A DNA stretch of 64,000 bases from an uncultured Acidobacteriota bacterium (GTDB lineage Bacteria > Acidobacteriota > UBA6911), in assembly GCA_963843575.1 (NCBI GenBank), contig CAWJKZ010000019.1, forward strand, positions 256,001 to 320,000, given 5' to 3'. Position 1 is the stretch's first letter, and each line of letters begins with the position of its first letter. Shown here piece by piece: positions 1 to 64,000 of this stretch. Position numbers and translations under genes: made by a program. Below the pieces are notes generated by a model. It saw nothing but the letters and a program-made list of their open reading frames with translations, searched no databases and was not told the origin of the DNA.

Positions 1-1837
1 ATGCACCCGCATCCTTGCCGATCGCGTCCACGCCCGATCCGTCAACGTCCGGACGGCTCAGCACGTAATCGACGCTCCGCAGAACATCCTGGACTCGCAT
101 CCCGAAAAGGCAGCGGTTCATGTGCCAGGCCATGTATGCCGTGGCCGTTTCCACGCTGAACAGGTGCGAGAATCGGCTGCCCTGCAGGTCCTGACAGTGC
201 GGCGGGGCTGTGGCGCCCATGCCGCGCACGTCTACGGAGACCACGAGCCGCCCCAGTTGGGCCAGACGCTCGACGATCCCGAATTCCATCCCGTCCGCTA
301 CCTTGCCCGATTCCGAAGCGTAGAGGATGGCGCGGCCTGAAACTCGGCGCGCGGGCAGGAAAACCCAGGCTGGAACGTATATGCCGGGTTCCGACAGGAA
401 CTCCAGTTTCTCGACCACGTACCGTTTGCGCGGCGTGACACCCAGATGCCGCACGGCAAGCGGTTGATCCGAGGTTTGTGGTTCCAGCCGCAGCAGCGTC
501 TTGATCTGGCCGGCGATCTGTGTACGGAACGCTGCCCGTTCGTCGGCGTTACCGGGGACCCTGCGCGCGGGTGGGAGCGAGGCGCCCTGCCGCGCGATCA
601 GCGAGAAAATCGTCTGGCCCTGTCGCGCGTTCCGGATCGAGCCGTTCGGAGTCGAGTAGAGCGCCTCCGGTTTTCGGATCTCGAGATCGGGCTCGGCGGC
701 CGGGCCCGGGCGTCCGTAAAACCAGCGGCTGAACCAGTCCGTGGTCGCCAGCCTCAGCTTGACCGTGTATGCGTGCGGATCGTTCGCCTCGGCGGTTGCG
801 AAACGGTCTGCCGCGCCCAATTGCTCGTAGCGGCTCCGGATGTGGGCTGCGGCAGCGTTGAAGTCCGGCGTGTATTCCTCGATGAGGGCCAGCAGGGGGC
901 GGGGCGCGATGGCTGCGTGCAGGTCGCACCTGTCGATGCCGTATACGGCGGCAGGAAAAAGGTTCTGCTCGACGTCCGATGGTCCGACGCGGTCGGCTGG
1001 AGCGATCCTGACGGGCCAACGGTGGCTTGTGCCCCCCTCGTTGATCACCGCACACCTGACCCGCTGGTCCAGGGCGCTGATGAACATCGTCATCGTGCCG
1101 CCGCCGGAATGCCCGGCGCATCCGATCCTGGTGGCATCGACCTCCGGCCTCGTCAGCAGGTAGTCGATCGCGCGCATTCCGTCCCATATGCGGTAGTGCG
1201 TGAGGTCCTGTCCCATGAGCAGGAGCACCTGCCCCGGCATCGAGTGCTCGTAAATCGGGTCGGCAAGGTCCGGCGCCGCGCCCGTGGTATCACTGTACTG
1301 CCGCCGTTCGCCCTGGCCGATAGGATCGTACGCGAGGACGGCAAAGCCGTTCCCGACCAGGTCGAGGTAGAGGGCCTGGTAGTCGGGCTGCATGCGCGCC
1401 AGCACGTAGTGACCGCACGGTGAGATGATCCCGGGAAACGGCCCCCGGCCGGCAGGAACGTACACGTTTCCGCTGACCCAGAAATCCGGCCGGCTCTCGA
1501 ACAGGATGTTTTCGACGCGGTACCCACGCGACTCCGTGGTTCGAACCACCTTGGCTGCGAGCGGCGTCCGAGGCGGCAGGCCGTGAATCATGCCGAGGAA
1601 CTTCTCCCGGACAAACGCGTTGCGCCCCTCAATCTCGGCGGGCGTGTGGATGGCAGCCCGTTCCTGGTCCCAATTGGCAGCGAGTGTGTTCAGCCGATTT
1701 GACAGCCAGGCGAGCAGCATGTCCGGGTGATCCTGCGCGTACGACTGAATCTCGGCAGTCAGTGCGGGAGAACGGAGCCCAAAGCTCGACGGCAGCAATG
1801 CTCCGCGCTCGAGGAATTCCCGACGGCTCAGCTGCAT
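1..1837 (-). CDS. Tat-exported alpha/beta hydrolase, acetylxylan-esterase-like, two hydrolase domains; runs off the left edge
   Basis: Manual minus-strand translation from ATG 1837 (MQLSRREFL, twin-arginine; GGGGAG RBS) shows RVENILFESRP, SPCGH, YDPIGQGER, WDGMRAIDYL and GHSGGG nucleophile motifs, and MRVQDVLRSVDYV near base 1. Not in the ORF track because it has no stop in the window. Confidence 0.85.
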   Translation of the reverse strand, partial: MQLSRREFLERGALLPSSFGLRSPALTAEIQSYAQDHPDMLLAWLSNRLNTLAANWDQERAAIHTPAEIEGRNAFVREKFLGMIHGLPPRTPLAAKVVRTTESRGYRVENILFESRPDFWVSGNVYVPAGRGPFPGIISPCGHYVLARMQPDYQALYLDLVGNGFAVLAYDPIGQGERRQYSDTTGAAPDLADPIYEHSMPGQVLLLMGQDLTHYRIWDGMRAIDYLLTRPEVDATRIGCAGHSGGGTMTMFISALDQRVRCAVINEGGTSHRWPVRIAPADRVGPSDVEQNLFPAAVYGIDRCDLHAAIAPRPLLALIEEYTPDFNAAAAHIRSRYEQLGAADRFATAEANDPHAYTVKLRLATTDWFSRWFYGRPGPAAEPDLEIRKPEALYSTPNGSIRNARQGQTIFSLIARQGASLPPARRVPGNADERAAFRTQIAGQIKTLLRLEPQTSDQPLAVRHLGVTPRKRYVVEKLEFLSEPGIYVPAWVFLPARRVSGRAILYASESGKVADGMEFGIVERLAQLGRLVVSVDVRGMGATAPPHCQDLQGSRFSHLFSVETATAYMAWHMNRCLFGMRVQDVLRSVDYVLSRPDVDGSGVDAIGKDAGA

Positions 1838-1949
1838 CGCAGATCTCCCCGGATCGAGGCACTTTCACCATACTCCGAACCGCACGAACCGGTGAAGTCA
1901 ATTCAGTGTCTTGGCGGATCGGTTGGCTCGCCGAGCTCTGCCAGCGTTC

Positions 1950-2229
1950 ATCCGCGTCCGTCGCAGCCGAACTGGTCGGGCAGAGGGGTTCCGGAAACTG
2001 GATCCTGCACCTGGTGAATTTCGATATCGCCAGGCCGGTCGACAACGTTGTCGTGAACCTGCGCCTGCCAAAAGAAAGGGAACTGAAACAGGCGGTAATG
2101 GAGACTCCTGACGGTCTTGCGACTCAGGTACTCGAGGCCGCACAAACAGGGGGCGTGGCTTCCTTTCGGGTGCCCCGCCTGAGAGTCTACAGCATGGTGC
2201 GACTGACCTTTACCTCGCCACGATCGTAA
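1950..2229 (+). pseudogene. Orphan C-terminal beta-sandwich fragment of a glycoside-hydrolase-like protein
   Basis: 3' part of ORF 1684..2229 (ILHLVNFD...FRVPRLRVYSMV) resembles terminal all-beta domains of glycoside hydrolases; no convincing start. Confidence 0.4.
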
Positions 2230-2369
2230 TCGATCCCTTATTTCGCCAATCTCCACGGTTCAATATTCCTGAGCCGCAGGCATCTCACTCGGAAGAACCG
2301 CCCGAAGAATGGCACGCTCACCAAGCCCAATTGCGACGCTGCGACTCTGCGCAACCGTGGACCTCGTAG

Positions 2370-3221
2370 TCAATTGGGGAGCCGCGCCAGCTCCTTTGCG
2401 TAGAGGGGGTTTCCAGGGAATTCGCGCGCCAGGCCTTCCAGCAGATCCCTCGCCTTGCTCGGGGCGTTTTCGCGCATCGCCGCAAAGGCGAGGAGCAGAC
2501 GCGCATACGGCAGCAGGTAGTGTCCTTTTTCCGCGACCAACGTCAGTTGTTCGATCCCCTCCCGCTTGTCGGCCTTGGCGCCATACAGCCGCAGCATCCA
2601 GCGTACCGGGGCGGGACGCAGCCCGAGGAGATAGTTCTCGATGCCGAGGGCGAGGTATCCGTCGTAGTAGGAAGGGTGCAGCGAAAGCAGCTTTTCGCCG
2701 AGAATGCCGGCCTGTTTTATATAGGCGAGGGAAGCGAGGTAGCGCTTTTCAATCAGCCCCGAATAATCCGCTCTCATCCCGAGATTCATCATCCTGGCGA
2801 ACATAGCGTTGGCATCCCCGGGCGAGCGGCGGAGCACCGCGTCCGCGAGCTGGTCGCTTCTCGCCAGGGCGCGCTCGAAACCCTGCCTGGCTGCCGGGTC
2901 TGGAGCGCCGGTCTGCATCCTCTTGAACTTGTAGTCGTCGGTGAACAATTCCGAGCGCAGGATGCCCATCCGATCGAATTCGGAAAACAGGAAAGCCGCG
3001 GCGTCCGAACAGGGGCCCATCGGGTCGTTCGGATGCGAAGCTTCGTACGACCGGAAGCTCTGGTGCGCTTCGGCGAACTGCAGGTTGTACATCTGACGGT
3101 AGCCCGCATCGAGGGGCAAGCGCGGGGAGAGCGCGGTGGTATCTGCTCCGCCCGCCGCGGGGTAAGTACCTTGGGCCATTCCAATGAAGATGGAAAGCAG
3201 GATGATGTTTTGAAAATTCAT
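2370..3221 (-). CDS. Secreted helical-repeat (TPR-like) hypothetical protein
   Basis: ORF 2370..3350; likely start MNFQNIILLSIFIG (signal peptide); helical pattern ending LAREFPGNPLY. Confidence 0.7.
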   Translation of the reverse strand: MNFQNIILLSIFIGMAQGTYPAAGGADTTALSPRLPLDAGYRQMYNLQFAEAHQSFRSYEASHPNDPMGPCSDAAAFLFSEFDRMGILRSELFTDDYKFKRMQTGAPDPAARQGFERALARSDQLADAVLRRSPGDANAMFARMMNLGMRADYSGLIEKRYLASLAYIKQAGILGEKLLSLHPSYYDGYLALGIENYLLGLRPAPVRWMLRLYGAKADKREGIEQLTLVAEKGHYLLPYARLLLAFAAMRENAPSKARDLLEGLAREFPGNPLYAKELARLPN

Positions 3222-3519
3222 CAGAGTCGGTTGATCAGGGGCGGAAATTACCGTGGCCGCCTCCCATCGTCCTCGACGTCGTGCTGCACCGATGACGAAT
3301 TCATCGAAGAGCGGAGGACTCATCTTGCGGACCATGTTACCGCATATCACTGTTCCCGGAGAAGTTGCGTCAAGAGCATCTGGCCGAAACGTTCGTCAGT
3401 CCACCTCTTGGGCATCAGAGTGAAAATTATGGCAGAAAAGTTCACGGTGGCTTTGATCCCGGCCCACGTCCCAGGCAGTCGCTTCGCCCCACGGAACGTC
3501 GTGGGGTGAAAAAGACTCG

Positions 3520-4770
3520 GTGACATCGCTGCTTGTGGGTATGATTCTGCCCTGCGGCATTCTCGCGTTTTGCCCAGGCGTCTTCAGTGGGGGGAACCAG
3601 GTGCCCATTTCGAATCGTAGGGTCGCGTGTTGGATGACGGTCGTTCTGTTCCTGCTCACGCAGCCCGGGTGGGCAGGCCAGAGGCCGAAGAACATCATTT
3701 TGTTGATCGGGGACGGCATGGGAGTCGGGCACGTAACGCTGGCACGGCTCGCTGCCCAAGCCGATGGCAAGACTCTGATGATGGACACCATGAAAACTGC
3801 AGGCCTGGTCCAGACGCGCTCGGCCGATTCCATAATGCCGGATTCTGCGGCAGCGGGCACGGCGCTCGCGACCGGCTGGAAGACCAATAACGACATGGTC
3901 AGTGTGCTGCCCGATACCAGCAACACGAGCGTCGCCAGCATCCTGGAGGTTGCACAGGACCTGAAGAAGTCCACGGGGCTGATTACGGACACGGACATTG
4001 TGGACGCCACCCCCGCAGTCTTCGCAGCCCATGCCAGGTCGCGCGAGGAGTTGCCCGAGATCGCCGGTAAAATTCTGCGGCAAAAGGTGGATGTGTTGCT
4101 GGGGGGTGGCCGGGCTTTTTTCATACCCCAATCCCGGACGGGCAGCATGAGGAAGGACGAGACGGATCTTCTTGCGCGCGCGGCGCAAGAAGGGTACGCG
4201 GTGGTTGGAACCCGGGGCGAACTCGAGCAAGAGCGATCGGGGAAGGTCATCGGCTTATTCAACCTGAGAGCCCTCGCTGCCGGGGCGTCCGAACCCTCCC
4301 TGGCAGAGCTTGCCGATAAAGCCATCCAGCTACTGTCCCGAAATCGGCGGGGATTCTTCCTGATGGTCGAAGGGGACCATATCGACGAGAAAGCGCACGC
4401 CCACGACGCCGCAGGGGTGATTCAGCAACTCCGCGAATTTGACGCGGCGGTGGGAGTGGCGCTTGCGTTTGCGCGGAGCCGGAAGGACACGCTGGTCGTC
4501 GTGGTCGCAGACCATGAGACCGGCGGGCTCGTCGTACTGCCGCCAGCCCAGGGAAGCCCGAAGGCATGGTCGGTCGCCTGGTCCACCGACGATCATTCCG
4601 GCAACAACGTGCTCCTGCTCGCCGACGGGCCAGGCGCCTCGGAATTTGGCGGCGTCCGGGACAACACCGAGATTCCCAAGACTATGGCGAGGTTGTGGAG
4701 GGTAAGGGGCTTCCCACGAAAGATGTCGCCGCCGCCACACGCCGCAGCGTCGCAGGGGACCACCTCATAA
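3520..4770 (+). CDS. phoA: Alkaline phosphatase (PhoA family)
   Basis: KNIILLIGDGMG, PDSAAAGTALATG (catalytic Ser), DATPA, FFLMVEG, ADHETGG; true start probably near 3601-3634. Confidence 0.9.
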   Translation: MTSLLVGMILPCGILAFCPGVFSGGNQVPISNRRVACWMTVVLFLLTQPGWAGQRPKNIILLIGDGMGVGHVTLARLAAQADGKTLMMDTMKTAGLVQTRSADSIMPDSAAAGTALATGWKTNNDMVSVLPDTSNTSVASILEVAQDLKKSTGLITDTDIVDATPAVFAAHARSREELPEIAGKILRQKVDVLLGGGRAFFIPQSRTGSMRKDETDLLARAAQEGYAVVGTRGELEQERSGKVIGLFNLRALAAGASEPSLAELADKAIQLLSRNRRGFFLMVEGDHIDEKAHAHDAAGVIQQLREFDAAVGVALAFARSRKDTLVVVVADHETGGLVVLPPAQGSPKAWSVAWSTDDHSGNNVLLLADGPGASEFGGVRDNTEIPKTMARLWRVRGFPRKMSPPPHAAASQGTTS

Positions 4771-4889
4771 TTTCGCCGGCGCCAAGGCGCCGGGCATTTC
4801 GGCTCATATCGCAAGTCGTAAGCGGCGCCGAGGCGCCGCCACACGGCCGCAGGGGCACACTCGCGGTACGATCGATTGGCGGAGAGGCC

Positions 4890-6350
4890 ATGGAACCGAT
4901 TCGCGTGCTGTCTGATTTGCAGATGGAGCTGATTGACGATGCAGCCGGGGCAATCCTCGAGAAGACCGGGATGATCATGAGATCGGCTGAGGCCCTGGAC
5001 TACCTCGAACGGTTCGGCTGCAGGGTCGATCGCGCGAGCTTCCTCGTCCGGTTTCCGCGGGAACTGACGCGGAGGATGGTGGAAAAAATGCGCCGGGACT
5101 ACACGCAGCCGGATCGGCCCGAGAGGATGAATGTCCGTTTCAGCCACGTTCGCTTCCGGAAGACTCCTCACCAGGTGCATCCCGATTTCACCGTCTCGGC
5201 CGGCGGGTTCGTGCCCTTCATCTTCGACCTCGAGGGCGTGCGCCGCCAGGGCAACCGGCACGATGTTCTCTGCTCGATCAACATGGTGAATCATCTGAAA
5301 CACATCGACCTGACCGGGCTCCCGGTTTCCGACCAGACGATTCCTGCCCCTTACCGCCCCGTCGCGATGGCGGCCGAGTTGGTCAAATACACGCGCAAGA
5401 TCGGCGGCATAGAAACGTTTCGCAAGGAAGACGTGCCGTTCATGATGGAGATCGGGCGGATTGTGGCAGGGCCGGATTCCGAGTTCCGCCGCTGCCCGGT
5501 TGTGGTCGGATACGCCGAGACGCGATCGCCGCTTTGTTTCGACGAAAACATGATCGGTATCTTCCTCTCGTATGTGAAACTTGGCGTACCCCAGACCGTC
5601 GACTGCATGCCATGCGGCGGGACGACAGCGCCTGTTACCGCGGCGGGAGTCCTGGCTCTTGGGGCGGCCGAGACTATCGGTGCGATGACGTTGGCCTATG
5701 CGGTTCGTGAGGACGCCGTCGTCGGCCTGGACATCACTCCATCCTTCGCCGACATGACCAGCGGCAACTTCAAGTACGGCGGCGCCGACCGGTGCAATCT
5801 TCTTATGGCCCGGATTCAGCTCCTCTCGGAATATTACGGCTGCGCTGCCGGCGTCCATGGCGGCAAAACGGACAGCTGCTTTTTCAACGAGCAGACGGGT
5901 ATCGAGAAGGCCGCCACGTTGCTAACGGCGGTCCTGGCAGGCGCGATAGGGGTCGGGACAGTCGGGCATATCGAGAATGCCGTGACATTCAGCCCTGTGC
6001 AACTGGTGATCGACAACGAGATCGCCTCGTACGTCCGGAGGGCCATACGCAGCCCCATCGAAATCACCCCGGAAACTCTGGCCGTCGACCTGATCCACGT
6101 GGTCGGACCGGGGGGGAATTTCCTCAACGCGATGCACACAGCCGAGCATTTCCGAGGCGAGTTGCACCTTTCGCCGCTGTTCCCGGCCCGAGCCTGGGAT
6201 TCAATCCAGCGAAATCGCGCTGCGTTCGACACCGCTGAAAGGGCTGCTCAGATCGCGCGCGAACTTTGGCGACCGGCCTGCGAACCGGTGCTGACGGACG
6301 ACCAGGTTCGTGCTCTGGACGATGTAGTGCGGCGGTCGCAGGCAGGCTGA
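4890..6350 (+). CDS. Trimethylamine methyltransferase (MttB) family protein, no in-frame amber codon
   Basis: ATG 4890 with GGAGAGG RBS; SPL, GGTTAPVTAAG, ADMTSG, QLVIDNEI, VGPGGNFL motifs typical of the MttB superfamily. Confidence 0.85.
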   Translation: MEPIRVLSDLQMELIDDAAGAILEKTGMIMRSAEALDYLERFGCRVDRASFLVRFPRELTRRMVEKMRRDYTQPDRPERMNVRFSHVRFRKTPHQVHPDFTVSAGGFVPFIFDLEGVRRQGNRHDVLCSINMVNHLKHIDLTGLPVSDQTIPAPYRPVAMAAELVKYTRKIGGIETFRKEDVPFMMEIGRIVAGPDSEFRRCPVVVGYAETRSPLCFDENMIGIFLSYVKLGVPQTVDCMPCGGTTAPVTAAGVLALGAAETIGAMTLAYAVREDAVVGLDITPSFADMTSGNFKYGGADRCNLLMARIQLLSEYYGCAAGVHGGKTDSCFFNEQTGIEKAATLLTAVLAGAIGVGTVGHIENAVTFSPVQLVIDNEIASYVRRAIRSPIEITPETLAVDLIHVVGPGGNFLNAMHTAEHFRGELHLSPLFPARAWDSIQRNRAAFDTAERAAQIARELWRPACEPVLTDDQVRALDDVVRRSQAG

Positions 6351-6448
6351 AAACAACATCAAATCCCATCCGCGACGGATTTCGTGCCGCAACCCTCAAT
6401 CGGTTTGCGGCTCCGGCCGCGCCGTGCGTGGCGTGGCTGCTCGTCCTC

Positions 6449-7805
6449 TCAGCCTGGGATCGAGTTCAGCTTGTCGCGGTTTTCGTAGACCTTTTGGAAG
6501 GCGTTGATGATGTCGTCCATGTTCTCCTTGGGGGCGGTCAGGGGCCCGGAAGCCCAGATCATCGCCATCTCCTGGCAGACCAGGTCGCATTTGGGGCACT
6601 GCATCTCTTCGCGATACCTCTTGAGCCGCGCCGCGGAAAACATCTTCTGGTAGACCTTCGAACCCAGGATGTGGTCCACCCAGGGCTCCTTGTGCAGCCC
6701 GTGCTTTATGTACCCGTCGAGCGAGATGCCTTCCGCGGCGATAGCCTTCAGGAACTTGCTCCGGTCGACGCCGTTGAAGTGCTCTTTCTTGTAGCTCATC
6801 GCGTAGATGTAGAAGGAGCCGCTCTCGGTGCCGGGGTACAGTTTCTGGGGCACGAGGCCGGGGATGTCTTTGAGCCCGGCGGTCAGACGCCTGGCATTTT
6901 CGTTGCGCAGCACGTGGCGCGCCACGACGCCCGGCAGTTGGCCGAGCAGCAGGGCCGCCTCCAACTCGTTCATGCGGTATTTCGGGCCGGCCACCTCCGT
7001 GAATCCCCGGCGCGAGGTGCCGTGGTTGTGGACGGTGTAGCACCTGTCCATCAGCGCTTCGTCGTTTCCGATGATGGCCCCGCCCTCGCCGCACGCGAGG
7101 GTCTTGCTCGACTGGAAGCTGAAGCACCCGCAATCGCCGATCGTCCCGAGCGTCCTGCCCCTGTGGATCGGCGAGGTGCGCCTGGCAGGCGTCCTCGATC
7201 ACCTTGAGGTTGTGCTTTTTGGCAATCGCCATGATCCGGTCCATGTCGCAGGGCTGGCCCATCATGTGAACCGGCATGATGGCCCGGGTGTTTTCGGTGA
7301 TTCTCCGTTCGACGTCGTCCGGATCGAGCTGATAGGAGGCGGGATCCAGGTCGGCCAGCACCGGGAGCGCCCGGCTGGACAGGATCGAGGCGATGGTGCC
7401 CGGATCCGTGTAGGGCGAGGTGATGACTTCGTCGCCCGGGCCGATGCCCAGGGCCTCCACGCAGGTGTGAAGCGCCTGGGTTCCGGCGCCCGTGGCGACG
7501 CAGAAATTTGCCCCCGTCAATTGGGCGTATTTCTTTTCAAACGTGGGCACAGTGCCCGATTCGGACTGGATTCGGCACCAGATCCTGCTCTTGGTGGTGT
7601 CGACGATGGATTTGACGACATTCTCGTCCCAGTAGGGCCATTCCGGCCACTTCTTGTTTTGCCTGACCGGCGTGCCGCCGAGGATAGCCAGCTTGCCTCC
7701 ATCGCCGCTGACGAATCCGTAGCCAGGAACACCTGCCGAGATTGCAACAGAGCCCGCCGAGGCCGTAGTGATGAACTGCCGCCGCGTCAACTGATTCTTG
7801 TCCAT
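6449..7805 (-). CDS. DegT/DnrJ/EryC1/StrS PLP-dependent aminotransferase with Tat signal; frameshift near 7170
   Basis: MDKNQLTRRQFI; GIGPGDEVI, IMPVH, IEDACQAH in one frame and GCFSFQSSK...GEGG continuing into ORF 6449..7051 in another. Confidence 0.85.
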
Positions 7806-8045
7806 TTCCCTGTCCCCCCAGTATTTGCCACGGCCCAAAATACCACTTACCCCCCATCCGCGCAGCTTATTGTGCCAGGAGCACGCTTTTGGGGACGCGG
7901 ATGGCCGCGGATAGGCTGTCGGCTTCGGGCTCCCGGCTTCTGTCTTGCGGCCTCGGTCTCTTCAACTTGTCGTTGTACTCCCGGATGGAAATGCCTATAA
8001 GTCGAAGGAGGGTGGAGCGATCCTGGCGTAATCCGCGGAGGGCAA

Positions 8046-8315
8046 ATGCGCTTTCTGATTGGCACGCTGCTCGCGGTCGTCTGTGCGGTTCCGCATGTGA
8101 GTCCCCAGATCGCCCCTGCCCGGGATGCAGCGGGGCAACGCGACGCGCAGGCGGAAAGGGCCCGGCGGCTGTCCGTGTCGTACTATGCTCAGGCGCTCGC
8201 TCATGCCCCGGCGGCATGGAAGGAGACCATTGACGTGAAGCACCGGCGGTCGGTAATGCAGGGCGGCGATCCCAAGTTGATCGACGCTCTGGGATGGCAC
8301 TTCTGTGCCGACTGA
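8046..8315 (+). CDS. Short exported hypothetical protein or gene fragment
   Basis: 89-aa ORF with GGAGG RBS and signal-peptide-like N-terminus. Confidence 0.4.
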   Translation: MRFLIGTLLAVVCAVPHVSPQIAPARDAAGQRDAQAERARRLSVSYYAQALAHAPAAWKETIDVKHRRSVMQGGDPKLIDALGWHFCAD

Positions 8316-8320
8316 TTGGG

Positions 8321-8362
8321 CGAAGCAAGAAGCCAGGAGCAGGAAGCCAGGGCAGGAAGCCA
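8321..8362 (+). repeat. Degenerate short tandem repeat (GAAGCCA/GGAGCCA-type units)
   Basis: gaagcaagaagccaggagcaggaagccagggcaggaagccag; similar tract at 47863. Confidence 0.5.
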
Positions 8363-8707
8363 GTTCCGCTTTGAGGATGCAACATATCGGCGTGATTTGG
8401 GGACGTAGCCTTCAGGTATGCTGGACTGGAGGGAGGGACCGGGCGCACTGAGGAACCGGTCGGTACGCTTCCGGTTCAACCTCTCCAACGGGAGACTCTA
8501 TTCCTTCCGAGTGGACTGACGGCGCAGGGTGCAGCGGCAAGCGAACCGGAACCGCTCTGCGTCGAGCTGAAGGTCCGAGAGCGTCTCCCATCCGGGTCGC
8601 GTCGATGAAGGGCTCCTCGGCCTGCTCTGCCAATAGGCTCCTGCCCGCGACTAGGCGAGCCGTGAATACGCGACGGATTTGAACCGCAGTTCGCCGGCAC
8701 CTTCTGT

Positions 8708-10099
8708 TTATATGAACTGAGGCGTTTCTCTCAGGCTCTTCTGGTCCCGGTCCTCGAGATTGAGGTTCACGCCATCGATGCGCAGCCTGGCCTGGACTTC
8801 GCCTGCCGGCAGTTCGCGCGGCACGATCCCCTTTTTCGCGGCCAGCGCGGCTGCGACACCCGCGGCATGGCCCGTGGCCATGCAGTTGCCTATGGCCTTA
8901 CCCGCCCCCGCAGCGACGTGAGTCGTGGAGATGCAGCGCCCGCCCACGAGGAGCCCGTCGAGCTTCTCCGGTATCAGTGCCCGGTAGGGAACGTCGTGGA
9001 TCTTCATCCGGTAGTTTTCGATGTCCTTGATCCCCCCCTGGTCGACGAACCCGGAGCGCCACGCGACGGCGTCGTCGAAGACCCGCCCGGCGAGTGCGTC
9101 CTGCTCGGTGATGACATAGACGCCCTTGACGCGGCGGGTTTCGCGCACGCCCACCTGCGGCCCGGCGGCAACCAATTCGATGCTGTTGAGGCCCGTATTG
9201 CCGGACTCGCGCAGCGCCTGCACCATCTGCAGCACCTGCCGCCGGCTGGTGCACTCGGCTTTCGTACGTTCAACCGGATCGGTCGCGTCCACCCTGCCCA
9301 TGTCCGAAGTGCCGGCGTGATTGATCCACCAGCTGTGGCTGTTGGCGATCGGCAGCATTTCCATGAATCCGGAGGTGATCAGCGGGTACCTGGCTTTCCC
9401 GCGCTGGATCGTAGCCAGAATCTCTTCGGCTCGAACCTTCGTCGTATCGATATTGGACAGGGCCAGCCCCAGGGTGACGGGCATGAGTTCTTTGGGGTCC
9501 ATCATGGTCTCCGCCCCCGCGTAGAACGCCACGTCCGCATCTCCGGTGCAGTCCACCACGGCCTTGGCCCGGAGCGCCATCAACCCGCGTTTCGTGCCGA
9601 TGACCACGCCGGTCACGCGGTTGCCTTCGACAATCGTGTCCACCGCGCGCACGTGGACCAGGTACCTGGCGCCGACCTCGTCGAGGGCGTCGAGAACCGC
9701 AACCTTGAGGTATTCCACGTTGGTCAGCAGCCCGTGCACGCTGAGTTTTACCGCCTGGTCGCCCATGGCCTGGAGTTTCCGGACCAGCAGTTCGTGCACC
9801 TGCGAACGCGGTTTGCCTTCGGGCCGTATGTGGTTCAGCGGCATCCCTACCTGCCAGGCCCCGATCCCGCCGAAAAAGGAGTGGTTTTCGATAAGGAGGG
9901 TGTTGGCGCCGGCACGGGCGGCACCCAGCGCGGCTCCGATGCCCGCGGGTCCTCCGCCCACCACCAGGACCTCCGTAGTGTCCAGCGTCGGGTATCGTGA
10001 GCCCGCGACCACCTTCTGCGAAGAGGTTTTCGCCGACAGCGACGCCATGCCACCAGTAACGATAAGCTGGCGCCTCGAAATATTCCGCTGTTTCCCCAC
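8708..10099 (-). CDS. FAD-dependent oxidoreductase (FAD_oxidored family) with Tat-like signal
   Basis: SRRQL signal; VVGGGPAG dinucleotide motif; VDCTGDAD, VRETRRV, PYRALIP, LLVGGRCIS. Confidence 0.9.
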   Translation of the reverse strand: MGKQRNISRRQLIVTGGMASLSAKTSSQKVVAGSRYPTLDTTEVLVVGGGPAGIGAALGAARAGANTLLIENHSFFGGIGAWQVGMPLNHIRPEGKPRSQVHELLVRKLQAMGDQAVKLSVHGLLTNVEYLKVAVLDALDEVGARYLVHVRAVDTIVEGNRVTGVVIGTKRGLMALRAKAVVDCTGDADVAFYAGAETMMDPKELMPVTLGLALSNIDTTKVRAEEILATIQRGKARYPLITSGFMEMLPIANSHSWWINHAGTSDMGRVDATDPVERTKAECTSRRQVLQMVQALRESGNTGLNSIELVAAGPQVGVRETRRVKGVYVITEQDALAGRVFDDAVAWRSGFVDQGGIKDIENYRMKIHDVPYRALIPEKLDGLLVGGRCISTTHVAAGAGKAIGNCMATGHAAGVAAALAAKKGIVPRELPAGEVQARLRIDGVNLNLEDRDQKSLRETPQFI

Positions 10100-10202
10100 G
10101 ATTCCCTCCCCGCAGCGATGGATTACACGGGTTTGCTGCGACGGTGTCCATCCTACACCGTCTGCTGCCCCGGTTCCCGCGAATTGGTGCTATGCTAGCT
10201 CC

Positions 10203-11852
10203 ATGATGCGCAGATCTCTATGTTTTCTGATAGCTTGCCTTCTGGTAATTTGTGCCGCGGCACAAGAACGGAGTGCGGTGGGCAGGGGCGTGGCGGTCTC
10301 GGGCAGCGCCGCAGCAACAGCCGCCGGCGTTCGGATCCTGGAGCAGGGCGGAAATGCCGCCGACGCGGGAGCCGCCACGCTACTGGCCCTCAGCGTTACC
10401 ACGGTCGGCGCCTTCTGTATTGGCGGCGAGGTACCCGTCCTGATCTACGATGCCTCCAGGAAGGATGTGAAGGTCCTGGCCGGGCAGGGCGGTGCGCCCC
10501 TGGATCCGAAAGCCATCGAGTGGTACCTGGAAAATGGGATCCCGGGAGGTGAAGTGCGGGCCGCCCCGGTCCCTGCCGCCCTGGATCTGATCGTGACCCT
10601 GCTGAAGCGGAACGGCACCAGGAGCTTTCGCGAGATTGCGGAGCCCACCCTGACCATCCTGGATGCGGGCGGTCCCAGCTGGTACATCGACACCTCGGAC
10701 CGGACAAGGATCGAGACGGGCCGCAACTGGCGCGCAGACCTCGCCGTCACCTTTCGCAAATTGGTGGATGCCGAACAGAAGGCTCGGGGCAGCCGCGAGA
10801 ACCGGCTCCGGGCGGTGGCGGACAGGTTCTACCGCGGAGACATCGCGGACGCACTGGAGCGGTGGTACATCGAAAAGGGCGGCTTTCTGCGCAAGGCCGA
10901 TCTGGCGGCGCACCGGACGCGCGTGGAAGACCCGGTCCGGGTCAACTATCGTGGCTACCAGGTCTTGAAGTGCGGCCCATGGACGCAGGGCCCATACCTT
11001 CTCGAATCTCTGCGCCTCCTGGAAGGGTTCGATCTGAAACAGATGGGCTTCGCTTCGGCGGACTACGTGCACGTGGTGACGGAGGCGATGAAGCTCGCCC
11101 TCGCGGACCGGGACGAGTACTACGGCGATCCGCTGTTCACCAGGGTGCCGCTCAAGGCCCTGCTTTCCGACCGATACACCAGGATCCGCCGGCCTTTGAT
11201 CGACATGAAGAGGGCGTCACTGGAGGTTCGTCCCGGCGATCCCTACGGCATGCGGCCCCTCAAGAAGCCCTGGTCGCCTTCCCGTGCTCCGGGAGGCACC
11301 ACCGTCATGTGCGTGGCGGATCGCTGGGGCAACGTCGTCGCTGCCACTCCCAGCGGGTTGGGCAGCACGGCAGGCGTTGCCGGCGACACCGGCATCATCC
11401 ACGGCACGCGCTTGACCAGCCTCAATTCCTGGAAAGGCCATCCCAATTGCATCGCCCCCGGCAAGCGGCCGCGCGTCACCCTCACTCCCACGCTCGTGCT
11501 CAAGGGCGGCAGGCCGGTTGTGGCCATTGCCGTTGCCGGAGGCGATTTGCAGGATCAGGCGGCCCTGCAGCTTATCCTCGAATACATCGATTTCGGGATG
11601 GGAGCGGAGGAGGCCATGGCTGCGCCCCGGTTCGCCACCGTGCATCATACCGGCTCGTTCGGACAGGACAAGCCGCGCCTGGGCAGCCTACAGGTCAACG
11701 TGAAGATACCCGAAGCTGTTCGCGAAGATCTGAAGAATCGCGGCCACGTGTTGACCACGACAAAGGGTGCCATCGGAGGAGCTGCGATGCTTGTCATCGA
11801 CCCGGCGAACAAGGTCCACGGCGTGGGTCCTGCGGCCGGAAAGGTCAACTGA
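10203..11852 (+). CDS. ggt: Gamma-glutamyltransferase family protein, exported
   Basis: Signal peptide from ATG 10203; GGNAADA, autoprocessing Thr in GGTTVMCVAD, PGKRPRVTLTP. Confidence 0.9.
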   Translation: MMRRSLCFLIACLLVICAAAQERSAVGRGVAVSGSAAATAAGVRILEQGGNAADAGAATLLALSVTTVGAFCIGGEVPVLIYDASRKDVKVLAGQGGAPLDPKAIEWYLENGIPGGEVRAAPVPAALDLIVTLLKRNGTRSFREIAEPTLTILDAGGPSWYIDTSDRTRIETGRNWRADLAVTFRKLVDAEQKARGSRENRLRAVADRFYRGDIADALERWYIEKGGFLRKADLAAHRTRVEDPVRVNYRGYQVLKCGPWTQGPYLLESLRLLEGFDLKQMGFASADYVHVVTEAMKLALADRDEYYGDPLFTRVPLKALLSDRYTRIRRPLIDMKRASLEVRPGDPYGMRPLKKPWSPSRAPGGTTVMCVADRWGNVVAATPSGLGSTAGVAGDTGIIHGTRLTSLNSWKGHPNCIAPGKRPRVTLTPTLVLKGGRPVVAIAVAGGDLQDQAALQLILEYIDFGMGAEEAMAAPRFATVHHTGSFGQDKPRLGSLQVNVKIPEAVREDLKNRGHVLTTTKGAIGGAAMLVIDPANKVHGVGPAAGKVN

Positions 11853-11914
11853 TGACCGACAAGCCTGCGTCTGCTGTCGGCCCTGGCGTCTTTGGAATCA
11901 TCAGATGAACACAG

Positions 11915-12005
11915 CAGAACGCGGATCTTCGCGGATCTGACCGATTCACGCGGATCGGCCGTGTCACCAGGTCAAACTCCCCGTGCAACCGCGAAAATCC
12001 GCGTC
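11915..12005. repeat. About 90-bp dispersed imperfect-hairpin repeat built of CGCGGAT units (copy 1)
   Basis: cagaacgcggatcttcgcggatctgaccgattcacgcggatc...atccgcgtc; second copy at 18430-18521. Confidence 0.7.
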
Positions 12006-12015
12006 ACCGTCCCAA

Positions 12016-12128
12016 CCGTTTACGACTGTGCATACATCCACGTCGCGCGACTGACCGATGCCCCGCTGATTACCGCCGATCGCCTGCAGGCCGCCGCAGC
12101 CCGCTCCTGTGGAATGGCGGAGTTCTGA
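12016..12128 (+). pseudogene. PIN-domain (VapC-like) toxin C-terminal remnant
   Basis: TVYDCAYIHVARLTDAPLITADRLQAAAA matches the PIN C-terminal pattern; the N-terminus is replaced by the hairpin repeat. Confidence 0.6.
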
Positions 12129-12407
12129 TTGAGGATTACCTCTGAGACCGGGCTCGGATTCCTCATTCCGAACGCTGCTTTGGCTTAATCCGCGGATGAT
12201 CTGGCAAATTGTCAGCGCATGCATCCTCCTTTGCCTTTTCTAGTCGAGTAGATCCGGGACCATCCGCAATCCCCAATTCTACCCTTGGCGGCGTATGATG
12301 TGCCGATTCTCATCGGCGCCGGCGCGATCCTGACGGCTGCGCCCCTGCTGGCGGTGCTTTCCCGTGCCGCGCACCCGGCCTTGGCCGGCAGCCGCCGGCA
12401 GGCGGTT

Positions 12408-14141
12408 TTATTTCCCCAGCGCCTGCCTGATCAGGGGCGCGAGCTTCTCCGCCGCGACCCGGTTCCCGTCGAGGTTCAGGTGCACCCGGTCGGTGGTATG
12501 GGCTTGGGGATCGATCCAACCGGTGGTGTCCACGAAATAGACCGATTTTTCGCCCGACTCACGCAGCGCATCCACTGTCTTATGGATGGCATCGCCGTGG
12601 GCCCCCGCAAAAGGTCTCAGGCAGAAAATGGCGGCGGCAGGATAGGTGCGCCGGATGGTTTCGATGTAATGCCTGTACAAAGGGGCGAACACGTCGTCGT
12701 TCACACCGCGGTCGTTAGTCCCCATGTTGACGACGACCGCGTCGGGCAGGCGCTCTTTGTCGACCGGCGCGCCGGCATAAACGAGGGGAAAGCTGTAGGA
12801 ACCGGGGGGCACGCCCCCGTAGCCGTTGATGGACAGCCCCAACCGTCCGAAGCCGGCGATCCGCGGCTCGGCCCCGAGCATCACCGCGCTCTGGTATGCC
12901 CAGGTTCTCCTCCCGTCGCTGTATTGAGGCCAGCGCTCGCGCGCAAGTGGCCCGTTGCCCGTGGGAACCAGCACCAGGATGCCTTCGGTAATGCTGTCCC
13001 CGAGGTACTCTATGATGCGGGCCGGGCGAGGCGGCGGTTCTGTCATCTCCCCGCCGGCGGCCAGGGTCATGCCGCGGAACACGATGCTGCTCTCCAGCGG
13101 CGGGTCCCACCGGCGTTCCCATTCCCGGAATCCCTTGACCACGACCCGGATGACGTGGTCGGTGGCGGCAAGCGGCTCGCGGCTGATCTGCAGTTCCTCC
13201 GCAGGCGCCACGACCTGCCATTCCCGGTCGTCGACCTGAAGCCACAGCGTCGGGAACTGCTGCGGGTAGTGCGTGGTCGAAAAGTGCAGCGTGGCCCCGG
13301 TTCCCCGGAAGCCACAGATGAGCGTGCTCCCGGTATTGACCGTGACCGCCCCGGATTCGGCCGCATTGCGCCTGTCCCAGCGCCCCCAGTACTGAAAACG
13401 GGCGTCGGAGGCGGCGAATTGAGGAGCGGCCGGATACGTCTCGCGCAGGATAACCGACATCGGCACCCCCATCGCACGCAGGATGGCGGCGCCCATCAGG
13501 AAGTCTCCTGCCGGCTTCATGTGAACACCGTCGCTGGTGGGGTGAAAATCGGGTGCACCGCCGGTCTGGGTCGAGCGCAGCGTGAGGTTGAACAGGTCGT
13601 TCAGATCGACCAGGCGGCAGTTTTTCCCGGCCGCGATGCGACGCACGGCCTCGCAGTAGTCCTCCAGCCGCACATTCTCAGGCGAATTCAGGTCCTCCTT
13701 GATGATCGTAGGGGTCAGGAGATAAACCTCCGCCCTGGTCTCCGCCCGAAGGTCGTCGACGATTTTGGAGATCAGCCGCGCATAGGTGTCCAAATCCACT
13801 CCCCTGGGCGGGTCGTAGAATCCGTGCCAGACGTCGTTGACCCCACACGACACCGTTACGACGGTCGGCTGCCTGTCGATGACATCGCGTTTGAGGCGCG
13901 CCGACATATCGGTGGACTTGTGCCCGCCGATGCCGGCGTTGACAATCTCCACCTGCATGTCGGGGTAGTTTCGCTCCAGCACCTTCTTCATGAAGTTCAG
14001 GTAGCCGCCCGCCTGGGTGATGCTGTCGCCGAGCGCGACGATTCGGTCCCCCTTCCTGAGACGCAGCGTGGGCTGCGCCTGCAGCGTGGCACCCATCAGC
14101 GATAGGGCAAGGAACGACAGAAGAAGTCGGCGCGTGGACAT
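12408..14141 (-). CDS. Secreted tandem SGNH/GDSL esterase (GDSL plus CE2-like domain)
   Basis: Start MSTRRLLLS; two GDSIT motifs, GVND/GTND and DGVH/DRVH catalytic motifs. Confidence 0.9.
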   Translation of the reverse strand: MSTRRLLLSFLALSLMGATLQAQPTLRLRKGDRIVALGDSITQAGGYLNFMKKVLERNYPDMQVEIVNAGIGGHKSTDMSARLKRDVIDRQPTVVTVSCGVNDVWHGFYDPPRGVDLDTYARLISKIVDDLRAETRAEVYLLTPTIIKEDLNSPENVRLEDYCEAVRRIAAGKNCRLVDLNDLFNLTLRSTQTGGAPDFHPTSDGVHMKPAGDFLMGAAILRAMGVPMSVILRETYPAAPQFAASDARFQYWGRWDRRNAAESGAVTVNTGSTLICGFRGTGATLHFSTTHYPQQFPTLWLQVDDREWQVVAPAEELQISREPLAATDHVIRVVVKGFREWERRWDPPLESSIVFRGMTLAAGGEMTEPPPRPARIIEYLGDSITEGILVLVPTGNGPLARERWPQYSDGRRTWAYQSAVMLGAEPRIAGFGRLGLSINGYGGVPPGSYSFPLVYAGAPVDKERLPDAVVVNMGTNDRGVNDDVFAPLYRHYIETIRRTYPAAAIFCLRPFAGAHGDAIHKTVDALRESGEKSVYFVDTTGWIDPQAHTTDRVHLNLDGNRVAAEKLAPLIRQALGK

Positions 14142-14249
14142 GGCTCTCTCCCGGGACAAAGGATTCGACTCATCATACAATCTGCAACTCTCGTTGTGTC
14201 TTATGCCAGAGTGCGGTCGACGATGGCCTCCGTCGCCGGATCCCAGTAG

Positions 14250-14450
14250 AGCTTTTCCCCTCGCAGTCATAACGCGTGGCCATAATGCAGGCACCCGAGT
14301 GGGCATACCCCCGCCTGGCGAGCTGCGACACTGTCCACCCCAGGCCGCGCCCGCGATTGCCGACACCGATATGCCCGAGCATGATGCGGTCGCTCGCGCC
14401 CGGGATGCGTCCGTAAGAGAGCGCCGACAAAGCCGGCGCCGCGATCGGCG
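14250..14450 (-). pseudogene. Gfo/Idh/MocA oxidoreductase N-terminal remnant
   Basis: SYGRIPGASDRIMLGHIGVGNRG is the typical post-Tat start of this family, then the similarity decays. Confidence 0.55.
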
Positions 14451-14781
14451 GAGGCGTGCGGTCAAGAATGGTTCTTCGCGTAATCCGGTTGTCGTCCGTT
14501 CTTTCCTCCGCCCGTTATCCCGGATTCTTACACGAAGGCGCCCTCGATTTGGATGGGAATTCGTATGTACCACGTTCCTGAATTGTGCCTTTTGTGACAA
14601 GAAGTGGACGTAAGTGGCGTGGGCAATTCCCGGTCGCGCGGACTGTATATCCTCATCGATGAACGTTTCGGGCTTGGTCTCTTTCCCGGGGCGCCCCCCA
14701 AGAACGCCGGAGCGATCCGGTTCCCCACGGTCGCGTCTTTCGACCGCAGGTCCCCCCCAGGTAAGTAAGGTAGCTGCAATC

Positions 14782-14847
14782 GCGAGCAGTTTTGATCGGA
14801 CGCGTGAGCAAAACTGAACAGACACGTGAGCACCCCTGGGGTATAAA
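14782..14847 (+). promoter_or_regulatory. Tandem-box promoter P1 (small membrane protein and Crp paralog 1)
   Basis: GCGAGCAGTTTTGATC + GTGAGCAAAACTGAAC (22-bp period); CAGACA-N17-TATAAA. Confidence 0.85.
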
Positions 14848-14975
14848 AATTGCGGGTCCGGCAGGATCAACCGTTTTTTCCAGGGCGTGGAAGTCCACTG
14901 CAGCCTGGCCAAAAGCACTGAACGGGGCGCGAACCCTTTTGGGTTTTGCTTCAAACAGACAGCGGGAGGTTTATC

Positions 14976-15161
14976 GTGTCTTTAATTAGTCTCGTCATGG
15001 TCTTGATCGTAGTCGGCGTTCTCCTTTGGCTGGTGAATAACTATATTCCAATGGCGGGCTCAATCAAAAGGATCCTGAATGCCGTCGTGGTTATCGCCGT
15101 GGTTTTGTGGCTCTTGAATGCTTTTGGAGTTCTCAGTTCCCTCTCCAGGATACGCATCTGA
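14976..15161 (+). CDS. Small two-helix membrane protein (Thivi_2564-like)
   Basis: GGGAGG RBS, GTG start; SLISLVMVLIVVGVLLWLVNNYIPM...ILNAVVVIAVVLWLL. Confidence 0.8.
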   Translation: MSLISLVMVLIVVGVLLWLVNNYIPMAGSIKRILNAVVVIAVVLWLLNAFGVLSSLSRIRI

Positions 15162-15242
15162 GGGGAAGCACAGGCGGACAATGATAATTCGTGCCTGTTT
15201 ATGCCCGCTTTGCAGCCAAGCGGCAATGGAAAGGATGTTTTC

Positions 15243-15902
15243 ATGCCAAGTAAGAAAAGCTCGCCTGTCGATTGGGAAGCCGTTCTCGCTGGAATCTCTC
15301 ACGGGAAGACCATTTCGGAATACGGCCCGGACCGCCGCATCTTCGATCAAGGACAAGCCGCGGATTCCATATTCTATCTTCGACAGGGAAAGGTGAAGCT
15401 GTCGGTTATATCCAAACAGGGCAAGGAAGCGATCGTCGCGACACTGGGCGCCGGCGAGTTCCTCGGCGAGGGGTGCCTCGCAGGGCAGCCGTTACGCATG
15501 GCAACGGCTACAACTGTCACGGAGTGCAGCCTCTTCCGGATCGAGAAGGTGTTGATGCTGCGCGTGCTTCACGAGAAGCACGAGATCTCGGAATTGTTTG
15601 TCGCTCATTTGCTTTCTCGAAATGTCCGATATGAAGCGGATCTCGTGGACCAGCTTTTCAATTCGAGCGAAAAGCGTCTGGCGCGGATCCTCCTCCTGCT
15701 CGCTCATTTTGGCAAGGAAAGCAGAGCCGAACGTGTGTTTCCCGAAGTCAGTCAGGATAACCTTGCACAAATGATCGGCACGACCCGGTCGCGGGTCAGT
15801 CATTTCATGAACAAGTTCAGGAAGTTGGGCTTTATCGATTACAGCGATAACGACGGCCTGACGGTCAACAGTGGCCTGCTCAGCGTGGTTCTGCACGACT
15901 AG
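15243..15902 (+). CDS. Crp/Fnr family transcriptional regulator (paralog 1)
   Basis: cNMP-binding fold (IFDQG, GEFLGE...R) and C-terminal HTH (SQDNLAQMIGTTRSRVSHF). Confidence 0.92.
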   Translation: MPSKKSSPVDWEAVLAGISHGKTISEYGPDRRIFDQGQAADSIFYLRQGKVKLSVISKQGKEAIVATLGAGEFLGEGCLAGQPLRMATATTVTECSLFRIEKVLMLRVLHEKHEISELFVAHLLSRNVRYEADLVDQLFNSSEKRLARILLLLAHFGKESRAERVFPEVSQDNLAQMIGTTRSRVSHFMNKFRKLGFIDYSDNDGLTVNSGLLSVVLHD

Positions 15903-16091
15903 GCCTGCGACTTTCTGCCGCCACCCTGGAAACACCGGAATCGCAGCCCGTGCGGGATTCGGCCCTGCAGGGGGAGTGCCATACTCGGGCCCCGAACACC
16001 CGAATGCAGCCCAAGTCAACAAGCTCCGGATCAGTTGGCAAACCGGGCGAAGGCACAGATTCCTGCCAGGTTTCCCGGGCCACTGACCGGC

Positions 16092-16157
16092 GTGAGCAAT
16101 CTTGATCTCCTCCGTGAGCTGTACTGAACTGACACGCTATCCACCCTAAAGTATAAA
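16092..16157 (+). promoter_or_regulatory. Tandem-box promoter P2 (OmpA-family gene)
   Basis: GTGAGCAATCTTGATC + GTGAGCTGTACTGAAC; CTGACA-N17-TATAAA. Confidence 0.88.
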
Positions 16158-16407
16158 TACTGCAGCTCGAGTTGCCGGAAAGAACCGGAGGACAATCCGG
16201 TAGTCTGATAGTTTTCAGTGCGATTAATGGCTTGGTTCTCGACACCTGAGACCAGCGCATTACCGAAATCACAGGCAAAGAGGTGGCCCCGTCCACAGCG
16301 GTCGCGATGCTGCCTTCTTTGTTGGATCAACCACTCGATACCAGGAACAAGGCCGCTTGTGACAGTACTGCTAGTTTAAGAGTGCATGTCATGTTGTCAA
16401 AGAAGGG

Positions 16408-18099
16408 ATGTGGAATATGAGATTGATAAGCATGTTTCTGGCGTTATGTGGCTTGTCGTGCGGTTTGCTGTCCGCACAGACGCCGCAGGCCGCGAATGAG
16501 ACACAGCAGTTGGTTCAAGGCCAACCGGACAGTTCGATACCTGTTTATCGCGTCACCGTGATTGAACGGACCATGAAGGCGATAAACTACCAACACCGAA
16601 GCGGCGCCACAAAGATCGATTTCCGCGGCACCGATCTCCTGCCGATGGCCCATGGAGAGGCCAAAGTGGAGAGCAAAAAGGGCTACATCGAGATCGAAGT
16701 GGAATTCGATAAACTGCAGCCGGCCAGCAAGCACGGGGCCGAATACCTCACCTACGTGCTCTGGGCCATTACCCCGGAAGGCCGCACGGCCAACCTGGGC
16801 GAGATTCTCCTGAACGGAAGCAGCGGCAAGCTGAACGTGACCACCGAGTTGCAGGTCTTCGGCCTTGCTGTGACGGCAGAGCCTTACTTCGCGGTGACCA
16901 TGCCAAGCAACCTGGTCGTGATGGAAAACGTGGTGCGCGGCGACACGAAGGGCAAGATCGAGGAGATGGACGCCAAGTACGAATTGCTGCAGAGAGGCCA
17001 GTATGAACGTTTGGTGAATCCGCTGGCGCTGAAAAGCGATCCGAAGGTGCCGCTGGAACTCTACGAGGCACGCAACGCTGTTCAGATCGCCCGTGCCATC
17101 GGCGCGGACCAGTTCGCCTTAGAAACCTTCACCAAGGCCGAAAACAGCTTGAAGCAGGCCGAGGCTTACCAGGCGCGCAAAGCGGGGCGCAGACCTGTAA
17201 CCATGACGGCTCGGGAGGCGGTGCAGACCGCGGAGGATTCCAGAGCAATCGCGGTGCGGCGCCAGGAGGAAGAGCGTCTTGCGAGCGAACGCCAGGCGGG
17301 CGCGGACCGAGAAGCGCTGGCCAAAGCAGAGACCGAGACCGAGGCACGCCTGAGGGCGCAGGCAGAAAGCGACCAGAGGATGGAGGCTGACCGACGGGCG
17401 CGTGCCGAGGCTGAACGGAACGCGGCCCAGTCCGAAACCGCGATTGTCAAACTCGAGGCCGAGGCAACGCGAGTTGCCGCTCAGACAGAGGCTGATCGTG
17501 TCCGACGCGAGAACGACGCGGCGCGCGACGCGGCTCAGGCCGAAGCCGAGCGGGCAGCACGTTCGGCAGCGCAAGCCGAGGCTGACAGGACGCTGCTGGC
17601 AACTCAGGAGGCCGACCGCCTGCGGCTGAAGGCAGAGGCTGAAAAGGCGGAGCTGCGCGCTCAGCTATTGAGCCAATTTAACTTGATTCTCGAAACTCGC
17701 GATACGGCCCGCGGCCTGATCGTGAACATGTCGGACGTTCTTTTTGACACGGCCAAGTACACGCTGCGCCCCGGAGCACGTGAGAGGCTCGCCAAAGTCG
17801 CTGGCATTCTGCTGGGACACCCGGGCCTAAAGCTGGCGGTAGAAGGCCATACAGATAGTGTGGGTGGCGAGTCGTACAACCAGCACCTCTCCGAACAACG
17901 AGCCGGATCGGTGCGCGACTATCTCATCCAACAGGGGATTTCGGAGATGAACTCGTCTCCGGCCAAAGGGTTTGGCGAGTCACAGCCCGTAGCCACGAAC
18001 GATACCGCCGCCGGCCGGCAGCACAATCGGCGCGTAGAACTCATTGTCTCCGGCGAACTCATCGGTACGCAGATCGCCTCGGTAGGCGGTTCGCAGTAG
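16408..18099 (+). CDS. OmpA-family peptidoglycan-binding protein with long Ala/Glu/Arg coiled coil
   Basis: Signal peptide; C-terminal DVLFDT, VEGHTD, NQHLSEQRA, NRRVE motifs. Confidence 0.92.
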   Translation: MWNMRLISMFLALCGLSCGLLSAQTPQAANETQQLVQGQPDSSIPVYRVTVIERTMKAINYQHRSGATKIDFRGTDLLPMAHGEAKVESKKGYIEIEVEFDKLQPASKHGAEYLTYVLWAITPEGRTANLGEILLNGSSGKLNVTTELQVFGLAVTAEPYFAVTMPSNLVVMENVVRGDTKGKIEEMDAKYELLQRGQYERLVNPLALKSDPKVPLELYEARNAVQIARAIGADQFALETFTKAENSLKQAEAYQARKAGRRPVTMTAREAVQTAEDSRAIAVRRQEEERLASERQAGADREALAKAETETEARLRAQAESDQRMEADRRARAEAERNAAQSETAIVKLEAEATRVAAQTEADRVRRENDAARDAAQAEAERAARSAAQAEADRTLLATQEADRLRLKAEAEKAELRAQLLSQFNLILETRDTARGLIVNMSDVLFDTAKYTLRPGARERLAKVAGILLGHPGLKLAVEGHTDSVGGESYNQHLSEQRAGSVRDYLIQQGISEMNSSPAKGFGESQPVATNDTAAGRQHNRRVELIVSGELIGTQIASVGGSQ

Positions 18100-18136
18100 G
18101 AAGTTTGAATATTTGGCGTAGTTGGAGGATGGTAAC

Positions 18137-18160
18137 AGGGGCACGGCGCACCGTGCCCCT
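18137..18160. repeat. REP-like palindrome or terminator hairpin
   Basis: aggggcacggcgcaccgtgcccct just downstream of the OmpA gene. Confidence 0.55.
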
Positions 18161-18429
18161 GAATTCCTACCACTCCTCCCCGGGCGACCTGCCGGAGACC
18201 ATCCCCTTGCGAAGGTCAAGACGACTCGCACCCGCCACCGCCGGCCCCGCGTTACGAAAGACAGTTTCTTCTGGAATCATTGAACACGAACAGCGTTACC
18301 GCCTGCGATGTAAGCTCCTGCAATCGTTCCCGCACTGATGATCGCTCGCTTCGGATTGGGCTTCTCAAGGCCCAGCTCGAATTTTTCAGGACGCAGAACA
18401 ACACGGGCGATGAAAAACCAAAGCCAAAA

Positions 18430-18521
18430 CAGAACGCAGATTCCGCGGATCCAACGGATTCACGCGGATCGACCGCGGCTGTCGCAAGGTCGATCTGTGG
18501 GGATCCGCGCGCATCCGCGTC
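18430..18521. repeat. About 90-bp dispersed imperfect-hairpin repeat (copy 2)
   Basis: cagaacgcagattccgcggatccaacggattcacgcggatc...atccgcgtc, homologous to 11915-12005. Confidence 0.7.
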
Positions 18522-18651
18522 CTGAAAAATACTTTAGCGTATTTGTGAACATCAGTACTTGGTCTGCGCTCTGATTGACTCACGACGCGGACCGGATGCA
18601 TGATCTTCCTATTCCCGGGCACGATTGGGTTTTCCTTGAGGAGAGGCTTTT

Positions 18652-21600
18652 ATGACAGAGGATAAGGATCGCCCTACGGCAGAACGCCCCTCCGGGCCAA
18701 CGCCAGACGCCTCACTTGTCGATGATGAAGGGGAAACGGTGTCGGATCGGGACGTCGCGCCGGACACGGAAGAGAATCGCACGCGGTCGTTCCCCGTCGT
18801 TGGCATCGGCGCCTCTGCCGGGGGGCTCGAGGCGTTCACGCGGCTCCTGCAGCACCTTCCCGTCGATACCGGTATGGCCTTTGTTTTTGTCCAGCACCTG
18901 GCTCCCCAGCACTCCAGCATGCTGGCCTCTTTGTTGTCGCGAACGACCACGATGCCGGTCATGGAGGTTCAGCATGGGACGCCGGTTCAACCCAACCACG
19001 TATACGTAATCCCGCCCAATACTCTCATGAGCATCGCGGACACCGTCCTTGAACTGGAGCCTCGCCCCGACGAGCGCGGTGCACCAAGGCCGATCGACCA
19101 TTTCTTCCATTCCCTGGCGGCGGACCGGAAGGGGAGCGGGGTTGGCGTGATCCTCTCCGGTGCGGACTCCGATGGGGCTTTGGGCCTGCAGGCGATTCGC
19201 GGGGAGGGTGGCATCACCATCGTTCAGAGCGAAACCTCGGCAAGACACGCCGACATGCCGCGGGCAGCTATCGCTGCCGGAACAGTGGACATGATCCTGT
19301 CCCCTGAAGAGATTGGCGGTGAGTTGGCGCGGATCACCCGGCACCTATCCACAATCGGACGAAATACTGCAGACGATTCCCGAAAGTGTCCCGGTGACGA
19401 GTCTCAACTGAACAGGATCTTCGCACTCTTGCGGAGGGCGACAGGAGTCGATTTTCGCGGATACAAGCGCGGAACGGTGTGGCGACGCATCACTCGTCGC
19501 ATGATCCCGCGACGCCTGGAGGATATTGAGACCTACATAACCTATCTCGAATCAAATCCTTCGGAGCTGCCGGCCTTGCATGATGACATCCTCATCAATG
19601 TCACCGGTTTCTTCCGCGACCCCGAGGTTTTCCAGGCCTTCGAAAATGAAATTCTGCCCCGACTGGTGCACAAACGGGCGAGCGCTGTGCCCTTGCGTGT
19701 CTGGGTACCGGGCTGTTCGACAGGAGAGGAGGTCTACTCCATCGCGATGTGCCTGGCCGAATCGATTGGCGGCCTCCCTGCCCCATTCCCAATCCAGATC
19801 TTTGGCACCGACCTCAGCGAACGGGCGATTGCGATTGCCCGGAGTGCAATTTACTCGGAGGTCCAATTGGCCGGAGTCTCGCCCGAGCGGCGGGCACGCT
19901 TTTTCGCCAGCGTCGAGAACGGCTGGCAGATCGTCAAATCGGTTCGTGAAATGGGCGTTTTCGCGCGCCAGAACGTGTGCGTCGACCCGCCCTTTTCCCG
20001 CCTCGACCTGATAAGCTGCCGGAACACGCTGATCTATCTCGAGCCTGTCTTGCAGCGCCAGGTGGCCGCTACCTTTCACTATGCGTTGAGACCTAACGGG
20101 TACCTTATGCTGGGTCGTTCGGAGGGCTTGCGTGGCTTCCCGGACCTGTTCTCGGTCATAGACAAGCAGCACAAGTTTTACGCCAGAAGGCCCAGTCGTG
20201 GCCAGGTGAGCACGGAATTGATCACCCGCGGATTTGCCGGTGAACAGCCCGCAACAATCCCATCCCTGCCGTCAGCCCCGAAGGAGAGGTCATTTGAGAC
20301 GGAGCTTGAAAAAGAAGCCGAGCGCATTGTTTGGAGTGAACACGCGCCGGCCTGGGTGATTGTGAACGAAAGGCTCGAGATCATCCACTCCCGTGGGGAC
20401 ACGAGTCCTTATCTGAAACTCGCGCAGGGACGAGCGACACTCGAACTCCTTAAAATGGTGCGGGAAAGCATTCGGGGCGAGTTGCGGGCGCTCCTGACAA
20501 GGGCGAAGGACGAGGATGGTCCGGTCCAGGCGGCCGTCTGGCGAGAAAAGGAGGGCGGCGAAATCGGCGGTGTCGGGTTGGAGGTACGCCGTATAGCGGG
20601 CTCCACGAAACAGGAGGGCTGCTTTCTGGTCCTGTTTTTGGACCGCAGGGTCGTCGGGGCGCCCGCATCGGCGGCGCGATCCGGAAGGAAGCGAGCACAC
20701 GGTGAGACCATGTCCGGCACAGCTGAGGTGGAGCGGCTCCGGCAAGAGCTCGTCCTCACGAGCCAACGGCTCCAATCCATGATTGACGAGCGCGACGCGG
20801 CCAACCAGGATCTCACCTCCGCAAACGAAGAGATTCAGTCGAGCAACGAGGAACTGCAGAGTATCAACGAGGAACTCGAGACCTCAAAGGAAGAACTGCA
20901 GTCGAGCGTTGAGGAACTGAACACGATCAATGCGGAGATGGAGAACCGGAATCAGGAGCTGAACAACCTCAGCGACGACCTGGCCAATATTCTGAGAAGC
21001 GCATCGATGCCGATGCTTGTGATTGACAACGACCTCCGCATCAAACGGCTCACGACCTCGGCCGAGCGCTTCCTCAACTTCCGGTCGAGCGACCTCGGCC
21101 GGCCGATCGCGGATATTCGGACGCCTCTCAGTATGGAGGCACTGGAGCCGATGGTGCGGCGGGTGCTCGAGACACTGAATCCCGAAGAAATGGAGTTGCA
21201 GGATCGCGACGGACGCTGGCACATGCTCCACGTTCGTCCTTATCGGACGTCCGACAACCGGATGGACGGCGCTGTCCTGGTCCTGGTTGACATCGACCAG
21301 GAGCGGCGCGCGTTAATCGCAGCGGAGGCTGCGCGTCAGTTTGCCGAGTCGGTGATAGAGTCGGTTCAAACGCCTCTTCTGGTGCTGTGGAGCGATTTGC
21401 GGGTCCGATTGGCAAACCGGGCCTTCTTCCGCTCGTATGGCTTACAGCCCGCCGACGTCGAGAATCGGTTTTTGTATATGGTGAGCGGCGACCGGTGGAA
21501 CCTGCCTGGCCTGAGAACCGCCCTGGGGCGGCTCTCAGCGGACCAGGAGTCCGTCGATGCTCTCGAATTCGAACAGGAGTATCCCGGATCGGGCAAGAGG

Positions 21601-22503
21601 ACGCTCCTGATCACTGCACGCAGGATCCAGCCGGACGAGGAGCATCAGATACTCCTAGCAATCGAGGACGTCACGGCCCAGAGGCAGGCAGAATCTGTTC
21701 TGCGCACAGAGCAGGAACGGCTGAGGCGCACCGTGCAGAAAGGCGCAGCGGAGCTGGAGAGGACTAGCGAGAGTTTGCGAACCGAAGCTTCGGAAAGAGA
21801 GCGGGCGGAAACGGCCCTGCATCAGAGTGAGGGGGACCTGCTCCACACACGTGAAGAGCTGCGCGCACTGACCGCGAGTCTGCTGACGAGCCAGGAAGAA
21901 GAGCGCCGCCGGGTTTCCAGGGAGCTGCATGACGACTTGAGCCAGAAATTGGCCAAGTTGCAGTTTGACGTGGAGACGCTTGAAAAGCAACTCCCCTCCG
22001 ATCTGACGGACGGGAAGAGACGCCTCCAGAGCATCCGCGACGAGGTCGCTGTCCTTTCCAACGACCTGCGCAGGATCGCGTACGAACTTCATCCGTCGAT
22101 GCTGGATCATCTCGGCCTCCCGGTCGCATTACGGGCCTTCAGCCGCGAGTTTTCCGAGCGCGAGGGGATTCCGGTCAGGTTCAAAGCTCGTAAAGTGCCG
22201 GAACAAATCTCGCCGGAGGTTGCGAGCGCTCTTTATCGAATCACCCAGGAAGCCCTGCGCAACGTCGCCAAGCACGCCGGGAAGACAACCGTGAAAATCA
22301 CGCTGACGGGAGGTCCAAACGAGGTATCGCTGTCGATTCGGGACGATGGCATCGGCTTCGATTCCCACTCGGTGCACGATAAACGCGGACTGGGGCTGAT
22401 CAGCATGCAGGAACGGACGAGGCTGCTCCACGGGGAGTTCTCCCTCGAGACATCCCCGGGACACGGCGTGATCCTTACGATCCGCGTACCCCATATTGTT
22501 TGA
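18652..22503 (+). CDS. CheB/CheR fusion protein with PAS domains and HisKA_3-type histidine kinase
   Basis: GIGASAGG, VQHL (CheB); VTGFFRD, WVPGCSTGEE, ISCRN (CheR); NEELQS coiled coil; RELHDD H-box; DDGIGF...GLG. Confidence 0.93.
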   Translation: MTEDKDRPTAERPSGPTPDASLVDDEGETVSDRDVAPDTEENRTRSFPVVGIGASAGGLEAFTRLLQHLPVDTGMAFVFVQHLAPQHSSMLASLLSRTTTMPVMEVQHGTPVQPNHVYVIPPNTLMSIADTVLELEPRPDERGAPRPIDHFFHSLAADRKGSGVGVILSGADSDGALGLQAIRGEGGITIVQSETSARHADMPRAAIAAGTVDMILSPEEIGGELARITRHLSTIGRNTADDSRKCPGDESQLNRIFALLRRATGVDFRGYKRGTVWRRITRRMIPRRLEDIETYITYLESNPSELPALHDDILINVTGFFRDPEVFQAFENEILPRLVHKRASAVPLRVWVPGCSTGEEVYSIAMCLAESIGGLPAPFPIQIFGTDLSERAIAIARSAIYSEVQLAGVSPERRARFFASVENGWQIVKSVREMGVFARQNVCVDPPFSRLDLISCRNTLIYLEPVLQRQVAATFHYALRPNGYLMLGRSEGLRGFPDLFSVIDKQHKFYARRPSRGQVSTELITRGFAGEQPATIPSLPSAPKERSFETELEKEAERIVWSEHAPAWVIVNERLEIIHSRGDTSPYLKLAQGRATLELLKMVRESIRGELRALLTRAKDEDGPVQAAVWREKEGGEIGGVGLEVRRIAGSTKQEGCFLVLFLDRRVVGAPASAARSGRKRAHGETMSGTAEVERLRQELVLTSQRLQSMIDERDAANQDLTSANEEIQSSNEELQSINEELETSKEELQSSVEELNTINAEMENRNQELNNLSDDLANILRSASMPMLVIDNDLRIKRLTTSAERFLNFRSSDLGRPIADIRTPLSMEALEPMVRRVLETLNPEEMELQDRDGRWHMLHVRPYRTSDNRMDGAVLVLVDIDQERRALIAAEAARQFAESVIESVQTPLLVLWSDLRVRLANRAFFRSYGLQPADVENRFLYMVSGDRWNLPGLRTALGRLSADQESVDALEFEQEYPGSGKRTLLITARRIQPDEEHQILLAIEDVTAQRQAESVLRTEQERLRRTVQKGAAELERTSESLRTEASERERAETALHQSEGDLLHTREELRALTASLLTSQEEERRRVSRELHDDLSQKLAKLQFDVETLEKQLPSDLTDGKRRLQSIRDEVAVLSNDLRRIAYELHPSMLDHLGLPVALRAFSREFSEREGIPVRFKARKVPEQISPEVASALYRITQEALRNVAKHAGKTTVKITLTGGPNEVSLSIRDDGIGFDSHSVHDKRGLGLISMQERTRLLHGEFSLETSPGHGVILTIRVPHIV

Positions 22504-22516
22504 ACAAGGAGCCTGT

Positions 22517-23170
22517 ATGCGACGACCGCGCCTGCTGCTTGCCGATGATCACACATTGCTGCTCGAGGGAATCCGGCTCTTGCTGGAGCCGGAGTTTGAG
22601 CTGGTAGGCAGCGTAGAGGACGGGCGTGCGCTTCTGGAGGCCGCCAAAGATCTCAAGCCCGATGTCATTCTTCTCGATATTTCAATGCCGATTCTGAATG
22701 GAATCGATGCAGCGTACCGGCTCCGGAAGCTTGTGCCATCAGCCAGAGTGATTTTTCTCACAATGCATGCGGATGCAGACTATGTGGCAGAAGCGTTTCG
22801 GGCGGGCGCAGCCGGCTACCTTCTGAAGCGGGCAGCAGCCTCGGAGTTGCTCACCGCAATCCGCGAAGTGATGAAGGGTCATCATTATGTAAGCCCGTTG
22901 GTTACCCGGAATGCCCTGGAAGTGCTGGTCAAATCATCGAAATCGCCGGGCAAGTTCGCACATGCCCTGACTCCGCGCCAGCGCGAAGTCCTGCAACTGG
23001 TGGCCGAAGGCCGAAGTCGGAAAGAAATAGCGGCGATCCTGAACATTTCCGTGAAAACAGTGGAGTTTCACAAGGCGGCAATCGGAGAGAAACTCAACCT
23101 GCGGACTGTTGCGGATTTCACGCGCTATGCCATCGAGCACGGCATCGTTGCGACGGACCGGACCTCTTGA
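22517..23170 (+). CDS. NarL/FixJ family response regulator
   Basis: LLADDH, LLDISMP receiver; LTPRQREV...SVKTVEFH LuxR-type HTH. Confidence 0.93.
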   Translation: MRRPRLLLADDHTLLLEGIRLLLEPEFELVGSVEDGRALLEAAKDLKPDVILLDISMPILNGIDAAYRLRKLVPSARVIFLTMHADADYVAEAFRAGAAGYLLKRAAASELLTAIREVMKGHHYVSPLVTRNALEVLVKSSKSPGKFAHALTPRQREVLQLVAEGRSRKEIAAILNISVKTVEFHKAAIGEKLNLRTVADFTRYAIEHGIVATDRTS

Positions 23171-23496
23171 GCGGCACGAGGGGCCTCTTCGAGACCCGCA
23201 AGGGAGGCCCGGCGGTCAAAGGCATAGGTGCCCCGGGTCCTGCTGAGACCGTGGCCAGGTCGGCGCTCCGCACACGCAGCGATCCGAAACCCGGGCGCTT
23301 TCCTTTCAAAACCTAGGCACTCGCCCAGTTCCCCTCATGCGCGCCTCATTGTAACCTTGCCCTGATTAAACGCCGAACTTCACGTACTCCCACCCTTGTT
23401 TGCTCGCGACGCGAAAAGGGTGAAGGTACTCATGTTGGACAGCTTCACGATCTGGATACCGGCAGGACCGAGGTACGTAGCCAGAGGAAAACCCGG

Positions 23497-24684
23497 ATGC
23501 GCTCTGATCGCCCTCTCGAGAAGGACTGGCTTTCTGCCACCCTCAAAAGCATCGGGGACGGCGTCGTCGCTACCGACCACGAGGGACGAGTCACGTTCAT
23601 GAATCCGGTGGCGGAATCGCTGACCGGGTGGATTGCGGCAGAGGCGGCCGGCCGACCTCTCGCCGAGGTTTTTTCGATCGTCAGCGAGTCCACGCGCGAA
23701 CCAGTCGACAACCTCGTGGAACGTGTCCTGCGGGAAGACGCCGTCGTCGTGTTCCCCGAACCGACGCTTCTTCTGGCGCGCGACGGTACCGAGCGGCCCG
23801 TCGACGACTCGGCAGCCCCGATACGCGGCGAGAACGGGGAGATCAGCGGCGTCGTGCTGGTTTTCCGGGACGCGACCGCGCGTAAGCGCGCCGAGGCGGA
23901 CCGTGCCGAGGTGCACAGCCAGGAGCGGGTGGCGCTGGCCAAGGCGCTCGACCGAGCAAGGGTCGAATCACTGGCCATGGTGTCTCACGAGCTGCGCACG
24001 CCCCTCAACGCGATCCTGGGCTGGTCGCGCCTGCTGCGCTCCCGGAAACTTGATGAACCGAGAGCCTCCCGTGCGCTCGAGGTCATCGAACGCAACGCAC
24101 AGGCTCAGGCGCAGCTCATCAACGATCTTCTCGACTCCTCCCGTATCGCGACGGGCAACCTTAAGTTAGAGATGCAGGCCGTCGATCTCTCTCGGATTAT
24201 CGAGGATGCAGCCGACTCGCTGTGCCCCGCAGCCGAGGATAAGGGCTTGGCCCTGGATCTCGATCTCCCGCCGTCGGCAAGCTCCGTTCGCGGAGATGCC
24301 AACCGTCTCCGCCAGGTGCTGTGGAATCTGCTGTCGAACGCCATCCGCTTCACCCCAGAAGGCGGCCGGATAAAGATGGTGCTTCGATACACCAGCTCCG
24401 ACGCGCGGATCTCCATTGCGGATACGGGCCAGGGAATCCGCGCCGCTTTCAGACCTCACATGTTCGAACGGTTCAGCCAGGATGACCGCACCGCGACGCG
24501 GGCGCATGACGGTTTTGGCCTCGGTCTAGCAATTGTTCGCGAAATCGTGGAACAGCACGGGGGCAAAGTACAGGTTGAGAGCGTTGAAGGACAGGGAACC
24601 ACCTTCAATCTCACTTTGCCGCTGAACCCCGCCTTCAGGTTGCCGAATTGGGAGTCTGAGAAATCCCGGTTGTCAGCGTTGTGA
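23497..24684 (+). CDS. PAS-domain sensor histidine kinase
   Basis: SIGDGVV PAS, SHELRTPL, NLLSNA, DTGQG, GLGL boxes. Confidence 0.9.
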   Translation: MRSDRPLEKDWLSATLKSIGDGVVATDHEGRVTFMNPVAESLTGWIAAEAAGRPLAEVFSIVSESTREPVDNLVERVLREDAVVVFPEPTLLLARDGTERPVDDSAAPIRGENGEISGVVLVFRDATARKRAEADRAEVHSQERVALAKALDRARVESLAMVSHELRTPLNAILGWSRLLRSRKLDEPRASRALEVIERNAQAQAQLINDLLDSSRIATGNLKLEMQAVDLSRIIEDAADSLCPAAEDKGLALDLDLPPSASSVRGDANRLRQVLWNLLSNAIRFTPEGGRIKMVLRYTSSDARISIADTGQGIRAAFRPHMFERFSQDDRTATRAHDGFGLGLAIVREIVEQHGGKVQVESVEGQGTTFNLTLPLNPAFRLPNWESEKSRLSAL

Positions 24685-24705
24685 GCGCCGAGGCCCGAGC
24701 GCTCA

Positions 24706-24817
24706 CTGCGGCGTTGCCACTCCTCGACGATGTCCCCACATCGCCTGCGTCGCGGCGCCTTGCATCTGCCCGCCCGGGGCTCGCGCCAAAGTGGGCCTGT
24801 TATTCTGTGACAGACCC
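24706..24817. mobile_element. Partial MITE: shared internal arm plus one type-A terminal inverted repeat
   Basis: ctgcggcgttgcc...cgccttgcatctgcccgccc...aaagtgggcctgttattctgtgacagaccc is the reverse complement of the left part of 32702-32973. Confidence 0.75.
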
Positions 24818-24913
24818 TATGGCCACGGCAGGTCCCATTCCTCCCGTTCGTCTTCCGCGGGAGCGATCGGAGGCGCTCTCGACGGCAGGTCCATGCCTGG
24901 CCCGCAAAGTCGG

Positions 24914-25804
24914 TCAGGATGCCACGCCCGTGATCTTCGCCACGCGCCGGATCACCCCGGAATCAACCGTCAGCCCTGTCCGCGAGATGGTCTGGAAGTG
25001 AAGCTCATCGCCGGCTATTTCGACGAGCATGAATGAACGGTCCTGGTCGTACCCGACCGCGGTCAGGTCCGTCTTCCTCAGATTGCCCTTCCGCAACGAG
25101 CCCGAAGCTCCTTCGGTGAAATAGCAGATGCCATTTTGCGGCTTCACGCGCTCATAAACGTGCTCGTGTCCGGCGAAGACGACCTGCACCCCGTATTTTA
25201 CGAACAGGGGTTCCAGCAGAAGGCGGAGTTCGGTCGAAGAGCCATGGAAGGCCCCGGAAGAATAGAGCGGGTGATGGAAATAGCAGATTTTCCAGTCCGA
25301 CCCTGAGTTCTGCAGCTCCTTCTCCAGCCACGAGAGCTGCTGCGGGTTCATGTAATTGCTGTCCAGAGCGAAGAAGCGGACGTTGCTCTTCTTGTACGTG
25401 TAATATTTCTGCCCGTTCATGTTGAAAGACTTATAGAACCGCTCGTTGGGGCTGTCGTGGTTGCCGAGCACTGCGTAGAATTTTACGCCCGCATCGAGCA
25501 AGAGCTTGTAGGGCCGCTCGAACTTGCTTTCGTAGTCGCTCGGGTCGCTCCCGCCATAGAGGTTGTCGCCCAGCGCAATCACGAACTCAAAGGGAAATTT
25601 CAGGCGATCCTTAATCATCTGCCCGGCCACTTCATATTGCGGCTTCTCTCCCGTCCCCATGTCGCCGATGACCGCAAAGCGCACCGAGTCCGGTTTCAGC
25701 GGCAGGGCCAGGTTCTGGGCGTAGAGCGACAGGCTTATTGCGGCGAGAGCAACACAGGAGAGAAAAACGGAGCGGCGCATAGCAGGCATAATAGAAAGCC
25801 TCAA
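24914..25804 (-). CDS. Secreted calcineurin-like metallophosphoesterase
   Basis: GDMG, GDNLY, GNHD, HHP, GHEH motifs; signal peptide (likely start near 25780). Confidence 0.9.
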   Translation of the reverse strand: MRLSIMPAMRRSVFLSCVALAAISLSLYAQNLALPLKPDSVRFAVIGDMGTGEKPQYEVAGQMIKDRLKFPFEFVIALGDNLYGGSDPSDYESKFERPYKLLLDAGVKFYAVLGNHDSPNERFYKSFNMNGQKYYTYKKSNVRFFALDSNYMNPQQLSWLEKELQNSGSDWKICYFHHPLYSSGAFHGSSTELRLLLEPLFVKYGVQVVFAGHEHVYERVKPQNGICYFTEGASGSLRKGNLRKTDLTAVGYDQDRSFMLVEIAGDELHFQTISRTGLTVDSGVIRRVAKITGVAS

Positions 25805-26385
25805 CGAATGGCGTTCGGGATGAGATCCACAATCAAACGGGCTTCAGTGTCCTGCAACGTCAGGTCGTGCCCGACGATCCGATACGCCAGCTCCTGGGGC
25901 AGTTCAGGCAGCTTGAGCAATAAAGTCGGCGGCGTGGTCGTCAACGGGATCTCTTCCGGGTACACGTCGTTCACATGCAGAACGACAATCTTAGACGGGC
26001 TGTCCGGGCGGATCGTCTTGCGCGCGAGCCGGCCTTCGGGTCCGTGAAATGTCCTGCCGATGATTTTGCGGAACCGCTCAGTCACCTCGGGAGTGAAGAT
26101 GTCACCCTGACGTGCGTCGCGGCGCGCGTCGGCGATTTTCCTGGCCAGCGCGTGCTGGTGTTCGATAATCTGCGCCGCGTCGTTCGTAGGATTCAGGGCC
26201 GGCAGTGAAGCTTTCAGGTCTTTCTGCATCTTGACGTATTCCTGGACGCGGTCGGTAAAGATCTTGAAGTCGCGCGCCTCCTCGTTGCCCCGCGGCGTCC
26301 GCGCCTGGTCCGCAAAGCCGGGCCCCATAAACGCAAAAAGGGAAAGCCACAGGAGAAGGCGGGTGACCCGGATTCGGCGCTTCAT
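25801..26385 (-). CDS. Secreted hypothetical protein
   Basis: GGGAGG RBS, signal peptide, adjoining the phosphoesterase gene in operon-like fashion. Confidence 0.75.
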   Translation of the reverse strand: MKRRIRVTRLLLWLSLFAFMGPGFADQARTPRGNEEARDFKIFTDRVQEYVKMQKDLKASLPALNPTNDAAQIIEHQHALARKIADARRDARQGDIFTPEVTERFRKIIGRTFHGPEGRLARKTIRPDSPSKIVVLHVNDVYPEEIPLTTTPPTLLLKLPELPQELAYRIVGHDLTLQDTEARLIVDLIPNAIR

Positions 26386-26601
26386 GGATCCTCCCGGACG
26401 GAAAGTAGGACTGCCGATGCAGAACTGCGGGCTCCGGCTGGTGAGCCTTTACTCTGGCACACGCGGTCCATGGCATGATGGACGAGTGCGCGGGGGAAAT
26501 CGCAACAAGGCTTTGCTTCTATGATAACCGCTCGTGCGAACATGTCGCCCCCCGACATCCGACTCCCAGAAGATCCCAGCCGGCAGTTCGAGGCACACTT
26601 C

Positions 26602-26668
26602 CTTATCCCCTGGGACTAATGCACGTGTCAGTTCAATACTGCTCACAGGTTTGGTCAAAATTGCTCAT
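26602..26668 (-). promoter_or_regulatory. Tandem-box promoter P3 (secreted protein and phosphoesterase)
   Basis: Minus strand: ATGAGCAATTTTGACC + GTGAGCAGTATTGAAC; CTGACA-N18-GATAAG. Confidence 0.85.
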
Positions 26669-26754
26669 ACCAGTTAATGAGGGGAGAACTACCGTGTGGG
26701 GCCGGTCCCGAGTTTGTGATGGATGCTTCGCAGGGGCTGAGACTCCTCCAGGGA

Positions 26755-27816
26755 TTATTTCACCATTTCTTCGACACGCTCCCGGACCGCTTCCTTCACC
26801 GCTTCCTTGACCGTCTCTTTCACTTCTTGCGGATTCAGACCCGCGCTCCCGGTCTCTGACACCGCCTCTTTGAGCGCTTCTTTCACGATGGGATTCAGCG
26901 GCGACAGCTCCTTGACCAGCGCTTTCATCGCCTTCTTGAGGACTTTGGGTTGGCTTTCGGACTGCTGTTTCTCTCCGACCGGTCTCATCGCCCAATCCGT
27001 TTCAAAAGTCTTGATTAAGCCGTTCACCACTTTCGGTTCACGGACAATAACGCCGACTTCGCGGCGCGAATCCAGTTCGGCCTGGCGCAGGCTCTGGCTG
27101 CCGACAAAGGCCTGATGGCGGTCGCGGATGATCGTGCGCGTGTGCAAGCGCAGCTTGACGAGATTCCGGACTTCCAGACCAGGGCTTCTCTTGCCAACGC
27201 GGCCGATGACTTTGATCTCCACCCCCGCCTTCATCCGCTCGCTGAGGGCGCGCAGCATTTCCGTGTCGGCGATCTTGGGGTCGTAGATGAGAAGCTCCTT
27301 CTTGGCCTTGCGGATAAACGCGGCGAGCAGTTTGCGGGCGTTGGCGGGGCTGACAACAAAAGTATCCAGTGTGGGTGTATAGGGATTTCGCGTGGTATCC
27401 GCCTCGAATAACTTCACCGCTTCCTGGACCAACCTGGCGTTCCTGGTGACGATGCCGAAGCCGCGACTATGGTCGATATCAAGGTGGGTGAAGTTGAAGG
27501 ACAGGACGTAGAGCAGTCGACGGTCGATGATCATCAGCTTGTCGTGATAGCGCACCAGATCGTCGGCGGTTCGCGAAACGGCGACGCCCACTTCGAGCAG
27601 ACGCATCTCGAGCTTGCGCAGGTTTATCTCGCCGCCCCGGTTGGTGTAGGCAATCAACGCGCTCACCGAAACGCCGCGGCCGACCGCAGCCTTCAGCCCC
27701 GCCTCAATCTCGGCGCGGTCGAAACGGAAGATTACGATTTCGATGCTTTTCTTGGCGCTTCTGATTCCCGAAAGCAGCGCCGCGATTCCGTCGTCAGGTT
27801 GGATTAACAGTTTCAC
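26755..27816 (-). CDS. Phospholipase D superfamily protein (one canonical and one degenerate HKD motif)
   Basis: YHDKLMIID and LHTRTIIRD...VGSQSL. Confidence 0.85.
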   Translation of the reverse strand: MKLLIQPDDGIAALLSGIRSAKKSIEIVIFRFDRAEIEAGLKAAVGRGVSVSALIAYTNRGGEINLRKLEMRLLEVGVAVSRTADDLVRYHDKLMIIDRRLLYVLSFNFTHLDIDHSRGFGIVTRNARLVQEAVKLFEADTTRNPYTPTLDTFVVSPANARKLLAAFIRKAKKELLIYDPKIADTEMLRALSERMKAGVEIKVIGRVGKRSPGLEVRNLVKLRLHTRTIIRDRHQAFVGSQSLRQAELDSRREVGVIVREPKVVNGLIKTFETDWAMRPVGEKQQSESQPKVLKKAMKALVKELSPLNPIVKEALKEAVSETGSAGLNPQEVKETVKEAVKEAVRERVEEMVK

Positions 27817-28211
27817 GGGCGCTTCACCAGGTGGTCAGGCCGAGTTTTAGGGATCGGAAGGCGTTGCACCTCTCTAAAAGGCTCGGTACACGCTTGGGGG
27901 GCGCCAAGCCGCGAGGTACCGCCAAACCAAGCAACACTTGCACTCCTTCCCCTTGAGTGTCAAGTCAAGAAAGAGCATGTGGGACGTGTGAAACGGGTCA
28001 GGGAAGGGCTCGAAAGCATTGGGGAGGATCTCATCGTCGGCGATGTAAGACTCAAAGGCTCGAGGACTCAATCAAGAACAGGGCAACCGTCCGTGCGGGA
28101 TTCAGGGGGTAGTCCACGACCGATTGGGAGCGAGACTTTCAGCGCGAAGCGCCGACCGCTTTAAGTGGTTCCCGAGGCAAGCCGCCGTCTCTTCCGCAGG
28201 TTCTGGCGAGC

Positions 28212-28278
28212 GTGAGCAATTTTGATCAAGTGTGTGAGCAATACTGGGCTGACACGCGAACTGCCGCCGCGGTATAAG
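28212..28278 (+). promoter_or_regulatory. Tandem-box promoter P4 (secreted kinase-like gene)
   Basis: GTGAGCAATTTTGATC + GTGAGCAATACTGGGC; CTGACA-N18-TATAAG. Confidence 0.87.
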
Positions 28279-28416
28279 AAGTGTGGCTCGCGCTGCCAGT
28301 GGCAATAGTGGTGCAGCGCATTACCCTATCTCGCCGCAAGATTCACCGAATTGCGCTCGCGGGCAGCTGTGCGGCAAACCGAGGAATCGGACTGCGCTTT
28401 TTCTTGAGGAGGGACC

Positions 28417-29385
28417 ATGCGAGATCACAAGAGGATCTTCTCCATCATTCTTGCTCTTTTTCTGGCGCTGCCCGCCTTCGCTCAGCAGGCCGGGACCCAC
28501 CGTCGCGCTGTGGCGCGACCGGGGCGACGTTCCGGCTCTGGACCTCCTGGACGGGCCGGGAGGGAAAAATCGCCAGCCGGGGACCAACTTTAAATTCATC
28601 AAGGAATCCAAAGGCGGGACTTCGCCCAAGTTTGAGGTCGAAGATGAAAACGGCGCCAAGTGGAAGGTGAAACTCGGCCCCGAGGCGAAGTCGGAAACCG
28701 CTGCAACGCGCCTGGTGTGGGCTGCGGGTTACCTTGCCGATGAGGACTACTACCGGCCGCAAATCCGCGTACAAGGAATGAAACCGCTCTCCCGCGGTCA
28801 GGAGTACGTGTCAGACGGTGGCATTGTCCGCGAGGCGCGTTTGGAGCGCCAAGACGGCGGGAAGAAATTGAAGAACTGGAGCTGGTACGATAACCCCTTT
28901 GTCGGCACGCGGGAGTTCAACGGCCTCAGAGTGATGATGGCGCTCATCAACAACTGGGACCTGAAAGAAGACAATAACGACGTATATGACGAAGGCGGCG
29001 CCGGGAACGGTACGTGATCTCCGATTTGGGCGCCAGTCTCGGCCGCACCGGCAACAGCTTCGGCCGCAGCCGCGGCGTGATGAAGGACTACGCGGAAACC
29101 AAGTTTATCAAAAAGGTCACCCCCGAATACGTGGACTTCGTCATGCACAGCCGACCCTTCTTCCTTACCATTTTCTATTTCCCCTACTACCTCTCCCGTA
29201 CGCGGATGGAGAGTGTGGCCACGCACATTCCTATCGCGGACGCACGCTGGCTTGGCAACCGGCTCGGCCAGTTTTCCCCGGAGCAGATCCGTGACTGCTT
29301 CCGCGCCGCCGGCTTCTCGCCCGCCGAGGTCGAGGGCTATACCAGGGTCGTGATGCAGCGCATCGAGGCGCTGAAGAAGCTATAG
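28417..29385 (+). CDS. Predicted secreted protein-kinase-fold protein; frameshifts near 28497 and 29010
   Basis: GAGGAGG RBS, MRDHKRIFSIILALFLALPAFAQ signal; GGTSPK, WKVK, NWDLKEDN, ISDLG motifs across ORFs 28283..29017 and 29014..29385. Confidence 0.7.
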
Positions 29386-29527
29386 CCGATCCACCCGCTG
29401 TACCCCGAATTCTGCGTCCTGGACAGCGTCAATTCCCTCCGTTGTAATGACCCTTCACCCTCTGGAGTCGCCCCGAAACCCTTGCGGGCAAAGCTCCACG
29501 GGTGCGATGGCGGAATCCGGCCTCTCA

Positions 29528-29761
29528 GGGCTCGCGCAAGAACAATTTCACATTTTGCTGACGGCTCCTGAGCCAACAGATCATGCGGCAACCAAAGATA
29601 GGAGATTGACGGAGCCGTCAGCCCTCCGGGGCGCGGCGGCGGGCGGGCATCTGCGGCGTTGCCGCTCCTCGACGATGTCACCACATCGCCTGCCTCGCGG
29701 CGCCTTGCATCTGCCCGCCCGGCGCTCGCGCCAAAATGTGAAATTATGCTTGCGCGAACCC
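29528..29761. mobile_element. MITE with type-B terminal inverted repeats and the shared internal arm
   Basis: gggctcgcgcaagaacaatttcacattttg ... caaaatgtgaaattatgcttgcgcgaaccc; flanks TCA/TTA. Confidence 0.78.
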
Positions 29762-29823
29762 TTAGTGTCGCGCGCAACCTTCTTCGCGGTCCGGGCTGAG
29801 CAGGTCAGCGTCGGCGTTGCCGG

Positions 29824-31653
29824 CTATGTTTTCCGCGTGTCCGCTGCTTGGGGATCTTCCCTGCGAAACTGGATGTCGTAAAGCTCCGAATAGAGGCCGC
29901 CTGCCGCCAGCAGCTCGTCGTGGGTGCCACGCTCAACGAGAGTATTGTCTTTCACCACGAAGATAATTTTGGCGCGCCGGATCGTCGCCAGGTGGTGCGC
30001 GATGACGATGCAAGTCTTGCCTTCCATCAAACGGTCGAGGGCTTCGAACACGGCCTGCTCGGACACGGCGTCCAGTCCTGATGTGGGCTCGTCCAGAACC
30101 AGGATGGGAGTATTGCGGATAACGGCCCGCGCGATGGCGATACGCTGGCGCTGGCCCCCGGAAAGCGTCACGCCGCGTTCGCCGACCATCGTGTCGTAGC
30201 CCTCGGGCATCTCCTCAATGAATTCGTCGGCGTTGGCCAGTTTTGCGGCGCGGATGATCTCCGCGCGGCTGGCTTCCGGGCGGCCATAGGCGATGTTTTG
30301 CCATACGGGTGCGTGGAACAGAAGCGTCTCCTGCAAAACAAAACTGATCTGCTGGCGAAGCGATTTCATCGTGTAGTTGCGTATGTTTGTCCCGTCGATT
30401 TTGACTTCCCCGGAGACGGGATCGTAGAAGCGCGCAACCAGGCTGATGATGGTCGACTTGCCGCCGCCCGTCGGGCCGACGAATGCCGCGACCTGGCCCG
30501 GCTCGATCTCGAAGCTCACATCTTTCAGTATCAATTGGTCTTGGTTGTACCCAAACGAGACTTTGTCAAATTCGATTTTGCCCTTGAAGCGCGCGGCGGG
30601 GCGCGCGCCCGGCTGGTCACGCATCCCGCTCTCGGTCTCCAGAACTTCGCGGATCCGCTCGAACCCCACCGCTGCCTTTGAGACCGTGTCCGTCATTTTG
30701 GAAAGGTCACGCATGGGCTTATACATTTTGCCCAGGTAGAGCAAGAAAACGACCAGCGCGCCAACGGTGAGTTGGCCCGCCAGTACCAGGCGCGCGCCGT
30801 AACCGAGCATCAAACAGGTCCCCGTCGCTACGACAATCTCGACGATAGGTGAGAGCTTCATCTTGATGCTGCGCGCAACGAGGGCCATCTCGACATTCTC
30901 CAGGCTCTGGCGCTCGAAGCGGCGCTCCTCGTAGTCCTCGCGGGCAAAGGCCTTGACCACGCGGATCGAGGAAAAAACTTCCTCGACAATCGAAACCAGC
31001 TCGCTCTCCTTCTTTCTTACGTCGCGCGAGGCTTTTTTGATGCGCCGGGTGAAGATGTAAACCACCAGGAAGAGCACGGGCGCAATGGAGAGCGAGATGA
31101 GCGTGAAACGCCAGTTCAGGTACAGCATGACCCCGATTATCCCCAGCAGGGTGAGGACATTGGCTAAGATGCCCAACAGCGCCGTGGTGACAAAGTCCTG
31201 AATAGCTTCGATGTCGCTCGTCACCCGGCCGATGAGGTCGCCGGTCCTTTTCGCGTCGTGCTCGGCCAGCGATAGGCGGTGGATGTGGTGATAGAGCGTG
31301 CGCCGCAGGTCGTGCATGACCCATTGGCCGACGCTGGTGGTGAGGTATTTCTCCAGTAAGGAGCTGAGTGCGCCTACGATGGCGATGACCGCCACCGCCA
31401 CCACCGCGAAGTTGAGGACAGCCAGCTTGTTCTGCCCGATCCAGCCGACCATTACGCTCATCCAATCGGGCGGCCGTTTGGACTGAAGCAGGTAATCGAG
31501 AACGATCTTTAGAGGCCACGGTTCGAGCAGGTCGGTTGCGGCTTCGCCCGCCACCGCCAGCAAGGCCAGCGTCAGTGCTTTCCAGTGGGGCCGTAAGAAG
31601 TCGATGATGCTGAGACTCTTAGACTTCTTAGCTGCATGCGGCGTCATCGTCAT
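29824..31653 (-). CDS. ABC exporter, fused permease/ATP-binding (MsbA-like)
   Basis: Transmembrane domain, GPTGGGKS Walker A, LSGGQRQR, LVLDE Walker B. Confidence 0.93.
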   Translation of the reverse strand: MTMTPHAAKKSKSLSIIDFLRPHWKALTLALLAVAGEAATDLLEPWPLKIVLDYLLQSKRPPDWMSVMVGWIGQNKLAVLNFAVVAVAVIAIVGALSSLLEKYLTTSVGQWVMHDLRRTLYHHIHRLSLAEHDAKRTGDLIGRVTSDIEAIQDFVTTALLGILANVLTLLGIIGVMLYLNWRFTLISLSIAPVLFLVVYIFTRRIKKASRDVRKKESELVSIVEEVFSSIRVVKAFAREDYEERRFERQSLENVEMALVARSIKMKLSPIVEIVVATGTCLMLGYGARLVLAGQLTVGALVVFLLYLGKMYKPMRDLSKMTDTVSKAAVGFERIREVLETESGMRDQPGARPAARFKGKIEFDKVSFGYNQDQLILKDVSFEIEPGQVAAFVGPTGGGKSTIISLVARFYDPVSGEVKIDGTNIRNYTMKSLRQQISFVLQETLLFHAPVWQNIAYGRPEASRAEIIRAAKLANADEFIEEMPEGYDTMVGERGVTLSGGQRQRIAIARAVIRNTPILVLDEPTSGLDAVSEQAVFEALDRLMEGKTCIVIAHHLATIRRAKIIFVVKDNTLVERGTHDELLAAGGLYSELYDIQFRREDPQAADTRKT

Positions 31654-32249
31654 TCAATACCTGGATGCGCATCCGCTCGGCGACGCAATAGCGGATAGTC
31701 TGAAAAAATGCCATTGGGGGTCGGAGTTCGGCTGTTGCACCTCCTCAGTTTCGGGGTTGCAGGTGTTTAAGAACCCTAAATTCGACATATGAGTTTCTTG
31801 GGGGTGCTCCTGAGCTGCTATAGAGCCTACAGTTGCCGATCTTACACCCAAATACCTGGGGGTCCTGGACAAAAGCGAGATCGTGCCGAATACCGGAAGG
31901 GCGCGGAAATTGCAGTCATTTCGGCTCGTCATGGAGTAATATGCCTGTCGGGATCCATTATGGATCTCGGGATCGTTCGTGGGAAGTTAACCTATCACCG
32001 CTCCTCAGAACTCAGGGAGAAGTCGTAGCTGACTCTGGATTTCAAAGGACCGCTTGTTTCGCCGATGGTTGGCGGGCCAACCAATAGAATACGTCCTCTC
32101 AGGAAGGTCCCCGAGGCCGCGCTAACCGCTGATCGCGCACGGCTAAGGGAGGCACGGCTGCCTTGGCTTCGAGCAATCGCGGCGGCGCAGGTGGCCTGGC
32201 AGCCAAGCTTCGTTGTTGCGGACATACAGGGAGAATCCACTGGTGCCCC

Positions 32250-32684
32250 ATGGAACGTGAACGCTTTAGCCTCCTCACCCTCATCGGTCGAATCGTGCTC
32301 CCCTTCGCTCTGGTCTATGGGACGTGGAATCCGTCAGGCCTGTCGTTTTATCATTGGGCCATCGAGCCCTTTTTCTCGGGCACGCCGGCGATCGGACCGG
32401 CGAAGGTCTTGGTGGCTCTACTCCTGCTCACGGGCTGGGTGGTGGTGATCCAGGCGACGAGGCGGTCGCTCGGATTCGGCGGCGCGATCCTGATCGCAGG
32501 AATATTCGGCGCGCTCGTCTGGCTGCTCATCGCCAAGGGTGGTGTCCTCCAACCCCACGGCGCGACGGCCTTTTCGCACCTGGGACTGGTGGCGCTCAGT
32601 CTGCTCCTCGCCATCGGGATGAGTTGGGCCATCGTGCGCCGGAAGCTGACCGGTCAGGTCGAGGTGGAGACCGAGCGGGGCTAG
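32250..32684 (+). CDS. Four-helix membrane protein (DUF6524-like)
   Basis: LVYGTWNPSG, ATRRSLG, GMSWAIVRRKLTGQVE. Confidence 0.75.
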   Translation: MERERFSLLTLIGRIVLPFALVYGTWNPSGLSFYHWAIEPFFSGTPAIGPAKVLVALLLLTGWVVVIQATRRSLGFGGAILIAGIFGALVWLLIAKGGVLQPHGATAFSHLGLVALSLLLAIGMSWAIVRRKLTGQVEVETERG

Positions 32685-32701
32685 TATCACTCTGCTGCTA
32701 A

Positions 32702-32973
32702 GGGTCTGTCACAGAATAACAGGCCCACTTTGGCGCGAGCGCCGGGCGGGCAGATGCAAGGCGCCGCGACGCAGGCGATGTGGTGAAATCGTCGAGGAGC
32801 GGCAACGCCGCAGATGCCGGCCCGCCGCCGCGCCCCTCCGGGCTGCGGCCCGCAGGCCCGCTGACTGCGTTGCTCGCTCCTTACATATCACCCCGGGTAT
32901 GCTCGTCGCTCGCGCCTTGTCAGCGGGCCTGGGGGCCTGCAGCAAAGTGGACCTGTTATTCTGTGACAGACCC
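32702..32973. mobile_element. Complete 272-bp MITE with type-A terminal inverted repeats and TAA target duplication
   Basis: TAA|gggtctgtcacagaataacaggcccacttt ... aaagtggacctgttattctgtgacagaccc|TAA. Confidence 0.88.
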
Positions 32974-33096
32974 TAATCAGTTGATAGAACCACCATGAAT
33001 GGCGGCGCGCCCTCGCGTGCGAAACCAGGGGTTCGCGCGATGTCCCAAGTGCAGCGTGCCACGCCGTCATCGGCACTGCGCTGGGCGGCGTGAAAG

Positions 33097-34227
33097 GTGA
33101 TGGTAATGACGAGTACGCCGAACGGGGATCAGCGGGCACCGGATCGCGACGAGCACCTTCTGGCGCCCGTCGATGGCAGCCACACGCCCGGATTCGAGGG
33201 GTCCTCTGAGCACGAGCTGCCCCCCGAAATCCTCAACAAACGCATTTGCGATTTCAACCTCCACATCGAAGGTGGGCCGCTCGAAAACGTGATCGAGCGC
33301 TTTCGCCGCGAGTTGGTCGAGCGCGGGATCACGAGGCTTCAGCCCGCCTTCTACCTCTCCGACGAATGGGGTGTGTCGGACGACACGGTGGCGATCGCCA
33401 TCCCCTTTTACCTGGCGGACGAGCGGCTGCGGAGGGTCCATCAGGCCAAGTCGGGCGTCGTGGAAGGCAAGAACGAGGAGGACGTCCTTCGGTACCTGCG
33501 CCACGAGATGGGCCACGCGGTCAACTACGCATACCATCTGTATGAAGACCAAGACTGGACCGCCTTGTTCGGTCCGATGTCGCGGCCGTACACCGACGAG
33601 TACCGAAGCGTCCCTTTCAGCCCGAACTTCGTGCGCCACCTGCCCGGAAACTATGCCCAGAAGCACCCGGATGACGACTGGGCGGAGACGTTCGCCGTGT
33701 GGATGACGCCGGGTGCCGATTGGACGACCCAGTACCAGGATGCACCGGCGGCCCTGGCCAAGCTTCAGTACTGCGACCGCGTCATGACGGAGGTCAAAGA
33801 CCGCGAGCCCCACGTCACCAGTGCCGTTCTCGACACTGACGTGGGCGATATCCAAGAGACCGTGGCTCAGTTCTACGACGAGGGGGGGATCCAGGGTATC
33901 GCACTGCCCTTGAGCCTCGACGGGGATCTCATGGGCATTTTCCCTCCCTGCCAGGGGTCAGCCGACGACGGCGATGCCGGCCGCGTGGCGAAGGCATCAT
34001 CCTTGATCCGGCAGCATGAGAACGAGATGGCCGATGCCGTGTATTGGTGGACCGGCATGGACCATGCGTTGACTTACGCCCTGCTGGAACACGTGGCCGA
34101 CCGCGCCGAACGGAAGGATCTCCGCTATCTCCTCGAGCACCGCGACCGGGTGCTCGTGCAGCTCGCAGCCTTCCTCACCACCCTGGCGATGAACTACGTG
34201 TACCGGGGAAGTTTCATCGCCACCTGA
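33097..34227 (+). CDS. Putative zinc-binding metallopeptidase (Peptidase_Mx-like)
   Basis: LRHEMGH (HExxH), YAQKHPDDDWAETFAVW. Confidence 0.8.
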   Translation: MMVMTSTPNGDQRAPDRDEHLLAPVDGSHTPGFEGSSEHELPPEILNKRICDFNLHIEGGPLENVIERFRRELVERGITRLQPAFYLSDEWGVSDDTVAIAIPFYLADERLRRVHQAKSGVVEGKNEEDVLRYLRHEMGHAVNYAYHLYEDQDWTALFGPMSRPYTDEYRSVPFSPNFVRHLPGNYAQKHPDDDWAETFAVWMTPGADWTTQYQDAPAALAKLQYCDRVMTEVKDREPHVTSAVLDTDVGDIQETVAQFYDEGGIQGIALPLSLDGDLMGIFPPCQGSADDGDAGRVAKASSLIRQHENEMADAVYWWTGMDHALTYALLEHVADRAERKDLRYLLEHRDRVLVQLAAFLTTLAMNYVYRGSFIAT

Positions 34228-34253
34228 GCGATCTGCCCCTCCCCGTGCGAAGG

Positions 34254-36005
34254 TCACGCATCTGCCCACGGAGGCTTCAACCCGACCGGGGAAAACTCAG
34301 GTCGCCGCTTAAGATATTTTTTCCTGTCGGCCTTCCACGATTCGAGCTCTTTCGCGACCGGGTCCGAAGGTTTCAGCCCGGCTTTCGGACCCTCCAACGC
34401 GGCCCACAGAAACGGCATCACCCGATGGCGGTGCCATCTCATCGGGTCCTCGGTCTTCGCCTCGGGGCGCGGGTCGAAGGCGCTCGCTTGCCGGACACGC
34501 TCGATGAGGCCGGACACGACCTCGTGGGCGATGGCCGCCTTCTGAGTCTTGGGGAGCACATGCCAGACTTCCCAGAGGAGTGTTTCGGGCTCGATGAAGT
34601 CGCTCTTGATGCGCTCATGGCCCGACTCCAGGTTGAGCTTTCGCGCCTTGCGCCTGAGCCGGTCGAGTGCCTTGGCGCCGCCATGCTTGGCCACCGTTTT
34701 CTCGCCATCGATGAGGAGCATGTCCTGGAGGATCGAGTCTTCCACTTTCACATGGGGATGGGCCTGCAAGTACCGGCAATGATGGACGTCGAGCAGCACC
34801 GACTCGACGAAGTCGCGCGCACTGGTCCTGCCCATCTGGCCGCGGTCCTCGAAGCTCGCCTCGTCGTACAGCATGGTGATGTCGAGGGGCGCGTCGAGTT
34901 CGGGCACCCGCTCGACGTTGAGGATCGTGGCGCTCTTGACGTGGCACTCGCCGGCGATCTGGAGCCGGTTCAGGTTGACCTCGCTGTATCGCATGATCTG
35001 GTCGGGACGGTAGCCCACCTCCTTGGGGTGGGCAGACTGCCAGTAGCCCGGGTGGATGTACTGGGCATTCAGGCGCACGGCGCGGCCGAACGCGAAATTG
35101 GTCTGGAAGACTTCGCGCGGGTCGCCGACCGGTCCCTTCGCGGGGTCCATTAGGCCCCTGGGCGGGTTCGGCGCGGGCCCCCAACCGCGGTCCAGATAGC
35201 AGTTCTCGGGCGTGGGCACGCCGGTGGCTCCGGGGTGGAACGCGCCCGCCCAGTAGCAATTGAGGATCTCGCGGAAGGCGGCGAACCGCCTGGGGGTGGC
35301 GCGCAACGCGCGATCGTCCGGGTTCGGCCAGTCCATCAGAAACAGCGACACCTCGGGGTGGTTGACCCGGTACGCGATGGCATCGGCGAGGAGGCTTCCC
35401 CCCAGAAACGTCTTGGCCGAGAACGAGAACTGACAGCCGCCGTGCGCCACCGAAGGGGCGAGCCCACTTCCCTTCATGGGGACTTCCCAGACCATTTGCT
35501 GGAGGAAGTGGACGAAGCGGTCGTCATACAGCCACACTAGAGGAACCGGCTTGATGCTGTATTCGACCGTCTCGGGGTCAATCGAGATCCGAACCGTGAA
35601 CGGCTCGAGTGTGGCATCCGGCCAGCGGAACTCGACGTTTTGCCGTTTCACCCCCCACTGGTCCTTGTCCTCCTCGAGCCTGACTGTGGCGAACATGCAA
35701 TAGGGCTCGCCATCCTTGCGCTTTTCCTCGTACTTGTCCCGGATGCCCCGGGCGACCTCTCTCTCGAGCCCCAGCATGACGTCGCTCTCGAAGTACTTGT
35801 CCTCGCCCGCTTCATCGACAGACATCTTCTTCCAGAGCTTCACCGTCTTCCTGGACTGGAACGTGGGCTCGCTGCCGATCCATGCGTCTTCCCAGCCGGT
35901 CCGGTCCGGCCGGCGGAAGGTGCCGAGAACCCCGGTCATGTGCGCATATTCCGACGACCCATGCCCCTTCTCTTCCCGTTTCCTGTCCTTGCCCTTCTTG
36001 CCCAT
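34254..36005 (-). CDS. Hypothetical protein, possible glutamine-synthetase-fold amidoligase
   Basis: 583-aa ORF with GGGAG RBS; IGSEPTF, IDPETVEYSIKP, HGGCQFSF resemble DUF2126-type COOH-NH2 ligase motifs. Confidence 0.55.
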   Translation of the reverse strand: MGKKGKDRKREEKGHGSSEYAHMTGVLGTFRRPDRTGWEDAWIGSEPTFQSRKTVKLWKKMSVDEAGEDKYFESDVMLGLEREVARGIRDKYEEKRKDGEPYCMFATVRLEEDKDQWGVKRQNVEFRWPDATLEPFTVRISIDPETVEYSIKPVPLVWLYDDRFVHFLQQMVWEVPMKGSGLAPSVAHGGCQFSFSAKTFLGGSLLADAIAYRVNHPEVSLFLMDWPNPDDRALRATPRRFAAFREILNCYWAGAFHPGATGVPTPENCYLDRGWGPAPNPPRGLMDPAKGPVGDPREVFQTNFAFGRAVRLNAQYIHPGYWQSAHPKEVGYRPDQIMRYSEVNLNRLQIAGECHVKSATILNVERVPELDAPLDITMLYDEASFEDRGQMGRTSARDFVESVLLDVHHCRYLQAHPHVKVEDSILQDMLLIDGEKTVAKHGGAKALDRLRRKARKLNLESGHERIKSDFIEPETLLWEVWHVLPKTQKAAIAHEVVSGLIERVRQASAFDPRPEAKTEDPMRWHRHRVMPFLWAALEGPKAGLKPSDPVAKELESWKADRKKYLKRRPEFSPVGLKPPWADA

Positions 36006-36199
36006 GCTGCTCCCTTCGTTTCGGCGGCCGCGGCCGCCATCGTTCGTGGGGGGCGAACTCCTTGCCGTGGGTGTTGAGCCCTGCGCCTGCGGCCATTAAT
36101 TCAGACCGACTTCACCTCTGAGAACCGGCTGTTGCGTCGTTTGCCCGGGCCTGTATCCAGACGCAGGGTCCTGGTTACGCTCTCTTCCCTGCCTGCACC

Positions 36200-36266
36200 A
36201 TGATAAAAGGGGTGAAGACCGGCGTCAGTTCACTTGTGCACACCCCATTAGTTTCTCGATGCACAT
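36200..36266 (-). promoter_or_regulatory. Tandem-box promoter P5 (divergent; amidoligase-like gene)
   Basis: Minus strand: ATGTGCATCGAGAAAC + GTGTGCACAAGTGAAC (23-bp period); CTGACG-N17-TATCAT. Confidence 0.65.
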
Positions 36267-36330
36267 CCGCTCCTTAGGAGCGGCAGTCTCATCCACTCGG
36301 AGTTTCCACCGGGGACGGCGATCCCGCGTT

Positions 36331-36396
36331 GTGAGCATTATCGGACACACGTCTGAGCGATATTGTACAGACATCGGTCTGCGGCGGCCCCATAGT
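36331..36396 (+). promoter_or_regulatory. Tandem-box promoter P6 (dodecin)
   Basis: GTGAGCATTATCGGAC + CTGAGCGATATTGTAC; CAGACA-N17-CATAGT. Confidence 0.75.
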
Positions 36397-36516
36397 AGCG
36401 GGCCTGGGCCGCATCGCGGCCCTCCGCACAATGCGTGTCGCAAGCGACGGTTCGTGCGGGTCGGGGAGTCCGCTCCCGCCGGAATTCGGAGTAATGCAAT
36501 TCACAGGAGGTCGTCC

Positions 36517-36720
36517 ATGACAGTAGCAAAAGTCGAGGAAATCAGCGCCACTTCCACCGTGAGTTTTGAGGACGCCATCGGTCAGGGTCTGGCCCGGGCG
36601 GTCAAGACGCTACGCAATGTTCGCAGCGCCTGGGTGAAGGAACAGCACGTGCGCCTCGATGGCAAGAAGATTGTCGAGTATCAGGTGAACATGGCCGTCA
36701 CCTTTGTGCTGGAGGACTAG
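36517..36720 (+). CDS. Dodecin-family protein
   Basis: AGGAGG RBS; VAKVEEISATSTVSFEDAI...KTLRNV...YQVNMAVTFVLE. Confidence 0.9.
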   Translation: MTVAKVEEISATSTVSFEDAIGQGLARAVKTLRNVRSAWVKEQHVRLDGKKIVEYQVNMAVTFVLED

Positions 36721-36873
36721 CCTCGATTTTCACAGTACGGGAACCGACTGACGCCGCTCCCAACCCCCGGGGGTCAGGCGACTTTGCGGATCCGGCCACC
36801 GACGGCGCGGCGCTGCCGATCCTGCATCTCGACGGGTGCACGATTCCCATGGACGCCTGTTTCGTCGGGGGGC

Positions 36874-36939
36874 ACGGGCAATACTGACCAGACGTCTGAG
36901 CACTATCGAACAGACACGCGCTTGTCCTTGGAGTACAAA
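36874..36939 (+). promoter_or_regulatory. Tandem-box promoter P7 (PBP and mgtA)
   Basis: ACGGGCAATACTGACC + CTGAGCACTATCGAAC; CAGACA-N17-TACAAA. Confidence 0.78.
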
Positions 36940-37054
36940 CGATTGTGCAGGTTGCGCTCGGGGAGCGGCCAAGCGGGGATGGGGCGTTCCAGGACGCCAA
37001 AGGATTATGCGGCCCTCAGGCAGTGGTGAAATATTCCGACTATTGTACCGGAAG

Positions 37055-39349
37055 ATGAGAAGTGTGCCGCATTTTCCCAAAACCCCCGCGCCCCCCGAAG
37101 CGGCTCATGTCAGGGAGATACACTCCGGAACAGGGGCTCGAACGACCTCGCGGCTGCAGCGCACCCGCGCCTTCGTGGCCGGTCGCCTGCGATCCCCTTG
37201 GTTGCGCCGCATCGTGTTCTTTCTGGCCGCCCCACTGGCGCTGCTTGTGCTTCTCCTCTCGGCGGGACTCATCCGTCACGTCTACTTCGATCGCAGCGGG
37301 CTCCCGGACATCGAGCCGTTCATCCGTTTCGAGCCCCCCACGACAGGCAAGGTCTACGACGCCCGGGGCAAAGTGCTGATCGAGCTGGCACGGGAGTACC
37401 GCCGGGTGGTCTCCTACGACGAGGTGCCCGTCATCGTGCGCCAGGCCATCCTGGCGGCTGAGGACAAGAACTTCTTCGCCCACTCCGGCGTGGAATACCG
37501 TGCGCTTCCGCGGGTGGTGCAAAAGACGGCGGTGCGCTCTCTGGCCGAATGGCGGAAGGGAGGCAGGTTCCGGCTGCTGTTCCCCCAGGGCGGCTCAACT
37601 CTTACGCAACAGCTCGTCCGCGGTTACTTCCTCCAGGGCCGGACGAGCGTCGAGGCCGGCGACGTCCTGTTCCGTGATAGTCTGATCCCACGGCTCCTCT
37701 CCGCCGGTTTGGGGGCGCACGCCACGAACAAGCTCCTGCGGAAGCTCGAGGAGGTGCGCCTGGCGCTCTGGCTCGAGGAGGAGATGCGCCGGCGCTGCGG
37801 ATCGCGGGAGCGAGCCAAGCGCGAGATCTTTGCCCGCTCCGCCAGCTTTCTCTACCTGGGCAACGGCCGCTACGGCTTTGCAGCCGCCTCCGAGTTCTAC
37901 TTCGGCAAGCCCCTGTCGAGCTATACGCCGGAGGATGCGGGGGAGGCGGCGCTACTCGCGGGGATCACCAAGTCGCCCGAGGTCTACGCCCCGGTTGCGG
38001 ACGACCCGCGGCCCCGGCGCCGCCGCAACGAGATCCTGGCTCTGATGGCGCGCAACGGCTACATCCCCGAAGGCCTCGCCAAGCGCTGCCAAGCCGAGCC
38101 GGTCCGTGTGGCTCCCCAGAGCCCGGTCAAGACCCATGCCCCTGCCGCCATCGAGAATGTCTTTGACGAGCTGAAGCAGCACGGCGCGGACCGATTCGGG
38201 ATCGAAGACCTCGTCCAGGGTCGGATCTCGGTCCACTCTACCCTCGACGAGCGGATTCAAACCATCGTGAACGAAGCCCTGGAAAACGGCCTCGCTCGCT
38301 ACGAAACGCGGCACCCCGGGGCGAAGGGATCCATCCAGGGTTCCGTGGTGGCTCTGCGCAACGCGAACGCGGCAATCCTGGCCGAGGCAGGCGGGCGGAA
38401 AGTCTTTAGGGACCGCGAGGCGCGCTACTCCGACTTCAACCGCGTCACGGGCTCCCTGCGGCAGCCGGGCTCGGCGTGGAAGCCTCTGGTCTACCTGGCC
38501 GCGTTCCGCCAAGGCATGGACCTCGCTACCACGGTGCCCGACGAGCCCATCGAGGTGTCCATGGGCACCGATCGGGACGCGAAGTGGATCTCCAACTACG
38601 ATAATCAGTTCAAGGGGCCGATCCCGATCCGCCAGGCACTGGCTGAGTCCCGGAATGCGGTAGCCATTTGGATCACCCGCGAGATCGGCATGGACCAGGT
38701 GATCCGGACCGCCAGGGAAATGGGGATCCGCACCCCGCTGCAGCCCCACATCACAACGGCGCTCGGGGCCTCGGAAGTGCGGCTGCTGGAGCTGGCGGGC
38801 GCCTATCGCAGCATGGCCTCCGGAGTCTTGGCGGAGCCACACGTCATCGATCGCGTGACTGACACCTCCGGGGCGGTGCTCTACGAGGCCCCCATGACGG
38901 CGCGACCGATCGGCTCCGCCGAGTTGACCCTGATCCAGGAGGGGCTACGTGGCGTGGTTCGCCTCCCGGATGGCACCGCCCACAGTCTTGACGGCCGCGA
39001 CTTCCCGGTCCCGGTTATGGGCAAGACGGGAACGACGAGCGACTTTCGCGACGCGCTTTTCGTGGGGTCCACTTACGGGACGCAGGGGATCACGGTGGCG
39101 GTCCGGATCGGCTTCGATGACAACCGCACGCTGGGCGAGAAGGAGACTGGAGGGCGCGCGGCGCTGCCGATCTTTCGCGAGATCATGCTCCGTGTCTATC
39201 GGGACAGACTGGTGGGGCCGGCACCGCATTTTCCCCGTGAGATCGAAAAGGGGATCGACGGGTACCTCGCGGAGCAGGCCTTGCTGGAAGCGGGGCGTGA
39301 CACGCCGCCGCCGCCGGCTTCGACAACGGCCTCATCGCTCCGCCAGTGA
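37055..39349 (+). CDS. Class A penicillin-binding protein (transglycosylase-transpeptidase)
   Basis: EDKNF, GGSTLTQQL, RKLEE; SAWK (SxxK), SRN, KTG. Confidence 0.9.
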   Translation: MRSVPHFPKTPAPPEAAHVREIHSGTGARTTSRLQRTRAFVAGRLRSPWLRRIVFFLAAPLALLVLLLSAGLIRHVYFDRSGLPDIEPFIRFEPPTTGKVYDARGKVLIELAREYRRVVSYDEVPVIVRQAILAAEDKNFFAHSGVEYRALPRVVQKTAVRSLAEWRKGGRFRLLFPQGGSTLTQQLVRGYFLQGRTSVEAGDVLFRDSLIPRLLSAGLGAHATNKLLRKLEEVRLALWLEEEMRRRCGSRERAKREIFARSASFLYLGNGRYGFAAASEFYFGKPLSSYTPEDAGEAALLAGITKSPEVYAPVADDPRPRRRRNEILALMARNGYIPEGLAKRCQAEPVRVAPQSPVKTHAPAAIENVFDELKQHGADRFGIEDLVQGRISVHSTLDERIQTIVNEALENGLARYETRHPGAKGSIQGSVVALRNANAAILAEAGGRKVFRDREARYSDFNRVTGSLRQPGSAWKPLVYLAAFRQGMDLATTVPDEPIEVSMGTDRDAKWISNYDNQFKGPIPIRQALAESRNAVAIWITREIGMDQVIRTAREMGIRTPLQPHITTALGASEVRLLELAGAYRSMASGVLAEPHVIDRVTDTSGAVLYEAPMTARPIGSAELTLIQEGLRGVVRLPDGTAHSLDGRDFPVPVMGKTGTTSDFRDALFVGSTYGTQGITVAVRIGFDDNRTLGEKETGGRAALPIFREIMLRVYRDRLVGPAPHFPREIEKGIDGYLAEQALLEAGRDTPPPPASTTASSLRQ

Positions 39350-39373
39350 CGCCCTGCGACGAGAGCAGCTTGC

Positions 39374-41918
39374 ATGGAAAAACGAGAAACTCCTTTAGAG
39401 GGCTTCTGGGATAAGCCGCTGCAGGACCTGCTTCAACTTCTGCAGGCAACCCCGGCCGGGCTGACTACCGACGAGGCGAAACGGCGCGTTGCGTCTTTAT
39501 GGCCCAAACAGCCTCGTGCAGGAGTCGCGCTTCGCAGGCTTGCTCGCCTTCCTCCGCTTCTTTGCCAATCCTCTCGTCGTCATCCTTCTCGTTGCCAGCG
39601 GCATATCCCTGGGACTGGGGGACCCGGTCGGTGGGCTGATCATCATCGCCATGGTCCTGCTCAGCGTTCTGCTGAACTTCTTCATGGAATTCCAGGCTCG
39701 ACACGCGGTGGAAGAGATTCGGAAGCAGGTTGCCACAACCGCTGCCGTTATGCGTGACGGGCAGGAACAGGAACTGCCGATAGCAGAGCTGGTCCCGGGG
39801 GATATCGTCCGGCTCAATGCTGGAGACCTTGTGCCGGCGGACGCGCGTCTGCTGGATGTAAAGGATCTGCACGTGCGCGAGTCGGCGCTCACCGGGGAGT
39901 CGCTGCCCGTCGAGAAGGCAGCGCACGATCTTCCGGAGGGGAAACACGCCATTGCCGACGCAAGCAACAGCGTGTTCCTGGGCACTGCGGTTCAGACAGG
40001 GATGGGCACCGCGGTCATCGTCCGCACAGGCCGAGGTACTGCGCTCGGAGGGATCGCGCAGCGTTTGGCTGCGCGGCCGCCGGAGACCGAGTTCGGCCGT
40101 GGCATACGCCACTTTGGGCTGATGATCACCCGGGTGATCATGCTGCTTGTGCTTTTCGTTCTGCTGGTAAACCTCTACTTCCACCGTCCGCTGCTGGAGT
40201 CCTTCCTCTTCGCAGTCGCCCTGGCGGTAGGGATGACCCCTGAGATGATGCCGATGATCATCACCGTCACCCTGGCCCAGGGTGCGAGGCGGATGACCAA
40301 AAAGAAGGTTCTCGTCAAGCAACTTGCGGCAATCGAGGATTTCGGCAGCGTGACGATCCTCTGCAGCGATAAGACGGGCACACTGACCGAAGGCGAGATC
40401 GTGCTGGACCGGCACGTGGATGTCCTGGGGAAGGAGGATGAGAACGTTCTGCGGCTCATCTACCTGAACAGCTACTTTGAAGCGGGCATCAAGAGCCCCC
40501 TGGACGATGCCGTCCTGAAGCACGAGCACCCTAAGATTGTGGAGTATGTCAAGGTGGACGAGATCCCCTTCGACTTCAACCGCAAGCGCCTTTCGGTGGT
40601 GGTGCGGCATGGCGACGAGCACCTCCTCATTACCAAGGGCGAGGCAGAGGGTATTTTGGGCATCTGCCAAAGCGTGAGCATCGATGGGTCACCCCAGCCG
40701 TTCGATGAAAGCCGGCGCGCTGCGGCGGAGGAGACGTTCAAGAAGTTGAGCGCCGACGGTTACCGGACTCTTGGGGTCGCGGTGCTGAAAGTGGACAAGC
40801 GGGATGCCTACACCCCGGCGGATGAGCGGGATATGACGCTGGCCGGGTTCGCGGCATTCCTGGACCCGCCCAAGGAAGGAGTTCATTCCGTTCTGGAGGC
40901 GCTGAAACAGAATGGCATCTCCGTGGTCATCATGACCGGCGACAACCAGTATGTGACACAGAAGATAGCGCACGACGTCGGGCTGCCGGCAGACCGCATT
41001 CTCACCGGGAACCAGGTCGACACAATGGACGATGCCGCTCTGGCCTACCAGGCGGAGAATGGCGCCATCTTCGCCCGCGTGTCGCCTGAACAGAAGAACC
41101 GGGTCATCCTCGCTCTGAAGGCGCGTGGGCACGTCGTCGGGTACATGGGGGACGGCATCAACGATGCTCCGTCGCTGCACACGGCGGATGTCGGCATTTC
41201 AGTAATGAACGGCGTGGACGTGGCCAAGGATGCTGCGAAGATCATCCTGCTGGAGAAGGACCTGGCGGTCTTGAACGACGGGGTAATCGAGGGGCGGCGC
41301 TGCTTCGCCAACATCATGAAGTACATCATCATGGGCACCAGCTCGAACTTCGGCAATATGTTCAGTATGGCCGCGGCGTCGCTCTTCCTGCCATTCCTGC
41401 CTATGCTGCCGACGCAGATCCTGCTGAACAACTTTCTGTATGACATCTCGCAGATCAGCATCCCCAGCGACAATGTCGATCCCGCCCTGCTGCACCGGCC
41501 CAAGCGATGGCAGATCGCGTTCATTCGCCAGTTCATGATGATCATCGGTCCCATAAGCTCGATCTACGATTTCCTCACTTTCGGGGTATTGCTCTGGGTG
41601 TTCCACGCTTCCACGAACGCGCCGCTATTCCACACCGGATGGTTCGTGGAATCCCTGGCGACACAGACGCTGGTTGTGTTTGTGATCCGGACGGCAGGCA
41701 ACCCGCTCAAGAGCCGTCCCAGCCGGCCGCTGCTCATAGGCGTGTTCGTCGTCGTTGCTATCGCCGTTGTGTTGCCGTACACGCCGCTCGGGAGCCTGCT
41801 GGGGTTTATCCCGCTGCCGGTGCCGCTGTTGGGTGCGATCGCGTTTCTTGCCGTGACCTACCTCCTGCTGGTGCAGGCCGTTAAGTCCTGGTTCTATCGC
41901 CGGCACGCGCTGCTTTGA
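39374..41918 (+). CDS. mgtA: Magnesium-translocating P-type ATPase; frameshift near 39488
   Basis: TGES, TPEMMP, DKTGTLT, GDGINDAP, SSNFGN, GWFVES; N-terminus GLTTDEA in the upstream frame. Confidence 0.88.
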
Positions 41919-41943
41919 CAGGCCCGGGTACCCATCTACTGGG

Positions 41944-42009
41944 ATGAGCAATTTTGACCGGATTTGTGAGCAGTACTGAACTGACATGCGAATTACTCGG
42001 GGGTATAAG
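41944..42009 (+). promoter_or_regulatory. Tandem-box promoter P8 (closest to consensus)
   Basis: ATGAGCAATTTTGACC + GTGAGCAGTACTGAAC; CTGACA-N17-TATAAG. Confidence 0.9.
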
Positions 42010-42181
42010 AAGTGTGTCTCGAGTGGACCGCGGGGGTCGGGTGTGTTCGAATGAGCGGCCTACCGGTACGGGAGTCCCTTACAGCGACTCAACCTACTGA
42101 GGCACCGAGGGTGGCGGAAGTTGTCGAGAAAAAACAGATCGACGCGTGGTTTTGCATAGTTCGTTAGGTTTGGGAAATGAT

Positions 42182-42787
42182 ATGAAGAAACTATTGGGAC
42201 TCTTCGCCTTGACAACGCTGGCTTTTGCCCAGGGGGGAACGATCGGCAGCGGCACCAGCATATCGGTTCGGACCAGTGAAAGAATCGATGTAAAGAAGAG
42301 CGACGGCCGGGTATTCACCGGCGTTGTAGATCAGGATGTGAGGGATGCGAACAGCCGCGTTGCTATTCCAAGGGGTTCGCAGGTGGAGCTGGCCGTGAAG
42401 AGACTGGCACAGAGTGATCTGGTGCTCGATTTGGAATCGGTCACCGTAGGCGGGCATCGGTATGCGGTAACAGCGGCCGATGCTGTGATGGATAAAGAAC
42501 GGCGGGATGGTATCGGTAAGAACCAGCGGACCGCCGAGTATATCGGCGGCGGGGCGTTGCTGGGCACGATCATTGGCGCGATTGCCGGCGGAGGAAAAGG
42601 CGCCGCAATCGGCGCAGCGGCGGGAGCGGGGGCGGGAGCGGGCACGCAGGTCCTGACCCGAGGCAAGAAGGTGAACGTTCCCGCCGAGTCCTTGTTGACG
42701 TTCCGTTTGGAGAAGTCGCTCCAGATGGGAGTGGCGGACAGTGGGATCACTCGCAACGGCCGCCATTATCACAAGACGATTCGGTAG
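42182..42787 (+). CDS. Secreted protein with glycine-zipper hairpin
   Basis: MKKLLG signal; IGGGALLGTIIGAIAGGGKGAAIG; PAESLLTFRL. Confidence 0.85.
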   Translation: MKKLLGLFALTTLAFAQGGTIGSGTSISVRTSERIDVKKSDGRVFTGVVDQDVRDANSRVAIPRGSQVELAVKRLAQSDLVLDLESVTVGGHRYAVTAADAVMDKERRDGIGKNQRTAEYIGGGALLGTIIGAIAGGGKGAAIGAAAGAGAGAGTQVLTRGKKVNVPAESLLTFRLEKSLQMGVADSGITRNGRHYHKTIR

Positions 42788-43319
42788 AACTCGATCCGTT
42801 TTCTGCGGCTTGTAACCGCGCACAAAGAGACCCGCCGGGGGAGGGTCCGGGCTGAAACGATGAGGCGATCCGGGCGAGGAAGTCTGAGAGCATGCCTTTT
42901 GCGGAACGCCAGCAGGCGAAATGCCGGCCCTTGGGGAATTCCCATTCCTGCCATGACTCTCGAGGCCCCAAACCTCACGAGCAACGCAGAGAGCGCCCGT
43001 AATCCGCATGCGCGCGGCCCCTGCAATCCCCGGATAGGCTCCTGGGCTCTTTCCAGGTCAAACCCCGGCACTTGCCTAGTTCTCTTTCAAGTTGCTCCCT
43101 GTTAATTTAGAACCCGTGGATGTTGGAAGATTCGGGCGACTTGCGACAATGAGCCGTTTGTGTCTCCAGTGGTTCCAACGGCGGTATGTTGGATCGCAGT
43201 TTCCCGCTGTCCAAGTCCCGAAACTGGAATGACTCCGGTTTGGACAAAAGTGTGCGGATGAAGAGGGACGGAACATCGTCTCGTCACTGGGGGCGCTCCG
43301 CCATCAGAGGGAGGCTGTT

Positions 43320-43976
43320 ATGGAGAACAAAAAGACCCAGCCTGTCGATTGGGAAGCTCTGCTCAACGGCATCACACGGGGGAAGACCGTTCTGGAATGT
43401 GGGGCGGACCGCAAGATCTTCCGACAAGGACAACCTGCGGATTCCCTATTCTACCTGCGGCGAGGCAAGGTGAAGCTCTCAGTAATATCCCAACAGGGCA
43501 AAGAAGCGATTGTCGCTATTCTGAGCGCCGGTGAGTTTTTCGGCGAGGGGGGCCTTGCCGGTCAACCACTGCGTATGGCATCGGCTGTTGCGATGACAGA
43601 TTGCACCATTGACAAGATTGAGAAGTCGGTGATGACGCGAATGCTTCACGAACAGCACGACGTCTCGGAATTGTTTGTCAAGCATCTGCTTTCACGCAAC
43701 GTCCGATACGAAGCTGATCTCGTGGACCAGCTTTTCAACTCGAGCGAAAAGCGGCTGGCTCGGATTCTCTTGCTGCTTTCCCATTTCGGCAAGGAAAGCA
43801 GGGCTGAACCTGTAATTCCCAGAGTGAATCAGGATACCTTGGCACAAATGGTCGGCACGACCCGGTCGCGCATCAGTCATTTCATGAACAGGTTCAGGGA
43901 GCATGGCTTTATCGAGTACGACGACGTCGGATTGACCGTCCACAGCAGCCTACTAAGCGTGGTACTCCACGATTAA
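43320..43976 (+). CDS. Crp/Fnr family transcriptional regulator (paralog 2)
   Basis: Colinear with 15243..15902; shares HLLSRNVRYEADLVDQLFNSSEKRLARILLLL; helix TTRSRISHF. Confidence 0.92.
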   Translation: MENKKTQPVDWEALLNGITRGKTVLECGADRKIFRQGQPADSLFYLRRGKVKLSVISQQGKEAIVAILSAGEFFGEGGLAGQPLRMASAVAMTDCTIDKIEKSVMTRMLHEQHDVSELFVKHLLSRNVRYEADLVDQLFNSSEKRLARILLLLSHFGKESRAEPVIPRVNQDTLAQMVGTTRSRISHFMNRFREHGFIEYDDVGLTVHSSLLSVVLHD

Positions 43977-44175
43977 GGGTCCCGGGCCGTGCGTGACATC
44001 CTGTAACCACGCAATATCTTCCGATCAAAGCCGTCAGCAACAGCAAAGCACTCATGCCAGAGACTGGAAACCAAGTGACTTTGCACGCCTGAGACTGCAT
44101 GTCGACTGTGCTGCCAAAGCGGAACGCGGGAATTGAAGGGGCTCCATACTAAACGGAACAGGAGCGCGTCGACCT

Positions 44176-45916
44176 ATGGCTAAGAAGTCTAGACTCCCGA
44201 TGGACGGCATTTCGAAATGCCCAACTGGAATCCAGGGTCTCGACGAGGTTATGTTCGGCGGTCTGCCGAGAGGGCGGCCCACTCTTGTGTGTGGCGGCGC
44301 AGGCTGCGGAAAGACACTGCTAGGCATGGAATTTCTGGTGCGCGGAGCAACACAGTACAACGAGCCCGGGGTGTGCGTCTCATTTGAAGAAACCGCCGAG
44401 GAACTCGCGCACAACGTGGGATCGCTCGGCTTCGACGTCAATGCACTCATTTCGCAAAAGAAGCTGGCCATCGACTACGTTCACATGGAACGCAGCCTCA
44501 TTGAGGAAACGGGTGAGTACGACCTGGAGGCGCTATTCGTTCGGCTCGGTCAAGCCGTGGACTCCATTGGAGCGAAGCGGGTAGTGCTCGACAGCATCGA
44601 GTCGCTGTTCGCCAGCCTCGCAAACGAAGCAATTCTGCGTTCGGAACTTAGGCGTCTGTTTCGTTGGCTCAAGGACAAAAAACTCACGTCGGTAGTCACT
44701 GGCGAGCGCAGCGAGGGCGGGCTCACGCGCCATGGCCTGGAAGAGTACATTTCAGATTGCGTCATCCTACTCGATCACCGGGTGACGGAAACCGTTTTCA
44801 CGCGGCGTCTGCGCGTTGTCAAATACCGAGGCTCGACGCACGGGACGAACGAGTACCCATTCCTCATCGACCACGACGGTATCTCGGTTCTGCCCGTAAC
44901 CTCCATTGACCTGAAGCATGCCGTCTCCAACGAGCGGATTTCGACCGGCATTCCCGCGCTGGACAGCATGCTCGGCGGCAAAGGCTACTTCCGGGGAAGC
45001 AGCATCCTCATCTCCGGCACGGCTGGCACAGGGAAAACCAGTGTGGCCGCTCATTTTGCTGACGCCGCATGCGCCCGCGGAGAGCGATGTATCATTTTTT
45101 CTTTCGAAGAATCCGCCGACCAGGTGATACGCAACATGCGGTCGATCGGCATCAACCTGGGCCGTTGGATCAATAAAGGCCTGCTGCAGTTTCACGCCGC
45201 ACGACCGACCACGTCCGGTCTCGAAATGCATCTTGTCAAAATGCACAAGATCATCGGGAGCTTCGATCCGCGCATCGTGGTGGTGGACCCGGTGACCGGA
45301 TTGACAGACTCCGGCACCCAGGCCGAGACCCGAAGCATGCTGCTGCGTCTGGTAGATTTCTTGAAGGAAAAGCAGATCACGGCTTTGATGACGACACTGA
45401 CCGACGGAGAGGCTGCGCAGGAGCAGACTGAGGTTAACATCTCCTCACTGGTGGACACGTGGCTGCTGCTGCGTGACATCGAGAGCGGCGGTGAGCGTAA
45501 CCGGGGCCTCTACATCCTCAAGTCCAGGGGCGCGGCTCACTCGAACCAAATTCGCGAATTCCTCTTGACCGATCGTGGCGTGGAGCTTCGAAATGTCTAC
45601 CTCGGTGAGACCGGTCTGCTCACCGGCTCGGCTCGAGTTGCCCAGGAGGCCAAGGACGCTGCGCAGGCGCTGCTCGCTGAGCAGGAGATCGAAACCAAGC
45701 AGTGCGCACTCGATCGCAGGCGGAAGGCGATCGAGGCCCAAATGGACCTCCTCCGGACTGGAACTGCAGACCGAAGCGGAAGAATCGAGGCGGCTCATCG
45801 CACAGGAGCAGGTGAAGCTGAAGAAGTGGGAGCAGGCCCAAGGTAAAATGGCGCAGAGCCGGGCATTGAACGAGGGTACTCGGGGCAGGGAACGTAAAAA
45901 GCGCAAGAGCGAGTGA
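44176..45916 (+). CDS. kaiC: KaiC double-domain ATPase; frameshift near 45757 in the coiled-coil tail
   Basis: Walker A GGAGCGKT and GTAGTGKT, SFEE twice, VKYRG, LKSRG; phosphosite region NISSLVDT. Confidence 0.92.
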
Positions 45917-45925
45917 GGACCGGAG

Positions 45926-46253
45926 ATGAAAAGAGTCAGCGACACGTACAGTTCGAGAAAGGAAAAACTCCAAGAAACCAACATGGGAGTTGAGGCTTTA
46001 TGTCGCGGGACAGACTGCAAGATCGTTGCAGGCATTCGCCAATCTGAAGCGGATCTGCGAGGAATACCTTGATGGCAGATATCAGATTGAGGTCGTTGAT
46101 CTAATGAAAAACCCGGAACTCGCCAAGGGCGACCAGATTTTCGCGCTTCCGACTCTCGTGCGGAAGCTTCCGGAGCCGGTCCGGAAGATCATTGGGGATC
46201 TGTCGAATACCGAACGTGTACTGGTTGGCCTCGATCTGCGCCCACGCGCCTGA
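45926..46253 (+). CDS. kaiB: KaiB (probable frameshift in the N-terminal extension)
   Basis: [33 protein letters not shown]. Confidence 0.9.
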
Positions 46254-46261
46254 GGAATGTC

Positions 46262-46621
46262 GTGAAACGAAAAAGCCGGAAAATTCATGACGCAGCGAAA
46301 GAATTTGAGGAAGCTCTTTCCCGGCAGCCTGTTGCGGGGCGCTACGTTTTGTCGCTGTTCGTAACCGGCAGCACTCCGAAATCGCTTCGTGCGATTAGGA
46401 ATATCCGAGCCCTGTGTGAAGAGAAGCTGTCGGGCTGTTACGAACTCAAGGTAATCGATATCTACCAACATCCTGAAAAAATCAAGTCGGAGCAGATTGT
46501 CGTCACGCCGACGCTGGTAAGAAAGCTGCCGGTCCCGTTGCGCAAACTGATCGGGGATCTGTCGAATAAGGATCGATTACTTCTGGGGCTGGATATTGTT
46601 CTCGGGCAGGCTGCGCTATAG
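46262..46621 (+). CDS. kaiB: Second KaiB
   Basis: [33 protein letters not shown]. Confidence 0.9.
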   Translation: MKRKSRKIHDAAKEFEEALSRQPVAGRYVLSLFVTGSTPKSLRAIRNIRALCEEKLSGCYELKVIDIYQHPEKIKSEQIVVTPTLVRKLPVPLRKLIGDLSNKDRLLLGLDIVLGQAAL

Positions 46622-46646
46622 GCGCAAAATGGCTGGATAAGAGAGT

Positions 46647-47825
46647 ATGGCACGAAAGCGTCGGGACCGACTCGACGACGCCGAAGAAATCCTGGGCGCG
46701 CTGCGAAGCGGAGAAGTAGACGCGATTGTGGCCTCAGGTTCCGACGGCGATCGCGTCTATACGCTGAAAGGAGCCGATGAAGCATACCGGCTCATGGTTC
46801 AGAACATGGCGGGAGGCGCTCTCACCGTCGCGTCGGACGGCCTTATCCTTTTCGCAAACGAGAAAGTAGCCTCCATTCTCGCGATCCCGCACGAGCGCGT
46901 GGTCGGTTCCAGTTTCGGGGATTTCATTTTTCCGGAGGATGCCGACATATTTTCGGCACTCCTCACCCGCGAACTTGGGGTCGCTGCAAAAGGCGAAGTG
47001 CGGTTGAAAACGCCCGGCGGTGTGCTGGTGCCGGTGTCTCTGTCTGTCAATTTCCTAGCGCTTGACGGAGTCGATTGTTTTTGCGTCATTGTTGCGGATC
47101 TTACCGACCAGAAAAAGAACGAAGAGGTCCTGCGCGCGCTCTCGGCTCGCCTGCTTCACGTCCAGGATGAAGATCGACGCCTCATCGCGCGTGGGCTGCA
47201 TGATGGCGCCTTCCAACGCCTCGCCGCCCTGGAATTCAAGCTGAACCTCGTCGGCCAGGCATCCCGCGAACTGGCACCGGCCGCCCAAAGGCACCTCACT
47301 GAGTGTCTGGATCTGGTAGGCCAATGCTGCAGGGATCTCTGCAATCTTGCCTACCTGATCCAACCACCGTTGCTGGAGGAACAAGGATTGGGCCCCGCGC
47401 TCCGGGCCTATGTCAACGGCTTCAACCGGAGGCTCGGTCCGCAGGTCAGCCTCAATTTCCCCAGCCGGCGGCGCAGGCTCCCCGTCGATGCGGAAACAAC
47501 CTTGTTTCGCATTGCACAGGAAGCGCTGACCAATATTGAACGCCATTCGGGCAGTGCGACTGCCGAAATAGTTTTCCGCAGGAAGCGCGGTGAAGTCCTC
47601 CTCGAGGTCGTTGACCACGGCTGCGGCATCTCCGAGGAAAGTCTGAGGAACTTGAACGGAGGTACGGCCTTGCCTGGTATCGGGATCGCCGGGATGCGGG
47701 AGCGTGTTCGGCTACTCGGCGGCCTCATGGAAATGTCCTCCGGCTCCGGCCGCACCACGGTGAGGGTAAGACTTCCGATAAAACGCCGCGGCTCAACAGT
47801 CAGTCTGCGTGACCGCCTCGCATAG
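46647..47825 (+). CDS. PAS-domain HisKA_3 sensor kinase, kai-associated
   Basis: ALRSGEVDAIV N-terminal domain, PAS, ARGLHD, QEALTN, DHGCG. Confidence 0.88.
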   Translation: MARKRRDRLDDAEEILGALRSGEVDAIVASGSDGDRVYTLKGADEAYRLMVQNMAGGALTVASDGLILFANEKVASILAIPHERVVGSSFGDFIFPEDADIFSALLTRELGVAAKGEVRLKTPGGVLVPVSLSVNFLALDGVDCFCVIVADLTDQKKNEEVLRALSARLLHVQDEDRRLIARGLHDGAFQRLAALEFKLNLVGQASRELAPAAQRHLTECLDLVGQCCRDLCNLAYLIQPPLLEEQGLGPALRAYVNGFNRRLGPQVSLNFPSRRRRLPVDAETTLFRIAQEALTNIERHSGSATAEIVFRRKRGEVLLEVVDHGCGISEESLRNLNGGTALPGIGIAGMRERVRLLGGLMEMSSGSGRTTVRVRLPIKRRGSTVSLRDRLA

Positions 47826-47834
47826 GGAAGCGTG

Positions 47835-47894
47835 ATATCCCGCCCAAAAAGCGGCGGGATATGAGAAGCCAGAAGTCAGGAGCCAGAAGCCAGA
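47835..47894 (+). terminator. Hairpin followed by a heptamer repeat tract after the kai operon
   Basis: atatcccgcc-N8-ggcgggatat, then gagaagccagaagtcaggagccagaagccagag. Confidence 0.5.
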
Positions 47895-47969
47895 GTAATC
47901 GTGGCAGCACTGGAACATCGGCTGTTCGATCCTGCGACAGCCCGAACCGAGTCCCCCTCTAAGACCGGG

Positions 47970-48036
47970 CTGAGCACTATTGACCAGATCTGTGAGCAGT
48001 ACCGGACAGACGCGCCACTTACCCCCAGAGTATAAA
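47970..48036 (+). promoter_or_regulatory. Tandem-box promoter P9 (general stress protein operon)
   Basis: CTGAGCACTATTGACC + GTGAGCAGTACCGGAC; CAGACG-N18-TATAAA. Confidence 0.85.
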
Positions 48037-48191
48037 TAAGGTTGAGGAAAGATGTGACGGGTGACCCAACTGAAGCGAATCTTGCTGAATGCAACCGCGC
48101 AGGTGGAACAGAGCTGGGACGACACGGCTTACTCGATCGGGTACAGGTTAGAGTCAAGAGGGGAAAGAGGTTAGGACAAGGAGAGCGCAAC

Positions 48192-48794
48192 ATGGCCCAA
48201 AAACACACTGCAGTGCTTGGTATCTACACGAGTTATTCGAGCGTGGAGAACGCTGTCGATATCTTGAAGGAGGCTGGGTTTAGGAACAGCGATATTTCCG
48301 TCCTATTTCCTGAAAAGGCAGGCTCCAAGGAGTTTGCCCACAGCAAGGGCACCAGGGCTCCCGAGGGCGCTGCCGCAGGCGCCGGAACGGGTGCGGTGCT
48401 GGGTGGTGCGCTGGGATGGTTGGTGGGCACCGGCGCTCTTGCGATACCGGGCTTAGGTCTCGTTATCGCGGCCGGTCCCATCATGGCGGCCCTTGCCGGA
48501 ATTGGCGTGGGCGGCGCAGTAGGAGGGATAACGGGCGCACTGATCGGCTTAGGGATACCCGAACACGAAGCCAAGCGATATGAAGTCCGGGTAAAAGAAG
48601 GCGGAATCCTCCTCTCGGTGCATTCGGACAATTCCGACTGGACGAAGCGCGCCAGGGAGATCCTGGAGAGGACGGGTGCGCAGGATATTTCATCCACCGG
48701 AGAAGCCTCCGTAAACTACATCAGAAGCGGTGGGCCGCTTTCAGCCGGTACGACCACGGGTCGCGCATTGGAATCAGCGACGCCTAAGGACTGA
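48192..48794 (+). CDS. General stress protein-like membrane protein (YflT/DUF3341-like)
   Basis: AGGAG RBS; GFRNSDISVL, glycine-rich hairpin, LGIPEHEAKRYE, GGILLSVH. Confidence 0.85.
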   Translation: MAQKHTAVLGIYTSYSSVENAVDILKEAGFRNSDISVLFPEKAGSKEFAHSKGTRAPEGAAAGAGTGAVLGGALGWLVGTGALAIPGLGLVIAAGPIMAALAGIGVGGAVGGITGALIGLGIPEHEAKRYEVRVKEGGILLSVHSDNSDWTKRAREILERTGAQDISSTGEASVNYIRSGGPLSAGTTTGRALESATPKD

Positions 48795-48847
48795 GGTAAG
48801 GTCATATTCGTGATCATCAACAATATGAGACTATGCTGAGGTAAGAA

Positions 48848-48928
48848 ATGGAAACCATCTTGATTGTGCTTTTGGTGTTGTTATTGTTAGGCGGGGGGGG
48901 CTGGGGATACTCCCGCTGGCGCCGGTAG
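48848..48928 (+). CDS. 26-aa single-helix membrane peptide
   Basis: GAGGT RBS; METILIVLLVLLLLGGGGWGYSRWRR-stop; below the ORF-track cutoff. Confidence 0.75.
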   Translation: METILIVLLVLLLLGGGGWGYSRWRR

Positions 48929-49026
48929 TGCCCACGCTATGGACCTGGCTGGCAGTTACGCCTTTTCGTGTATCTGCTTTCACCCGGGCGGACTATTTGA
49001 TGCTTAATGCCGCAAAAGGGAAATCT

Positions 49027-49431
49027 ATGAGACGAGAAGTGGGCCTTTGGATTGACCACAGGAAGTCGGTTATTGTCAATGTTACTGACGACGGGGAAGA
49101 GACGAGCGTGATCGAATCAGGCATGGAGAAGCACGTCCGATATTCTGGTGCGGCACAGGAGGACTCGGCAGAAGACCAACGAGACACACGCTTCACGGGC
49201 CACCTCAACAAATACTATGATCATGTAATATCGCGTATTCGCGACGCGGAATCCATCCTGATCCTTGGTCCCGGTGAAGCAAAGGTAGAGCTCGAAACAC
49301 GTCTGGCGGGGGAAGGGCTCACAGGGCGCATAGTTGGTGTTGAAACCGCCGACAAGATGACGGATCGACAGATTGCCGCGAGAGTCCGCCAGCAATTTCC
49401 AGAACGAAGTCATCAAGGATCGCAAATATAG
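49027..49431 (+). CDS. eRF1/pelota-like (baeRF/host-attachment-type) small protein
   Basis: VGLWIDHRKSVIV, ILILGPGEAKVEL, VETADKMTDRQIAA. Confidence 0.7.
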   Translation: MRREVGLWIDHRKSVIVNVTDDGEETSVIESGMEKHVRYSGAAQEDSAEDQRDTRFTGHLNKYYDHVISRIRDAESILILGPGEAKVELETRLAGEGLTGRIVGVETADKMTDRQIAARVRQQFPERSHQGSQI

Positions 49432-49456
49432 CCGGGGGTCCTTGTTCGGTGATGTT

Positions 49457-50932
49457 ATGACGCAGGCCGATGACAGGCAACATCGCTCTATCTTAAAGGG
49501 CATCGCCCGGCGGGCGATGCTCGAGAGGGGTCTACTTCCTGATTTCGCGCCCCTGGCACTGGCCGAGCTCGACGAAATCAAGGGCCCCGCAATTCGAGCC
49601 GATGAATCGACACGAGATCTCCGGCACCTTGCCTGGTGTTCCATAGATAACGACGATTCTCGTGATTTGGATCAGCTCACCGTGGCCGAAGCCTTGCCTG
49701 GGGAAAGGGCAAGAATTCTCGTGGCGATTGCCGATGTCGACGCGATCGTCAAAGTGAAATCGGCGCTTGACGATCATGCGCGACACAACACCACATCGGT
49801 ATACACTGGTGCTGAGACGTTTCCAATGTTGCCCGAGAGACTCTCAACCGATCTTACGTCTCTAAACTATGAGTCAGATCGTCTCGCCATCGTTGTTGAA
49901 ATGGTTATCGCCGGTGATGGAACGCTTCAGGATTCGGACCTCTATGGGGCGGCGGTCCGCAATCATGCGAAGCTCGCCTACAATAGCGTAGGGGGCTGGC
50001 TGGAGGGTAACGGCCCGATGCCGCCGGCGATAGGTCCAGTCAGCGGTCTCGATGAGGAACTCCGGCTGCAAGATCGCGTGGCCCGTAAGCTGAAGGCTCT
50101 CCGCCACACGCAGGGCGCGCTGAATCTCGAGACCATCAAAGCACGGCCGCTATTTGAAGGGGATAAGCTCAAGGACTACGAGGCCGAAATAAAGAGCCGG
50201 GCCAACGATATTATTGAAGATTTCATGATTGCCGCAAACGGCGTTACCGCACGATATCTCGCGGCCAAAATGTTCCCGTCGATGCGGCGCGTTGTGCGCA
50301 CACCCAAACGGTGGGACCGGATCATCGAGCTTGCCTCAGAGCGGGGCTTCACGCTGCCCCAGAATCCCGACTCCAAGGCACTGGAGCTATTCCTGGCGGT
50401 GACGAAGACCGCCGATCCCCTCCGTTTTCCCGATCTTTCTCTCAGCGTGATCAAACTAATGGGCGCCGGTGAATACGTCGTTGAACTTCCGGGAGAGAGC
50501 GCGGCCGGGCACTTTGGTCTTGCCGTCAAGGATTATAATCACTCTACAGCCCCCAACCGCAGATACCCCGATCTGATCACGCAACGGCTGCTGAAGGCAG
50601 CCATGGCCGGACGTGCCGTGCCCTATGAGAATGATGAGTTGCAGGCGCTCGCTAAGCACTGCACGGAAGAAGAGGACGCAGCGAAGAAGGTCGAACGGCA
50701 GGTTGAAAAATCGGCAGCGGCCCTGCTGCTGGAATCGAGGATCGGGGAACGATTCGATGCTCTGGTCACCGGCGCATCCGACAAGGGTACGTGGGTCCGT
50801 CTGCTGCAGCCGCCCGTTGAAGGAAGACTGGTTAGCGGCTTTCAAGGCCTGGACGTCGGTCATAGGCTCCGCGTGCAGTTGACCCGCACCGATGTGGAAC
50901 GCGGATACATCGATTTTACGGGAGTGGGTTAA
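49457..50932 (+). CDS. RNB-domain (RNase II/R family) ribonuclease, short form
   Basis: SIDNDDSRDLDQ, VAIADV, IEDFMIAAN, HFGLA, HSTAPNRRYPDL. Confidence 0.9.
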   Translation: MTQADDRQHRSILKGIARRAMLERGLLPDFAPLALAELDEIKGPAIRADESTRDLRHLAWCSIDNDDSRDLDQLTVAEALPGERARILVAIADVDAIVKVKSALDDHARHNTTSVYTGAETFPMLPERLSTDLTSLNYESDRLAIVVEMVIAGDGTLQDSDLYGAAVRNHAKLAYNSVGGWLEGNGPMPPAIGPVSGLDEELRLQDRVARKLKALRHTQGALNLETIKARPLFEGDKLKDYEAEIKSRANDIIEDFMIAANGVTARYLAAKMFPSMRRVVRTPKRWDRIIELASERGFTLPQNPDSKALELFLAVTKTADPLRFPDLSLSVIKLMGAGEYVVELPGESAAGHFGLAVKDYNHSTAPNRRYPDLITQRLLKAAMAGRAVPYENDELQALAKHCTEEEDAAKKVERQVEKSAAALLLESRIGERFDALVTGASDKGTWVRLLQPPVEGRLVSGFQGLDVGHRLRVQLTRTDVERGYIDFTGVG

Positions 50933-51121
50933 TCGTGACCCGGAAGTGAAACGGGAATTCACGGAGAAGATTCTCGATGCGTCGGGTTGAACAGGGTCTG
51001 CGGGTTAGCCCCCGCGGACAGAACGGTCTTTGACGAGAGGGACCCAAAACCGCGATAGGGGATGTCGAGCCTGAATGAGACTCGCAGTCTCCCCGAATTC
51101 GACGGTGTGAGCAGGAGCATT

Positions 51122-51742
51122 ATGAACTGGCGCGCGCTTGTCTTTGCTGTGACTATTGGCACACTCTGCATCTCGTGCGGTGTAAGGGTACCGGGAACCG
51201 ATGTCAGGGCCGACTCGGAGAAGCACTCTGGCAAGAGTGCTCGACGGGGGACCGGTGTTCACAACCTCACAATGCCGGCCGGCACCGTCTTGAGAGTCCG
51301 CATCGACGATGCGCTGTCCACCCGGGAAAGCAGTCCCGGGGATCCATTTACCGGATCGTTGGTTGAGCCGGTGGTGATGAATGGGGAAGAAGTTCTTGCA
51401 GCCGGAACTAGGTTCAAAGGACACGTGACGACTTCGGTCAGACCGAGCCGCCTTCAGGGTCGGGCAGCCCTCGGCTTCACGCTGGACCGTTATGAAATGA
51501 GAGGCTCCCAACACCCGGTGAGCGCGGTTCTCGATACTCAAACGAGCGATGCTCACAAGCAGCAGAACATCGAACTGATCGGTGGCGGAGCGGGGCTGGG
51601 CGCATTGGTTTGTGCCGTTGTTCGAAGAGGCCAGGGCGCTGCGATCGGTACAGGAGCGGCGTATACCGCCGGAAAGGGAGGCGTAACCATCGCCGCCGAC
51701 ACGGTGTTCAGTTTTGTTTTGAAAGTTCCAGTCCCATTGTGA
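51122..51742 (+). CDS. Lipoprotein related to the 42182..42787 glycine-zipper protein
   Basis: Lipobox-like CISC; MPAGTVLRVRIDDALST; IGGGAGLGA; DTVFSFVL. Confidence 0.7.
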   Translation: MNWRALVFAVTIGTLCISCGVRVPGTDVRADSEKHSGKSARRGTGVHNLTMPAGTVLRVRIDDALSTRESSPGDPFTGSLVEPVVMNGEEVLAAGTRFKGHVTTSVRPSRLQGRAALGFTLDRYEMRGSQHPVSAVLDTQTSDAHKQQNIELIGGGAGLGALVCAVVRRGQGAAIGTGAAYTAGKGGVTIAADTVFSFVLKVPVPL

Positions 51743-51882
51743 AAGGTAATTTTCGCGGTCAACGATTCCCCGAGCCGCCCCGCACCGGGGTAAGCCTCAC
51801 GGCTTGATCTGTTAATCCTGGATCAAAGGATGCGAAGCACAGTATCGGTGGACTCTGAGTCCCGTTCAACAAGGTTCAAGCA

Positions 51883-53159
51883 CATGGCGTCTTCGGTGTT
51901 TTCACTAAACGTCAGACATCAGGGTGGGGGTTCCGTGTTGCGCCGTGGGTTGACGCTTGTCGTCACCCTGCTGCTGTGCAGTGTGGGCTTGTCCGGATAC
52001 TCTGTTCTCACGCACGAGGAAATCGTGGACCTGCTCTGGACCGATGGAATCCGCCCCCTCCTGCTCAGGCGATATCCGGAATCGTCGGAAGACCAGCTCA
52101 GGGAGGCGCATGCCTACGCCTATGGAGGCGCCGTCATCCAGGATCTCGGCTACTATCCATTCGGCAGCGCGGAATTCAGCAACCTGGCGCATTACGTTCG
52201 CAGCGGAGACTTCGTTCGCGAACTGCGGCTGGAGAGCCAGGATGTCAACGAGTACGCCTTCGCGCTGGGCGCTCTGTCGCACTATGCGTCGGACATTGCC
52301 GGCCACCCGGCTGTCAACCAGGCCGTCGCGATTCAGTATCCGAAGCTGCGGGCGAAGTTTGGCAAATCGGTCAAGTATGCGCAGGACAAGACGGCCCATT
52401 TGAAAACAGAGTTCGGGTTCGACATGGTGCAGGTCGCAAAGAATCGTTATGCGTCGGAGCAGTACCACGATTTCATCGGGTTTAAGGTGTCCAAATCCCT
52501 GCTGGAGCGGGTCTTTCCAATCGTATACGGAGTGGAGTTGAAAGACGTTCTCCCCCACGCGGATCTGGCAATCGGCTCGTATCGTTTCTCTATCAGCCGG
52601 CTGATTCCGGAAATGACCCAGGTCGCGCTGAAAACCCATAAGAAGGACATGATGCGCGAGACGCCTACTCTCGCGAGAAAGAAGTTCCTTTACCGTCTCT
52701 CGCGCTCCGATTATGAAAGGGAGTGGGGAAAGGACTACAGGAAGCCCGGATTCGGCATCCGGATCATGGCAGGCGCTCTTGCGATTCATGCCGAAAATTG
52801 GCCCGTTCAAGGCGCTGGCGTTCAACAACCCTACCCCGCAGACGGAGGAACTGTATTTCAAGAGCATCAACACCACCGTCGATCAATACCGGGCCTTTCT
52901 CGAGGAAGTGCGCACTGATTCACTGCTTCCTCCCAATCGTGATTTGGATGATGGCAGAATGACCAAGCCAGGGGAATACTCGCTGGCGGACAACACGTAT
53001 GCAAAGTTGCTGGCCAGGCTGTCGGAGCGGAAGTTCGATCGGACCACGACGGACCTGCGCGCCGACATCCTGCGCTTTTATTCCGACCTCTCTATTCCGA
53101 TCGAGACGAAAAAGGACAAGGTTCGCTGGCAAGGCGTGCTGACCGGCTGGATCAATTGA
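51883..53159 (+). CDS. Zinc-dependent phospholipase C family protein; frameshift near 52772
   Basis: YSVLTHEEIVD, GAVIQDLGYYP, LSHYASD, AHLKTEFGFD; continues in ORF 52713..53159; start uncertain. Confidence 0.75.
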
Positions 53160-53234
53160 AGTCGGTGACTCCCGATCCGGCTCTTGCGCGCGCTCCTGCA
53201 AAGTGACCTTCATCGCTCGGAAATGAACGTTGCC

Positions 53235-54035
53235 ATGTCCCATAAGCCGCTGTATCGAAGATGGCTCGGCAGTCGTCCCCCTTGTATTGTCAGCGGCGAT
53301 CCTTTGCGGCGAAGCTACAAACCCTGTCGATTCCGGACCGATGCCTCCCTGCGGAAGCACGACGGTTCCCCCCTATCCCGACGTGGATGAGTCGCCCACG
53401 GTAAAAGCCTGGGACCGCTCCGACCTGGCCGCGACTGGACACCGCCTGCCTGCACCGGTTGGACGGCATCGGGCTTTACGACCCTGGTGGTTACGGTTGC
53501 GCTCTTTCGGCATGGCTCCGGGGTCGAGGGCCTGCTCCGCCGCGTCGGGGCGATTTCCGAACTCGCAGGGATGCGCTATTGGTCGACCACCCACAAGCGA
53601 TGGCAGACACTGATTGTCGACGCCTATGCTCTGCCCGGGCCGGCCGGCGGTCGACGCCGCAAAGACTTCTCGCCAGACGAGATCGCGGAAGGCAAGTATC
53701 TGTACTTTCAACAGGAGGATAACCTGTCCGGCAAGGCGATTTACCGAATGCACATTCAAAGCGCTTCTCCCGACCGGCTGGTGTTCGATACCGAAAACAT
53801 CAGCACCGTGCGGTACTTGCTGTGGCCCCTTTTCCGCCCGGGCGAAATGCAGTCGATTTACTTCCTCGAACGCGAGTCGCAGGATGTCTGGCGCTATTAC
53901 AGCATCTCGCGCACGGGAAGGAAAGCGAGCAGGTTAACTGGGGGACACGACGCATCCTCGATCAACCGAGCTGTTGCATTTTACCGCCACCTGGCGGGCA
54001 TTCCGACGGATCAGGAGCCTCCCGCGTCGCGATGA
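53235..54035 (+). CDS. Secreted hypothetical protein (DUF6675-like); frameshift near 53430
   Basis: ORFs 53230..53613 and 53487..54035 join; GMRYWS, QEDN, NRAVAFYRH. Confidence 0.6.
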
Positions 54036-54202
54036 ACCGCCCGTCCCACTAAACCACCCCAGGGCTGACATCGAGCAGTTGGCGCGCCGGGCTTCGGTGA
54101 CCGACGGAAAGGCATCGGAGACGCCAAAGGTTAATTGTATCAACGACGAACTCCCGGGAATCTTTACCGCCATCACGCTCCAGTTGCACCTCAATGACTC
54201 GG

Positions 54203-54268
54203 ATGTGCAATTTTGACCGCACGGGTGAGCCGTACTGAACTGACGCCCCGGTTATTTGAAAGTATAAA
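54203..54268 (+). promoter_or_regulatory. Tandem-box promoter P10
   Basis: ATGTGCAATTTTGACC + GTGAGCCGTACTGAAC; CTGACG-N17-TATAAA. Confidence 0.88.
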
Positions 54269-54324
54269 AATCATTGGCTGCACCTGCCAATCCTAATCTT
54301 GGCGGAAGCAGGTGCCGGAGCCTA

Positions 54325-54402
54325 GGCATCCCCATCCTTGTGGTGGTGGCCATCGTCGGGATCTTGATTCGGTTCATTCAAGGCCGAAGAGGAACCGCAT
54401 AG
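54325..54402 (+). pseudogene. 3' half of an lmo0937-like small membrane protein
   Basis: GIPILVVVAIVGILIRFIQGRRGTA-stop parallels the C-half of 55347..55496. Confidence 0.5.
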
Positions 54403-54420
54403 ATTGCAGGGAGGAAACAA

Positions 54421-54645
54421 ATGAAACCGATCACCTTGATTGGAATTGCATTCCTGGTTCTGGGGGCGCTGGCGCTCGCGTATCAAGGCATCAATTACAC
54501 TCGGACTGAAAAGGTACTTGACCTGGGACCGATTCATGCCACCAAAGAGACGCACGAACGGATTCCACTTCCTCCCATTCTTGGAGGAATAGCATTGCTT
54601 TCAGGCGGTGTTTTGCTGGCTCTCGGCGCGCGGCGAAAGGCCTAG
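54421..54645 (+). CDS. Small membrane protein (DUF3185-like)
   Basis: GGGAGG RBS; YQGINYT...VLDLGPIHA...IPLPPILGG. Confidence 0.85.
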   Translation: MKPITLIGIAFLVLGALALAYQGINYTRTEKVLDLGPIHATKETHERIPLPPILGGIALLSGGVLLALGARRKA

Positions 54646-54766
54646 CTCGCATTTGGTCACGGCGTTTTGCGTGCCGAGGCGGCGCAGGTCCTCGAAGCCG
54701 GTACAGATTCCTCTCTGCGGTGCGGAAACTGCCGGGTTGAGCACTACTGGATCATAATGTGCACAC

Positions 54767-55090
54767 ATGGTCTCGATCGCCGCGCGGCGAGTTACACCTG
54801 GACGTTCTGTTTGTTCTGTTGCTGGTGACAATGGTCTATCTCATCAGGGAGACTCTTTTCGTCTTTGCTGTGGCGCTCCTGTTTTCGTATCTGCTATGGC
54901 CTCTGGTGCACTTTCTCGATCCGCGTTTTCCAGGACTACGTCTTGTCGCCCCACCTGTTGAGCAAAGGCGTGAAACTGCAACCAGTGGTCGTTATTGTCG
55001 GAATTCTCGCTGGCAAATCGCCGGGATCGCCGGTACCTTTTTTGCTGTTCCCATTATGGCGATCCTCCGAATTGTATATCGGCAGCTGAG
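54767..55090 (+). pseudogene. Internally deleted AI-2E family transporter
   Basis: N-terminal LFVFAVALLFSYLLWPLV joined directly to C-terminal QDYVLSPHLLSKGVKLQP and GIAGTFFAVP in shifted frames. Confidence 0.7.
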
Positions 55091-55217
55091 AAAGAAGGGA
55101 CACCACGCTCGCAAACCCCGCGATAAGAATCGTTTAGGGATGTGGCCAGCAGGAGGCTGCGCCGCACGGGGGTTGCGATTGCGATTTGCTCACAAGTGAA
55201 ATCGCCCCCTTAGGTAG

Positions 55218-55283
55218 GTGTGCAATTGTGACCGGCCGTGTGAGCCATTCTGAACTGACACGCGATGTCCTGCAGGGTATAAA
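55218..55283 (+). promoter_or_regulatory. Tandem-box promoter P11
   Basis: GTGTGCAATTGTGACC + GTGAGCCATTCTGAAC; CTGACA-N17-TATAAA. Confidence 0.88.
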
Positions 55284-55346
55284 GGTGATAAGAATTGGTG
55301 ATGAAGAGGCTTTGGGATCAAGAGAAAAACGAAAGCGGGGTTGGTT

Positions 55347-55496
55347 ATGTTATGGACAATCGGAGGGGTTTTGCTGGTGTTGTGGCTTTTGGGATTTTCC
55401 ATGCACGTGGGTGGAGGTTTGATTCACGCGCTGCTGGTCATCGCGATTATTGTGTTTGTCTTCAATGTGCTCACAGGTCGTCGTTCGTCGATCTAG
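55347..55496 (+). CDS. lmo0937-family 49-aa membrane protein
   Basis: MLWTIGGVLLVLWLLGFSMHVGGGLIHALLVIAIIVFVFNVLTGRRSSI-stop. Confidence 0.85.
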   Translation: MLWTIGGVLLVLWLLGFSMHVGGGLIHALLVIAIIVFVFNVLTGRRSSI

Positions 55497-55707
55497 CTCC
55501 CACTCGGCGTCCCCATCAAAGGGGATGAGCAAGTGTGAGCCGTTAGAGCCATGCGGGACGGATGCGAGAAGAGCGGATCCTGAAAACTCCGGGAGAGGGC
55601 GGAGAAACGGCGAGGAAGTTGAGTGGACTTGAACGAATGGAGAAACATGAGTGCGAGCGCGTCGTGAGAAGTGAGCGGAAGCGCGCGCAACAATTTAGGA
55701 GAGCGTT

Positions 55708-56419
55708 ATGAAACTGAATGGGTTAGCGAGGGTTGGGGTCACCTGCCTGGGCATGGGTGCGTTGTCGGCGGGACTGTTGTTCGCCGATGAGAGCGCCGTG
55801 AAGCGATTGAAGACGGCGGGTGTTGTTTTAAGCGAGATCATGCGAACGCCCGACAAAGGTGTCCCGCAAGAATTGCTCGAAAGCTCGCAGTGTATCGTGA
55901 TCGTTCCGGGGATGAAAAAGGCCGCGTTTATCGTGGGCGGTAACTATGGCAGAGGCTTCATGTTGTGTCGCCAGGCTTCCGGCTTGGGGTGGTCTGCACC
56001 CGCCGGGGTGAAGGTTGAAGGCGGCAGCGTAGGTTTCCAGATCGGAGGCTCGGAGACGGACGTGATCATGCTCGTGATGAACAAACGCGGCGCTGAAAAG
56101 CTTCTTTCGAGCAAATTCACCCTCGGTGCAGACGCTTCCGTGGCAGCCGGACCTGTGGGGCGGACATCGTCGGCCGACACGGATGCGAAGCTGCACGCGG
56201 AGATACTGTCGTATTCGCGCTCACGCGGGGCATTTGCGGGTATTTCACTGGAGGGCGCAACGCTGCGGCCTGATGAGGATGCGAATGCTGGCGCTGTATG
56301 GCAGGAAACTCAGCAACGAACAAATTGTCATGGGCAAAGTCAAGTCGCCCGCCTCGGGCGCCAAGCTGGCGTCGGAATTGAACAGATACTCCGCTCGCAA
56401 GGAAGCTCGAAAAGATTAA
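55708..56419 (+). CDS. SYLF/YSC84 lipid-binding domain protein; frameshift near 56290
   Basis: KAAFIVGGNYGRG, GSVGFQIGG, YSRSRGAFAG; expected C-terminus LYGRK... lies in ORF 56126..56419. Confidence 0.85.
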
Positions 56420-56463
56420 CTGGACGAAAGTACGGGCACTCAGCCACTGGAGACGGTAACACC

Positions 56464-56700
56464 ATGAACTGGGATCAGATTGAAGGAAAATGGAAACAGT
56501 TTACAGGATCCGCCCGCGAACGCTGGGGAAAACTCACGGACGATGACTTCAAGACAGCCGCCGGGAAGAAGGAGAACCTGGTAGGGCGCATTCAGGAACG
56601 CTATGGAATCGCGAAGGAGGAAGCTGAGAGGCAGGCTAACGAGTGGTCTGCCGCTCTAAAGGAGTCCGCTCGCGAGGTCGGCGCTAAAAAACTTTCGTGA
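56464..56700 (+). CDS. csbD: CsbD-family general stress protein
   Basis: MNWDQIEGKWKQFTG...WGKLTDDD...GRIQERYG; own GGAG RBS. Confidence 0.88.
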   Translation: MNWDQIEGKWKQFTGSARERWGKLTDDDFKTAAGKKENLVGRIQERYGIAKEEAERQANEWSAALKESAREVGAKKLS

Positions 56701-56894
56701 GCGTGCCCGCCAGCTAACCCTTCAAAGCAGATATGGCGCTGGCACGGCCACGATGACACGTTGCTGTAAATGGTTGTTCTTTGGCCCTACCGACGAATCG
56801 ATGGGGCCTCCAAGGCAAGGCAGCCGCACAGGATGCTGTGGTGAGTCCGGCCTTGGGGTCGGGTCACTGAGATAGGTAGTCCAACAATTTAGCA

Positions 56895-57650
56895 ATGAGG
56901 AGTTCCAAAATGAATAGATTCAAAGTTGGGGCGACGATCTTTGGTCTCGCCCTGGTAACCCTGGCATTTCCGCTCAGGGGGAGTGCAGACGAGTGGGACA
57001 AGAAGACCAGTGTGACATTCAGCGGCCCTGTCGAGATTCCGGGTGTGGGGGCTCAGGTCCTGCCGGCGGGCACATATGTCTTCAAGCTGCTGGATTCGCA
57101 ATCCGACCGCCACATCGTTCAGATCTTTAACGAACGGGGAGACCACGTTTATGCCACCATCCTTGCGATACCGAATTTCCGCCTGAGATCTACGGACAAG
57201 ACGGTTATGACGTTCAGGGAAAGGGCGGCCGGTGATCCGGAAGCCATCAGGGCGTGGTTTTACCCTGGGAACAATTGGGGCCAGGAGTTTGTATATCCGA
57301 AGAAAAGGGCTCTCGAGCTGGCAAAGATCGCCAACGTCCCCGTTCTCGCGATGCCTACCGAGCTGGAAACCAACCTTACCTTGCCAGTAACCAAGATAGA
57401 CGAACCGCCGGTAGTCGCTCTGATGGAGGCGCCTCTCGAGGCCGTTAAGCCTACAGGAGAAGCGGTCGCAATAACCGAAGTCGTCGAGGCCCCGCCGGTA
57501 GAGACAGCCGCTGCTGTTCAGACCCCGACCCCGGAGCCTGACAAGCAGTTGCCCAAAACCGCCAGCCTACTGCCTCTGGTGGGATTGATCGGGTTACTGT
57601 CGCTGGGCGCAGGCTTCGCTCTTTTGGGATTTCCGAGGCGACCTGTTTAA
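56895..57650 (+). CDS. Secreted protein with C-terminal LPKTA sorting-like motif and membrane anchor
   Basis: Signal peptide, LPAGTYVFKL, AWFYPG, Pro/Thr-rich linker, LPKTAS + hydrophobic helix + RR. Confidence 0.8.
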   Translation: MRSSKMNRFKVGATIFGLALVTLAFPLRGSADEWDKKTSVTFSGPVEIPGVGAQVLPAGTYVFKLLDSQSDRHIVQIFNERGDHVYATILAIPNFRLRSTDKTVMTFRERAAGDPEAIRAWFYPGNNWGQEFVYPKKRALELAKIANVPVLAMPTELETNLTLPVTKIDEPPVVALMEAPLEAVKPTGEAVAITEVVEAPPVETAAAVQTPTPEPDKQLPKTASLLPLVGLIGLLSLGAGFALLGFPRRPV

Positions 57651-57922
57651 TAAGGACGCCTTGTGCTGGTGTGGATCATTCTGCAAGGGGTCCATACCAA
57701 GCGCGTTCCCAGGGATAGGGCGCAGGCGAAGCTAGCCTGCGCCCAAAGAGCGCAGTGGAGTCCCGAACACCTGGGCCTGCGCTTCCCCCCCCGGGGCAAG
57801 TGTTTCCGGGTGTGCAAAGAGGGGTCCCCCGGCATGTGTGCCCATCCCACACCCCGAACTCGCTGCCCTTTACTTCCTCCAATCCAGGTCGACGCCCCGC
57901 GCCGATAAAGAAGAGGCGAACG

Positions 57923-58747
57923 ATGAGCACGATAATTACGAAAGACGGTACGCAGATCTATTACAAAGACTGGGGCACAGGACAGCCTGTGGTGTTCAGC
58001 CACGGCTGGCCCCTCAGTGCGGACAGCTGGGAAGCTCAGATGCTGTTCCTGGCCTCGAACGGCTATCGCTGCATTGCCCATGACCGTCGCGGCCATGGCC
58101 GGTCGAGCCAGCCCTGGACTGGCAACGAGATGGACACCTATGCCGACGACCTCTCGGAGCTCATCGAAACACTGGAGCTGCAAGGCGCCGTCCTAATCGG
58201 TTTCTCGGCGGGCGGCGGCGAAGTTGCACGGTATGTTGGCCGCCACGGCGCGAAACGGCTGGCCAAAGCCGCGCTGATCTCCGCCGTCCCGCCGCTGATG
58301 CTGAAAACGGCGGCAAATCCCGGCGGCATGCCCATTGAGGTGTTCGACGGAATCCGCCGCGGTTCCATGGCTGACCGCTCGCAGCTCTACAAGGATCTCG
58401 CCGGCGGCCCGTTCTTCGGGGCCAACAGACCCGGCGCCAAGGTCTCTCAGGGAATGATCGACTCGTTCTGGCTCCAGGGGATGCAGGCCGGTCACAAGAA
58501 CACCTTCGACTGCATCAAGGCATTCTCCGAGACGGATTTCAGCCAAGACCTCAAGAAGTTCGACCTGCCGACGCTGATCCTTCACGGCGACGACGACCAG
58601 ATCGTGCCGATTGGTGCCTCGGCTCTCCGGTCAGCGGAGCTGGTCAAGAACGCAACCCTCAAGATCTATGCGGGCGCACCTCACGGCCTCGCCTACACGC
58701 ACAAAGACCAGCTCAACGCCGACCTGCTGGCATTCCTCAATACCTGA
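57923..58747 (+). CDS. Non-heme chloroperoxidase/perhydrolase (alpha/beta hydrolase)
   Basis: [37 protein letters not shown]. Confidence 0.92.

Positions 58748-64000: not shown

Follow-up and report, generated by a model that had tools for sequence, protein, structure and literature searches.

Genes and promoters at the locus

The window analysed here, a stretch of 64,000 nucleotides (positions 256001-320000 of contig C19 of the source genome, G000), encoded two Crp/Fnr-family regulators, a KaiC-KaiB-histidine kinase group, a large sensor kinase with its neighbouring NarL/GerE response regulator, and a series of genes preceded by copies of one long tandem-box promoter (Table 1). As originally described, Crp1 was the second gene downstream of promoter P1 at the left edge of the cluster: P1 was the leftmost site on the contig, the small ORF between P1 and Crp1 encoded a hydrophobic membrane protein, and no terminator-like site was found between this ORF and Crp1.

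Table 1. Tandem-box promoters and genes of the window (positions within the 64,000 nucleotides; PWM, weight-matrix score).
Feature	Position	Strand	Remarks
P1 tandem-box promoter	14782-14847	+	Box A 14783-14798, box B 14805-14820, -35 14819-14824, -10 14842-14847; repeat family D1; PWM 59-64
61-aa hydrophobic membrane ORF	14976-15161	+	First gene after P1; GTG start, GGGAGG 6 nt upstream; no Pfam family
Crp1	15243-15902	+	Crp/Fnr-family regulator, F-helix RSRVSH; second gene after P1; PF00027 and PF13545
P2 tandem-box promoter	16092-16157	+	Before OmpA-domain gene 16408-18099
CheB-CheR-PAS-HisKA_3 kinase	18652-22503	+	Pfam
NarL/GerE response regulator	22517-23170	+	Pfam
Tandem-box promoter	26603-26668	-	Before 26385-25801 (no assigned family) and 25804-24914 (metallophosphoesterase); PWM 69.7
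Tandem-box promoter	28212-28277	+	Before two ORFs without known family, 28283-29017 and 29014-29385
Weak tandem-box site	36331-36396	+	Before dodecin gene (domain within 36259-36720); PWM 22.6-32
Tandem-box promoter	36874-36939	+	Before class A penicillin-binding protein (to 39349) and P-type ATPase 39489-41918
P7 tandem-box promoter	41944-42009	+	Before Gly-zipper gene 42146-42787; best PWM score in the window
Crp2	43320-43976	+	Paralog, RSRISH helix, without own box; kaiC after it in relatives
KaiC	44176-45846	+	Downstream of Crp2; Pfam
KaiB	45990-46253	+	Downstream of Crp2; Pfam
PAS-HisKA_3 kinase	46647-47825	+	Downstream of Crp2; Pfam
Tandem-box promoter	47970-48035	+	Before YflT-like stress protein 48192-48794 and RNase II-type gene 49373-50932
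Tandem-box promoter	54203-54268	+	Before small membrane ORFs, e.g. 54421-54645
Tandem-box promoter	55218-55283	+	Before small membrane ORF 55341-55496 and Ysc84-CsbD gene 55708-56700
Tandem-box promoter	61692-61757	+	Before PRC-barrel gene 61779-62705

A Crp/Fnr subfamily with an RSR[V/I]SH helix

Both regulators matched cNMP_binding (PF00027; E 9.5e-19 for Crp1 and 3.5e-20 for Crp2) and HTH_Crp_2 (PF13545; E 1.7e-10 and 5.6e-10) above the curated Pfam cut-offs, and shared 74.4% identity over 219 aa. A whole-genome tblastn search revealed a third paralog on another contig (Crp3, G000:C9:114956-115597, 76% identical); beyond these three, only distant Crp-family genes were found in the genome, and no partner from the sister clade described below. 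The helix stretches of Crp1, Crp2 and Crp3 read GTTRSRVSHFMNKF, GTTRSRISHFMNRF and GTTRSRVSHFMNKF, respectively, with GTTRSR[V/I]SHFMN common to all three.

When aligned to solved CRP structures with HMMER (residues 29-202 of Crp1), Crp1 matched the M. tuberculosis CRP best (E 3.6e-17), while PDB 7pza, which we take to be Clr, matched at E 1.4e-10. The RSRVSH of Crp1 was placed opposite the RETVNK of the M. tuberculosis protein and thus corresponds to the RETVGR of CAP, with the glutamate absent: RSRVSH and RSRISH stand where CAP proper carries RETVGR with Glu181. FNR is marked by an N-terminal cysteine cluster for its Fe-S centre and by an E--SR helix; neither Crp1 nor Crp2 had a cysteine within the first 80 residues or a glutamate in the helix. 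Two close paralogs with a nearly identical reading helix, devoid of the CRP/FNR glutamate and of the FNR cysteine cluster, were thus recovered as originally described.

The accompanying statement that the GE...R elements of the cyclic-nucleotide pocket are kept stood only in part. Gly-Glu and Arg were present in the phosphate-binding stretch (GEGCLAGQPLRMATA), but the Arg preceded a Met in place of Ser/Thr (74 of 82 clade genes have RM), and Y-E occupied the residues aligned with T-N of the C-helix of M. tuberculosis CRP. The pocket of the Crp1/Crp2 clade appears to be only partly conserved. Among the 82 clade genes (at least 64% identity), 71 displayed the RSR[V/I]SH motif. As judged from their sequences, Crp1, Crp2 and Crp3 belong to an uncharacterised Crp/Fnr subfamily defined by this F-helix, which occurs in Acidobacteriota of one class (relatives' records titled Terriglobia or Acidobacteriota).

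Sequence and symmetry of the tandem operator

A repeat search in the window returned a nine-copy family of 74 nt, to which a weight matrix added one minus-strand and one weak copy, bringing the number of sites to 11. Only the motif positions were conserved among copies, while spacers and flanks were not, which identifies the family as an operator-promoter and rules out a repeat element. Counted from its first T (index 0), the 45-nt tandem operator was made of box A, TGAGCA-N4-TGACCA (index 0-15), 6 bases without conservation, and box B, TGAGCA-N4-TGAACT (index 22-37), and abutted a sigma-70-type promoter. The -35 element, cTGACA (index 36-41), adjoined or overlapped box B, and was followed by an unconserved spacer of 17 nt and the -10 hexamer TATAAa (index 59-64). 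The same consensus emerged from another 104 sites, collected at 50 loci in other genomes; of 101 sites, 60 had the -10 hexamer at index 59 and 25 had it at index 60. An element after the -10, seen as GTGCCTCGA in some sites, was not conserved over 132 sites.

The 6.68-Mb genome contained about 28 sites, of which 19 fell on contig C19 between 270 and 342 kb, i.e., in an island of roughly 70 kb. With up to 2 mismatches allowed, the pattern gave 26 matches in the source genome, and its reversed control gave 0 matches in each of 137 genomes; the motif frequency is far beyond chance.

The invariant bases of each box were two-fold-symmetric (TG..CA-N4-TG..CA): guanine occupied index 1, 11, 23 and 33, and cytosine index 4, 14, 26 and 36, in 102-104 of the 104 sites from other genomes. 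The inner dinucleotides, however, were conserved in an asymmetric form (AG in the left halves; AC in the right half of box A and AA in that of box B), in a constant orientation relative to the gene. Asymmetric boxes of fixed orientation are not the expected choice of a two-fold-symmetric homodimer. Since box B overlaps the -35, its right half may be constrained, which would still not explain the asymmetry of box A; nor can the paralogs account for the asymmetry, as they share the same helix.

TG..CA is its own complement, so that the half-sites could also be read as direct repeats of TGAnCA at spacings of 10, 12 and 10 bp, which they fitted equally well or better, T, G, A, C and mostly the final A recurring in all four. 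Winged-helix response regulators such as PhoB and OmpR bind head to tail, and a factor encoded elsewhere, for example one of this type, might similarly read the four units as same-face direct repeats, with the Crp genes only members or neighbours of its regulon. The distribution of the motif bears on this alternative.

Co-occurrence of the operator and the Crp clade

Of 137 genomes from the class, 44 had the motif (at most 2 mismatches to the pattern) and 42 the clade (Crp at 64% identity or more); 41 had both and 92 had neither. The distribution was patchy within genera (e.g., motif in 18 of 30 genomes of genus g2), which points to several gains or losses, and the candidate operator-regulator pair was conserved in four or more of its families. 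The single clade-only genome (G057) carried one 3-mismatch site 7.5 kb from its Crp gene. Of the three genomes that were motif-only by threshold, G111 had an 80%-identical C-terminal clade fragment at a contig end, and G035 (81% complete) had one 2-mismatch site and no clade gene. The third, G129, had five good sites on four contigs and a best Crp match of 27% identity; being 84% complete, it could miss a contig. A motif without this Crp clade had been named in advance as the pattern that would speak against the paralogs; 41 of the 44 motif-bearing genomes hold the clade, and G129 does show that pattern.

An exact-match scan with a 20-base version of the pattern, covering all bacteria and archaea with one genome for each species, returned at least 107 stretches of at most 8 kb each. 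Among the 107 stretches listed, nearly all came from records titled Acidobacteriota or Terriglobia, and 40 of these motif-anchored stretches contained a clade gene. Five records with other titles (two Acidimicrobiia, Acidimicrobiaceae, Desulfomonilaceae and Gammaproteobacteria, titles as given) were searched whole, and four of them, i.e., both Acidimicrobiia, Acidimicrobiaceae and Desulfomonilaceae, carried clade genes (67-77% identity) in the region where their sites lay. In the fifth, G139 (2.4 Mb, without completeness figure), which has 5 sites, the whole-genome search found no clade gene.

In each of five genomes with a single strict match (G006, G013, G045, G109 and G113), the site was located within 2 kb of a clade gene. 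All seven distant relatives (47-58% identity) encoded within 8 kb of a tandem site among the stretches listed kept RSRVSH, which was found in none of five distant relatives from motif-free genomes; helix type and motif presence appear to go together. At 3 of 6 loci, genes of a sister clade (50-58% identical; helices RSRVNF, RPRISF, RPRVNF and RPRVTY) had perfect TGTTCA-N4-TGAACA palindromes beside them, four such palindromes being present in one 3.3-kb stretch. One more was located 430 bp after Crp3, before a PRC-barrel gene and with the same -35/-10 layout. A class-wide search for this palindrome gave 37 sites in 30 genomes versus 7 control matches, too few per genome for a co-occurrence analysis, and G128 had 3 such sites without a close Crp.

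The direct-repeat reading by another factor draws on the half-site fit, on G129 and G139, which have sites and no detectable clade gene, and on the many Crp genes that are themselves behind a box. It is opposed by the single-site genomes, where the site stays beside the Crp gene, by the helix type tracking the motif, by the true palindromes of the same geometry near the sister clade, and by the island, which encodes no winged-helix-type regulator; we regard it as unlikely. The only DNA-binding domains found in the island were those of Crp1, Crp2 and the NarL regulator, and no second shared regulator gene was seen when the ORFs of the minimal loci L002, L003, L004, L066 and L070 were read.

The NarL/GerE regulator, to which the original prediction turned as the next suspect, could be fed by the CheB-CheR-PAS-HisKA_3 kinase and read the boxes in the manner of DosR. 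It adjoins this large sensor kinase inside the island, and its clear orthologs are confined to motif-bearing genomes. Among 61 relatives, however, such orthologs (at least 73% identity) were present in only 11 of the 25 motif-bearing genomes, so that the regulator is not found wherever the operator is. Four genomes with 5-9 sites each (G031, G033, G034 and G052; 96-97% complete) had best matches of 41-48% only, the level of generic paralogs also found in motif-free genomes. On this phyletic pattern the NarL regulator was rejected as box reader and is a highly improbable candidate.

The Crp clade, with one paralog under its own box, is the best candidate reader of the tandem boxes, as predicted; this rests on comparative evidence, namely co-occurrence, box geometry and position, and the failure of the NarL rival, and we give it a probability of roughly 0.6. 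The operator asymmetry, the sites of G129, G139 and G035, the single 3-mismatch site of G057, the near-consensus -35 and -10 and the three Crp1 orthologs without an upstream site (see below) weigh against it. Co-occurrence and proximity could also reflect linkage instead of binding, since the island contains the Crp genes and some of them belong to the regulon. The further suggestion of heterodimers, or of one paralog per box, found no support: all three paralogs share RSR[V/I]SH, the genome offers no sister-clade partner, and two-box sites persist where a single paralog was detected (G105, 1 gene and 10 sites; G133, 1 gene and 6 sites).

Possible autoregulation and linkage to kaiBC

In a maximum-likelihood tree of 87 clade genes, the Crp1 orthogroup comprised 18 genes, 15 of which had a same-strand tandem site within 800 bp upstream, while no site was found over that distance for the other three. 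The site was 85-304 bp away in 13 cases, and 461 and 719 bp away in two, including the Crp1 of the window, where the gap holds the small ORF. Of the other 69 clade genes, 9 had such an upstream site. The position of the Crp1 orthogroup behind a box would create a positive feedback if the protein activates; of the positive autoregulation originally proposed, the location under the box was thus retained and the sign depends on activation.

Crp2 had neither box nor palindrome within 1.3 kb in front, and its orthogroup was likewise without boxes; the 532-nt gap between the Gly-zipper gene and Crp2 held no terminator-like site. Members of the Crp2 orthogroup were followed by kaiC in all five loci with downstream sequence (L041, L043, L081, L040 and L037), and by kaiB and a kinase in a sixth locus. 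In one genus, another orthogroup comes after the CheBR kinase and the NarL regulator. The Crp2 orthogroup, linked to the kaiC-kaiB-histidine kinase unit, may represent an input paralog.

Predicted promoter architecture and probable sign of regulation

With the transcription start assumed 7 nt past the predicted -10 hexamer, the predicted centres of box B and box A were at -41.5 and -63.5 (index 29.5 and 7.5), 22 bp apart. A centre near -41.5 with an upstream site on the same face corresponds to the class II plus class I (class III) positions of CAP, although -63.5 is only roughly a class I position. Crp-dependent promoters of classes I, II and III are among the arrangements described in PMC10187061.

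By the proposed mechanism, a Crp dimer would sit on each of the two 16-bp boxes, TGAGCA-N4-TGACCA and TGAGCA-N4-TGAACT. If the solved complexes of CAP and Clr are taken as a guide, the invariant G of TG would be recognised by the first Arg of the helix, and the G opposite the invariant C by the Arg at the third position. From the predicted class III layout, in which the protein would contact RNA polymerase, activation by such contact is the most likely action of the Crp clade.

The near-consensus -35 (cTGACA) and -10 (TATAAa), with their 17-nt spacer, make the need for an activator, and the choice between activation and repression, less certain. The clade could bind the boxes as a repressor of strong promoters, occluding the -35 until a signal releases the protein, which would suit the quality of these elements and the abutment of box B on the -35. 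Repression, however, would not explain why another box is present two helical turns farther upstream, the predicted centres are those of activators in the CAP and FNR systems (promoter classes in PMC10187061), and a Crp1 under its own box suits amplification; we hold repression to be rather improbable. Four environmental metatranscriptomes yielded short contigs, mostly 90-95% identical and restricted to coding parts, with nothing over the promoters and no transcript ends.

Comparison with known regulators

The paralogs belong to the same two-domain family as E. coli CAP/CRP (PF00027 and PF13545) and keep the first Arg of the helix, and the operators resemble CAP class II/III promoters in that the proximal site abuts the predicted -35 and the second is two helical turns upstream. 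They differ from CAP by the glutamate-free RSRVSH in place of RETVGR, by boxes of the form TGAGCA-N4-TGA[AC]C (TGAGCA-N4-TGAAC in box B) where CAP binds TGTGA-N6-TCACA, by the asymmetry and fixed orientation of these boxes, by the retention of a good -35, and by RM instead of RS in the pocket. The M. tuberculosis CRP (Rv3676) and Corynebacterium GlxR were the best sequence matches among solved structures, but have a RETVNK helix, CAP-like sites and no link to a tandem stress operator.

The Clr protein of Sinorhizobium meliloti, solved with DNA, has an F-helix without glutamate, RPKVNR, and the site HGTYHC-N4-GRWACA (PMC10187061). TGTTAC-N4-GTAACA is given as its site; G2/T3 is recognised by the first Arg of this helix, and the Lys at the third position contacts the G opposite a conserved C (PMC10187061). 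The 6-N4-6 box geometry, the lack of glutamate and the basic third residue of the helix are shared with the subfamily described here, and the TGTT-N8-AACA site first described for Clr fits the sister-clade palindrome TGTTCA-N4-TGAACA. Unlike Clr, however, the subfamily has its conserved C at position 5 instead of 6 and a helix differing at 4 of 6 positions; the sister-clade helices RPRVNF and RSRVNF are closer to RPKVNR than RSRVSH is. The ligands of Clr are cAMP and cGMP, bound by canonical pocket residues that are not all kept here, and its sites are single and symmetric, whereas those of the subfamily are tandem and asymmetric.

Two stress-related systems can also be compared. DosR governs the dormancy regulon of M. 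tuberculosis, in which many promoters carry one or two copies of a long operator near -40. The predicted regulon resembles it as a many-promoter stress/dormancy set with a long conserved operator, but DosR is a NarL-type response regulator, and the NarL-type gene of the island fails the co-occurrence test. DdrI of Deinococcus radiodurans is a Crp-family protein involved in stress adaptation, with reported DNA binding without cAMP (PMC11253593); it comes from a different phylum, and is likened here, by that description only, as a Crp-family protein tied to stress.

A predicted general-stress regulon and its significance

The genes behind the sites encoded CsbD, YflT, PRC-barrel, OmpA-like, Gly-zipper and dodecin proteins, several small membrane proteins, a P-type ATPase, a penicillin-binding protein and a metallophosphoesterase, and, beyond the window, SPFH and STAS proteins and a weak Hsp20 match. 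The predicted regulon appears to be of the general-stress type.

A broader scenario can be drawn, which we consider speculative and improbable as a whole. The tandem operator would be a general stress/dormancy switch of Terriglobia, bound by a dimer of dimers of a Crp subfamily without canonical cAMP use, which would recognise an obligatorily asymmetric, orientation-fixed four-repeat of TGAnCA (10, 12 and 10 bp). The paralog cotranscribed with kaiC, kaiB and the kinase would feed in clock or hourglass information, and the paralog under its own box would lock the state by positive feedback.

In soil, Acidobacteriota rank with the most abundant bacteria. The literature search found no description of this Crp subfamily, operator or regulon, and no account of the control of acidobacterial stress-survival genes. 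The system predicted here, from an understudied phylum, would be of the Crp class II/III type and would combine a new helix and a stress regulon with an operator that is both new and unusual in its asymmetry. It provides a concrete candidate regulator-operator pair, with about 28 promoters per genome and a sharply defined 45-nt site. If true, it would extend the DNA specificities of the Crp family by a new one, pairing RSRVSH with TGAGCA, would offer a case of conserved operator asymmetry, and might link non-cyanobacterial KaiBC systems to a transcription factor.

Genomic neighborhood of the Crp paralogs

The Crp-kaiC gene order seen at Crp2 (table) was kept among relatives, and was found even with a Crp of the sister clade, the one associated with TGTTCA-N4-TGAACA palindromes (locus L007). 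In one genus, a Crp paralog sat after a CheB-CheR-PAS-HisKA_3 kinase and NarL-type regulator pair. In the source genome, two 384-aa ORFs, identical over the 50 N-terminal residues compared and likely coding for transposases, flanked Crp3 together with the palindromic box and the PRC-barrel gene that accompany it. Because it is bracketed by these inverted, likely transposase ORFs, the Crp3 copy may have moved as one unit with its box and the PRC-barrel gene.

Within the window, the terminator-like hairpin was a weak consensus match (3 found vs 2.0 expected). The two-copy intergenic repeats, which had the core CCTGTTATTCTGTGACAGACCCTA in common, showed no relation to the tandem boxes.

Coordinates of features in the window and at the Crp3 locus (L036, G000:C9:108000-122000)
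Feature	Location	Remarks
Terminator-like hairpin and T-run	window 14855-14880	at predicted P1 transcript start
CheB methylesterase, CheR methyltransferase, PAS and HisKA_3 kinase fusion (1283 aa), then NarL-type regulator	window 18652-23170	
Two-copy intergenic repeat	window 24706-24793 / 29651-29738	94% identical
Two-copy intergenic repeat	window 24776-24819 / 32932-32975	89% identical
kaiC-kaiB-PAS/HisKA_3 kinase unit	window 44176-47825	immediately after Crp2
Two 384-aa ORFs	L036 2233-3387 and 12390-13544	inverted relative orientation, ~9 kb apart

Distribution and possible extent of the regulon

Records whose titles give Acidimicrobiia, Acidimicrobiaceae, Desulfomonilaceae or Gammaproteobacteria likewise contained the tandem motif (L086, L110, L116, L119, L125, L127, L134; 51-58% G+C), a distribution that may reflect mislabelling, mis-binning or transfer. 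One genome region (G128:C1:712997-730832) encompassed three perfect TGTTCA-N4-TGAACA palindromes inside 18 kb; genome G128 harbors no close Crp of either the tandem-site or the sister clade.

The rightmost tandem site of the island (G000:C19:342019; L035 2019) preceded a secreted protein gene followed by putative groES and groEL genes (L035 3249-5232), assigned from their first residues, and this putative chaperonin operon could be part of the regulon. In other genomes (L013, L016, L050 and L061), divergent paralogs whose third helix residue is Gln (RSQISL, RSQVNH, RSQISR, RSQIRR) each lay 114-143 bp behind a tandem site, which suggests a cascade to regulators with other specificity.
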